Below are positions 1 through 64,000 of a DNA stretch of 64,000 nucleotides, piece by piece. The position numbers and the translations under genes were made by a program. How positions within the stretch are numbered: position 1 is the stretch's first letter; each line of letters begins with the position of its first letter. The notes under the pieces are model-generated. The model did no database searches. It was not told where the DNA came from and saw only the letters and a list, made by a program, of their open reading frames with translations. The stretch is from Lingula anatina (lineage: Eukaryota > Animalia > Brachiopoda), in the NCBI GenBank assembly GCA_051362555.1, contig CM120642.1, forward strand, positions 19,468,001 to 19,532,000, in the 5' to 3' direction.

Positions 1-730
1 TAATCAAACAGTCACACTGTCCAATCCCTGTAATGCATGTCAAATAAAGGGACGCTTTGGCATACGTGCTTAACCTTGGGGATTCTTTTTTCATGATGTT
101 GCTTTATTTCCTTTCAGATGCCTTTGTGTTTATCAGTAAGTTGTTTTTCATCATTCTTTGATGGTAGTTAGATCATTCAGGAAATTATCTTACAGTTAAT
201 TTTGATCTCGTTAAATTCGAAATGTGTGTTATTCAAGAAGTAAAACAACTTGGACTTTATTAATTTTTTGTTCCCTTACACTGCAGTCACTTTGTTATCA
301 GTATACATTTATTAGCTTTTGTGGCAACATCTAATTTACATGTATATAGGTCTATCTACTGATAGATATATGTCTTGATTTTATACAAGTGCACACTTTA
401 CATATCATTTTCAAGAACGTTGCATTTCAATTTTCAATACAAAAACGCTTTCTTCGAGTTTGAATATGCTTCGAGCATTAGATTGGTGATGTCTGAATTA
501 TCGGCTATCATTTGATACGGTTTTCGTCATATCAAATATCTGAAGCTGAGCTAACTAAAGTTTTACTTATTTTACAAGTTTGATCTCGACTAGCAGGAGA
601 GCGTTTTTCTTTTGATGTACAGGTACTTCTACGCTCAGCAAAAAGTCCCCTTAGTATTTGCTTAAAATTCCAAGTAAAAGAAAAAGGAAAAATCATTGTA
701 AAGCATATAAGAGTACTAAACTCAACATAC
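1..730. repeat. End of a degenerate ~0.5-0.9 kb interspersed/tandem repeat block (same family as 13800-15300, 31450-43470, 58580-63900)
   Basis: Contains the family core 'acagtcacactg.ccaatcc.tg.aatgcatgtcaa...gacgctttggcatacgtg...gctttatttcctttcagatg' and downstream modules found many times later in the window. Confidence 0.85.
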
Positions 731-968
731 ATATGGGGGTGGTCGGCTCATGCCCTAGTTAGATTCCACTTTACCAAAATAACACGATTCAGAAATGGGC
801 CTCCGAGGACGTGTATTTTGACAGCGCCCCTTGCATAGTTGAGAGCGACTTTTAGAGTGTGTTAGGCTTCTCGCCTTTATTATAAGGAAAGATCGTCTCT
901 GATAGGAAGGTAGGTGTCTCACCTACATAGTAGGCCCATGAGATTTATAGATACTGATCTACATAGGG

Positions 969-984
969 TGCCCTGAAAAGGGCA
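969..984 (-). terminator. Histone 3'-end-like stem-loop (copy 3)
   Basis: Minus strand GAAA-TGCCCT-TTTC-AGGGCA-CCCTA: 6-bp stem, TTTC loop, G-C at pair 2, U-A closing pair. Confidence 0.55.
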
Positions 985-2230
985 TTTCGTGATTGGCACG
1001 CCTGTCGAGGGAAGGGGAAGGGTGGACAGGTGTTTGGGGGTGGTCGGCTCATGCCTTTGTTTAACTACCTCTAATCAAAATAACACAATCCAAGGCTGGG
1101 CCCCTGGGGACGTGTGTATTGACAGCGCCACTAGTTAAAAGCTTAGAGATTGTTTGTTGGACGCTCGGGATTGAGAATTGATGCTCTAATTCCCTTGGAT
1201 TTTCCTCCGTTACGCTTGTGTAAAGGAGTGATTTGATATATCAGTTTATAGTTATATCTGACGGATTGAGTGTGCGTAGCCGTGTACAGTGTACTGTGTG
1301 AGGCGTCTCACTTCAGCGTGGTGTAGAAAGAGGCGTCTCACCTCTGTATGAAAGTGACCAGAGAAGGTTTGTACGAGAGACGTACAGCCTGGAGGGGGGA
1401 GGGGGTGGACTGGTTGCAGAAAGCGCTTTTCGATCAACAAGTGACCTTCATCAGCTGCAGAGTCCGAAAAAAGGGGGGGGGGGGTGAGGGGGTGGTCAGT
1501 GCTGTATAGCAGCAAATGGTTTTCCCCAGGTGGAGAGAACCAGGTTCTCATCAAAGGTGTCTTGCCTTTGTGAGTGTGTGTCTGCTTACGCAGATTGTAA
1601 GTGCACTTTTGTGCGAGGACGTCTCGTCCTTACAAAGGTGTCTCGTCTTTGTATGTGTGTATTTGCTAGGCAGATCACAGTGAGAGAGTACGTTCACAAG
1701 TGTCCCGCTTGGCGATATAGTGAATCCACGAAAGTATCTCGCTTAGGTGGAGGTGTTGCTTACTGACAGCGGCACAGTTAGGTGGTGAGGACAGTCACCT
1801 GCGTGTCACTAATGTGAACCAAGGAGTTCTGACAACGACGTGTTGATTGCTCAATGGTCGAAGTAGAACTGATTTTGCAGGTTGCCCTCTGGTTACTAAA
1901 TAGTCTAGGGCGTCCGTTGATTGGTCGACACTCACGGTCTTTTCTGATTGGATGAAATTTATTTGGAGATTAGGATTCGAGGTGTGAGGTTATCCTCTAG
2001 TTCTCGGGAGGGTGGTATTGATATTAGGGGAGCCACTGTTACTTTGTTTTCGGCCAAGCGGCTGGTTATTTTCATCCTAATAGCTCGTAGCTTTTAATAA
2101 GGTTTGAGATAGACGGTTCAGCAGATGTGTTTCTTGTCCTTTTTTAGTTAATTAGATCCCGGTGGTGTTAAAGCCGGGCGAGTATTCTCCGAATTATTTA
2201 TTTTCTAATGTTTTTATATATATGAGCATA

Positions 2231-4646
2231 GCTTCGCTATGCCGAAGGTTCGCTGTGCCGAGGGTTCGCTATGCCGAAGGTTCGCTGAGCCGAAGGTTCG
2301 CTATGCCGATTGTTTTTATTTTGTGCCGAAAGGTTCGCTGCGTCGACGGCTCGCTATGCCGAAGCCATCGTAGAGTTAGATACCCCATACTTTGAAGAAA
2401 ATATTTTGAAAAAATATCTTTTTTTATTAAAATAATATATAATAGCATTACTAGCCTTTAATACTACAAAGAACATGCATTACACACTATATTTTATGCA
2501 TATATAATTGCGTATTTGTATATACAATTACGTAAACATACAGGTTTATTCTGTGTGTTAAATATAAATTAAATAATATATCAGTTAAATTGATTTTTGA
2601 GTAAAAGCCTTCATTCATTTTGCCGGTAGGGGACAGCGCGCTATGCCGAGGGTTCGCTGTGCCGAGGGTTGTGCCGACAAAACCGGAAAATTGGTCTAAA
2701 ATCGGCTAAGTTTTTCCGGAGCCCCAAAATCAAAGGTTCGCTATGCCGAAGGTTCGCTGTGCCGAAAGGATCTGGTTCGCTGTGCCGAGGGTTCGCTGCG
2801 CCGAATAATTCGGCTACCCATCACCCATTGTGCTTATATAACGTGACGAGCAGTGGCCTTTTTTTTTTAAATAAACGAGTTTAAAAAGTTCTCTTCTTCC
2901 ATCCATACCATTTGAATTTGTTAAAACTGCGCATTGAAAGTATATCCTTATGGACATAAACATCTTAAATCGCTTTAAATAATCAGTTCTGTAAGCTAAT
3001 TTATTAATTATTTTTGGCACTATGCCCGCACGAAAACGAAGTAGATACTCCAGCGCAGTAGACTACTGCAATCATACTGCAAACATGCTTCAAATCTGCT
3101 TCGATGGGGGAGCTAATTAGCATATTTGAAACATGCTTCTATCATGCTGCTAATCTACTGCATTAATGCTCCTCCTCTGTACAACCCTATGTAATTTTTG
3201 AAGTAGAATTGCAGTAGGCTATACTGCATTTCTACTGCAAATATGCTCCGCACCACTACTGCGTTAATGCTTCTTTGCTACTTCGATACTACTGCATTTT
3301 CGTGCGGGTGGCACTATGGCACTATGGCACTATGGCTATCACCCACTTTAGGAAATTACTGAAAAGAAAACTTTCTCTAATTATTTTTGGCGAACTTGTA
3401 GTTATTGTGTGTGTGTAAAATTAACATCTTTTTTATTTATTATCATTATACTTTTAGTAGTCGTAATTGTCACATGCAGTTATTTTAGCTTCGTATTTTT
3501 GTTATTATCTATCTAATTACTATTTATTATTGATTAAATTAAAAAAGTACACGACTGAAAACAACAACGAAACGATTTGCCCCCAAATATAAGGAAGCTT
3601 ATATTACACTTGCCACAAAATTGATCGTTGGCCTATATCGCTTGGCAAAATGGGGACAGCGCTATGCCGAGGGTTCGCTGTGCCGAGGGTTCGCTGTGCC
3701 GACAAAACCGGAAAATTGGTCTAAAATCGGCTAAGTTTTTCCGGAGCCCCAAAATCAAAGGTTCGCTATGCCGAAGGTTCGCTGTGCCGAAAAAGTCGGC
3801 TACCCATCACCCATTGTGCTTGCTATATAACGTGACGAGCAGTGGCCTTTTTTTTTTAATAAACGAGTTTAAAAAGTTCTCTTCTTCCATCCGTACCATT
3901 TGAATTTGTTAAAACTGCGCATTGAAAGTTTATCCTTATGGACATAAACATCTTAAATCGCTTTAAATAATCAGTTCTGTAAGTTAATTTATTAATTATT
4001 TTTGGCACTATGGGCGTCACCCACCTTGGGAAATTACTGAAAAGAAAACATTCTCTAATTATTTTTGGCGAACTTGTAGTTATTGGGTGTGTGTAAAATT
4101 AACATCTTTTTATTTATTATTATTATACTTTTAGTAGTCGTAATTGTCACATGCAGTTATTTTAGCTTCGTATTTTTGTTATTATCTATTTTAAAATAAC
4201 TATTTATTATTGATTTAATGACATATAGTTTTATATTTGTGTGCTGTGTTACTTTTGATAATTAATTGCGTTAGCCAACTAGCACATGTACCTCTCAGAA
4301 CTGATAAAGATACTTATTTAAATGTCAGAATACGTAACGAAATATGTAATGCATGTTCTTTGTAGTATTAAAGGCTAGTAATGCTATTATATATTATTTT
4401 ACTAAAAAACGGTATTTTTTCAAAATATTTTCTTCAAAGTATGGGGTATCTAACTCTACGATGGCTTCGGCATAGCGAGCCGTCGACGCAGCGAACCTTT
4501 CGGCACAAAATAAAAACAATCGGCATAGCGAACCCTCGGCATAGCGAACCTTCGGCTCAGCGAACCTTCGGCATAGCGAACCCTCGGCACAGCGAACCTT
4601 CGGCATAGCGAACCCTCGGCACAGCGAACCTTCGGCATAGCGAAGC
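2231..4646. mobile_element. Foldback-like non-autonomous DNA element with ~260-bp inverted arms built from a 16-bp tandem unit
   Basis: 2231-2490 is the reverse complement of ~4345-4646. The unit TTCGCTRTGCCGARGG repeats in both arms and internally. Internal tandem duplication ~2630-3540 vs ~3650-4215. The short ORFs here are repeat artefacts. Confidence 0.8.
3025..3308. mobile_element. MITE with CCC...GGG termini nested in the foldback element
   Basis: TIR cccgcacgaaaa / ttttcgtgcggg, flanked by a TG duplication. Absent from the sister internal copy near 4010. Confidence 0.75.
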
Positions 4647-4779
4647 GCCTTGGGCTTCTCGCTTTTCTGATGATTTCTTTCAAAGTATAGAGATGGTTTC
4701 TCACCCATGGGAAGGGACAAAAGAGTGCTTTTATTTGCTGGTTGTTTATTTATTTCTTTGTATGAATATTTTGGTATAG

Positions 4780-4820
4780 CTTTTCCTGAGCATGTGTGTA
4801 GCCCTGAAAAGGGCTGTTTT
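4780..4820 (-). terminator. Histone 3'-end-like stem-loop plus HDE-like element (copy 2)
   Basis: Minus strand AAAAC-AGCCCT-TTTC-AGGGCT-ACACA (stem-loop 4815-4800), 22 nt after the TGA at 4838. CAGGAAAAG (4788-4780) follows 11 nt later. Confidence 0.7.
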
Positions 4821-4837
4821 AATTTAGTGCTGCTTGT

Positions 4838-5322
4838 TCATTTGAGGCGCTTCAGGGTGGCCGCTGTGCGGCGTTTTGCTTTGGTGGATGTGACGATCTT
4901 TTTCTTCTTGGATTTCATCGTAAGGAGTAGGGCGCGGACCTGTTCCAGTAGATCTGGGTTGGTGTTGGAAGTCGGTTGAGGGCTTGCGTTTATTTCGTAC
5001 GTCCCGTGTATCTTATAGAAGTCCTCTGTCTTGGATTCGCGGGCTAGGGCCTCTTCATGATACTCTTTGGCTCTTTTCAAGAAGTCCTCTATGTGAAGTT
5101 CGATAGTATATGTCTGATTGCTTCTGATGCCTTGTCCTGGATGTCGATCAGTTGTGAAGTGAGAGCTTCGTGGCCAGGGCATCCTATAAATCCACCCTGG
5201 CCCTGACTTTGTGCGCTCCCCTTTCTAGTTGTTTGTTTATGTGGTTTGCCCATTCTGTACAGCCCGTGGTGTACTGCTTGGTTTCCCTCACCTCCCTCAC
5301 CTCCTCGTAATGAGGATTGTTA
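4838..5322 (-). pseudogene. 5'-truncated, frameshifted tandem duplicate of the 176-aa non-histone ORF
   Basis: Near-identical to 5395-5877. Retains the intact basic C-terminus KSKKKKIVTSTKAKRRTAATLKRLK* and has frameshifts upstream of TIELHIEDF. Confidence 0.7.
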
Positions 5323-5335
5323 CATTTTGGTATAG

Positions 5336-5376
5336 CTTTTCCTGAGCATGTGTGTAGCCCTGAAAAGGGCTGTTTT
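5336..5376 (-). terminator. Histone 3'-end-like stem-loop plus HDE-like element (copy 1)
   Basis: Same AGCCCT-TTTC-AGGGCT-ACACA stem-loop at 5371-5356, with CAGGAAAAG at 5344-5336, downstream of the stop at 5395-5397. Confidence 0.7.
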
Positions 5377-5394
5377 TAATTTAGTGCTGCTTGT

Positions 5395-5924
5395 TCATTT
5401 GGGGTGCTTCAGGGTGGCCGCTGTGCGGCGTTTGCTTTGGTGGATGTGACGATCTTTTTCTTCTTGGATTTCATCGTAAGGAGTAGGGCGCGGACCTGTT
5501 CCAGTAGATCTGGGTTGGTGTTGGAAGTCGGTTGAGGGCTTGCGTTTATTTCGCACGTCCCGTGTGTCTTATAGAAGTCCTCTGCCTTGGTTTCGCGGGC
5601 TAGGGCCTCTTCATGATTCTCTTTGGCTCTTTTCAAAAAGTCCTCTATGTGAAGTTCGATAGTATGTTTGATTGCTTCTGATGCCTTGTCCTGGATTTCG
5701 ATCAGTTGTGAAGTGAGAGCTTCGTGGCCAGGGCATCCTTTAAAATCCACCCTGGCCCTGACTTTGTGCGCTCCCCTTTCTAGTTGTTTGTTTATGTGGT
5801 TTGCCCGTTCTGTACAGCCCGTGGTGTACTGCTTGGTTTCCCTCACCTCCCTCACCTCCTCGTAATGAGGATTGTTAGAGGCGCGCGGGGAATTCTGCCC
5901 TTAGGTGGGCCCGTTCTGTGCCAT
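5395..5924 (-). pseudogene. Intronless ~176-aa helical protein of unknown function with a Lys-rich C-terminus (one premature stop, one 1-nt frameshift)
   Basis: aaaaATGgca at 5924 is in frame with ORF 5409..5855 (MAQNGPT*GQNSPRASNNPHYEEVREVRETK...). Restoring one base from the duplicate gives 177 codons ending at TGA 5395. Confidence 0.6.
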
Positions 5925-5984
5925 TTTTGCGATTCCTGTTGTCTAGGTTTTGGCCGTTTGTGGTTTTCTCTGCTTTGTTTGAAC

Positions 5985-6370
5985 CAAAGATGTTGCAAAG
6001 ATGTTGCAATATTCATCACAGTAGCATGCTATATTAACAACAGAGTCTACAGTGTTCCCATCGTACAGACAAAACTTTTCATCTGCCATCACTTGAATCC
6101 AATAATTCGGCAGTGGGAGGCACATTTTCGAGAGGAACGGTGCTAGTTGCAGGTCTTTGGTTTGAGGCTGTGAAAATATTGCCCGAATTGTCTATACGTG
6201 TCAAAATAGCTCTGGTAGTTGCCGATGGTGCTGGGTCACTGCACGGATTGTCGCAACACCTACTGCCTTCTCGCTGGCAGAACACAGAGGCCAGGAAAAG
6301 CGTGAGCAAGACTATTGCTCTTGTGGCCCCGTGTATCATTGTGTACTTGCGTATACCGCTGACTTTTCCT
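5985..6370 (-). pseudogene. Truncated third paralog of the SMB-domain gene (signal peptide to SMB motif)
   Basis: ATG 6339 MIHGATRAIVLLTLFLASVFCQREGSRCCDNPCSDP... aligns with genes A and B. Frameshift after PLENV, then NYWIQVMADEKFCLYDGN...CYCDEYCNIF, then cut by the 732-5985 block. Confidence 0.9.
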
Positions 6371-6998
6371 AGGAAGAGAAAATATACTACAATATTAAAT
6401 AGATAAACAGATAGAGTCACATACGCATAGAGATTATTTATATGAAGATGACCTGGAAGTACCATTCAACGTAATTCATTTCACTCAAACCTTTCCACAG
6501 CTGGACTTATTCACTCCTTAGTTACCTGAAATTGTGAGCAAGTTTAAAAGAATGTATTTAAATAAAGTAATAATAATCACTTGTTTACGAAAAACACTTA
6601 ACAACTATCAATTTTACTTTAATATAATTTTGATGAAGTTCGTTACTAGAAATACCTTGTATATATTGTTGTCTTGTAAGTCTAACCTTTCCCAGAAGTA
6701 ATGAGCAGTAAAACATAAGGGGCATGGTGGTTAATTCAGTATGATAGTTTGGTTAATCTTTTTCATTCGTGTCGGTATTCGGGTACGCATACCGATAGTC
6801 CGAAGGTTCTGAATTCGCACCGCAATAGTTGTCGGCCATCTTAACTCCAATTTGAAAGTAGCCGCCAGATGTAGCTCAAGCAGGGGAAGACGACACTTGA
6901 AGCCCAATTAGCCTTTTTCATCTTTTCCGGAAATGGAAATTGCATTGTGGGCAGGGGAGCCCTGCTACGTCGAAACACTTACAGCGGTGCTAAAAACC

Positions 6999-7800
6999 AT
7001 GGCTGGGTTTACGTGCTTTTTGTCCCGCTACTACAATAACAGTAAGCGAGATCGACACATGAGGTTTAATAAGTTCCCAACAAACCCGTTAGAATGAAAA
7101 ATATGGTAGAAAGAAAGGAAAATATAGCAGGTTTGGATCAAAAGCAGGGCACCGCGTTTGCGCTGAACATTTCGAAGGCGGGAAGAAAAACTATAATATT
7201 AGGAGATCAACGGTGCTTTATAAAAAACAGAAATGCTTAGTTAAACAACGGATATAACGAACTATCGGCAAATAAAACTCGGGGGTAAAAAATGCGAGAA
7301 AAAAAACATTATGAAGATTTGAAGAAAAAATTGAAGAATAGCCCGGGGCCTAAAAATTAAGAAAAGACTTCAAGCATGAGATTATGGAAAAAGAAAGTAA
7401 AAGCTGTGAAGTTTTACACGGGGATTCTACTTACAAAAAATTCAAGAACTTTCACGACTTTTTGTGTAACAACAAAGAGAAGGTTTGAAAAGTTTTGTAT
7501 GTAATGTCCTTTTTGTGTGTGTTTTATTGATAAGTGATCATTTTAAATGTTGTAGGCCCATCACAGGTTTTAGTCTCTAATAACCCTTAGCAGGGTGGGT
7601 TCTATTTTTTTTAACGTGAGACGTCAATAAAATTTTTATTATTATGTATTCAGTCCCGTATACGTAGGCTATTACTGATTTGTACAAACGGGGCTCATAT
7701 TATCAAGATCAACAGAGACATACGAAGAAGAAAATACATCGGCTCTTGTTGAACGCGTTATCGGCGAAATAAAAAGTTATTTATTTCTGAACTCAATGAC
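6999..7800 (+). pseudogene. Degenerate THAP-finger plus DDE_Tnp_4-type (ISL2EU/PIF-Harbinger-like) transposase remnant
   Basis: Manual translation: MAGFTC..P.YYNNSKRDRHMRFNKFP...GHRVCAEHFEGGKK (THAP C2CH), KAVKFYTG...YKKFKNFHDFL (~7400), VERVIGEIKSYLFL (~7750). Many stops and frameshifts. Confidence 0.65.
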
Positions 7801-7856
7801 AAGAGAATTGGAAAATACAAAAAAATGCAGAAAAGCCTTTCTGTAAGCTACACGTA

Positions 7857-9515
7857 CAGGGTTACTACTTAATATGGAATATTATTTTTTGGCAAGTTTA
7901 TTTTCTACAAAATATTCATTTTCTCTCTAACTACTTTAAATCCAAAACTGAGGTGTCACTCCATGTGTAGCCAGGTGTGTTACCTAATTACCATACAACT
8001 GTCGAAACAGTTGATGCATGCAGTTGCATGTTCTGTGGTCAGAAATGTGAGGGGTGGTCTTTTCGGCAATTTCTGCCCTTGTATAAAAACGCATGGGTTG
8101 GCCAATCTTTGGAGTGTATTTAGAGAAGCAACAAAGATATCGCTCTGAAACTTGACAGGTACCTTGAAGAAGATATGGTTCGACAGCTAAGCAACGCAGC
8201 TTACTATGGGATTCTTGCTCTCGGAGAAAATGGCAAGATACTGACAGCTATTGCCAGGCAATGCAACATTTATCAGGAACCGTTAGTAAAGTCCTCCAAA
8301 GAAAAGCTACAAAAGGGGCACCAACCACAATAATTCGACCAGGGTGTCCGCGTATCACACCAAGAAGACAGGATCGCCTTCTCCTCAGAGTGCGCCGTGC
8401 TGGTCGTACAAAGACAACCAGTGTCCTCAGAAAAGAGGGGCAGAAGGTCATTCAAACGCCCATTTCAAGATCCCTCGTGAACAAGAGATCACTGCAAGCC
8501 GGTTATTTTGCACGAAGGCCAGTAGGGAAACCACTGTTAACAGCAGGTCATACACAGCGACGTCTGCAATAGGCTGGGGACACGTGCCTTTGCAGCCAAA
8601 ACATTGGAATCACGTCGTTTTCAGTAATGAGGCCAGATATGGAGTTTTTAGGGTTGATGGTCGGATCCGTGTCCGCCGACGTGTACGAGAGGCATAAAAC
8701 GATGATTGTGTACTGGCTAGGGTGCAAGCAGGGGGTGTTAACGTCTCTGTTTGAAGAGCATTTTATGCCGGTGCCCAGAACCAGTTGGTTTTTCTAGGAG
8801 GCAACCTCAACCAGGGTTCCTACAGAGACATTCTACAGCAAACAATGCTTTGATTTGTAAGAGTCATCTCCAGGAACAGTTTTGTGTACCAAGACGACTG
8901 CGCAACCCCACATCGAGCTCGCAGAATCACTGTTTTTCTTCGAAACCAATGGGTTCAGCAACTGCCCTGGCCTGCAAACTCCTCAGATATGAACCCAATT
9001 GAAAGTCTGTGGGCGGAAGTAACTCACAGAATTAATAGCTATGGTCATCGGCCGGTAAATAGTGATGAACTGCGACAGGCAAATATCACTGCGTGGAATG
9101 ATATCCCCATCCAAACTCTAAAAAACTTTTCACAAGGTATGCCATGTAGGATGAGGGCGCTGCAAGAGGCTGCTGGAGGTCATACCCGCTATTGATGACT
9201 TTTCATGATTTACTGTAATGATTTCTTTGACTGTGTAACATATCACTGTCGGGAGGCTATCATTTTCTTTAATATCTTAGCTTAAAATTAATACTGACAT
9301 CAAACTGTTAATATGGTTTTCTGGGGGTGTTCTTTTCTTTTGAATGACATCTTATGTCAGATTTGATATTATTGACCAAAATATCTAACAATAGAAGACT
9401 GGATATTTTTATCACTCAATGGCATACGTTTTTGATGAATCAAGCCAATTTTTTTTTTAATCAGCCCTCAAAAATAACAATGATAAAAAATATTCCATAT
9501 AAAGTGGTAACCCTG
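7857..9515 (+). mobile_element. Full-length Tc1 DNA transposon (1659 bp), inactivated
   Basis: TIR cagggttactactttaatatggaatatt vs aatattccatataaagtggtaaccctg, TA target duplication at 7855-56 and 9516-17. Confidence 0.93.
8175..9195 (+). pseudogene. Tc1 (DD34E) transposase pseudogene
   Basis: Fragments RPGCPRITPRRQDR, WNHVVFSNEARY, QDDCATPHRAR, WPANSSDMNPIESLW and GGHTRY* lie across several frames. Confidence 0.92.
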
Positions 9516-12500
9516 TACATGATACATTGACAGAAAGCAATGCACGCTTCATACGACCTTTTTATATGCGCACCTTGTACATCATCTACACCTAGCATAG
9601 CCATGCTGGAAACAGCAGAGGACCACTATGACCCCTGTGGCGCGCGGTTCCTGTCATGCGCACTTCGTATTTCCGCAAAAGATGAAAAAGGTTGTTAGTT
9701 GCGACGATAGGATTATAGCTTGAAGAGGCTAAACCCATGCTAAGGCGTGCCACGCGAAGCGAACTGTCCTTTTGTTCACTAGTTTGGCACGCGCAGCTGG
9801 TTTTTAGTGTTGCTAACAAACTGCTAGTTAAATTTGTTATCAGTTATTTCATCCTATATGAAATTTCCGCAGTCAAAAATTGAACTAATTATTGTTTGTT
9901 TGGTTGAAATGCATGAGCGTCAGCATCAATCTGTCTCAAAAAATTCCTATTGCATTAATTTATGAATATATAATTTATTTATGTACTTACGTTTTAATTT
10001 GAAATATCTGCATTCAAGCGTTCAAGTATTTATAAAACATGAATGATAATGAAAGAGGAATAAGGAAATAACATATTACTTATATTATGCTTATATTATA
10101 ATATTGAAATTAAATGAGGTGCATTGACATAGGCGCAATGACAATCCAACTACAACGTGCAACAGGGGGAAGTCTGGCTGTATGATCATACAATATACGA
10201 AAGTACGGTCAATTAAAAGTGTAAATCATCAGTTAAAGAGGAGGGGGTCTTACTATAGCTCGCTATATATTGTTTAACCCGACTGTTATTATCTCTCGAA
10301 CAAGCTTAAAGCATGCCTATACAATTACTGTGTCTCCGGCTGCCGTTCAGAAACACCATGTCGAACATATTTTGCTACAGTGAGAAACATGGTACACTAG
10401 CGACTTGTTTTAGATCACTCAAGAAAGGATGCATACGTGCGACACCAGAGGAAAAACAATCAAGTATGCATCTGATCCATTAATAATAATTGCACAGTGC
10501 ATGTTACTAGACCTTTGTCCTAACTCAGTAGTTAGGAATAGGATGTTTGGATAAAAAGCTTCTATTCAACTCGCTTAGACCTAGGGCGTGATGCTATCAT
10601 CCGATGAAATACGTAACTGAACCCTCTACCTGAACCTGAAGTCCCTTTAGCTGAAACAAAAACTGCCCCTTGAACATGTCCATTTTTTAATCGTCAAATG
10701 ATTTGTGATTTCATTGAACGTCTTTGATCGAAAGCTTTCAAGTGACAATAACCGAACCGTGTGTTGATTATTTATTAAAGCGTAATTAAGTTTATTCAAC
10801 ATGATCTATTTTGTAAACGATACTTGCCAAGATTGAGCTTGGATTGATCACCGTCACTATTTAGCTACTCGCCTATAATGCGTGCTGAACGACAGACAAC
10901 TTAAAAATATTATCTGTGTAACTGTGCAAATGAACGCATTTAGTTAAAATATAACGAAGCCGGCATTTAATCCATCGAACATATTTATATTTGTTCTTTT
11001 AAAACCAGTGTAAGGTTAACGCCAAATCAAAGCAAGCCTTGCAGACTGGTTTTGTTTAGACTGTCGTGCATCAAGTAAAGCTAAGTAAAACCTGTTTCTA
11101 CTTCGCAGTGTTCATCCCAGCCATAAAACTGCATGAAGGATAACAAGACTCCGTAGACCTGTGCTTCAGGTATCCAGGAGTCCCGTGTAACACAATAATA
11201 CCGAAGGCCTGAGAGTAATACATATATGAGGCTGTGTATGAAAGATTTAACAAATTAGAAATTCAAGAATTTAAACATGCTAGGTACATGCACATCACTT
11301 AATAAGTCATTTCACAAAAATCGCATCTAATTGTTTAGATTAACCTTTACTTTTATCGATCTCATCCCATTGTCTCAACCATCTAAAAGAAATATAGAGA
11401 ACATGAGGAAAAGTAACACGTTTACATGCAGGCGAAGGAGTTATACTTCAATATTAATCGCGAACAATATCAACAGAGACTAAAGACCGTTGCCTGTCTT
11501 TCACACTTTTACACAAACACACGAAGGTTTAATAAAGGGAGTCGCGGCGCGATATCTATCTCTTTCATTCGAACAAGCAAATGGCTGACCCGAAGTAAGC
11601 TTTCTATACTAATGTCCTTTTTATTGTATATTGTAATTACTCTACTTGCTCGCCTCCATTGTCTTGTAAAAGTGACAAAGAATGTGTTGTATTCACACTC
11701 GAGTTGAAAGAACTTTGCATAACTCCTTTGCCTTAAGTTGCATAATGTCTTTCTCAAGGTTATAATCAGTGTGAAGAGGGTGTCTTGCCTCATTTAAAAA
11801 GGGTGTTGTTCTTCATACTGGTTGTTGCTTAACTTATGCTAATCTTAAACTTTTATGTACCAATATGGTTTTAATAAATCGCCAAAATTATGAATTTAAT
11901 GAACATTGTGTATCAAACGTTTTGATACGATTTAAATAAATGGACGAGGAGGATTACGGTATTAGGTTCTTTTTACATCTGGCTTTAACTTCGCCCTGCT
12001 ATATAAATGAACAAATGTTGCAGATCGTAACAAAAAACTTTCTTATAGTGTTTTATGACATATATGATTTACACATTTGATAGTGAAACACTCCTCGACT
12101 TTAACGAATCACCTGACGTAAACTGTCTACCCGCGCTCCCCGAAAAAAACTGTTTCTTTTAATTTTGAAATGAATTGCTTTTAAGGCAAAGAAATCCATT
12201 AAACCCTTTAGTCTCAATATCATTGTACAGCATGTTGTAATCGATATTTAAAAAAGTTAATTTTTGTACTCCGCTTTCATCGAGGATACTCAAGTTGAGG
12301 TTACAATTACGTCGCTCGCCCATGCTACTGGAATATATATTTAAGGACAAATTAAGCTTTGTAAAGTCCCTATTGTCACACACCATAGATACTTTATTTT
12401 GTCTTGAATGAAAAAATAGCCTCAAATTATCGTTTTGTGCTTAAACCTTTCATTACTTGAACCAAGATCTGTACTATAGCTACCAAGACGTACATGCATC

Positions 12501-13799
12501 AAGTTGGGTCTGCTGGGGGAGGGGAGCATTTAAATAATAAACGAGGAAGTCTACCTGCAAAAGCAGCAGCAGTGGTTTAAATAATCGCTATCTAGACTCC
12601 TTTTTCTTTGACAGCAACATAAAAAGTGTTTAGGGAGAAAGTCACACAAAGACCTGACGTTGTTTTGTCTTCAGCATTTCCTCTTCCTTGTTATCTGCAA
12701 TTACTATCGTCAATTAATGAAATCGAGAAAGCAATTAAGTGACGGCACATTGAATATAGTCACTAGGTGCATTTCGCTGAGTGTTTACAAGATCTTGCGA
12801 CACATTTTATCGCCACGCGTTCTAGTTTGATTAGTTTAGAAAATTAAACAGTTACTCTGGCGGCTCTCCGTCATTGCTATGAATCTGACATCGAATTTAG
12901 TCCAAAATATTAGTAAATTCAGAATTATTAGCTAAAACGTAAATTGCCCTAATTTGTCAGATAATCAAAAATGCCGGTGATCCCCGCGGAGGGTACGCTT
13001 TCCTGAAGGTAGCGGCGACGAACGGCGAAGATATTTTTCTGAATAGTGAACCTTTATTAGTTACGAAAAGACCCCTTTTCAACAGGCGCGTTTTATTAAT
13101 TACTTCATGTCACAAAGTTAATTTATACAGGCAAAACTTTATTCAAGGAAATAGTTTCACGAGATGAACGAGAGTAAAATATAAGTCGGCACAATTATAA
13201 GGCATATAACAATGAGTCATGTTATGGATCATGTTATGGGCTATGTCGGATTATAATGGCATACCTTGATGCAAAACAGTCTATCGTTTCTTCCACCGCG
13301 AGTCCCTTTATTTAATGTAATGTATTACTCATTACCCGTTTCATTTGACACTCTCTCTTTTTATCTCCCTTCCCCTTTCTCTTGTTAGAAGGAGGGTAAA
13401 TAATTAAGCACTCAAAATCTGCACCACCAATCTTCAGAAAAACATAAGTCAACGAACCAGTGGGCTGATTCACAACATCCGACACAGCAGAATGAATCAA
13501 ATAACAGCTAGCACAAATTTATATGCAGTTAGCTATAGTGTCACTACATACATAATCAGCTGCACGCGCGAAGCTGTTGAACAAAAGGATAGTTCGCTAC
13601 GGGAGACCGTTTGTTTACATAAGTACTCTAAGGGGGCGTGGCTACCCAGGCGACCAGGGGATTAGGCTAGTTACTATATGCCGTCAACAATCGTTTAGCG
13701 ACCCTATCATTATACACTCTCTTTATTGTATTTTCCACCGCATTAATCGCAGTGTAATCTTCAAATGGTCCACGGGGTAAATGTACACATTCTTAATCC

Positions 13800-15300
13800 T
13801 AGTACGGTATCTATCTACTTTTTATAGGACTGCCCATATCATTTTCAAGGACGGTTCATTTGAATATTAAAACAAAAATCAATTTCTCGGATATGAATAT
13901 GTTTTAGGCATTTAAGTGGAATTGTCCAATATACTTTCTATCATTTGATATGTTTTTCATTAAATGTCAAATATCAGCTTAGAATTCCAAGTAAAAGAAG
14001 TAGGCAAAAACATTTCAAGCATATAAGGGAACTTTACTAAACATATTACTATGAAATCGCAAAAGCTTTCAATAGTGAGGGATGTTATAAGTTATTTTCC
14101 ACAAAAAAAGTCTCTTCGTCAACTCGTTTTCCCTACTCTCCAATGCTTCAAAGTCGAGTACACTTTTATTAAGATCCAAAGATCTATAATGATAAATCAG
14201 TCACATTGACCAACCATTGCAATGCATATCCAATCAAGGAGGCTTTGGCATTTGTATTACACCTTAGGAATTAATATTTCGTGATGTGGCTTTATTTCCT
14301 TTCACGTGCCATTGTGTTTACCAGTAATTTTTTTCATCATTATATATTTTAATTAAAATGGTGAGATCACGTAGGAACCTATATAGGAAGTGGGGGTTCA
14401 TTTCGACCTTATTAAATTCTAAATGTGTGTTTGTATGGGTGCGCGCGTGTTTGTTCAAAATCTGCCATGAGTCAACATTGATCTAGAGAATCAGTATATA
14501 TTTCTATAGGCTGCGTTTCTGGATAATGATGTTGAAGACAAGTACCAATGAAAGTTATGTGTGCCAGAGACGAAATCTTGAATTAAACTGTAAGGGATTA
14601 TTCTCCAGATATTCCAATTACAGTTACACCTTTTTTTAACCAACCAGACTCGAAGGAATCAAAATCAATTTTAAGTGTGTGAAACTTACCACTCACAAGC
14701 CAATTAACAAGGGGTAGGGAGTAGATTTATTAGCACCCCCATTCCACCACCACTCTTCCTCTCAAGACTGAGAAAGTTGCAAAAATTACTGGGGGTATAT
14801 CTATATTCACTATTTCCCCTATAACCCCTTACCCCTGGCTTCTACTTCAATGTCCACCCTATTTTAATACCCCCTGTACCTAAATGAGTCATCTGAATAG
14901 CCTCGCGGCAACAACTTACTATCCTTTGTGGCAGCAACTCAACTGAATATCTAATAATAAATATATGTTTGGTTTTTTACGAATGTCCGTATTTTTTTCA
15001 AGAACGTTTCATTTCCTCAGACAAAGTCAGCTTTTTGTTATGTTGAACACTCGTAATGTCATTTTTTTCTTTAAACAGGTAACGACCTCTCGGAATGAAG
15101 GGATCAACCAATTCAAAAACAGCTGTTCACTAAACTTATCTTATACCATGTGTTTGTTTTGAAAAAAATAGAAAAAAGGAAGAAAATAGAAGGTATCGCA
15201 AGGTCAAAATCTAGTCACTTGTTGAGTACTTACCAGATTATGATTTGATTTCAAATCCTTGTTTTATTTAGGTCCCTAACAAAATAATTAACGGACTTAA
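13800..15300. repeat. Degenerate repeat block immediately 3' of SMB gene A
   Basis: Same core as the other blocks. 14480-14670 matches 43320-43490, and 14830-15070 matches 63685-63890. Confidence 0.8.
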
Positions 15301-15416
15301 GTTACACTGGTTGTTATCTCAATTTTTAATTTTTCTCCAGTTTCGAGAAAATAAAATATATAATGAAAGAAAGTGGCAATTTGTATTGTTATTGTTGTTT
15401 TGACTTATCAGAGCAT

Positions 15417-15453
<37 letters not shown>

Positions 15454-16140
15454 CATATTTTGTGAAGATATGAGGTGTTGGTAGGAAGGACCTTTAAGTG
15501 AGTGGGGGGCGGGTGAAAGCAAGCAGGAGAAAAGGAGCAACATCAGATGGGGACAAGGGGGTAATGGCAAAAAGAGTAATATATCAATGATTAATTTAAC
15601 TGTACCTTTGGTTCAAAAAGGGTCCCCTGGCCGCTGACGTGCTTGGGAAAGGAAGATACTGAATTCCCGGCTCCTGCACAAATTTCGTCTTACAACAATA
15701 TTTTTAAAATATACCAGAGGTGCACCGAATTTATACGATTGTACTTTATTAACTTTAATTGTAGGATATACTCTATCCAAAGTGAACTACATTTCACCTT
15801 ACATTCACTACACTGGTCATAGCCTCCAGATCAAAACAGTTTCAACTCCTTGGATTCTGTAATATACTTGTGATCCTCGGTTGAAAACCCATAATCAATT
15901 TTCAGTATTCATGGTGATATTAATATGCTCTTCTTATAATCTGAAAGATTTACTCTCAAGATTACCATGGTCATAAAGGAGAGTAAAAGATTCACATTTT
16001 GATCTGACAGCAAAATATGTCCCATTCTAAACTTCTTCTAGTCACCACCCTGTCATTCAACTATACTGTTTCAAACAAATGTAACGCCAGGACAATCATC
16101 CAATACAATAAGCAAAATAAACAGCAAAAACAACAGTAAG

Positions 16141-16195
<55 letters not shown>

Positions 16196-17585
16196 TGATG
16201 ATGTCATAAAAACATACGAGAGTAAATTATGCTCAATCTGTACCAAACATTCATTTAGTTGAAAAAAAAGGAATATAAGTTAGAGAAGTTTATTAATTTA
16301 ACATTTTAGGTGTTTTCTTTACTAACAACCTCAATGTTCTGAACATGTTGATAATCCCATTGAAGCATATACTAATTAGGTCGTTGTCATAATGACTGAC
16401 CAGTCACTTTAAGCGAAAATCAACCCTTATAAATTTAATCAAAGGAAAAAGACAAGTAATAAACGATTGATGTGTACGATAAAAGTGCTTATTTACCCGG
16501 AAAAAAGCATTCGACGGGAAAATCTTGTGGGGTGTACCCTTAACTTTCTGTAGTATTAGAAGCAATTCAGTTGTTTCTCTTCATTTTCTTAAGATAGCTT
16601 TGCATTATCCTATGTCATGATTTTGTGAAGTGACAGGATTTGATTTTAGCAGGGAATTGGAAGCAGATAATTAAAACAGGGAATACCTGTAAAATTCAAA
16701 GTGCCCTTGACCGAATGGGTCCTTTTATATTGCACTGCTCACTTGTTAACCTAGGGTTAAACAGGGAAATCGTATTCCACAACAGAGCAATTAACATTTG
16801 ATGCACCTGCACATGATCTGATGAGGTAAGTTTGGTACATTTAAGTTGGCGTAGATAAAACACTTGTGTGCATGAATTTTATAGATGTATTCAACACGTC
16901 GTTCAAACCATTTAAGGTTGTTAGAATGGAAACAGAACAGTCAGTAATGAAAACACCACATTAGGTACGCTCCAGAAAAATATCTGTAGGGCTTAATCAT
17001 TTAAAGGCTTAAGAAAGGTTACATAAGAAGCTGTGGATGGCAAAAATAAACAAATTGTGGCCATTTTCTAACCTATGGAATATTGTATAACACCCAACAC
17101 TTACTTTCTGAAAATAGCGTTTGGGAGCTTTTGCTTATTTTAATCTTATTGCATTCATTCTTTTCTTTTTCATTTTTTTTATTTACACATATTTGTATAA
17201 CTTTCTCTAAATAAACGTATTACTATTTATCATAGTTATAATATTAAAACAAAAATAGTGATGAAAAATACTGACAATAAGCATTAAAAATAACACAATA
17301 TACTCTCATTGAATCAGAAAATACTATTTTAAAAAACTCATACATTGTAAACAACCTTTACATATGTTCTTCATTAAATTATGAAAAAGTCTACATTTTT
17401 TTCTTATTTTAACGTTAACGACAGGTCCATCTCAAAGATTTGAATAACACTGGTATCTGAAATGCACATCCCCTATAATATGCATGTCCAAAAGCAATTT
17501 ATCGGCAGTTAAAACCACAGATCATCAACAGAGATACCAAAAGGCATTTACAACCTAAACTTTACTGCATTTCACATCTATACAG

Positions 17586-18209
17586 CTAGTACGCCCCAAT
17601 ACAAAAAAACATCATTGGTAACACCAACAGTCCCCATACCCCCAAAGACAAAAGCTGCCCACTGCTGGATGGTGTACGGTCGGTTACTTCAGGGAGCAGC
17701 AATTCTGTCGGTGTCTTTCGATTAGACCCGCGGTCAGTGCGAGCTGCACAAGACTGGATCTTCACGCGGTCTCGTACCTCTATCAGGAAATCAATACCTC
17801 TGTAACTGTAAGTCGGCATTCTCTCGGCAAACTTATCTTGCAATACTGACAAAAAAGGCAACCCATCTCTGTACGTTTTTACTGTTGCCCGTAACAATAA
17901 TCCAAAGTCTCCTACAACAGCACCGTAGTCTCTCGTTTCAGGCTGATCAAGGTTCGAGCTGTTCACTGCGCGACATCTGTGATTTATCCTTCTCCTTACC
18001 TCCCAGACGTTCCGAAAATCATTGGCCAAGCTTATCTTTCCTAATGAGAGACGTTTGCCAAAATCTTCACAGGCGCTAATGGTCTCATTCACGTTATTTT
18101 TTTCGTTTTTGGGAGTCTTAAAAAGCAAGGTGAGTGTGTATGCCGCCTTGAACATGTGTTTCAATAGTGACGGGCACGGGTCCGACTCTTCCTCGCCTGG
18201 GCAGCGCTC
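17586..18209 (-). CDS. SMB-domain Cys-rich GPI-type surface protein A, last coding exon
   Basis: Acceptor ...tttttaatccAG|GAGCGC (phase 0), 207 codons plus stop, ending SSSGQLLSLGVWGLLVLPMMFFCIGAY* (small-residue omega site, then a hydrophobic tail). Confidence 0.85.
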   Translation of the reverse strand, partial: ERCPGEEESDPCPSLLKHMFKAAYTLTLLFKTPKNEKNNVNETISACEDFGKRLSLGKISLANDFRNVWEVRRRINHRCRAVNSSNLDQPETRDYGAVVGDFGLLLRATVKTYRDGLPFLSVLQDKFAERMPTYSYRGIDFLIEVRDRVKIQSCAARTDRGSNRKTPTELLLPEVTDRTPSSSGQLLSLGVWGLLVLPMMFFCIGAY

Positions 18210-18510
18210 CTGGATTAAAAAAGAAAGCCAATCACACCCTCTACAACCATGACCAGTCAATGATTAACAGTGTATAAACGCTTATAATATTTATTATTCT
18301 GCAAAAAATTTAGATTTTTCACTAATGTCAGAGAAACCGCACAAAGCGTTTGCATGGTTTTTGCTCAGTTTCAGTAAAGTGATACTTTGTATCAGCCAAA
18401 CGCATTGGTTAACGACGTTGTGCAAACCGAGAAAATGTATCTTTCTGTACTTTGTTTGAGAGACCGAGAAATGTCCCATGTGTCACAATCCGAATGGAAG
18501 TTTCGAAGTC

Positions 18511-18544
<34 letters not shown>

Positions 18545-18548
<4 letters not shown>

Positions 18549-18710
18549 AGCGGATCCAGAGCTATTTTCTGACAGTCTTCCAAATTATCTTTATTGATCT
18601 ATCCTCCAATTTTGACCGTCTTCCAACAGAAAAAAATAAGATACCTTTTAATGTAAACTTGAAAATCTGACCGTCTTCTGGAAGACCCAGAAGACGGCCT
18701 AAATCCGCCC

Positions 18711-18713
<3 letters not shown>
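18545..18713. mobile_element. Short MITE inserted in an intronic (CA)n tract
   Basis: TIR caggagcggat / atccgcccctg. The paralogous (CA)n at ~47133-47166 is uninterrupted. Confidence 0.75.
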
Positions 18714-18762
<49 letters not shown>

Positions 18763-19066
18763 CTTGCGACCAGCCATATTATGAGAAATTCATTTTTTAC
18801 CTATTTTTTAAATGCATTAGGTACACATGTACAGTATAAACCAGTTGGTTATATTAATTTCGACTGAATCCATGAAAAAATATTCATGCTGAATATATGA
18901 TCTAAATCGCCTACGCTGTTAGACAAAAAAACATGAAATTTAGTTGCTATGCAAAAGCAAAATAAATTCTCATTTACGATTTACATATATTTGCTGTTTG
19001 TTAAACAATTTCACAAATTTGTCTTGGCTAATCAAGTAGTCTGTACTAACAATACCCTCTCCTTAC

Positions 19067-19173
19067 CATAATAGTGTGACCGTTATTTGCCGTACAGGAA
19101 TCTGGTATTGCGGGTGCAACTAAATCCACTAGGGCGCGAAATCCAAAGGGGCTGAAATTTCTCATCTCTTCCT
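19067..19173 (-). CDS. SMB-domain protein A, 107-bp middle coding exon (missed by the ORF track)
   Basis: tttcAG|AGGAAGAG...ATTATG|GTAAGG. Phase 1 to 0 joins both flanking exons in frame. EEMRNFSPFGFRALVDLVAPAIPDSCTANNGHTIM is conserved with copy B. Confidence 0.85.
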
Positions 19174-19787
19174 CTGAAACTTCACACATAAATGGCAATG
19201 TAAAATTTCGGGTAGTAGTTTTTTATCAAACGAAAATTAAGGTATACATATATTAAATGTCATTAAGACCTGATATTTTCCTTTCCAGTATATCTTACCT
19301 AATAGAAGGATATGAAAAGTATTTGTGAGAAAACCCAGGCAGATTGCTGGGCTCCGGTAAACCACGTCATTCTAAAAATAATATTCAAAGCCCCACTGCG
19401 TACAGTGAGGGTTTTCATATGATCTTATTTTAAATGATACTATCATTATTAATGTTATTTTTATTATTATTATTATTAACAGGCTCTTGGTGTTATCCTA
19501 CCTTGGGGTCCATTGCTCCAGAAATCTTATGATTATTTTTACGTAGGCAATCACCATTTTTATCAACATGAGAAAAGCTGAGGAAAATGAGTGTTCATAT
19601 ATGGGTAAACGTAAATTAATGTCATGGGGTTGACTTAATTATCATCAAACATGTCTCGAAACATGCGTGATATCGCTATTCGCGTGCGGGCGACAAATAC
19701 ATAACCGCCCTTAAGGCCAATGCAAATGGTATAACGACATAAGTTAATTAAAATGAAAAAGCCGCTTATATTCGAGCATTTAATTAC

Positions 19788-20871
19788 CTTTATCCTGTGT
19801 GATCTGCTCTGGGCACTGAAAAATTGTTGGTTTCTTCGTATATCGGCAAATCCAACAAAAGTGATTTTTGTAATAATGTTTATGCTTTAACGGAATACCA
19901 TACTCCACCGCTTGCGTGATAGGCCAACTGTGACCCCTTTCGCAAAGGTCCCGATAAGGGTTTCCTTCGTGACAATGTTGCCCACTTTGATGCCATGGAT
20001 ACCCTCTAACGTGAGTGCCATCTTTGATGCACGGCCTACCGACAATCCCTTCCGGTTCTCGAAAGTACAGCTTGCAATCGTGCGAGTTATGGACAAGATG
20101 GAAAATGTCGGATGTGTTTCTGCTATCTGCGAAGATGTCACTAGAAAGCCAGGTGCAAAAAACAAACGTTGGCCATGTTCTGTATGACGTCACACCATGA
20201 CAAAATGCACAGTATAAGTTCCTAAAGGTAAGTCCGGAAACAGAATCTGAAACCGGTAGAACAGCCATTCCGTCTTCGTCTGTGCCATTCGGTCTTTCAC
20301 AGGCCGAGCGAATTCCCACGTCCGACCAACCATTTGGACATGCGGAAACCATCCAGAAATGCCTGCGAGGTTCTCCCCAAGAGCTTACCGTGTCTTTTGT
20401 CATCTGCGATGCACAGGTGACGTCATCAGGGTCTAATGTTATTGTATTCGCTGACGTTGATGAAAATTTGGAATCCGACTCATCTGTATGATTGCAGGTA
20501 ATGTTAACGGCGAAACAACAGTCAACAAAAGTATTGCAATACGCATCACAGTAACATGCTATATTAACAACAGTGTCTAGACTGTTCCCATTGTAGATAC
20601 AAAACTTTTCACCTGCAGTCACTTGACTCCAATAATTCGGTGCCGTGGCAGTCACATTTTCGAGAGGAACGGTGCTAGTTTCAGGTCTTTGGTTGGAGAC
20701 CGTGGAAATATCACTCATATTGGCTTCACGTGTCAAAATAGCTCTGGTAGTTGTCGGCGGTCCTGGGTCACTGCATGGATTGTCGAAACACCTACTGTCC
20801 TCTCCCTGGCAAATCACAAAGGCCAGGAAAAGTGAGTGCAACACTATTGCTATTGCGCCCCTCTGTAGCAT
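19788..20871 (-). CDS. SMB-domain protein A, first coding exon (signal peptide, S/T-rich linker, SMB-like motif, Cys modules)
   Basis: ATG 20871 MLQRGAIAIVLHSLFLAFVIC (signal peptide); CYCDAYCNTFVDCC; LPVSDSVSGLTFRNLYCAFCHG; YYKNHFCWIC; donor AAAG|GTAATT. The spliced product is 604 aa. Confidence 0.88.
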
Positions 20872-21159
20872 TGCGTACTTGATTATAGCGCTGACCTTTA
20901 TTGAGAAAAGAAAATACACTGCAATATGAAATACATTAGAAAAAATACACATAGTATTTAATTACGTATAGCTGACGTGAAGTACCCCTTAGCGTATACT
21001 CACTTCTATTAATAAATTTTACGGCTGGGTTTATTCATTTCTGTGTTAGCTGCCACTATAAGTGAGTATTTTAGAATGCATATATTGTATATGTATTCAC
21101 TACTTTATGCATGTATTCACTACTTTACTTTAAACACCAAACATCTAAAACAAATATCA

Positions 21160-21400
21160 GTACGTCCGTCAAGGAGGTTATGTTTTCACCCATGTATGTT
21201 TGTTTATTTGTTTGTCTGTCATCAACATAACTCAAAAAGTTATGGACCGATTTTGATGAAATTTCCATGAACTGTCGGAAGTGGGCCAAGGAACAGATGA
21301 TTTGTTTTTGGTGGTGAACCGGATCAATAATCAACCAACAATCAACAATCTGTTTGTTTGTGTGTATGTTTGTTTGTCTGGCAGGCAATACGTGTGCAAC
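21160..21400 (+). mobile_element. Truncated Helentron-associated (HINE/DINE-1-like) element, shared with 49810-50090
   Basis: 5' motif ccg.caaggaggttatgttttca, (GTTT/GTCT)n, then ataactcaaaaagttatggaccgattttgatgaaa. Confidence 0.65.
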
Positions 21401-21927
21401 CTTCGACATGTTTAGAAATCCATGGGAATTGATAACTTTCAACTACGTTTATGCCACATACAGGGTATATTGCCAATTATAAAATTACTTTTTTCTTTAA
21501 TAATTATTTTCCCACACTTTTGTTACCCGTGTAATACATATCTTATGAGGACCGAGTTTGTGATATGTGGATAAAATTAAAGCTAATCGCCATTCGACAG
21601 AGGAATACGAAGATTTCAACTATTGCCAAAATATAGTCAGTCAAAAAAAAAAAAAAAAAACGACGTAAAGGTTAGTATATCTTGCAATGTGTTTCACACC
21701 CATATTATCCCTATTATTTATATCTTATGTGTAACAAGTGTGTATCCTTGAGTATTATGAGAAAATGAAAGATAGCTCTTATTAGCGATAGGAGTACTTG
21801 TAAATGAGATTTCAGCTGCTACCAGAGAAATATATAATCGGGTGAAGAATGTGTTCCTAAGTGTTATTCACAGCCTAATTAGTTCTTAAATGAAAATTAT
21901 CAAACACAAGCCGAAATATTTTCATAC

Positions 21928-22020
21928 CGGGGAGAAGGCCTTAATCAGACTGATGTGAGTAGATGTTGACACTTACTGACCGCTAGGTGATATAGCGGCC
22001 AGGACCCTCTTATAAATGTC
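21928..22020 (-). promoter_or_regulatory. Putative TATA promoter and non-coding first exon of gene A
   Basis: Minus strand tttataag at 22016-22009, Inr-like TCAGT ~35 nt downstream, donor CCG|GTATGA at 21928. All conserved in copy B. The coding exon has an acceptor just upstream of its ATG. Confidence 0.4.
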
Positions 22021-22249
22021 AAGTAGATCTACCCCCGTGCCTATTCATGGGTTGCTGGTGACGGCTGATGTTGATGTTTATAAGAACTCAAATAATAAAG
22101 TCAACTTAAGAAATTTCACCGTGACTTGGAGACGCACTATGCCGATATTGTAGATGCATGATCATGACAGTTTCCTCGGACACCGCACTATATGATAAAA
22201 ATAAATGCATGAACATTTTTCATCATATACTTGTGTTTATACATGTTTA

Positions 22250-22341
22250 TAGCAGCTACACTGTATTATTACTTACGTTTCTTTATTCCAGTGTACAAAT
22301 AACAATAAAGAAACGCAAGTAATAATACAGTGTAGCTGCTA
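22250..22341. repeat. Near-perfect ~38-bp-arm hairpin
   Basis: agcagctacactgtattattacttacgtttctttatt ... aataaagaaacgcaagtaataatacagtgtagctgct, with one mismatch. Confidence 0.9.
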
Positions 22342-22649
22342 AAACTGCGGGTAAATATCTCCGCAGCTACAAAGCTGAATGACTTCTCACTGATGCAGCT
22401 CGATAGAAATAGTCCCCCAAAACATCTTTCATAAAATATAAATGCGTGTGCCTAGATACACAGCAGCTAGGACATTCCGTAACCCTAGACATCTGTTAAC
22501 ACCTTGCCTTGGTCAACTACTTAAGGTCAAAATGCGCCGACACAAGACCCAAACTAAGACTTATTTCCTATAAACAAATCGTTGATGTATTATCAAAAAG
22601 TTATTACCACCACTAAAACTAATAATCTCCTACATAAATACAATTAATT

Positions 22650-25600
22650 ATCTTAATTGTAGTTTCTTGTCTCAAATTATTCAATCACTGTGTAATTTAT
22701 TCCACATAAAACGCTATCATACTAGCGCATGGCATCCACAAAGTGACGTAGCTTATGAAAGAACCAATTCAATAATTGGACAAACTTTAAGAGAATATTA
22801 TGATAAAGATCAAACTAATTGGCCTGATATTCTTCCAGGTGTAATGATGGCATTACGTATGACTTTTTGTGCACAATATACATATTTTTCTCCTTATTAA
22901 TTAGTATTTGGACGAGAAATGCGTACCCATTAGATAGTGATCTGATCCCTGAACCTAATGAAAATAAAAATCTACATCAATACATCGAAGAATTGAAAGA
23001 CACACTTAAAACGGCAAAAGAAATTGCAACAGAGAACAGGGAAGCAGCTCAGAAACAGTATAAAACAGGTATAATTAAGTCAAAGCAACCGATTTATAAA
23101 GTAGGTTATAGAGTTTGGTTATATACACCAATAACACCGAAAGGATTAAGTTCTAAATTGTAGACCAAGTACAAAGGACCATATTACATCACGAAAATAT
23201 TATAAACAGTGTGCACGTATTATTTGAGAGATTGTAAAACACACAAAGAACATAAATCGCCTGTTCATGCAAACAGATTGAAAATGTATTATGACCCTAA
23301 AGTCTGCAATATATACAAACGGCTGAATGAAAGTAATTATGAGCAAGACAAAAAATCAAATGGGAATAAAACGACCAGTGGAAGGCAAGATAGAGACATT
23401 CATGACACAGAAATAGTGGAACTTGCTTCGGACAGTAAGCAAGACGCATACGAGTATTATGAAGTAGAAACATTATTATGTTGTAAGAATATAAACGCAA
23501 AGAGACATTACAAAGTATAATGGAAGGGTTATAAGAACTCTTCCTGGGAACCTGAAGAAAATATTTCAGATGCATTAAAAATAGATTATAATATCAATAA
23601 GACGTAATAAGGATGACGAAGAAAACGTAGAAATTAAAAAAGAAACACAATGCCCAATATCTTCGAGACGAGTTCGATAATCGATACACTGGTAAATAAA
23701 AAGATATTTCACACACATTGTAAAAAGTACTCAGAGGTCAAATGTATAATTTGGACAACACAGTGATACAGCTTAACTGAACCCTAAATGCAAACCGATT
23801 TTCTGTCTGCCTATCTATTCTATTTATCTGATTTCCTATCTTTTTTCTAAAACAGGCTAAGTTTAAAGCAGTATACACTGAAAAAAAAAACAAGAGCATT
23901 GACCTTCTGAAATGATGATTCTATGAATTCTCACTGTACTTTTATGGCAGCATCAGCACGCTCAGTGCTGTTGAGTGTAAACCATTTTGTTCTGAAGTAC
24001 TGTTTAACAAAGGACATTGATCTTATTCAGTTCAGGAAATGTTACTCCCAAACGATGTTAAACATGTCACCACAAGGTTAACGCCACGCCATAATGGATT
24101 GTATATTAAACTGAAAAATACAGACGAGATGTTTTGAAAAGTGAATGACTTTAAGTTTACATAGCTGACCCTACCCAGGAATACCCTAGAACAACGACCT
24201 CTTTAAATTGCTTTCAATAATGTGTCATTCAAATTCTTTGCTATTGCAGTTTGAACTAAGATGGATTATTTATTTCCCACCCAAGTGGTAAGTTGTGAAA
24301 CAACACTAAGATAGCACAGCATTATTCCATTAATTTGGGAGTATTTCTATTCATCATGCATATTTTCTACATGAAACGCAAAGATTTATTTAATAAAGTA
24401 CGGAATAAACTGTTCTTTAGCTCATTTCAAGGATTTTTTTCATGTTCTTGCCGATAATGTTAGTGATTATATGAGCTTATGAAAGTGACTCAAACAGCAG
24501 AGAGAGACAAGAGCAAATTCATATTTGTATTGCAGATTTTAGCAAACGAAATATTCTCTACAGATGATTAATCTCAAATACTAGTTTAAATTTATTATTT
24601 GAGCTTATTGGTCATGATGAAATTTGGTCTGTGTATCAAAGCCAGGCAATTGGCATTAGTAGTGGCTTTAATAAAGGAAGTATATGTATAAACAATATAG
24701 TGCTTACTATACCGTAGTGATTATCATATTTCGCAACAAAATCAATTAATAAGCCGAAGGAACTTAGAAACACATATTCATTCATATTACAAAGTGAAGT
24801 AATAACTATTCTCACTTTGACAATTTTACTTTAGTTTTTGTTTCTACATACTACATCCGTCAAAACATTGACATGGCTTGACAAGTATAAACATCATAGT
24901 AAACAAACGTTATTTTGCAACGAGATATCATATTTTCACTTTCTACAGCTTTTAAGCCCAGGAGTTATCCAAGAGCGCATATTGTGCATTTTGCACATGA
25001 AACATGCTTGCGCACTTTCCTACATTTAGTTTGAACCATTTTATCACAATGCAGATTAATTTTAATCCAAGATGAATTTGACTTAACTAGCTACGTGTGT
25101 AGTAACAGAGTACATATTTTTCACATATCTTTGCGAGCGAACTTTTAGTGTAAGAGGTGTGTATGTGCTATCACATTTTAATAACTTTATGATTCATTCT
25201 TCCTTATTGTTACTTCAGTGATTTCAGACACATATCTCTGCATCATTATTATTATTATTGAGAGTGTGCGAGATGCGTGGAATTAACCTGACACTTAAGT
25301 CCTGACAAATATCATTATTATTTTAATAACTATATACTATGATACATAATGATAATTATTTTATTGTGTGTTAACCATGATCATATTTTTATTTATCGAT
25401 ATTTGGCTAGATGATTTTTGTTATATGGACAATGTATTTAACTTTTGTATTGATGATAACATGAACCTAATGATATGCATTAAGGAAGATTCTCACATTT
25501 TGCGACTTATTTATCAATATAATTTTATTTTATATATTTTTATTTTTTTAATTTTACGTATTTTATGTTATTAGGTATTTGCTTTGCTTTAAAAAAATTA

Positions 25601-26175
25601 CAAAAGTAGCGATTGTTGTAAAGTTTAAGAATTCGAGGACGACTCCCTTTGAAGAAGGGGTGTACAGGTATGTTGTAAAGCGAATGTCTCATACTTTCAG
25701 TAATAACAGATAACGATTAAAACGGAATCAAACGAGTAAAGAGATAGGGAGTTACTGAGTGTAAGTTAAGTTTCATCAAGAGTCAACAAGGTAAGAAAAG
25801 GTCAAAGTCTATGTTCTAGTTTATGTGATTGGTTAAATTCATAATATATTTTAATTTTGATCATCTGTTTATCACATGATAACTAATTTTAAGATAATGT
25901 CCAAGCATGAGTAATTCCAATAATATTTTAGATATCTTTAATTGAAAACAAGCCTCTTAGGGATTGCCTAATAAGGAAATGTTCCATGGTGACTTGCAAC
26001 ATGCGAATGGAAAATATTTTGTAATCACGCAAAGATAATGCAAAGAAAATAAGAAAATGCATGATCAGTGGGCAGAAATATAGTTTAAATACCTGTGACA
26101 TTGAATGAAACGTGAGTTGGTGAATAAACTTTCGAAAGCTCCAGATCGTTGTCGTTATTCCTCACTATAACTGTG
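22650..26175 (+). mobile_element. 3' half of a degenerate Gypsy LTR retrotransposon with a chromodomain integrase
   Basis: Integrase TSAWHPQSD..ERTN, KGLSSKL*TKYKGPYYI, VHANRLKMY; chromodomain YYEVETLL...YKV*WKGYKNSSWEPEENI (23455-23590); PPT-like gaagaagggg (~25651-25660) before a TG-starting LTR with aataaa (~26124). Absent from unit B. Confidence 0.82.
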
Positions 26176-26187
26176 CTAATCATGATA

Positions 26188-26222
<35 letters not shown>

Positions 26223-26833
26223 TAGTCTTAAATCCGTAATAAAATCGTTTTAACGCTTAAAAGTTAACACTTAAAAGTAGACTTCAGAAGATACATGCAA
26301 TAATGAAGAAATATAAGTAAATTGTTAACATTTTATTTACATGAGCTAAAAATACTACAGACTTAATATTTTATGTGAAATATTTCGGTTCCAAAAGTAT
26401 GTTTAGGTTAAAATGCATTCTTCTTTTTTTCCCAATCTATTACCAGATATGTGAATGGAGAAGTGTGTAGTCAGGTGTGTCGCTGTGAATAAACTTACTA
26501 CCATGTCTGTTGCACTGCTGCATTTTGTAATATGCAGTAATTTAATTGGGTAATGCTCATTTGGGCTGTCAAAGAAGTATCCATATGTCGGCAACCACTG
26601 CATAGAATAATTTTAAATTTTGCACGTGAGTGGTCGGTTTTGCAGTGGGTAAAATTAGCTAAGCAGTGTTTTACAAAATCAGCATGTGGCGCGAGAAAGA
26701 CAAACATTGCCAAACAAATTATTGTGCCAAACGGGCCGGTGTGACGGAATGCAGGTCCTACGGACCTCGTTCCCTTGTAACGGTGGTCCTACGGATCACC
26801 GTTCCTTAGGATTAGTAGTCCTCATGGGACCTG

Positions 26834-27517
26834 GGGCCGGTTTCACAAAGCAGTAGTTAGTTAGAACAACTAACTACTGTACTACCTCGATAGCGAGCAA
26901 ACTTAGCGATTTTCGAGGGGTGTTTCACGAAGCAGTATTTAACTTATCGCTAAGTTCAGTCGTAAAGTTCGGTCGCTAGTTCTCTCGTTACTCACCGTAG
27001 TCTCGAAACCGTCTGCCGGAAGTGGAACTCTTGCGTAAAAGTGTCACGAAAGCACTAACTCTCCAATTTTTGGTGGCTGGAAATGCATAAGAACGTCTGC
27101 TTTGAGGTCGTCGTAAAGGATCTCCACCACCCTTTGCCGCTCTTTTTGTCACAGCTAGGCGCAACCTCTCGTAAATTGCATCATCGTATGTTTATTATAA
27201 TAGATTTTGCCTTTCATGAAAACGTCGTAGTCTACGTTGCCGTCTGGCAGTACGGATAGCAAGAAAGGTAGCCGCCATATTGGATACAAAGACAAACGAC
27301 AGACAACGGTAACTAAGCAACCTTATTTCACTCATTACGCATGCGTACGATGAAACTCTAGAGTTAGCGACTGGTCTGACCAGTCGTTAAATATCCATGG
27401 TAACAACGAGAAAATAACGAGCGAGAGAACTAGCGATTGCTTCGTGAAACGGCACTCATAACTAGCGAGAGGCTAACTACCGATCGCTAACTAACTACTG
27501 CTTTGTGAAACCGACCC
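26834..27517. mobile_element. PIF/Harbinger-type MITE nested in the Ginger-like element
   Basis: ~30-bp TIR ggg(c/t)cggtttcacaaagcagtagttagttag with a 3-bp CTG duplication. Confidence 0.85.
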
Positions 27518-27680
27518 CTGTATTCCTGTCATAAATATGGATATGACATCTTTTTCTGGCGGACCTGCATTCCGTTTACATTCATTCCTATCAGGATTCA
27601 TGTTGATTCACCGTATAGATCTTGATGAAAATAGGAGTATATATATTTCTGCACCTTGAAAGATCTACATTATAGTTGTT

Positions 27681-27777
27681 AAATATAATCCGAGCTTTCG
27701 GCCCCTTGGCTTTCTTCGGGGATTATCTATGACAATCCCTAAAGAAGGCCCAGGGACCGAAAGCTCGGATTGTATTT
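27681..27777. ncRNA. Inverted pair of minimal type-I hammerhead ribozyme motifs (Penelope-like pLTR type), each with one core mutation
   Basis: Plus strand aatcc-cTAAAGA-aggcccagggacc-GAAA-gcTC-ggatt; minus strand aatcc-cCGAAGA-aagccaaggggcc-GAAA-gcTC-ggatt. The consensus restores CUGAAGA...GAAA with a palindromic AGCU stem III. Confidence 0.7.
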
Positions 27778-28766
27778 TACATCCATTCCTAGAAACGCTA
27801 GACCTACCCTGTAGGACTTGCATATCTAAGACTAAGTGTCTGGTCAGACTAGCGTTACTAGGACTACCATTCCGATCACACCGGTCTGCACAGTTTTATA
27901 GAGTTATTCCCAGTCCTTTGTACCTAGACAGATCACACCCAATGTATCGAAACCTTACTACCAGGTTACAGGACTCACTGTCCTTTCAGATGTGCTGCCG
28001 CAACTAAACACAAACCATCCATACCGTTCAGTATGAGGGAAAAATTGCCACTACAACGCGTTTACAAGGACCTTTTCGAACACCAGACTGGTTTGAGCAG
28101 ACGACCTCTTCGGAAACCACTGTTTTAACACCAAAACGTCGTCTTCTGTTTCTCTAATTAATTGGAGACCATAACTGTTTCTTGGTAGAACACTAAAACC
28201 CCGTCGCTATCTTTATTGAGGTCAGATTTCACATATACCGCTCAATTATAGTCAAAACAGAGTTCACAGACATCCAAAATAGGCCTACGACTAAACAGTA
28301 TTTGGCGTGGATACCACATTGGTGCCAAACACCATTGGTAGTCATCGATAAGAACCTAAACGAGATCAAATAATGGAATAATCTGGAAACCACTTGACTA
28401 TAATAGGAACACTTTTATGATGCACGATGAGATTGCCAGTTCACACCGAGTAATTTTAATAGTAGTTAACTTCCTGAACCAAGGGAATAAGCAGCTACTT
28501 TGGTCATCAAAATCGCCATATTTAAAGCACATTGGCAATATGTGAATAGTCATTAATCGCCGAATCAACGGCCAACATGTCCTACAATAAAACTGAACCA
28601 AATTGGACACGTTTTGAAAGATGTCTGGTATGTTATTCCAGATTAAACTCTACAAATCTATCCAAAGGAATGCCTTGACGCTTGAGAGCCATGGTAGCAG
28701 CAAGATGAGGACCGGGGTAACAGCGACCAATGCTGTGGCTAGACACTGACATTTGGGTCCTTTGTG

Positions 28767-29100
28767 AGGCGTCACACTTATTCGGAAACGGCAGGAATCA
28801 AGCAGAACCAGCCGGGGTAAAGGATTTTTAAAATTCGTACTACATTCGGGGAGAAATGTCAAATTGACTTAAATTCTTGTAAGAATGTCGTTGGAATATT
28901 CAGAATGCGCTTGAAACCACCTTGAATGATTGGAGCACACTTCGGCTGTATTACCTCTTAAATGCAGCTCGAGTGTAGTTGGAAAGCTTGGAATATCGAT
29001 AATGGTGTCAGATTGAAGTCAGCATATTTAGAATACACTTGAACACCGTACGAGTGTAGTTTGATTGCTGTCTGAAATGGGATTTCAGCAGCCATCGAGT
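28767..29100. mobile_element. Left part of a Harbinger-like MITE (complete but L2-interrupted in unit B, 55481-57940)
   Basis: Start ggcgtcacact. The matching end agtgtgacggggcc is present only in unit B (~57926-57940). Confidence 0.5.
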
Positions 29101-30958
29101 CAGGAGTGTACTGTCTACAAGATCACCAAACAGCTTAGTGGAGGCCGCAACAACCATTCTGCTCCGGTGAAAGACAAGAACGGCAACACCCTGGCCACAG
29201 AGCATGAGCAAGCAGCACGATGGGTTCAGCACTTCAAGGAGGTCCGTAACCACCTGATGATGGTATCTTGAACATCAATACAGATCCGCCCACCAGAGTG
29301 GAAGTCAGGAGTGCTATCATTGCTATGAAGCACGGCAAAGCATCTGGCATTGACAACATCCATGCAGAAATGCTGAAAGCTGATGTTGACATGGCCACAA
29401 ACTTACTGACTGACCTCTTCAGTACTATCTGGGAGAAGGACACGATACCAGACGATTGGGCAAAGGGTCTCATTGTAAAGCTCCCCAAGAAAGGCAACCT
29501 CCATGAGTGTGACAACTGGCGCGGGACCACTCTCCTGTCAATACCAAGCAAGATCTTCTGTCGAGTTCTGCTGAAGCGAATTGACCAAGCCATTGACTCC
29601 AGACTTAGACAGGAGCACGCAGGATTCCAGAAGGGCAGCGGATGCATTGACCAGAACTTCGCCCTGCGCAACATCATCGAGCAGTGTCTGGAGTGGAACA
29701 CGCCTCTATACATCAACTTTGTCAACTTCAAGAAAGCCTTTGACAGTGTGCACCGGGAAACATTGTGGAAAATACTGCTGTCATATGGTGTACAACCTAA
29801 GATTATCACTATAATCAGCATGTTCTACAGCCACTTCCAATGCAGTGTTATCCTGGACAATACCCTGATGGAGTCGTTCCCAGTGGATTCAGGTGTACGT
29901 CAAGGCTGTATCTTGTCCCCAGTCCTCTTCCTTGTGACCATCGACTGGGTCATGAGGAAGACAACATCCAACAAACCCAGAGGCATCCAGTGGACTCTCC
30001 TATCCCAGCTAGAAGACCTTGACTTTGCCGCTGACCTTGCCCTCCTGTCCTCCAAACACAGCCATCTCCAGGAGAAGACCGACCGTCTGAGTAGTTTTTA
30101 CAGCACAAGCGGGACTTGTCATCAGCACCACCAAAACCCAGGTTATAATAATAATAATAATATATTTATTTATTTTAAGTCTAAACTCCATATGAATATG
30201 TTCGTTAGACTTTACAAATATGTACATACATATAACAAGTATACAACTGGTCAAAACACGCTGTGTACAATCTCGCCTCCCTATGTGTATCAACAACAGT
30301 ACGACAGCACCTATCACCGTCAGTGGGAAACCACTTGAGTCTGTTGACGACTTCACATATCCGGGCAGTCAAATCAGCAAAAACAACGGGGCTCAGAAGG
30401 ACATCAGGGCAAGACTTGGCAAGGCCCAGAGTTCATTCGCCAGACTGCACACAATCTGGAAGTCAGAGCAGTACAGCTTACACACCAAAGTCCATCTTCA
30501 CAACAGCAGTGTGAAGTCTGTTCTGCTCTATGGGTCTGAATGCTGGAGAGTTACAAAGTCTGACATGAGCAGAATGGAGTCCTTCCATAACAGGTGTCTC
30601 CGCAGGATTTGCCGCATATTCTGGCCGAACAAGATCTCCAACCATGATCTGTTCATACTGACAGGGAATCAGAGTATTGTGGGGCAGATCAAGCGTCGGC
30701 GATTTCAGTGGCTCGGCCATGTACTTAGAATGGATGAAAACCGAGTACCAAAGGTAGCTCTGAGATGGACACCACCTGGAAAAAGAAAGAGAGGAAGGCC
30801 CAAGACCACCTGGCGCCGAACAGTAATAGCAGAGCTGAGGGAGTGGGACCTCACATGGGGACAGGCCCAGCACATTACCAGAGATAGGGCCAAGTGGAAA
30901 CTAGTGACTGTGGCCTTATGTCCCTCACGGGACGAAGAGGAATAATGATGATGATGAC
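29100..30958 (+). mobile_element. 5'-truncated RTE-clade LINE (RT pseudogene)
   Basis: LPKKGNLHECDNWRGTTLL, GVRQGCILSP, LDFAADLALL, WLGHVLRM, GKRKRGRPKTTW; (TGA)n tail at 30945-30957. Interrupted by a ~135-bp AT-rich insert (30146-30282). Absent from unit B. Confidence 0.93.
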
Positions 30959-32748
30959 AATGACATCAAGGAGATAATTAAACATTATTAAAACACAAGT
31001 TTAATCCTTATCGTCATTAATCAGTCAGCAAAATAGGAAAACAAACTGACGAAAAACGATCGAGAGATAAATATCCCATATTAAATGTCAAGTCTGTAGT
31101 TAAACATCGAAATAAACGATTAAAAGTACCAAGTTACAAATAAATTTAATAATCAGTCGATTCAATTATAAATGTTAAAAATAAAGGTTTTTTTACCTAA
31201 ATTTGCCAGGAGACTAACTGATTTTCAAGTGTTTTTACGACCACGAATTTGTAGAGTGAGGTTGCCATGCCATGGGATTTTGATTTGGCGTACATGGCAT
31301 CAATATATGCTAATAGATCAAGTGATAACATGTTACGATTCTGAGTATATATTAGATTAACGGCGGTTATCAATAAAACATATATATTGCATGTATAAAT
31401 ATTAAGATTTCAGATCAAGTGCGTGTAATGTTTTCCCTGGTTATGCAGCTTATTTATCTTTATTCTATTTTACTTTCTTTATTCTAATCTATGAATTTGT
31501 TACTCAGAAAAAGGTAAACTGATTAAACATTTTACATAACATTTCAGGCTTGTCGTCTGAACTGTGATGATCTAAACAGAATATACATTAGAAAAAAATA
31601 ATTGAAAAAAAACTGCACCACTAGAATTTTATTTCTTTTTAGGCTGTATCAATTATTCGACTGGGAAATGGGTACATGTAGCTAGATAAATAAACGGGGA
31701 ATCATTTGTTATTCTTTCAAGTGAGTTTAGCTGATTGAAAAACATTTTCATTTTACAAGTATGACCTGTATCTTGGTTTCATAATTCTAAATATTGACCG
31801 TTTTAGAAAGGCCTACAGTTAACGTTCAGACTTCTTTCCTGTGTTTGACCCAGAGCTCTTTCCCGTCTTGGAGAGGGATCACCGACCATTCAGCTGCAAA
31901 TTTAACCTTGGTCCATTTGTTATCCTTTGAATGCTTCCCTTCAAGTGGTTCTAATTCGAAAACACCATGCATTTATATTGAGACCCAAAGATCTATCCCA
32001 TAATGATAAAGCAGTCAAAGGACCAACCAATGCAATGCATGTCAAATCTTGTCTTGCGTGATGTTTTTCTGAGATGTGGTTGATTTCCTTTTAATGCTGT
32101 TGTGGTTATCTATAATTTGTTTTTCGTTCTACAGTGTTAAGTAGATCACGTAGGGCCTATATAACATTTTGACCTCATTTAATTCGAAATGTGTGTTTTC
32201 GGGTGTGCACGCGTGCTTATTGAAGAACAGTCATGTTGCGACATTAAGATAAAACATGCCACCCCCCAAAAAAAATTGTAACTGCATTTTGGACTGTATG
32301 ATGTTTAAAAAGAGTACCAATAAAATGTTTGCTTTCCAGAGATAAAATACTAACCATAATTATACCGGTATATTTTACAACATATTTCTACCAGGTGCGG
32401 TCGTTATCGACCCTTTGGCATTATTTATCAAATAATGATATTTTGGTAGTTATACAACAGTAACTTTTCGGTACATATAATAAACACTTCATTACGCATT
32501 TGCTGGAGAGTTATGTACAATACTTTTCTTTGCCAATCTACATGTAGGTAGTTTTAGAACACAGCATTATTTTATAGTAAGTCCTAATATTCTAGTTCGC
32601 TTATCTCATCGTGGAAACGTATTTCTTCCAAAAAAGATTTGTATTTTACTTCCAATATACACATCTGTGTTCCATATATTGATATAATTTCCTATCACCT
32701 GAACCAAAAAGTTACATGGGGAGGTACGTAGAAACTTCATTCTTTTGT

Positions 32749-32794
<46 letters not shown>
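32749..32794 (+). repeat. Poly-G tract (~46 nt)
   Basis: Directly visible. The paralogous site in unit B (~59877-59889) reads ggggagaagaggc. Confidence 0.9.
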
Positions 32795-32796
<2 letters not shown>

Positions 32797-35700
32797 AGTT
32801 GAAGAACTGAGCCATATATACTGCTGCACTTAACAAAACAGGAGGTAGGAAGCGGAATAGTTAGAGACCAGGGCGGTAACGGTGAGGCATAAAGGCACGA
32901 GCAAGGTAGAGGAGGAACTGGCGGTGTGGCAGGGTAGCTTAGAAAAGGAGGCGCATTTAAATTGTCCGGTTTAAAAGATAATAAAAGTAAATTAAACAGT
33001 CTGTATGATGACGTCTATTTAGATTTAAATTTTCAAAAGGTCGCAATTTTTTGGACAATATTATTTCTAAAAAATTAATAGCTTAAATGTTGATACAAAA
33101 TTTGTTTCTCTTTCGTCATTTGGTTTTAACTATTTATCTATCTTTTTAATGTTAAATTATTAAACTTTCTTTTACAAGAATACAATTTGTTTAGCCTTTT
33201 TAACAGTGGTCTCCAAGTCATTAAGCTGTTGAATTCGACAAACAATAGTCTAAAATCGGTGACTTGCTTTACTATGCTTCAGGCATATTTCCTACGGTTT
33301 TTATCAAATGTCAAACATCTAATGTTTTAACCATTGCGTGGTTTTACGTGTTTTACATGTTTGTACAAGTTTGATATCGACAAGCACAACAACGTATCTC
33401 TTTTGCTTTACTTCTATGCGTAGCAACAGGCCCCTTGGTATTTGCTCAAAATTCCGACTAAAATAAAAAGGCAAAAAACATTTTAAAGTATGTAAATGTA
33501 CGTGACTTAACATAATAACTAACCGAAAGTTATTAATATGATGGTCAGATATCATCTGCAAAAAGTAAAGTTCTATCTTGGTCCAATCGTTTTATTTTCC
33601 TCGTTGGTTCATAGTCGCAAACTCTGCATTTTACTTAGACTCAAAGATCTATTCCATAATGAAAAAGCAGTTACACTGACCAACCGTCGTAATGCATGTC
33701 AAATTGAGGATGCTTTGGCATACGTGTCACACCTTAGAGGTTGGTTTTTGGTGATGTGGCTTTATTTCCTTTTGTTTATCAGTAATTACTATTTTTCATC
33801 ATTAACTGATAGTAAAATCAAGTTAGAACCTCCGTATATAATATGTGATTTTGATATCGTTAAATTCAATGTATGTTTTTGTGGGGGGGGGGGCATGTTT
33901 GATCAAATACTGCCATGAGCCAACATTGATTTAGATAAAACGTGTCCTCTTAAACATTTTTATTTCTATAAGTTGCGGTTTTGAACTATGATGTTTGAGA
34001 AGAGTGCCAATTAAATATTTGCGTACTAAACATGAAAACTTAAATTAAACTTCAGGGATCACCCACCTTTTATTTCAACCATAGTTAAACATGACTAGAA
34101 GGAATCAAATTTAATGTGTTGAAATATTCATTCAAAAGACAATTAGAAAAAAGGACAGGAGTAGATTTATTGGCGCCCCCTCTCCTCCACCACTTCATGT
34201 GCTCAAGACTGACAAAGTTGCATGGTCAGTCCCCCAATTTCAGAAACTTAAAATAATTATTGCAATCTAAATAAATACTTGTGGACTTCCTTGGCAAGGT
34301 CATAGTTGAAATCAAACAACTCTTATTGCTATTCCAAATTTAACACAATTTGGACTTTACTTCCTTTTATTTTAAATTGTATTTTATTCCCTTAGACCGC
34401 AGTTATTCTTTACCAGTATACATTTACTAGCTTTTGTGGCAACAACTCATCTACTTGAATATACGTGTACATGTATACGCCTATCTGCTTATTATGCGTG
34501 GCTAAAAATGTGCTTGATTTTATAGAGGTGTACTTTTCAATTTTCAATACAAAAACACTTTTCGAGTTTGAATTTACTTCAGGCAATTGATTGGTGATGT
34601 CTAAGTTACCTGCTTTTATTTGATTCGGATTTCATCAAATGCCAAACATCTTATGCTCTTACCATGGTTTTACGTGTTTGACAAGTTTGATTTTGACTAG
34701 CAAAAAAGTTAAAGTCTATCATGGTACAATCACTTTTATTTACATAAAGGTCTACCCATAATAATAAAACAGTCACACTGGCCAATCCTTACAATGAATG
34801 TCCAATCAAAGACGCTTTGGCATACGTGCTACACCTTATGGCTTGACTTTATTTTCTTCCAGATGTCTTTGTGTTTATCAGTAGTTATTTTTGTCATACT
34901 TAAGTGGTAGTTAGATCACGCAGGAACCTGTCTTACAGTTGATCTTGATCTCTTTAAATTCGATATGTGTTTTATTCCAGAAGTAAAACAGTTTGGATTT
35001 TATGTAAAATTTTATTTTATCCTCTTACACTGCAGTCACTTTTTATCAGTATACATTTATTAGCTTTTGTGGCAACATCTAATTAACATGCATATAGGTC
35101 TATCTACTAACAGATATGCGTGGTTTGATTGCATACAGGTGTACACTGTGCATATCATTTTCAAGAACGTTTCATTTCAATTTTAATACGAAAACGCTTT
35201 TTCGAGTTTGAATATGCTTTGATTGGTGATGTCTGAATTATCGACTACCATTTGATACAGTTTTCGTCATGTTAAACATCTAAAGTCTAGCTAATTAGAG
35301 GTTCACGTATTTTACAAGTTTGAGCTCAACTAGCAGATTAACGTTTTTATTTTGAGGCAACAAGACCCCTTAGTATTTTCTTAAAATCCCAAGTAAAAGA
35401 AACAGGAAACATCATTCAAAGCATATAAGGGTACTTAACTAAACATATTACAAACAAAATCCCGAATGTTTTCAATGGTAGGGAATGTGTAATATGATGG
35501 TTAGCTGTCTTCCAGAAAAAGTTTAAGTTCTATCTAGTCTAATCGTTTTCATTCTCTTCCATTGGTTCAAAGTCGAGAACTCCCTGCATTTTATTAAGAC
35601 TTAAAGCTCCCTTCCATAATAATCCAACAGTCACACTTGCCAATCTTTGCAATGTGTGTCAAGTCAAGGACGCTTTGGCAGACGTGTTACACCTTCGAGA

Positions 35701-37524
35701 ATGCTTTTTCGTGATGTCGCTTTATTTCCTTTCACATGTCTTTATGTTTACCACTAAATAGGTTGTCGTCATTATATAGTCATTATATAGTTTGATCACA
35801 AGGGACCTATATAACAAGGCACTTCAACTCGTTATATTCCAAATGTGTTTGTGTGTGTGGGCGAGTGTCTTTTTTTTTTTTTTTTTTTTTCAAAATCTGC
35901 CATGAACCAACATTGATTTTGATAAAACGTGTCCTCTCAAACATTATTTCTATAAGTTGCGCCTTTTGGACTGTGATGTTTGAGAAGAGTGCCAATAAAT
36001 GTGTGAACCAAACATGAAAACTTAAATAAAACTTCAAGGGATCATTCACCTTTTATTTCAATCATAGACATTCCATAATAATAAAACAGTCACACTGGCC
36101 AATCCTTGCAATGAATGTCCAACCAAGAACGCTTTGGCATACGTGCTACACCTTATGGTTTGGCTTTATTTTCTTTCAGATGTCTTTGTGTTTATCAGTA
36201 CTTATTTTTCGTCATTTCTTTGGTGGCAGTTAGATCACGCAGGAACCTAACTTACAGTTGATTTTGATCTCGTTAAATTCGAAATGTGTCTTATTCTAGA
36301 AGTAAAACAATTTGGAGATTATTTAAAATTTTGTTTTATTCCCCTACACTGCAGTCACTTTTTATCAGTATACATTTATCAGCTTTTGTTGTAACATCTA
36401 ATTTACATGTACATAGGTTTATCTACTGATATATATGCGTGGTTTGATTTTATACAAGTGTACACTGTACATACCATTTTGATGTGATGTCTTAATTATG
36501 ATGTGATGTGATGTCTTAATTATCGACTATCATTTGATCCGGTTTTCGTCATGCCAAATATCAAAAGCTCAGCATACTAAAGTTTCACTTATTTTAAAAG
36601 TTTGATTTTGACTAGTAAGAGAACGTTTTTCTTTGGTTGTACCTCTACGCACAGCAACGAGTCTCCTTAGTATTTTTTTTTTTAATTCCAATTAAAAGAA
36701 ACAGGAAAAATAATTTCAAACCATACCGTATGAGGGTACTTAACTAAACAAAAAAAATCTATAATGGTTAGGTACATTTATGTATAATATGATGGTCAGT
36801 TATCTTCTTCAAAAAGTTAAATTCTACCTTAGTCTAATCGTTTTTATTCTCTTGCATTGGTTCAATGTCTGCATTTTTTTTCAAGACTCAAAGATATATT
36901 CCATAATAATAAAACAATCACACTGGCTAACCATTGCACTGCATGTCAGATTACAGACGCCATGGCATACGTGCTACACATTATGTTTTGGTTGTTCGTG
37001 GTTTGGCTTTATTTCCTTTCAGATGTCTTTGTGTTTATCTGTAATTCGTTTTTCATCATTATTAGTGATAGTTAAATCTCTTTGGATCCTGTATTGCAGG
37101 TGATTTTGATCTAGTTAAATTCGAAATGTGTGTTTATGTGTGTGTAGGCAAGTGTTTATTCAAAATCTGCCAGGAGCCAACATTGATTTAGATAAAACGT
37201 TTCCCCTCGAACAGTATTATTTATATAAGGTGTGTTTTTGGACTATGATGTTTGAGTGGCAATCAAATGTTTGTATACCAAAGATGAAATTTGAACTTAA
37301 ACTGCAAGGGACCATTGACCTCTTATTTTAATCATAGCAAGACGGGTTTTTTTACACATGACTCACAGGAATCGAATTTAATAAGCAGAAATATCCGTTG
37401 AAAAGTCAATTAGAAAAATGACAGGAGTAGAAGATTTATCTGTGCCCCCTCTCCTCCACCACTTTCTGTACTCAAGATTGCCACAGTTGCAAAGTCAATC
37501 CCCTTTTTCAGAATTTTATAATAG

Positions 37525-38340
37525 TTTGTTTGTTTGTTTGTTTATTTAAGTGACCTAAGTGACCTAATGCAAGTAATACAGTTACATTATTTTCTTTTTG
37601 CAGCCAGCCCTAGTGGGCGTTTAAGTCACTGTTTCATTCATGTTATTCTAATATATTAATGAACACAAAAATACATAAAAACAATAAATAATCTAAAAAT
37701 AAACGTATAAATAGCAAAGCTGTACGTTCAACTAATAGGAACTATGTAAATATAAAACATTAATTACATACAAGTATAAATAATAGAATGCATATACAAA
37801 CTAGGACGTTACTCATTATTAATGAACTCTTTCCGTATCATATAGGCACGTTTAAATTAATTACTTATATAATTACTAAAATTTTTATATGTTTCTCCAT
37901 TAATTTTTATGTTTCTATGGCAAATTTTAGTTCAAAAAGTCTTAATCAGTTGCTGTTATTTTTGTCAACATCTCTTCTCATATGTTATCGTAGGCGGCAC
38001 ATTCAAAAATATAATGCTTTTCATCCTCTATCACACAATGGGAATCCTTTTCTTCTAAACTGCATAACTTTTGATTTCTTACTATTAATTTGCAGTCTCC
38101 ATTTCATGCAATAATCATATAAGGTATTCATAATAATGTTCATATCATCCGGCGTTTCACTGAAAATAGCAATGTCGTCTGCGTACAACAATATATCTAG
38201 TCTAATGCCATCTACCATTACCCCTTTTCCAAGTGCTTTTATATCCTGAGTTAAATCATTTATGACTAGTGCAAATAAGGTAGGTGGTAGGTTGTCACCT
38301 TGCCTAACACCAGCCATCGTTTCAAACCAGTTTGAAATTT
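37525..38340 (-). mobile_element. Internally deleted non-LTR retrotransposon fragment (RTEX/CR1-like RT)
   Basis: GVRQGDNLPPTLFALVINDL...ILLYADDIAI...KWRLQINSKKSKVM; (AAAC)n tail at ~37525-37545. Confidence 0.8.
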
Positions 38341-40803
38341 ACACATGACATGGGGAAAACGCGGGAGTTCGTGCGTGATGAGCACGTCCATCGTGCGACT
38401 TTTGGAGGACGCAAACAGCACGTACAAACTTTTCAACATGATCAACAGCCGCTACGTGCGATCTAGCTACACCCTAGCCGGACGCAAGGAACCTAAAAAC
38501 CGTCCGTCCAAAACGTAGCTGGGACCTAGGCTGAATTGCCCTTTCGTGTGACGTCTGTGCGGAGGTAGATGGTGACCTTGCAAAATCGCTTAGAGTCGTA
38601 ATTGACAACTTTTATTAAATCGTAAGCGTCCGTAGACCGTATCGTTATAAATACGTCATTGTACGGGCATTGTACGGTGGATATCGGTTATCGCGAAACA
38701 ACACAAGGCGATCCTGCGATACGGAGCTGCCAAAATTGATAAGCATTGATTACATTTGCCACGGGGGCTGCACGATGGAATTGTATACGATTTTCCGTAC
38801 GATTTTTTTTTTCCGAATCGTAAGTAGCCATGGGCATACGTTTATAACGTGCGGGAGCCTTGCCATTTCTCTAACATCACCTCGAGGTCACGTGGAGGAA
38901 ATCGTACTTCGTTTGAAAAATTATCGTCTGGACCCCATCATTCTCAGTGCAGATGCCCATGCCTATTGCGCGCCTTCATTGAAAAATTGACACGCTGTCG
39001 GTGCAGCCCCCCTACGATTATTTTCAACCTTGTGTTTAGATTAAGTTCGCATTTATGCAAATAAATTACATCAAGGAGTTGTACAACATTTTAACATTTA
39101 AACATCTGTATTATTCTTATGCCTCCTAAACCACCAAATAAGGAAGGGAAAGAGACCAACAGCAGGTTAAACCATAATCACGATCATCGCAAGTCCACAG
39201 AACAATGCCCGTGTGGAAACTGCGCAATGCCATCTACGATATTGTTACGGCCTGCGGGCTTACGGTTAAAAAATTGTGAAAATTTTCAGCTTGACAAAAT
39301 CGTAGAGGCTACGGAGAAGGTGAATCCGTACGATTTCCTACGATTTCGTACAGTCAGTGCTTGCCTCCGAACAGACACAGCACGAAAAGAGATTTTCGGG
39401 CAGTTAACGAGCAACGTACGGGCATGGCATGGCAAATGTAAACGGGTTCTCGTGGGCCTTTTATACTGTGTTCGAGCGCTTATCTTCATGTTATTCCTCA
39501 TTCCGTTATTTTAGCTCTCTTTCAAATTTTGCCTTCGATTTAATAGAGTTTCTTTACATTTGTAGAAGTCATAATGAAACAGTGGATTTGAAGGGGTACC
39601 TCTCTTAAATTTTAATAAATGGTATAAAATGTGTATATTTTCACCACTATTTTGTATGTTTTAAACTATTAATCATGTTAGACACGGTATCTGTAACAAA
39701 AATCACTATTTCTAACAATTCACAGCTGTGAGGTGATCATTTGTAAATAAAATTACATGGAAATAGGGGTGGGACAACCTTTTGACCAATCTTGTATGTA
39801 TCTTTATTCTACTTTACGGTCTTTATTCTAATCTATGTATTTATTACTCAGAAAAAGTTAAAAGGATTAAACATTTACCATGACATTTAAGGTGTGGTAT
39901 CTGAGTTGTGATGATCTAAACTGAATATATATTAACAAAAAATAATGGAAAAAACCTGCACCACCGCAATGTTACTTTTTAAGGCTTTGCCTATTATTCG
40001 ACTGGAAATGGATACATGTAGCTAGATTAATAATGGATATCAATTTCATTTCTTTCAGTTGAGTTTACCTGATTGATTTTCATTTTACAGGTGTATCTTT
40101 GTTTAAGAATTCTAAATATGAACGGTTTCAGAAAGGCCAACAGATATCTTTCAGAACTCTTACCTGTGTTGGAGCTACAGTTTTTCTGTCCAAAAGGGAG
40201 ATCACTGACCCCTCAGCTGCAAATTCGATCTTGGACAAGTTGTTTTCCCTTAAAGACTTCTCTTCCATTCGTTCAAAGTCGAGAACTCCCTTCGCTTTTA
40301 TTTAGACTCAAAGATCTATCCCATAATGATAAAGCAGTCACACTGGCCAATCCATGCAATGCATGCCAAAAAAGGACGCTATTGCATACCTGCTACACCT
40401 TAGGGATTGTTTTTTCGTGGCGTGGCTTTATTTCCTATAAGATATCTTTGTGTTTATCAGTAATAAGTTTTTTTATCATAATTTACAGATAAATCAAGAT
40501 GAAGTCTACATATATGACATATGATTTTGATCAATACAATACAAAAACATTTTTCGAGTTTGAATATGCTTCAGGCAATTGATTGGTGATGTCTGAATTA
40601 CCTGCTTTCATTTGATACGGACATCATGCAATGTAAATCATCTAATCATCATGGTTTTACAATTGTTTTTTCGTGATGTCGCTTTATTTCCTTTCAGATG
40701 CCTTTGTGTTTATCACTTACTAGGTTTCCGTCATTTTATAGCGATAGTTAGATTACGAAGGGGCCTATATTACAGGTGATTTTAAGCTCGTTATATTCCA
40801 AAT

Positions 40804-40840
<37 letters not shown>

Positions 40841-43800
40841 CAAAGTCTGCCATGAGCCAACATTGATTTAGATAAAACAGTCAATCCTCCCATTTCAGAT
40901 ATTTTAATAAATATTGCTACGTTAACACATGCTTGTGGACTTCCTTGACAAGGTCATAATTGAAATCAAATAACTCTTATTATTATTCCAGAGGAAAACA
41001 ATTTGGATTTTGATTCCTTTCAGTTAAAATTGTATTTTATTCCCTTTGACCGCAGTTATTTTTTACCAACAAGCTTTTTTGGCAACAACTCTTCTACATA
41101 AATTTACATGTACATGTGTACGCCTATCTGCTTATAGATACACTGTATGCGTGTCTAAAAACGTGCTTGGTTTTAAAGAAATGTACTTTCAATTTTCAAT
41201 GACATTTCATTAATTTTTCATTACAAAACATTTAGAGTTTGACTATGCTTCAGGCAATTGATTGGTGATGTCTGAGTTACTTGCTTTTATTTGATACGGA
41301 TTTCATCAAATGCCAAATATCTAATGCTCTTACCACGGTTTTACGTGTTTCACACGTTTGATTTCGACTAGCAAAATAGTTAAAATCTATCTTGGTCCAA
41401 TCGCTTTTATTTTCTTCCATCGATACACAGTCGAGAACACCCTGCACTTTTATTTAGACATAAAGATCTATCCCATAATAATAAAACAGTCACGCTGGCC
41501 AATCCTTGAAATGAATGTCCAATCAAAGACGCTTTGGCATACGTGCATCATCTTATGGCTTGGCTTTATTTTCTTCCAGATGTTTTTGTGTTTATCAGTA
41601 GTTATTTCTCGTCATACTTAGTGGTAGTTAGATCACGCAGGAACCTGGCTTATAGTTGATTTTGATCTCTTTAAATTCGAAATGTGTGTTATTCCAGAAG
41701 TAAAACAGTTTTGATTGATGTAAAATATTATTTTATTCCCTTACACTGCAGTCACTTTTTATCAGTATACATTTATTAGCTTTTGTGCCATATCTTATTT
41801 ACAAGTATATGGGTCTTTTTACACTACTACATGTACCTATATGTGGTTTGATTTTATACAAGTGTACACCGTACATATCATTTTCAAGAACGTTTCATTT
41901 CAGTTTCAATGCAAAAACCCCTTTTTCGAGTTTGAATATGCTCCAGGCATTAGATTGGTGATGTCTGAATTATCGACTACCATTTCATACGGTTTTCGTC
42001 ATGTCAGACATTTAAAGTTGAGGGCCTTTTTTTTCTTTTGAGGTACGTCTACGCACAGCAACAAGTACCCTGAGCATTTGCTTAAAATTTCAAGTAAACG
42101 AAACAAGAAAAATCTGTGAATGTGTAATATAATGGTTAGCTGTCTTCCTCAAAAATTTAAATTCTATCTAGTCTAATCGTTTTCATTCTCTCCCATTGGT
42201 TCGAAGTCGAAAACTCCCTGTATTTTATTAAGACTTAAAGCTCCCTTCCATAATAATCTAACAGTCACACTTGCCAATCTTCGCAATGTGTGTCAAGTCA
42301 AGGACGCTTTGGCAGACGTGTTACACCTTTGAGATTGCTTTTTCGTGATGTTGCTTTATTTCCTTTCACATGTCTTTGTGTTTACCACTAATTCGGTTGT
42401 CGTCATTATATAGTGATAGTTAGATCACGAAGGGTCCTATATAACAGGTGATTTTCAACTCGTTATATTCCAAATGTGTGTGTAAACAATTAGAAATAAA
42501 GGACAAGAGAAGATTTATTGGCGCCCTCTCTCCTACACCACATTCTGTGCTCAAGACTGACAAACTTCTTTGACAAGGTCATAATTGAAATCAAATAACT
42601 CTTATTATTATTTCAGAGGAAAAAACAATTTGGACTTTGCTTCCTTTCAGTTTATATTGAATTTTATTCCCTTAGACCGCAGTTTTTTATTATTATTATT
42701 TTTTTTTTATTTTTTTTTATTTATTTTTTTTTTACCAGTATACATTTACTAGCTTTTGTGGCAGCAACTCATCTACATGAATATACGTGTACATGTGTAC
42801 GCCTATCTGCTTATAGATACACTGTATGCGTGGCTAAAAACGTGCTTGATTTTATACAAGTGTACTTCTCAATTTTCAATGACATTTCATTAATTTTTCA
42901 TTACAAAAAAATTTCGAGTTTGAATATGCTTCAGGCAATTGATTGGTGATCTACCTGCTTTTATTTGATACGGATTACATCCAATACCAAACATTTAATG
43001 CTCTATCATGGTTGGCAAAAAGTCAATCCTCCCATTTCAGATATTCAAAATAAATATTACTATTTGAATACATACTTGTGGACTTCCTTGACATAATTGA
43101 AATCAAACTACTCTCATTTTTTTTTTTTTTATTCTATTCCCTTAGATTGCAGTCACTTTTTTTCTCAAAATACATTTAGTAGTGTCCGTGGCAACATCTA
43201 TGTATATACATTTAGGTCTATCTACTGATAGATATGCGTGGCTAAAACGCGCTTGATTTTATACAGGCGTACATATCATTTTCAAGAACATTTCATTTCA
43301 ACTTTTATACAAAGAGATTATCATTTATATAAGCTACGTTTTTAGATAATGGTGTTTGACACAAGTACCAATGGATGTTTTGCGTGCCAGAGATGAATTC
43401 TTAAATTAACATGTAAGGGATTATTCTCCAGATATTTCAATCATAGTTACACCTTTTTTAACCAACCAGACTCGAAAGAATCAAAATTTCAATACCCTCT
43501 CACAAACTTTTTCTTTCTTTTAATGATATTGTAACCTATTATTATTATCCAAATACCAATGTTTTTTCTGCATCTAATTATTCAGTAATGCATCTATCTT
43601 TGCGCTGATTTAAAACAAATCACTTTGAAATATAAAATATCGGCGTTTACAATTCTCGTTGCAATGTATGAGTATAGACAAGTCATTTGCTTTTTAAAAT
43701 CATTAAAATCAACCACTTTAACGCCTTTCTATTTTGAGGTGAGATAGAGTTGAATGGGGCGTGATTCCATCCCTGAATAAGATTTAATCACGAAGATTGG

Positions 43801-46192
43801 CGGAGTTGACCACGAGTTTATAGGCTAAAATCCCATGCCGTCATTATGGTTTAAATTATTTTGTTATGGAGTTACATGTATGAGCCCCAATTTCCCGGTA
43901 ACGATAAAATCTGAATTGATGATTTTAAGAAAAAATGCAGCCAGGGTTTTGGAGTACTAAAGGATGTCATTAAATAGGCTGAAATTAAATCGGTTAAAAA
44001 GGTGATTGATGGTGCTCAAGTAAAAGACAAATCTGAGAAACCAATATTTCAGTTTTTTCCCCAAAATTACATTCAGATTACATGTGCAAATGTTAATTAA
44101 TTTCGTCACTGAAGATTTATCTATTACCCAAAAGAATGTACGTAGGGCAGTAAAAAAGGAGTTTGGGTAGAAGGGTGACAATGTCAAAGGCGATGTCAAA
44201 GCCACCTATGCAGCATTTGTTGCAGTCTGGGCAAAAGTTACTTTTTTTAATATAACTCTTCTTCTCCCAAAACTAGATGGTCCTCTAATAATGAAGACTT
44301 AGGCAGCGTGGCAAAGATTTAGCTTCATTTCAGTGAAAAGCGTTTCGTTACACTTCTTATTTTGTATCTACATGTAGATGGCCCTCTGAGAGTCAAAACT
44401 TGTGACTCTGAGTCTTCTTAGTCCCATATGTGTGAAAGCTGTCTCAACACAATTCCGGTACATACTAAATATTGACGGTGAGTTATCAAAGAACACCTGA
44501 AGTGATGTTTCGAAAGTAACATAAACATAGACATGTATGGATAGGCAGTAACGTTAACATTATAAGCCGAATCAAATGTGAGAAATAGTTCGTATTGCAT
44601 GGCTTTATCAGTGCATTTTGTATCATTAAGGGAATATTTTGCTAAGTATTGGATGGAGGCAAGAGATTTTAGAAGTATCATATTGCGTTACTTTATGCTT
44701 TAGGTGGAACCTTGAACTTTTCGTTTTAGTGAACTCTTGTACGTGATTTGTATAGATACTTACGAAGCATACACACACAAACACAAACATATATATATTT
44801 CGTCCTTCTTTTATTTAGTTTCCTAACAAAATAATTAACGGACTTCGGTTACACTGATTGTTTTCTCAATTTTTAATTTTCTCGAGTTTCGTGAAAATAA
44901 ATTATATAATGAAAGAAAGTGACAATTTGCATTGTAATTGTTGTTTTGACTTATCAGAGCATTACAATAATAATACATATTTTGTGAAGATATGAGGTGT
45001 TGGTAGGAAGGGCATTTAAGTGAGTGGGCGGCGGGTGAAAGCAAGCAGGGAAAATGAGCGACATGGGATGGGGGAGAAAGGGGGAATTGGCAAAAAGAGT
45101 AATATATCAATTATCAATTAAGTATACGTTCAAAAAGGGTCCCCTGGCCGCTGACGTGCTTGGCAAAGGAAGAGACCGAATTCCCGGCTCCTGCACAAAT
45201 ATCGTCTTACAATAATTTTTTTTTAAATTATACCAGAGGTGCACCGAATATATACAATTGTACTTTATTAGCTTTAACTGTAAGAAAAACTCTATCCTAA
45301 GTGAATTCCATTTCACCTTACATTCACTAGACTGGCCATAGCCTCCAGATCAAAACAGTTTCAACTCCATGTAATATCCCTGATCACTTTTAAGTATTCA
45401 TGGTGATATTAATATGTTCTTCTTAATCTGAAAGATTTACTCTCAAGATTACCATGGTCATAGAGGAGATTAAAAGATTCACATTTTGGTCTGACAACTA
45501 AATATGTCCCACTGTAGAATTTTTATTCTAGTCACCACTCTGTCTGTCATTCAACTATACTGTTTTAAACTAATGTAACGCCAATACAATCATCCAGTAC
45601 AAATAGCAAAAAGGTTTCATAATAAGCTGTGGATGGCCATGGCAAAAATTAGCAATTTGGGGATTTTCTAACCCATGGAATATTGTATATTAGCCAACAT
45701 TTACTTTTTTCTTAAAATAGCTTTTAGAGGCTTTCGCTTATCTTAATCTTATTGCATACATATTTTAATTTTCAATTTTCATTTACACATATTTGTATAA
45801 CTTCCGTCTTTTGGTGGATCTTTCTTTAAATAAACTTATTAGTATTTATCATAGTTATTATATAAAAACAAAAATGATAATGAACAATACTGACAATAAC
45901 CATTAAAAACAACATAATATACTCTCATTAATTCAGGAAATACTATTTGAAAAAAACTCATACATTGTGAACAACCTTAACATATGTTCTTCATTAAATA
46001 ATTAAAAAACCTACATTTTTACTCATTTTCACGTTAACGACAGGTCTATTTCAAATATTTGGATTACACTGGTGTCAGAAATTCACTCCCCCTATAATTA
46101 GCATGTCCACAAGCATTTTTATCGGCAACCATAGATCTTCTTGTCAGAGATACAAATAGACATTTACAACGTAAACTTTACTGCATTCACAT

Positions 46193-46816
46193 CTATATAG
46201 CTAGTGAGACCAATACAAAAAAAGTCAGTGGAAACATCAACAGTCCACATACCCCCAGAGACAAAAGGTCTCCACTGCTGGATGGGGTACGGTCGGTTAC
46301 TCCAGGGAACAGCAATCCTGTCGGTGTCTTTCGATTAGACTCGCGGTCAGTGCGCGCTGGACAAGGCTGGATCTTTACGCGATCGAGTACCTCTACCAAA
46401 AAATCTACACCTCTATAACTGTAAGTCGGCATTCTCTCGCCAAACTTATCTTGCAAAACTGACAAAAAAGACAAGCCATCTCTGTACGTTTTTACTGTTG
46501 CCAGTAACAACAATCTAAATTCTCCTATAACATAGTCTCTCGTTTCAGACTGATCACGGTTCGAGATGTTCACTGCGCGACATATGTGATGTGTCCATCC
46601 CCTTACCTCCCAGACGTCCCGAAATTCATTGTCCAAGTGTATCTTTCCAGATGAGAGACGTTTGCTTAAATCGTCGCAGGCGCTAATGGTCTCATTCATG
46701 TAAACTTTTACGTTTTTGGGAGTTTTAAAAAGCAAGGTGAGTGTGTATGCCGTCTTGTACATGTGGGTGAATAGTGACGGGCACAGGTCCGACTCTTCCT
46801 CGCCTGGGCAGCGTTC
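46193..46816 (-). CDS. SMB-domain Cys-rich GPI-type surface protein B, last coding exon
   Basis: Acceptor ttttaatccAG|GAACGC; 624 bp; ends SSSGDLLSLGVCGLLMFPLTFFVLVSLAI*. Confidence 0.85.
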   Translation of the reverse strand, partial: ERCPGEEESDLCPSLFTHMYKTAYTLTLLFKTPKNVKVYMNETISACDDLSKRLSSGKIHLDNEFRDVWEVRGWTHHICRAVNISNRDQSETRDYVIGEFRLLLLATVKTYRDGLSFLSVLQDKFGERMPTYSYRGVDFLVEVLDRVKIQPCPARTDRESNRKTPTGLLFPGVTDRTPSSSGDLLSLGVCGLLMFPLTFFVLVSLAI

Positions 46817-47128
46817 CTGGATTAAAACAGAAAACCAATCACATCCTCTACCACCATGATCAGACAATGATAAACAATGTATAAACGCTTTTGGTATTTA
46901 TTAATCGGCTTACAAATTAAAGATTTCCTTAATTTTTTTCAACAATATCAGAGAAACCATACAAAGTGTTTGCATGTTTTCACAGTTTCAGACGGTGCTA
47001 TTTTGTATCAGTCAAACTTATTGGTTAATGTCAACGACGTTAATGCAACCTGAGAAAACATATCTTTCTGTTCTCTGTTTGAGAGATCGAGTAATTTCCC
47101 ATGTGTCACAACTCGAATGAAAGTTTCT

Positions 47129-47169
<41 letters not shown>

Positions 47170-47453
47170 AGTCTCGCGACCGGCCCAATATTTTTCCCAT
47201 TCTTGCTGTTTTTATATGATCTTAATGATGATGAAATCGCCTTCCTTGTTTGGCAAAAAACTCTGTGAAATTTAGTTGTTATGGAAAAGCAAAAAAAAAA
47301 ATCTGTTTTCCGATTTACGGATATTTGCTGTTTGTTAAACAATAATAAAAAAAATCTGTTTTCCGATTTACGGATATTTGCTGTTTGTTAAACAATTTCA
47401 CAAATTTGTCCTGTCTAATCAAGTAGTCTGTACTAACAATAGCCTCTCCTTAC

Positions 47454-47560
47454 CATAATAGTATGAACCTTGTTTGCCGTACAGGAATCTGGTATTGCGG
47501 GTGCAAGTATATCCACTAAGGCACGAAATCCAAAGGGGCTGAAATCTCTAACCCAATCCT
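47454..47560 (-). CDS. SMB-domain protein B, 107-bp middle exon
   Basis: ttccAG|AGGATTGG...ATTATG|GTAAGG; DWVRDFSPFGFRALVDILAPAIPDSCTANKVHTIM. Confidence 0.85.
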
Positions 47561-48148
47561 CTGGAATAGCACACATAAATGCCAATGTCAATTTTCGGGT
47601 AATCGTTTTCATCAAACGAAAATTAAGGTATACGTACATTACATGACATTAAAATCTTTTCATTTCCAGTATATCTTAACTGTTAGAAGGAGATGAAAAA
47701 TATTTGCGAGTAAAACTCAGGCAGAGTGCTGTGCTCCGGTAAACCATGTCATCTTAAAAATAATATTCAAAGCCCCACTGTATACAGTGAGGGCTTTTAT
47801 ATGATTTTATTTTAAATAATAATATTATAATTACTGTTATTATTATTTACAGGCTCTTGGCGTGATCCAACCATAAGGTCCATTGCATGTTGTTATTTTA
47901 ACGTAGATAATCGCCATTTTGTCAACATAAGAAAAGCTTAGAAAAATGAGCGTTCGTGTATGCGTAAAGGTAAATTAATGTCATATGGTTAACTTAATTG
48001 TAGCCAAACAATGATATCGATATTCGCGTACGGCCGACAAATACAGTGCAGCAATCGACCCCCCCCCCCCCCCCAACCTCGGAGAACTGCTCTTAGGGCC
48101 AATGTAAACGCAATAACGACATACATTAATTAAAGAAAGAAGAGCCGC

Positions 48149-48443
48149 TTATTACCTGCGCCAAGGAGGTTGTTTTCACCCCTTTTTGTTTGTCTGTCTT
48201 TCTGTCTGTCTGTCATCAACATAACTCAAAAAGTTATAGACCGATTTTAATGAAATTTTCAGGAACTGCCAGAAGTGGGCCAAGGGACAGATGATTAGTT
48301 TTTGGTGGTGATCCGAATCAATAATCAATCAATTATCAATCAATAACCAATAATCAAAAATAAAAAAAATTAGGGGTGAAACGGCATTGGGTGGAGACTT
48401 TGCTGCCTTGGTGGAGGTCTGCGCACTCGGAGTGCTTTTCTAG
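48149..48443 (+). mobile_element. Full-length Helentron-associated (HINE/DINE-1-like) element in a gene B intron
   Basis: Sub-TIR cct.cgccaagg / ccttgg.ggagg, (GTCT)n, 3' gcactcggagtgc hairpin. Empty site gccgcttatattcgag in gene A (~19761). Confidence 0.75.
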
Positions 48444-48462
48444 TATTCGAGAATCTAATTAC

Positions 48463-49546
48463 CTTTATCCTGGGTGATCTCCTCTGGGCACTGAAAAATT
48501 GTTGGTTTCTTCGTATATTGGCAAATCCAACAGAAGTGATTTTTGTAATAATGTATCGGAGTAAACCGACTACCATACACCACCTCTTGCGTGATAGGCA
48601 AACTGTGACCCCTTTCGCAAAGGTTCCGATAAGGGTTTCCCTCCTGACAATGTCTTCCGCTTTGAAGCCATGTATACCCTCTAACATGAGTGCCATCTTT
48701 GATGCACGGCCTACCGACGATGTCTTTCGGTTTTTGAAAATACAGCTGGCAATCGTGCGAGTCATGGACGAGATGAAAAACGTGAGATGTGTTTCTGCTG
48801 TCTGCAAAGAAGTCACTAGAACTATAAGGGCAAATGACGAACGCTGGCCATGTTCTGTATGACGTCACACCATGGCATAAAGCACAGAATGTGTTCCTAA
48901 AGGTAAGTCCGGAAACGGAATCTGAAACCGGTAGAACAGCCATTCCGTCTTCGTCTGTGCCATTCGGTCTTTCACAGGCCGAGCGAATTCCCACATCCGA
49001 CCAACCATTTGGACATGCCGAAACCATCCAGAAATGCCTGCGTTTTTGTCCCCAAGGACTAATCGCGTCTTTTGTCACCTGCGATGTACAGGTGACGTCA
49101 TCAGGGCCTAATGTTATTGTATTCGCTGACGTTGATGAAAATTTGGAATCCGACTCATCTGTATGGTTGCAGGTAATGTTAACGGCGAAACAACAGTCAC
49201 CAAATATGTTGCAATACTCATCACAGTAACATGCTATATTAACAACAGACTTTAGACTGTTCCCATCGTAGATACAAAACTTTTCACCTGCAGTCACCTG
49301 ACTCCAATAATTCGGTGCCGTGGCAGTCACATTTTCGAGAGGAACGGTGCTAGTTTCAGGTCTTTGGTTGGAGACCGTGGAAATATCGCTCAAATTGGCT
49401 TCACGTGTCAAAATAACTCTGGTAGTTGCCGGCGGTCCTGGGTCACTGCACGAACTGTCGAAACACCTACTGCCTTCTCGCTGACAAGTCACAGAGGCCA
49501 GGAAAAGTGAGTGCAACACTATTGCTATTGCGCCCCTCTGTAGCAT
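48463..49546 (-). CDS. SMB-domain protein B, first coding exon
   Basis: ATG 49546 signal peptide; CYCDEYCNIFGDCC; same length and donor as copy A. The spliced product is 604 aa. Confidence 0.88.
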
Positions 49547-50598
49547 TGCGTACTTGATTATAGCGCTGACCTTTACTGAGAAAAGACAATACACTGCAGT
49601 ATGAAATACATTAGTAAAAATACACATAATAAGTACTCCTTAAAGTTACGTCTATTAATAAATTTCACGCCTGAGTTTATTCATTCATTTCATTATTCAT
49701 AGTGTGTTAGCTGTCACTATAAATGAGTATTTTAGAATGTATATCTTAAAATTGAGATAGAACAATTCACTAGTTTACTTTAAACACTAAACATCTAAAA
49801 CAAATATCATTACCTCCGACAAGGAGGTTATGTTTTCATCCCTGTTTGTTTGTTTGTTTGTTTGTTTGTCTGTTTATTTGTTTATTTGTTTGTTTGTTTG
49901 TCTGTCTGTCATCAACATAACTCAAAAGTTATGGACCAATTTTGATGAAATTTTCAGGAACTGTCAGAAGTGGACCAAGGAACAGATGATTAGTTTTTGG
50001 TGATGAACTGGATCAATAATCAACTAATAATCAACAATTTGTTTTTTGTTTGTTTGTTGGTATGTTTGTCTGGCAGGTAACACGTGTGTAACCTTCGACA
50101 TGTTTAGAAAATCCATGGGCATTGATAACTTTCAATTACGTATATGCCACATACATTGCCCATAGAATAACTTTTGATTAAATAATTATTTTTCCACACT
50201 TTTGTTAATACATATCTTATGTGGACCGAGTTTGTGTCATTGGATATTTGGATAAAATCCAAGATAATCGCCATTCGACAGAGGAATACGTAGGTTTCAA
50301 CTACTGCCAAAAGATAGTGTCAGTAAAAAAATGACGTAAAGGTTAGTATATTTTGCCATGTTTTTCATACCCATATTATCCCTATTATTTATATCTGATG
50401 TGTAACAAGTGTGTATCCTTGAGTTTTATGCGAAAAAGAAAGATCGCTCTAATAAGCGATAGGAATACTTGTAAATCAGATTTCAGCTGCTACCAGAGGA
50501 ACATAGAATCGGGTGAAGAATGTGTTCCTCACTGTTATTCACAAACTAATTAATTCTTAAATGAAAATTATCAAACACAAGCCGAAATATTTTCATAC

Positions 50599-50705
50599 CG
50601 CGGAGAAGGCCTTCATCAGACTGATGTGAATAGACAATTACTGACCATTACTGACAATTACTGACCGCTAGGTGATATAGCGGCCAGGACCTTCTTATAA
50701 ATGTC
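50599..50705 (-). promoter_or_regulatory. Putative TATA promoter and non-coding exon 1 of gene B
   Basis: Paralogous to 21928-22020; tttataag and donor GCG|GTATGA are conserved. Confidence 0.4.
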
Positions 50706-50877
50706 AGGTTACTCGACCCCTGTCCCTATTCATGGGTTGCTGGTGACGGCTGATGTTGATGTTTATAAGAACTCAAATAATAAAGTCAACTTTAGAAATT
50801 TCACCGTGACTTGGAGACGCACTATCCTGATATTGTAGATGCATGATCATGACAGATTCCTCGGACACCGCACTATA

Positions 50878-52846
50878 CACTGTAAAAACAGTGCTTAGCA
50901 TTTAAATACATACAACATACGTTAAGCACCTATACGCATTAAGAAATATGTGTAAAAGCTAAGCACGTATAGCTTTTCAAGCATTTCACAGAAGAAAATG
51001 CTAGACACGTTGGCTATGTGCTTAGCTTCACCGGTATATGGATCTATAATAAGTCTATCACAAGGTAAGCACATTGGCGCGTGAGGCTGCTAAACACATG
51101 GAGCTGCTATAGGTGTTGAATTCCTAAACGCGTGGAGCTGCTGAACAATACCCTCTACCAAGACCGCAGTTCTTGGGGGCATTTTTTGCTGAGGCGACAT
51201 CAGATCAAATTGACTATCTATTTATCTAGAGACATATCTGTGAATATCTGTCGCCCTGGTAGAGGGTAGCTGAACAACAAGTTTAGCTTTTCAAGCTTCT
51301 TTCAGAAGAAATAAAAATGTTTAACATTCTTAGAAGTGTCGCACTTTTAGCTATGTGATTAGTTTCACCGGTCCCATAAGTTTATTACAAGGCTCAACAA
51401 TTTGGCTTAACACTTCCCCTTGTAAACGAGTGGAGCTGTTGAAGGCGTGGAGCAGTCTGCTCGAACGCTTTGTGTCCTTCCTTGCAGTAACGCGTGCTTA
51501 TTTAAAATAGGCCTATTAAAGATGCATACAAAGTCAATATTTTGCTCAAAAACCAACCAAATACCAGTATATAGTTTCAAAAAGTATAATTAAGAAAATT
51601 GCCAGAAGGCATTGATTAATATTACCCGAAAAATGAAATTTGAATGGATTTTTCTGTTAGCTTACTATCCTGTATATACATGGGACAGAAAAGTAGGTCA
51701 CATAAGTAGGTTAAATTTCTGACCAAAAATTTAAAGAGCAGTCTTATCTCTTTTATTGATGATCGAGTGATTTATTCAGTTTATCCCTTTATTTGAGTCG
51801 TATAAGAATCTAGTAGAAGTGGTTTATATGTGTTACTGGCAACCCACGCTCCACCGATGCTCGGTTCATATGTACCTTTAAGTAATAATCCAAATAACAA
51901 ATAACGTTTTCACGACGTTATCAGATGGTTACATGCTGGTTATGGTATAGAAGAACATTATGGGAACGTTATGGGTGTTTTAATGATGTACAGTAACGTT
52001 ATAATTTGTAAAAAGATTCGAAGACCGTTTCTACAAAATTTTATGATACATGTAACGTCATTTTGTGGAGTTTTATCAGCGTGTTTATAACATTCTGTAA
52101 AAACATTATATAATGTTTTGAAAATATTTTTTATATAAATAAGCAAAACACGTATTATGCTGTTTGAACTACAGTTACCGGTTAATTCCAAAATGGGCTT
52201 GGGGTTAGTCGGCGATTAGAGAGGTGCGAATTGTAGAATATTCGGACTATCGGTACCGAAATAACCAGCATGTGATGAAAGCTTAAATAAAGTATTATAA
52301 TGAATACCCAACCATCATCCTGATGTTCTATTGTTCATTACTTCCTGAAAAAATAAATAGATATCAATACCGTAACGCATTTTATCAAAATATGGAGAAA
52401 GGTGTTTTAAAGTAAAAATGATAGTTGTTTCGTGCCTTTAGTGAACTAGTGAATTTTCCTATCCTGCTTTTCAGAAATACATTCCAATAAACTTCCTCGC
52501 AAGGTCAGCTAACACAAGGATGAATAAGTTCAGCTGTAAAGATGATAGTGGGAAGTCAACGATGTTGACAGTTCACGGTACCCTGTTATAGAAAGAGATA
52601 ACTATAGCAGTTAAAGGTGACCGTGAGTTCGTCTGTGTCTGTGCGTGCGTGCGTGAGCGCGCGTGTGCGACCAAAATAGTTGAAACCCAAAAGTTAAACA
52701 AATACACCCTACATTTATAAGCCGTCAAACGCGCCATACTGCTAAACACAAGCGTGTAACATGTTAAGGAGCTAAACGCGTCGAAAAAGTGACACAAAAC
52801 AGGCGCTTAGAAATGTGTTTAGGAGCTAAACACTGTTTTTACAGTG
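50878..52846. mobile_element. Non-autonomous CACTG-terminal (EnSpm/CACTA-like) DNA transposon
   Basis: TIR cactgtaaaaacagtg / cactgtttttacagtg with a TA duplication. Empty site cactaTAtgata in unit A (~22190). Confidence 0.85.
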
Positions 52847-53401
52847 TATGATAACTATTAATGCACGCACAATATTCATCATATACTTGTGTTTATACAT
52901 GTATATAGGGGTACATGGTATGCCCAAAAGTAAGATATACAGCTGCACGGCTTGATTGGTGTAGTTAAAACAGGGGAAATCATTACAATTACCTTTGTAC
53001 CCAGCTCTCATTTACATTGAGTTTCATTAAATATGCAATGCATACATAAAACTTAATTTACCTCATCTGTTAGAAACTGTTTGGTCGTTTCCAATTCAAC
53101 ACTTTCAAATATTAAAAATATCGGCGACTACAAACTTAATTTTTGTCCTGAGTTTCCCATCATTAACACTTCCCCCACTCTGCTTAACGCTATATAAAAT
53201 ACGAAATAAGTATTTTGGGAGTTTTTTATTTAACTTACGGTTAGATTACGGTGTTGCAAAAGATCTCGCACCTAGCATCCAGATCAAAGATGCTGAAGCA
53301 CAAATGCTAACTTCACATTTCGTGAGCGCATAGCCCTGGCTGACATACAAGCAAACTCAGCTGTACCTAAGTATTTTGTTACTGCTCATATTATGTTAGT
53401 G

Positions 53402-53449
<48 letters not shown>

Positions 53450-54040
53450 TCTTAAATCCATAATAAAAGCGTTATGTAAACTTCAGAAGATACATGCGAT
53501 AATTAAGTATGTAAGTAAATTGTTAACATTTTATTTATATGAGCTTAACATACTACAGACTTGACATTTTATATGAAATATATCGGTTTCAAAGGTATTT
53601 TTCCCAATCTATTACTAGATATGCAAATGGAGAAGTGTGTCGTCAGGTGTGTCGCTATGAATTAACTTACTACCATGTCTGTTGCACTGCTGCGTTGTGT
53701 AATATGCAGTAATTTAATTGGGTAATGCTCATTTGGGCATTCAAAGAAGTATCCATATGTCCGCAACTACTGCATAGAAGAATTTTAAATTTTGCACGTG
53801 AGTGGTCGGTTTTGCAGTGCGTAAAATGAGCTAAGTAGAGTTTTACAAAATCAGTTTGTGGCGCGAGAAAGACAGACATTGCCAGGCAGATTATTGTGCC
53901 AAACGGGCCGGTCCACACAGTTTTAAAGATTTATCCCCAGACTCCTGTACCAAGACAGAGATTACACCCAATGTATCGAAATCTTAATACCAGGGTACAG
54001 GACTCACTGTCCTTTCAGATATGCTGCTGCAACTAAACAC

Positions 54041-54838
54041 TACCCTAAGTGCCAGAGCAACGTAAAAATTTAGCTTGTAAATATTAAATATACCTTGGAG
54101 TCATTTTTACTAGCTCTGAGGTACAGCGGCCATGTAAGGCTTCCGTCAATCAAATAGAATTGCTCCGCAGTGAATCTGCAGTTGAATGTCACCAGACCAA
54201 AATGAAACGTAAAACAAATTTAATTCTGCTTTATTTAATTTTATTTGCTGTATTTAAGATGTAAAGTGAAAAAATAAATAATATTCTTCGAAAAGAAAAG
54301 ATATATCCAATGTTTTTGTATTTTTTGCTTATCAAAGAACATTTAGTCCTGAGATATACACGTGCACAATACACGTGCTTGCCGTGTGCCAAATTTGACA
54401 GCTACACTGTATGCCCGATACCACTATAAGGGCTGCGCAATGGCTACACCAAAAACAGTTTTTACAGCAGAATGTTGCTTGTATTGTGGCACTGACCTTC
54501 GACTGCAAAATATTTTCAATTCAAACTTCTAATTCCGGGTCAGGCACTATAATTGCTTCTTGTCTCGTCTGCACGAGATAACTTCAGTGCAAGGCGGGAA
54601 AGGCAGCTCCAGGCGGCCAAACCTGTGACGTACGAGACTTATGACTTCCAAATATGGATCCAGGCGGACACAACTGTGGCGTGTGACTTCCAAATATGGA
54701 AGCGCCCCAGGCAGAATTTTGAAGAAGAACGTCCCCGAGTTGCCGCTGTTCGCTAGAGCCTGGTATTGCCGGGTATTATATGGGTTATATATGAAATCAA
54801 GATCGAGCTGGCAATACCGGAATCTAGAACCTAGGGTA
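54041..54838. mobile_element. Non-autonomous DNA transposon with an 8-bp TSD (hAT/P-like)
   Basis: Termini tacccta / tagggta, TSD ctaaacac on both sides, single copy at the empty site ~28004. Confidence 0.85.
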
Positions 54839-55705
54839 CTAAACACAAACCATCCATACCGTTCAGTACGAGGGAGAAATTGCCACTAGAACGCGTTTTT
54901 CAAGGACCTTTTCGAACACCAGACTGGTTTTAGCAGACGACCTCTAGGGAAACCACTGTTAACAGCAAAACTTCGTCTTCTGTTTCTGTAATGAATTGGA
55001 GACCATAACCGTTTCTGGGTAGAACACTAAAACCCCGTGGCTTTCTTTATTGAGGTCAGATTACACATATACCGCTCAGTCTGAGAACCACTTGACTATC
55101 ATTTAATAGGGGGCACCAACAATTTTAGGTTGCACGATAAGATTGCCGGTTCACACCGAGTAATTTTAATAGCAGATAACTTCTTGAACCAAGGGAATAA
55201 GCAGCTACCTTAGTCAAGTCATCAAAATCGTTATATTTGAAGAGCATTGGCAATATGTGGGTAGTTATTACTCGCCGAATCAACGGCCTTCATGTACTAC
55301 AATAACACTGGACCAAATTGGACACGTTTTGAAAGATGTCTGGTATGTTATTCCAGATGAAACTCTAACAATCTATCCCAAGGAATGCCTTGATGCTTTA
55401 GAGCCCTGGTAGCAGCAAGATGAGGTCCGGCGTAACAACGACCAATGCTGTGACTAGACACTGACATCAGGGTCCTTTGTGGGGCGTCACACTTATTCGG
55501 AATCAGCAGGAATCAAGCAGAACCAGCCGGGAGGAAGAATTTTCAAAGTTCGTACTACATTCGGGAAGAATTTTCAAATTGACTTAAATTCTTGTAAGAA
55601 TGCCGTTGGAATATTCAGAATGCGCTTGAATCCGCCTGGAATGATTCGTGCACACTTCGACTGTATTAGCTCTCGAGTGTAGTTGAAAAAGTAGGAATAT
55701 CGATA

Positions 55706-57497
55706 AAAAAAATAATAATAATTTATTTTTCTATGGCGCATTCCATTAAAAATATCAATGCGCCTTACAACATTCACTTAAAAGAGCTAAATATCACAAT
55801 ACTAGTATAAGAACACATTACAATTTTAAAGGACTAAGAACTAATTTAAAGAACCAATTATTTCATATTCTAAAATGATAAGAAAGTAAAGTGACAACAT
55901 TTAAAATTAATCATAAAATTACAGTACACCTTATTAAAAACTAAAATTAACTATATGATAGTTACTGATAAGCTATTCTAAAAATATGAGTATGAGTCTT
56001 CAAAAGCTTTTTAAAAGTATCTATGTCACCTGCTGCTCGTATTTCAGAGGGTAAGGTGTTCCAAACTTCGGGTGCATATAACATAAATGCCCTTTCACCG
56101 TAAAATTTACCAGCTTTTTTCTCTAAGACACTGTGTTCTAAAAGTAAATGACTAAAAATTGAAGACCTGGTAACTCTTCCATGCTGATGTTGCTTCATAA
56201 GTTCTGAGATAAAGTGGTTTATTCTCAGTGACTGCTTTAAAAATGACACACACAATTTTAAATAAAATTCTCTCTCTTAATGGAAGCCAGTGAAGTTTGT
56301 TCAGATGATTTTTGCTTCAACCATATAAGAGACTGTTGCAATAATCAAGCTTAGAAGTAATGAAAGCATGGACTAGTTTTTCAGTTGAAGTTTTGTCCAG
56401 TAAGTCACGTATCTTACTAATTCGCCAAAGTGAGTATGATGCCGATTTGCAAATTTCAGAGATCCGTCTATCCTTAGTTGCATACTGATCAAAGGTGACA
56501 CCTAAGTCTTTCACATAGCTAGATGGATTGATGTTGACACCACCGATACAAATATCAGATTTCATTGTATTTCCACTGTCTGGCTTAGACCTTGATGTAA
56601 ACCATATTAGTTCAGTTTTTCCATCATTTAGTGCTAGCATATTTGTTTTCATCCAATTCCGGATCTCAGCTAGACAAGTTTCTATTGAGGTGATAGCCAT
56701 GGAGCGATTACTTTCACTTTTGACATAAATTTGAGTGTCATCAGCAAAAATGACAGTGTTGAGACCATGTTTAACTATAATGTCTTCTATTGGTAGCATA
56801 TACAATGAGAAGAGCAATGGACCTAGCACAGACCCCTGAGGGACACCATACTCTAAAATAGTGGGTTCTGATAGCAACGACTCAATTGACACCTTTTGTG
56901 TTCGATCTTTTAGATATGAGGTTAACCAATTAAGTGCTAAATCATTTACTCCAAATCGGTACTGTAGTCTGTGCAGAAGTATGTTGTGGTCAATGGTGTC
57001 GAATGCAGCAGACAGATCTAAAAGGATTAAATAACATCTTTTTGTCTGTCCAAGGAATGCATGATGTCATTATGAACCCTTATAGGAGAGCTGTTTCTGT
57101 GCTTTGTCCTTCTCTATAAGTTGATTGAAACCTGCCATATAGACTGTTATGAGCTAGATAGTTATTCAGTTGTATACATGCCATTTTCTCAAGAAACTTC
57201 CCTAAGAAGGGCAAGTTTGATATTGGTCCATAATTTTTAAACACTTGTTTGCACAGGCCTTGTTTTTCTAACAAGGGTCTAACAATTGCTGTTTTGCAGT
57301 TGGATGGGAAGATGCCTGTTGTAAAAGAGAGATTCACTATCTTTAAAATAATTGGGGCCAGAACAGTAATGCACTCTTTGATAATATGTGTTGGCACAGG
57401 ATCTAAGGCAGAAGATTTAGAATTCATGCTTTTCAATAATGCTAAAACATCTTCTTCTGATACAGGTGAAAATTCAGTCAATACTGCATGAGTACAG
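55706..57497 (-). mobile_element. 5'-truncated L2/Crack-clade LINE (RT pseudogene)
   Basis: YGPISNLPFLGKFLEK, QSTETALL, YGVPQGSVLGPLLFSLY, FADDTQIY, KLDYCNSLLYG, APEVWNTLP, FKKLLKTH. Absent from unit A (site ~28999). Confidence 0.92.
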
Positions 57498-58579
57498 GTA
57501 ATGATGTCAGATTGAAATCAGCATATTTAGAATACACTTCTAACACCGTACGAGTGTAGTTTGATTGCTGCCTGAAATGGGATTTCGGCAGCCATTGAGA
57601 TGCATTCGAGTTGCATTCCCGCTCACTCTAGTAGGATTTGAAGTGACTTGCCATTTCGGTTCTCCCTCGAACGAGATCAGAATGTTTCGAACGCTGTCGG
57701 AATGCCCTAAGAATATTTAGAATGCACTCATAGTGCAGTTAGAATACACTTACAGTAGAATGCCATTCGATATTTGTCCACTTGGAATACACTTCGATGT
57801 TTTGAGCCTGAGAAAAACATTCGGGCCGGCGACAAGAATGGTTAAAATATTTGGAATGCACTCAGAAATTTTAGAATGCTCTTTAAATGTCCAGGAACGT
57901 ACAAACCATTGCTCATTCCGCCACTAGTGTGACGGGGCCTTTACAGACGATAACTTGGAAAATATGGAGATCCATATATCGCTTTTAATGGTTGTCTAAA
58001 GACTCAAGAATAGGCAATGTATTTTTTTTCATCGGCGAATTCAATTAATAAACTGACGTCACAATGACATCAAGGAGATAATTAAATGTTATTTAAACAC
58101 GATTTTAATCCTTATCATCATTTATCAGTCAGCGAAATAGTGAAAAACTGACTGACTGAAAAACTAGAGATAAATATTCCATATTAAATGTCAAGTCTGT
58201 AGTTAAACATCAAAATAAACGATAAATAGTACCAAGCTATAAATAAAATTAATGTCCAGTTAATTCGTTTATAAGTGTTAAACAATAAAAGTTTTTTACT
58301 TAAATTTGCCGGGAGTCTAACTGATTTTCAAGTGTTTTTACGACCACGAATTTGCAGAGTGAAGTTTCCATGCCATGGGATTTTGATTTGGCGTACATGA
58401 CATCAATATATGCTATTAGATCAAGTGATATCATGTTACGATTCTGAGTATATATTAGATTAATGGCGCTTATCAATAAAACATTGCATGCATAAATATT
58501 AAGATTTCAGATCAAGTATGTGTAATGTTTTCCCCGGTTATGCGGGTTAAGAGACGCTCTGAAGTAAGTTAACATATAT

Positions 58580-61500
58580 ATCTTTATTCTGTTTTACTTT
58601 CTTTATTCTAATCAATGCATTTTTTACTCAAAAAATGGTAAACTGATTAAACGTTTTACATAACATTTCAGGTGTGTCATCTGAATTGTGATGATCTAAA
58701 CAGAATATATATTAGAAAAAAATAATGGAAAAAACCTTCACCACCAGAATTTTATTTCTTTTTTAGGCTGTACCAATTATTCGACTGGAAAATGGGTACA
58801 TGTAGCTAGATAAATAAACAGGGAATCATTTGTGATCCTTTCAAGTGAGTTTAGCTGATTGAAAAACATTTTCATTTTACAAGTATGGCCTGTATCTTGG
58901 TTTCATAATTCTAATTATTGACAGTTTTAGAAAGACCTACAGATAACGTTCGGAACTCTTACCTGTGTTTGGGCCAGAGTTCTTTGCCGTCTTGAAGAGG
59001 GATCACTGCAAATTCTACCTTGGTCCAGTTGTTTCCCTTGAATGCTTTCCTTCCACTGGTCGAAAACACCCTGCATTTATATTTAGACCCAAAGATCTAT
59101 CCCATAATGATAAAACATTCTAAGGGCCAACCAATGCAATGCATGTCAAATGTTGCCATGCGTGTTGTTTTTATGAGATGTGGTTGATTTCCTTTTAATG
59201 TCATTATGGTTATCAATAATTTGTTTTTCGTTCCACAGTGTTAATTAGATCACGGAGGGCCTATATAACATTTTGACCTTATTCAGTTAGAAATGTGTGT
59301 TTTCAGGTGTGCACGCTTTCTTATTGAGAATCAGTCATGAGGCGACATTTAGATAACACATGTCACCCTCCCCCCCCCCCCCCCCCCCCAAAAAAAAAAA
59401 AAAAATTGTAACTGCATTTTGGACTGTATGATGTTTAAGAAGAGTACAAATAAAATGTTTGCTTTCCAGAGATAAAATACTAACCATAATTATACCGGTA
59501 TATTTTACAACATATTTCTACCGGGTGCGGTCGTTATCGACCCTTTGGCATTATTTATCAAATAATGATATTTTGGTAGTTATACAACAGTAACTTTTCG
59601 GTACATCAAATGAACACTTCATTACGCATTTTTTGTGGAAAACTATGTACAATACTTTTCTTTGCCTATCTGGGCAGTTTTAGAACACAGCGTTTTTTTA
59701 TAGTAAGTCCTAATATTCCAGTTCGCGTATCTCATCGAGGAAACGTATTTCTTCCTAAAAAGATTTGTATTTTACCTCCAATATACACATCTGTGTGCCA
59801 TATATTGATATAATTTCCCATCACCTGAACCCAAAAGGTACCTGGAGAGGTACGTAGAAACTTCATTATTTTGTCAGGGGAGAAGAGGCAAGTTGAAGCA
59901 CTGAGTCATAGATAGTGCTGCACTAAACAAAACAGGAGGTAGGAAGCGGTATAGTTAGAGATCAGGCCGGTAACGATGAGGTATAAAGGCTCGAGCAAGG
60001 TGGAGGAGGAAGTGGTGGTGTGGCAGAGGGGCTTGGAAAGGAGGCGCTTTTAAATTGTCCGGTTTTAAAAATAATAAAGTAAATTAAACTGTATGATGAC
60101 GTCGATTTCGATTTTTGTTTAAAGGTCGCAATTTTTTGGACAATAATATTTTTTAAAAATTTTAATAGCTTAAATGTTGATACAAAATATGTTTCTCTTT
60201 GGTCATTTGGTTTTAACTCTTTATCTATCTTCCAAAGGATGTAAAGGATCCAAAGGATGTAAAGGTACTTGACTTAACATAATAATAAAAAGAAAGTTAT
60301 CAATATGTCAGGTCAGATATTATCTGCAAAATGTAAAATGCTATCTTGGTCCAATCGTTTTCATTTTCCTACTTGGTTCAAAGTCGAAAACTCTGCATGT
60401 CACTTAGACTCAAACATCTATCCCATAATGACAAATCAGTTACACTGACCAACCATTGTAATGCATGTCAAATTGAGGATGCTTTGGTATACGTGTCACA
60501 CCTTAGAGATTGGTTTTTCATGATGTGGCTTTATTTCTTTTCAGATGTCTTTTTGTTTATCAGTAATTAATTTTTGTCATTATTCACCGATAGTTAAATC
60601 AAGTAAGAACCTACCTATATAACATGTGATTTTGATCTCGTTAAATTCAAAGTATGTGTGTGTGTGTGTGTGTGTGTCGGCGCATGTTTGTTCAAATACT
60701 GCAGTGAGCCAACATTAATTTAGATAAAACATGTCCTCTCAAACATTGTTATTTCTATGAGCTGCGGTTTTGGGCTATGCTTTTTGAGAAGAGTACCAAT
60801 AAACTATTTGCATACTAAACATGAAAACTTAATTTAAACTTCAGAGATCATCCACCTTTTATTTCAATCATAGGTAAAGTTCACTCGAAGGAATCGAATT
60901 TAATGTGTTCAAATATCTATTCAAAAGACAATTAGAAAAAGGACAGGAGTAGATTTATAGGTGCCTCCTCTTCTCCCATTCTCAAGACTGACAAAGTTGC
61001 AAAGTCAGTTCCCCCATTTCAGATAATTAAAATAAATATTGCAATCTAAATACATACTTGTGGACTTCCTTGACAAGGCCATAATTGAAATCAAACAACT
61101 CTTATTGTTATTTCAAATGTAACACATTTTGGACTTTGCTTCCTTTTAGTTTAAATTGTATTTCATTCCCTTAGACCGCAGTTATTTTGACCAATATACA
61201 TTTACTAGCTTTCGTGGCAACAACTCATCTGCATGAATATACGTGTACATGTGTACGCCTATCCGCTTATAGATATGCGTGGCTAAAAACGTGCTTGATT
61301 TTATACCAGTGTACTTTTCAATTTATAATGACGTTTCACCAATTTGCAATGCAAAAGAACTCTTTTTGAGTTTGAATATACTTCAGGCAATTGATTGGTG
61401 ATATCTGAAATACCTGCTTTTATTTGATACATATTTCATCAAATGCCAAACATCTAATGCTACTACCATGGTTTTACGTGTTTACCAAGTTTGATTTCGA

Positions 61501-61710
61501 TTAGCAAAAAAGTTAAAGTCCATTTTGGTCCAATCGCTTTTATTTTCTTCCACCAGCACCTTCGAGAACATCCTGCATTTCTATTTAGACATAAATATCT
61601 ATCCCATAATAATAAAACAGCTACACCGGCTAATCCTTGCAATGAATATCCAATCCAGGACGCTTTGGCATACGTGCTACACCTTATGGTTTGGTTTTAT
61701 TTTCTTTCTT

Positions 61711-61758
<48 letters not shown>

Positions 61759-63900
61759 ACAATTCTTTGGTGGTAGTTTGATAACGCAGGGACCTACCTT
61801 ACAGTTGATTTTGATCTCGTTAAATTCAAAAAGTGCATTATTCCAGAAGTATACCAATTTGGACTTTATTTAAAAATTTATTTTATTTCCTTACACTGAA
61901 GTCACTTTTTATCAGTATACATTTATTAGCTTTTGTGACAACATCTTATTTACAAGTATATAGGTCTTTCTACTACTAGATATGTGTGGTTTGATTTTAT
62001 ACAAGTGTACACTGTACATATTATTTTCAAGAACGTTTCATTTCAATTTTAATGCAAAATCGCTTTTTTCGAGTTTGAATATGCTCCAGGCATTAGATTG
62101 GTGATGTCTGAATTATCGACTACCATTTCATACGGTTTTCGTCATGTCAGACATTTAAAGCTGAGGGTCCTTTGTTTCTTTTGAGGTACGTCTACGCGCA
62201 GCAACAAGTACCCTTAGCATTTGCTTAAAATTTCAAGTAAAAGAAACAAGAAAAATCATTCCAAAGCATATAAGGGTACTTAACTAAACATATTACAAAC
62301 AAAATCCTGAATGTTTTCAATGGTAAGGAATCTGTGATATGATGGTTAGCTGTCTTTCTCAAAAAAGTTTAATTCTATCTAGTCAAATCGTTTTCATTCT
62401 CTCCCATTGGTTCGAAGTCGAAAACTCCCTGTATTTTATTAAGACTTAAAGCTCTCTTCCATAATAATCCAACAGTCACACTTGCCAATCTTCGCAATGT
62501 GTGTCAAGTCAAGGACGCTTTGGCAGACGTGTTACACCTTTGAGATTGCTTTTTCGTGATGTTGCTTTATTTCCTTTCACATGTCTTTATGTTTACCACT
62601 AATTCGGTTGTCGTCATTATATAGTGATAGTTAGATCACGAAGGGGCCTATATAACAGGTGATTTTCAACTCGTTATATTCAAAATGTGTGTGTGTGTGT
62701 GTGTGTGTGTGTGGGCGTTACAGAATCATAATCGATCCGTAGGCATTCGTATGTATTCTTAACTCATTTGGGGATTCGTGAATCCCTGGATTGACCACGA
62801 ATCAGCTACCAATCAGTCACGAATCCCACGAATATTTGCTTAAGTTTGGACATAGGGGAAATACCACGAAATATCAAGAATAGTCCAGAAATCACTTTTA
62901 TTCGTACCCAACTCATGCATGCATTCGGCATATGCTTAACTGATTCCTTATTGATTCGTAACGTTCGTGCAGTATTCATAATAGATTCTCATAAATCGTG
63001 GTGAATTCTTGACAATTCTAGCCGAATCCCACGAATATTCGTAACACCATCGCTCCTGTTCCGTAACTGAATTGTAGAGTGTATCGAATTAGGCCAGAAA
63101 ATTTGCAAATTCCCACGAATTCTGAAATTTGTCAATTCCTGGCGGTTCGTGGGATTTGTGGTCTGTGTGAAATAGGGGCAGTAGTATTTGCTTAAAATGT
63201 CTTTTATGGTTAGAGATGTATAATATGATAGTCAGTTATCTTCTTCAAAAAGTTAAATTCAATCTTAGTCTAATCGTTTTCATTCTCTTCTATTCATTCA
63301 AAGTCTGCATTTTAATAAGACTTAAAACTCTCTTCCATAATAATCAAACAGTCACACTGGCCAACCCTTGCAAAGCATGTCAAATTACGGACACCATGAC
63401 ATACGTGCTACACCTTATGTTTTGATTGTTCGACGTTTGGCTTTATTTCCTTTCAGACGTCTTTGTGTTTATCTGTAATTTCTTTTTCACCATTTTTAGT
63501 GATAGATAAATCTCTTTGTATAGCAGGTGGTTTTGATCTAGTCAAATTCGAAATGTGTGTTTATGTGTGTGCGCACGTGTTTTCTCAAAATCTGCCATGA
63601 GCCATCATTGATTTATACATGTCCTCTGAAACAGTATTATTTCTATAAGCTGCGTTTTTGGACCAAGGTGTTTGAAAGGAGTACCCCTGGTGTCAACTTC
63701 AATGTCCACCCTATTTCAATACCCCCTGTACCTAATAAAGTTATCTGAATAGCTAGCCTTGCGGCAACAACTCACTATCCCTTGTGGCAGCAATTAAGCT
63801 ATATATGTAATAATAAATGTATGTTCGGTTTTATACGAGTGTCCATATTTTTTTCAAGAAAACGGTTGAACACTCGTTATGTCATTTTTTATTTATTTAT
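58580..63900. repeat. Degenerate repeat block of unit B
   Basis: Core recurs near 59100, 60420, 61600, 62460 and 63340. Confidence 0.85.
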
Positions 63901-64000
63901 TTTTATTTATTTATTTATTTTTATTTTTATTTTTATTATTATTATTATTATTTTATTTTATTTATTTATTTATTTTTTTTTTTTTTTTTTTTTTTTTTTT

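Follow-up and report, generated by a model that had tools for sequence, protein, structure and literature searches.

A histone-type mRNA 3′ end on a non-histone reading frame in a candidate Penelope-type insertion of the brachiopod Lingula anatina

An intronless ORF that terminates in a histone-type stem-loop and purine element lies on the minus strand of a 64,000-nt stretch of the Lingula anatina genome (assembly GCA_051362555.1, contig CM120642.1, positions 19,468,001 to 19,532,000; hereafter the window, numbered from its first letter), and its predicted product bears no resemblance to a histone. The 3′ ends of replication-dependent histone mRNAs are formed at a stem-loop and a histone downstream element (HDE) through SLBP, U7 snRNP, and CPSF73. 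To our knowledge, this pathway is taught as exclusive to these messages, and the literature that we searched holds no earlier report of a histone-type 3′ end on mobile elements. Our preferred reading, to which we assign a probability of roughly 0.55, is that the ORF and its histone-type end form the 5′ part of a dead, non-autonomous Penelope-type retroelement, which runs from 5980 to 734 and is split by a nested repeat.

The 5′ half of this unit comprises the following features:

5925–5980, minus strand: A/C-rich leader of 56 nt before the ATG, at the 5′ end of the insertion, which marks a truncation point or an mRNA start
5395–5924, minus strand: orphan intronless ORF, copy 1 (ATG at 5924, stop at codon 8, frame break near 5433)
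5356–5371, minus strand: histone-type stem-loop 1 (RF00032 match 5332–5376, 29.1 bits, E 1e-5; folds as predicted)
5336–5344, minus strand: HDE-like purine element after stem-loop 1 (8-purine run starting at +13)
4768–5322, minus strand: ORF copy 2, in tandem, 5′-truncated, with its 3′ end (stop at 4838–4840)
4800–4815, minus strand: histone-type stem-loop 2 (RF00032 match 4776–4820, 29.1 bits, E 1e-5)
4780–4788, minus strand: HDE-like purine element after stem-loop 2 (8-purine run starting at +13)
4691–4767, minus strand: A-rich segment that follows copy 2 and contains AATAAA twice (4750–4745 and 4735–4730)

The two ORF copies derive from a single 555-bp tandem duplication (96.9% identity over 557 columns), and because this one event made both stem-loops, they count as one observation. 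An earlier, sequence-only reading of the locus had reconstructed a 176-aa ORF with a partial tandem copy; the partial copy is the one made by this duplication, and the ORF has a coding periodicity (codon-position chi-square 21.7, reached by 4 of 115 tiles), but it is not one open frame. The open stretch of copy 1 covers 5900–5412 (163 aa), and copy 2 is without a start and has frame breaks near 5745 and 5665. Since the first codons are covered by copy 1 only, the ATG cannot be cross-checked. That the copies are mutated, as also stated earlier, is evident from their stops and frame breaks and from 9 non-synonymous differences versus 1 synonymous one, alongside 3 coding indels; judged by this pattern, both are decaying neutrally.

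By inspection of the minus strand, the sequence AAAAC-AGCCCT-TTTC-AGGGCT-ACACA, first described in the sequence-only reading, is present at 5371–5356 and 4815–4800. Stem-loop 1 has a 6-bp stem and a 4-nt UUUC loop, with G-C at pair 2, A-U at pair 1, and U at loop position 3. Also as described, CAGGAAAAG starts 11 nt past the stem, at 5344–5336 and 4788–4780. Its 8-nt purine run at +13 compares with runs of 7–10 nt at +14 to +17 after H1 genes, is preceded by TC as it is there, and has a background rate of 6–7%. The TGA lies 23 nt (copy 1) and 22 nt (copy 2) before the stem, close to the 22 nt given before and at the low edge of the reported histone range (23–31 nt in model organisms, stated range 25–60 nt; bioRxiv 10.64898/2026.10.14.759114). 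A strict stem-loop pattern occurs three times in the 64-kb window and is absent from 100 of 100 and, separately, 200 of 200 shuffles.

By the rules of the same preprint, the stem-loop matches histone mRNA ends at the sequence level, and its spacing comes close to theirs. The likeness extends to the A-rich 5′ flank, the AC-rich 3′ flank, the intronless ORF, and the purine element at +13, and the 16-mer is identical to that of H1, H2A, and H2B loci from metagenomes (see below). The locus differs from histone mRNA ends in that the ORF is non-histone and sits in a dead mobile insertion, and in that its processing is a prediction. A further difference is the score in Rfam Histone3 (RF00032), a comparison proposed in the sequence-only reading, where a score below threshold was to count against the signal: both stem-loops match at E 1e-5, but their 29.1 bits fall under the gathering score of 34, so that a gathering-level scan of the window gives 0 matches. 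An identical 16-nt stem-loop stands behind genuine H1, H2A, and H2B genes, so this cut-off does not separate real from false signals here.

On the far side of the nested repeat, the unit continues as a second half with a different content:

1470–2228, minus strand: A/C-rich spacer; its end, directly ahead of the hammerhead core, is a pyrimidine tract plus CAG that resembles a splice acceptor
1407–1465, minus strand: minimal type I hammerhead motif (own descriptor, match at 1458–1416; the window has this one match, each of 20 shuffles none)
969–984, minus strand: histone-type stem-loop 3 (compensated pair 1, U-A for A-U; RF00032 15.2 bits, E 1.4)
734–1135, minus strand: 3′ terminal region, pseudo-LTR-like, with the family 3′ end at 734

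The hammerhead motif is co-oriented with the ORF and consists of the core CTGATGA (1454–1448), GAAA (1431–1428), a palindromic helix III, and an unpaired base before helix II. Although none of the Rfam hammerhead families match at 1407–1465, its architecture agrees with that described by Cervera and De la Pena 2014 (PMC4209133). Stem-loop 3 sits between a CCAAT (996) and a TATAAA (949) box, and no HDE-like purine run follows it. The 3′ terminal region also aligns with itself as two diverged copies of a repeat of about 105 bp (1030–1135 and 730–835). RNA reads of diverged copies show loose ends at 734 and 1467, those before 734 carrying different flanks in runs X10 and X13, and indicate that the hammerhead end belongs to a transcribed multi-copy family. 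Stem-loop 3 (984–969), the same-strand hammerhead, and the continuation of the unit past the nested repeat had gone unnoticed in the sequence-only reading.

The insertion and the sequence it entered are delimited by three further features:

5981–6528, minus strand: host-gene 5′ fragment, truncated by the insertion (contains ORF 6079–6465)
5985–6009, no strand assigned: host sequence in tandem duplicate (unit of 11 bp) at the 5′ insertion junction (2.3 copies with period 11 by Tandem Repeats Finder)
2229–4690, no strand assigned: nested repeat with inverted terminal 16-mer arrays, presumably a secondary insertion splitting the unit

The host fragment has 78% and 84% DNA identity, up to 5996, to two paralogous 390-aa ORFs at 19780–20952 and 48455–49627, for which Pfam has no family and searches at near or greater lengths gave no homologue. 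Paralogue sequence does not resume below 734, where the remainder of the host gene is missing and no target-site duplication is seen, the 11-bp duplication being confined to the 5′ junction. Taken together, the evidence supports a dead mobile insertion that truncates a host paralogue. The mobile or virus-like unit proposed in the sequence-only reading is thus upheld as regards mobility, but its anatomy suggests a hammerhead-bearing Penelope-type unit and not a virus.

The nested repeat is without a target-site duplication, so that 4691 and 2228 may, but need not, once have been neighbours. Two observations nevertheless argue for a single element. First, sense-strand A+C is raised in both halves (0.64, 0.65, 0.61, and 0.57), compared with 0.52 in the nested repeat, whose strand composition is neutral, and 0.50 in the host gene; the highest value among 75 background tiles is 0.568. 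Second, both halves bear the same rare stem-loop, in one of them with a compensated pair. Beyond the stem-loop, the two halves have no sequence similarity.

Penelope-like elements with minimal hammerheads in pseudo-LTRs are described in PMC4209133 and by Craig et al. 2021 (PMC8557442). Such elements are documented to form partial tandem copies, to capture spacers of 0.9–1.5 kb, and to mobilize unrelated genes in trans, with mobilized cargo and spacers in Adineta vaga reported by Arkhipova et al. 2013 (PMC3846280). The unit shares with them a minimal type I hammerhead in which helix I is short, helix II is preceded by an unpaired base, and helix III is palindromic, the splice-acceptor-like site at helix I, upstream of the hammerhead, and a 3′ terminal region that contains repeats and promoter-like boxes. 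Its partial tandem copy is comparable in part. As in the Adineta vaga cargo, an unrelated ORF or spacer precedes a hammerhead-bearing terminal repeat. It departs from Penelope-like elements in having no reverse transcriptase (RT) or GIY-YIG domain, a single hammerhead, a 555-bp partial tandem that spans the small ORF and not the hammerhead repeat, and histone-type stem-loops; the word "histone" occurs 0 times in PMC8557442 and PMC3846280. A six-frame Pfam search of 700–2229 found 0 families, including no remnant of a reverse transcriptase or endonuclease, and hence we do not file the unit as an autonomous Penelope-like element. The spacer at 1470–2228 is likewise without coding signal (7 frame breaks versus 7.9 in shuffles, chi-square 4.0). 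A Penelope N-terminus, read by eye from a motif in the frame from ATG 4708 and those below 2229, was rejected, coding signal being absent.

A wider metagenome scan for this stem-loop type yielded 119 loci, most of which come from a small number of related data sets. In 15 of the loci the identical 16-nt stem-loop follows true H1, H2A, or H2B genes (H1 in 7 of the 15). The earlier claim of a signal confined in essence to histone genes fails for this stem-loop type: non-histone loci carry it after Tc1/mariner-type transposases, GDSL esterases, and F-box ORFs, and also in Polinton-like and Gypsy contigs. Pfam-verified cases include a DUF4817 helix-turn-helix transposase-like ORF (L031, stem-loop 27 nt downstream), a DDE_3 transposase (L042, 32 nt), three GDSL ORFs (L033, L035, and L054; 59, 45, and 40 nt), and an F-box ORF (L043, 25 nt), all at histone-like distances. 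Small helical ORFs with a stem-loop end lie in Polinton-like contigs with a Pox_A32 ATPase (L051), a DNA_pol_B_2 (L055), or a weak Adeno_IVa2 match (L070).

The non-histone loci mostly have a histone-like downstream element as well. Purine elements occur in 13 of 15 histone loci and in 0 of 3 bacterial loci, against a background of 28%; six non-histone groups, picked by hand and totalling 28 loci, have them in 20; they are absent from 3 of 6 Tc1-type loci. Non-histone loci of one data set share a CAAAGA-type word with the histone genes of that set, and tandem double or triple stem-loops are common in non-histone loci. The co-occurrence of histone-type stem-loops and purine elements with mobile-element ORFs, which had been proposed for this locus, is therefore seen at other loci, and mobile elements that borrow the host SLBP/U7 histone-message pathway are, judging by these sequences, likely a general pattern. 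No co-oriented hammerhead was found with our descriptor at any of the 119 loci, and two stem-loop scans of viral contigs found 0. Six viral loci from a hammerhead-pattern scan proved not to be hammerheads, and 120 prokaryotic stretches with the pattern were set aside as chance, judged from their titles.

Under the Penelope-type reading, the stem-loop and purine element would have given an active relative access to the host SLBP/U7 pathway. SLBP would bind the hairpin and U7 snRNP would cut 5 nt past it, releasing a short non-polyadenylated ORF mRNA that, like the histone mRNAs alongside it, may be made and translated in S phase or in germ-line cells. Uncut read-through RNA would reach the hammerhead and terminal repeat and could serve as the template on which the reverse transcriptase of some autonomous Penelope-like element acts in trans. 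In this way, one transcript would be divided by its 3′ signal into message and template. Because the insertion extends past the predicted cut site, the RNA copied at this locus was not U7-cut, and we rejected the idea that the copies are retrocopies of U7-cut mRNA, both extending at least 30 nt beyond that site.

In four RNA runs, two poly(A)-selected and two of unspecified selection (6%, 6%, 6%, and 25% of each examined), the ORF body has no reads, unlike the hammerhead half, which is covered. No sense reads end at the predicted cleavage site in these runs. In X13, the reads near the hammerhead and those in the stem-loop bin have opposite first-mate strands and therefore cannot both be sense. 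Seven X10 reads sharing 4781–4812, initially taken for an expressed sense paralogue, were downgraded as strand-ambiguous.

The predicted model of the ORF protein (pLDDT 69.9) has helices at 12–41, 59–113, and 132–151, thus a long helix, together with a basic KSKKKK patch; the heptad pattern is weak, with an aliphatic residue or Phe at no more than 5 of 16 a/d positions. We find no winged helix in the model and no Linker_histone or Histone Pfam match at E up to 1, whereas true H1s score about 1e-28. Tblastn of H1, H2A, H2B, and H3 queries (H4 not among them) against the window gives no match at E 0.01. With the composition (K+R 17%, D+E 14%, pI 9.0), these results agree with the earlier description of a non-histone protein without a winged helix, and they support the conclusion that the product is not a histone, linker histone, or protamine-like protein.

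Nor does the 163-aa stretch have a homologue in any search: Pfam gives nothing significant, 0 of 65 word-sharing candidates are homologous, and two sets of candidate stretches (17 and 536) from viral and metagenome contigs contain no match. The lone match among 1.84 billion representatives (P0002) is a tandem-repeat translation and was rejected. Foldseek with the model returns 0 matches; the best ESM Atlas values, 0.90 and 0.87 to phage clusters, are weak and below the recognition threshold, and the best VIA-align match (Z 5.8) is to generic long helices and yields neither a fold assignment nor an exclusion. Hence no relative shows ORF, stem-loop, and hammerhead jointly. Athena/Terminon elements have accessory coiled-coil ORFs (described in PMC6431247 and in the Fig. 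1 legend of PMC8557442), which the ORF resembles in being helical with a basic, NLS-like patch. It differs from these, and from the Adineta vaga cargo, in not being telomeric, with no canonical telomeric-repeat stretch, no RT, and weak heptads; the comparison is one of general features.

Could the ORF with its histone-type end instead be foreign cargo, a Polinton-like accessory gene or a histone-style host orphan gene, captured in trans or inserted independently beside a hammerhead repeat? The signal would then have been functional in its source but not native to the Penelope-type unit. The small helical ORFs with the same end in the three Polinton-like contigs, the F-box ORFs with this stem-loop, the trans capture documented for Penelope-like elements, the similarity of the two halves in the stem-loop only, and the RNA reads over the hammerhead half but not the ORF all point this way. 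However, the protein is unlike all 2154 six-frame peptides from the 119 loci and unlike viral contigs, and no Polinton gene lies beside the ORF in the window (by the ORF list and by Pfam over part of the window): pPolB, integrase, packaging ATPase, capsid genes, and terminal inverted repeats are none of them evident nearby. The strand bias common to both halves and the position of stem-loop 3 inside the hammerhead half also speak against this origin, which we regard as possible but doubtful.

It is a good deal less probable that the hairpin works without U7 cleavage, with SLBP serving export, translation, or as a decoy, or with recognition by the RT of the element, and with transcripts ending at AATAAA. 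The two hexamers 50–70 nt past stem-loop 2, possibly a fallback poly(A) signal, would suit such a role, as would the inserted copy that runs beyond the predicted cut, the missing purine element at stem-loop 3 and some Tc1-type loci, and the tandem stem-loops of non-histone loci. Against it stand the histone-like-positioned purine element after stem-loops 1 and 2 and at the 20 of 28 selected non-histone loci, and the CAAAGA-type word common to the histone and non-histone loci of one data set. Finally, the ORF could be a linker histone or protamine-like gene that has diverged very far, or the locus could be unrelated DNA to which a histone 3′ end was joined, in which case the signal would serve no non-histone gene. 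This reading is largely refuted and very improbable: the H1 genes with the same stem-loop and the short basic patch of the protein would fit, but the Pfam, tblastn, composition, and model results oppose a histone, and a stop at histone-like distance is unexpected from a random patch.

Returning to the Penelope-type reading and the pattern around it, we put slightly better than even odds on the broader proposition that unrelated mobile DNA classes (Penelope-type, Tc1/mariner, Polinton-like, Gypsy, and GDSL- or F-box-coding repeats) independently took over SLBP/U7 3′-end formation in invertebrates. Doing so may couple the timing of their mRNAs to S phase or germ-line stages, evade poly(A)-linked control and, in retroelements, divide the transcript into message and template. 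If mobile elements use SLBP/U7, their expression would be replication-coupled or maternal, when transposition can be inherited, and SLBP may become an object of competition between them and histone mRNAs. Poly(A)-selected RNA-seq would miss RNAs of this kind, biasing estimates of transposon activity. If true, these loci would also be candidate natural non-histone substrates of SLBP/U7, with a downstream element that tracks the host histone HDE. The value of the dead Lingula locus would then be that of a pointer, to a Penelope-type carrier and to this wider pattern.

The minus strand of the window carries a small open reading frame (ORF) and a partial tandem copy of it, each followed by a histone-type hairpin whose strict pattern occurs three times in the window and in none of 100 and none of 200 shuffles.

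Features of the window
5924–5395, minus: copy 1 of the ORF
5322–4768, minus: partial tandem copy 2
5371–5356, minus: stem-loop 1, AGCCCT-TTTC-AGGGCT, Rfam Histone3 29.1 bits, E 1e-5
4815–4800, minus: stem-loop 2, same sequence, bit score and E value
4690–2229: nested non-coding repeat with an internal duplication; a 16-mer makes up its inverted terminal arrays
1458–1416, minus: minimal type I hammerhead motif, the sole one in 64 kb (none in 20 of 20 shuffles)
984–969, minus: stem-loop 3, pair 1 U-A instead of A-U, 15.2 bits, E 1.4
17586–18155 and 46193–46762: 189-aa ORF pair, intact-looking paralogues
19780–20952 and 48455–49627: cysteine-rich 390-aa ORF pair with a signal-peptide-like start, intact-looking paralogues
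29325–30945 and 56317–57427: LINE reverse transcriptase fragments, RTE-like and CR1-like by eye
1–730, 13977–14783, 33350–37526, 40258–43487 and 60252–63860: copies of a dispersed repeat or non-coding segment

The TGA lies 23 nt before stem-loop 1 and 22 nt before stem-loop 2, and CAGGAAAAG begins 11 nt downstream of either stem; the flanks are as the sequence-only reading had described them. The signal resembles a histone mRNA 3' end by sequence, but both hairpins fall below the RF00032 gathering score of 34, and a scan of the window at the gathering threshold returned no match. Because the two copies arose as a single 555-bp tandem duplication (96.9% identical), stem-loops 1 and 2 count as one observation. 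Stem-loop 3 has CCAAT (996) on one side and TATAAA (949) on the other.

The 176-aa protein that had been reconstructed from these copies is absent as a single open frame, and we treat the reconstruction as unverified. Copy 1 has its ATG at 5924, a stop at codon 8, an open stretch of 163 aa (5900–5412, hereafter P0001) and a frame break near 5433, and copy 2 lacks the start and has two further breaks. Between the copies there are one synonymous and nine non-synonymous differences, where chance predicts 22% synonymous, along with three coding indels, which points to neutral decay. The codon-position bias of P0001 (chi-square 21.7, reached by 4 of 115 window tiles) makes it likely that this stretch was once a real gene.

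With about 36% G+C, LINE fragments and paralogous genes, the window resembles the genome of an animal, probably an invertebrate. The unit starts at 5980 and there truncates a host gene, whose identity to its two 390-aa paralogues is 78% and 84%. An 11-bp duplication of host sequence adjoins this start, and the remainder of the gene was not found below 734. The 390-aa and 189-aa ORF pairs belong to a local duplication; Pfam has no family for the copies tested, and no homologue of the 390-aa ORF was found in the databases. The dispersed segment is locally clustered, with many diverged copies (65–90%).

Below 2229 on the minus strand, a non-coding spacer (no Pfam family in six frames; 7 frame breaks vs 7.9 in shuffles) leads to a pyrimidine tract and CAG and then to the hammerhead. 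The motif at 1458–1416 matches none of the Rfam hammerhead families, but its build agrees with the one that Cervera and De la Pena describe for Penelope-like elements (PMC4209133): helix I is short, an unpaired base precedes helix II, helix III is palindromic, and an intron ends at helix I. Past it come stem-loop 3 and two diverged 105-bp repeats; this end resembles a Penelope-like terminal repeat, but a reverse transcriptase (RT) is absent, and we do not class the unit as an autonomous member. No target-site duplication joins the two halves as one element. The A+C content of the sense strand is 0.64, 0.65, 0.61 and 0.57 in the segments flanking the nested repeat, compared with 0.52 in the repeat, 0.50 in the host gene and a maximum of 0.568 over 75 tiles. 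Since this A+C richness, the co-orientation and the stem-loop are common to both halves, we infer that they belong to one element. Our preferred reading, to which we give a probability of roughly 55%, takes the insertion as one copy, now dead, of a non-autonomous Penelope-type unit that comprises a small ORF, a histone-type 3' signal, a spacer, a hammerhead and a terminal repeat. Partial tandems, captured spacers of 0.9–1.5 kb and unrelated genes transferred in trans are documented for Penelope-like elements (PMC8557442, PMC3846280, PMC6431247).

Searching metagenome contigs for stem-loops of this type gave about 123 stretches, 120 of which were used, as 119 loci; many of these come from a few related data sets, and they cluster into 19 multi-member families and 32 singletons. 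Two viral-contig scans gave none. Pair 1 is A-T in 113 loci, T-A in three and unpaired in three. A histone match lies within 700 nt upstream at 14 loci, with L109 additionally clustering with H1; where the contig extends at least 250 nt upstream (106 loci), a histone match is missing from 92. Among 69 upstream ORFs of at least 50 aa, Pfam identified 14 histones (two in L011) and assigned no family to 48; the match at L066 was set aside as low-complexity.

Non-histone upstream ORFs named by Pfam
L031:423-1613: DUF4817 and transposase-type helix-turn-helix, stop to stem 27 nt
L042:250-1017: DDE_3 (E 1e-15), 32 nt
L033, L035, L054: GDSL, 59, 45 and 40 nt
L043: F-box, 25 nt

Tc1/mariner-type transposase ORFs (L031, L042, L013, L050, L104, L117, L119, L032, L057, L116; L013, L116 and L119 assigned by clustering or eye, not Pfam) have a stem-loop, sometimes doubled, 20–32 nt after their end, and one cluster has pair 1 as A-U in some members and U-A in others (L050, L104). 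Multi-copy GDSL/SGNH esterase (L025, L033, L035, L054, L056, L085, L101) and F-box families (L009, L029, L043, L068, L084, L087) end with the stem-loop and the downstream word of the same data sets' histone genes. Gypsy-type pol lies upstream of the stem-loop in L007 and L073; in Gypsy-type elements or flanks (these two, L072, L079, L096), stem-loop and purine element stand 0.4–1.4 kb past pol. In L003, a LINE endonuclease-RT frame starts at the stem-loop (2169-2190), a layout that could set the RT ORF apart from a message upstream of it. A run of at least five purines at +8 to +20 is present in 28% of random windows; it stands after the stem-loop at 13 of 15 histone loci and, across six non-histone groups picked by hand, at 20 of 28, but at none of three bacterial loci (L060, L064, L074); in the largest data set, a CAAAGA-type word is common to histone and non-histone loci.

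Small ORFs with histone-type ends, their stem-loops single, double or triple, also occur on Polinton-like contigs (L051:6004, L055:5428-5480, L070:389-440, L062, L091, L097) with packaging ATPase and pPolB among their genes; L062 has a protease-like frame by eye. Pfam on 65 of 111 longer context ORFs (the other 46 mostly bacterial frames or already scanned) placed Polinton-type ATPase or pPolB domains in L051, L055 and L070. Our ORF might accordingly have arrived as foreign cargo, whether out of a Polinton-like element or as a host gene of histone style, an origin we hold possible though less likely than the preferred reading; the 119 loci contain neither a P0001 homologue nor, by our own descriptor, a co-oriented hammerhead.

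Nine DNA runs, all from one organism, contain the stretch whole or in part; among RNA runs, none is listed as containing it. We aligned four of the nine listed raw RNA runs at 82% likeness, using 6%, 6%, 6% and 25% of each. Depth was zero in all four at 4820–5241 and 5875–6900 and at most 0.43 at 5453–5874, and the ORF body was not seen in these samples; two libraries were poly(A)-selected and would hence under-sample U7-cut RNA, and two had unspecified selection. Many of the reads on the nested repeat stem from other copies, and two runs show a joint from 3432 to 4511; the hammerhead half collects reads from diverged copies. Loose read ends before 734 (runs X10 and X13) and behind 1467 (X10), among 24 of 71 listed, show that the family is multi-copy and that its ends lie at the terminal repeat and the hammerhead.

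Seven X10 reads match only 4781–4812 (stem-loop, spacer and purine element) and differ in their flanks; upstream, 20 of 30 columns align by eye with the ORF's stop and 3' UTR. This suggests a diverged relative in which the signal has been conserved better than the sequence around it (the read-difference table lists 40 of 213 rows). In X13, stem-loop-bin and near-hammerhead reads fall on opposite first-mate strands, and so the stem-loop reads may be antisense passengers. The hairpin could also bind SLBP, or be recognised by an RT, with no cut by U7, and stem-loop 3 has no purine run of at least five at +8 to +20; the ORF's stem-loop has a run of eight at +13 (background 6–7%), and we consider this role improbable.

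P0001 is an orphan and, as the sequence-only reading had claimed, not a histone. It matches no Pfam family and has no homologue among 65 candidates or in viral or metagenome contigs; ESM Atlas gave weak rows only, and one match among 1.84 billion representatives was spurious and repeat-derived. Its composition (K+R 17%, D+E 14%, pI 9.0) accompanies an all-helical single-sequence model (helices 12-41, 59-113 and 132-151, no strands; pLDDT 69.9, pTM 0.34), for which Foldseek returned no match and VIA-align generic long helices only (best Z 5.8). H1, H2A, H2B and H3 queries from fetched loci (H4 not among them) did not match the window at E 0.01, and a divergent histone, for all the likeness of the 3' signal, is very improbable.

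In a search of titles and abstract openings, which did not extend to subscription articles, notes in Repbase or supplements to preprints, we found no report of mobile-element genes with histone stem-loops; the closest by title deals with the repression of human LTR12 elements by U7 via HDE-like motifs (PMC11417402). The word "histone" is absent from the main texts of PMC8557442, PMC6431247 and PMC3846280, as are "transpos" and "non-histone" from bioRxiv 10.64898/2026.10.14.759114.

The original observation was largely right, and its interpretation, a mobile or virus-like unit co-opting SLBP/U7 processing, is partly supported and widened. In a Penelope-type unit of this build, SLBP would bind the hairpin and U7 snRNP would cut 5 nt past it, along the pathway outlined in that preprint, to yield a short mRNA whose timing follows that of histone mRNAs. 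Read-through RNA that escapes the cut would reach the hammerhead, and an autonomous element would copy it in trans.
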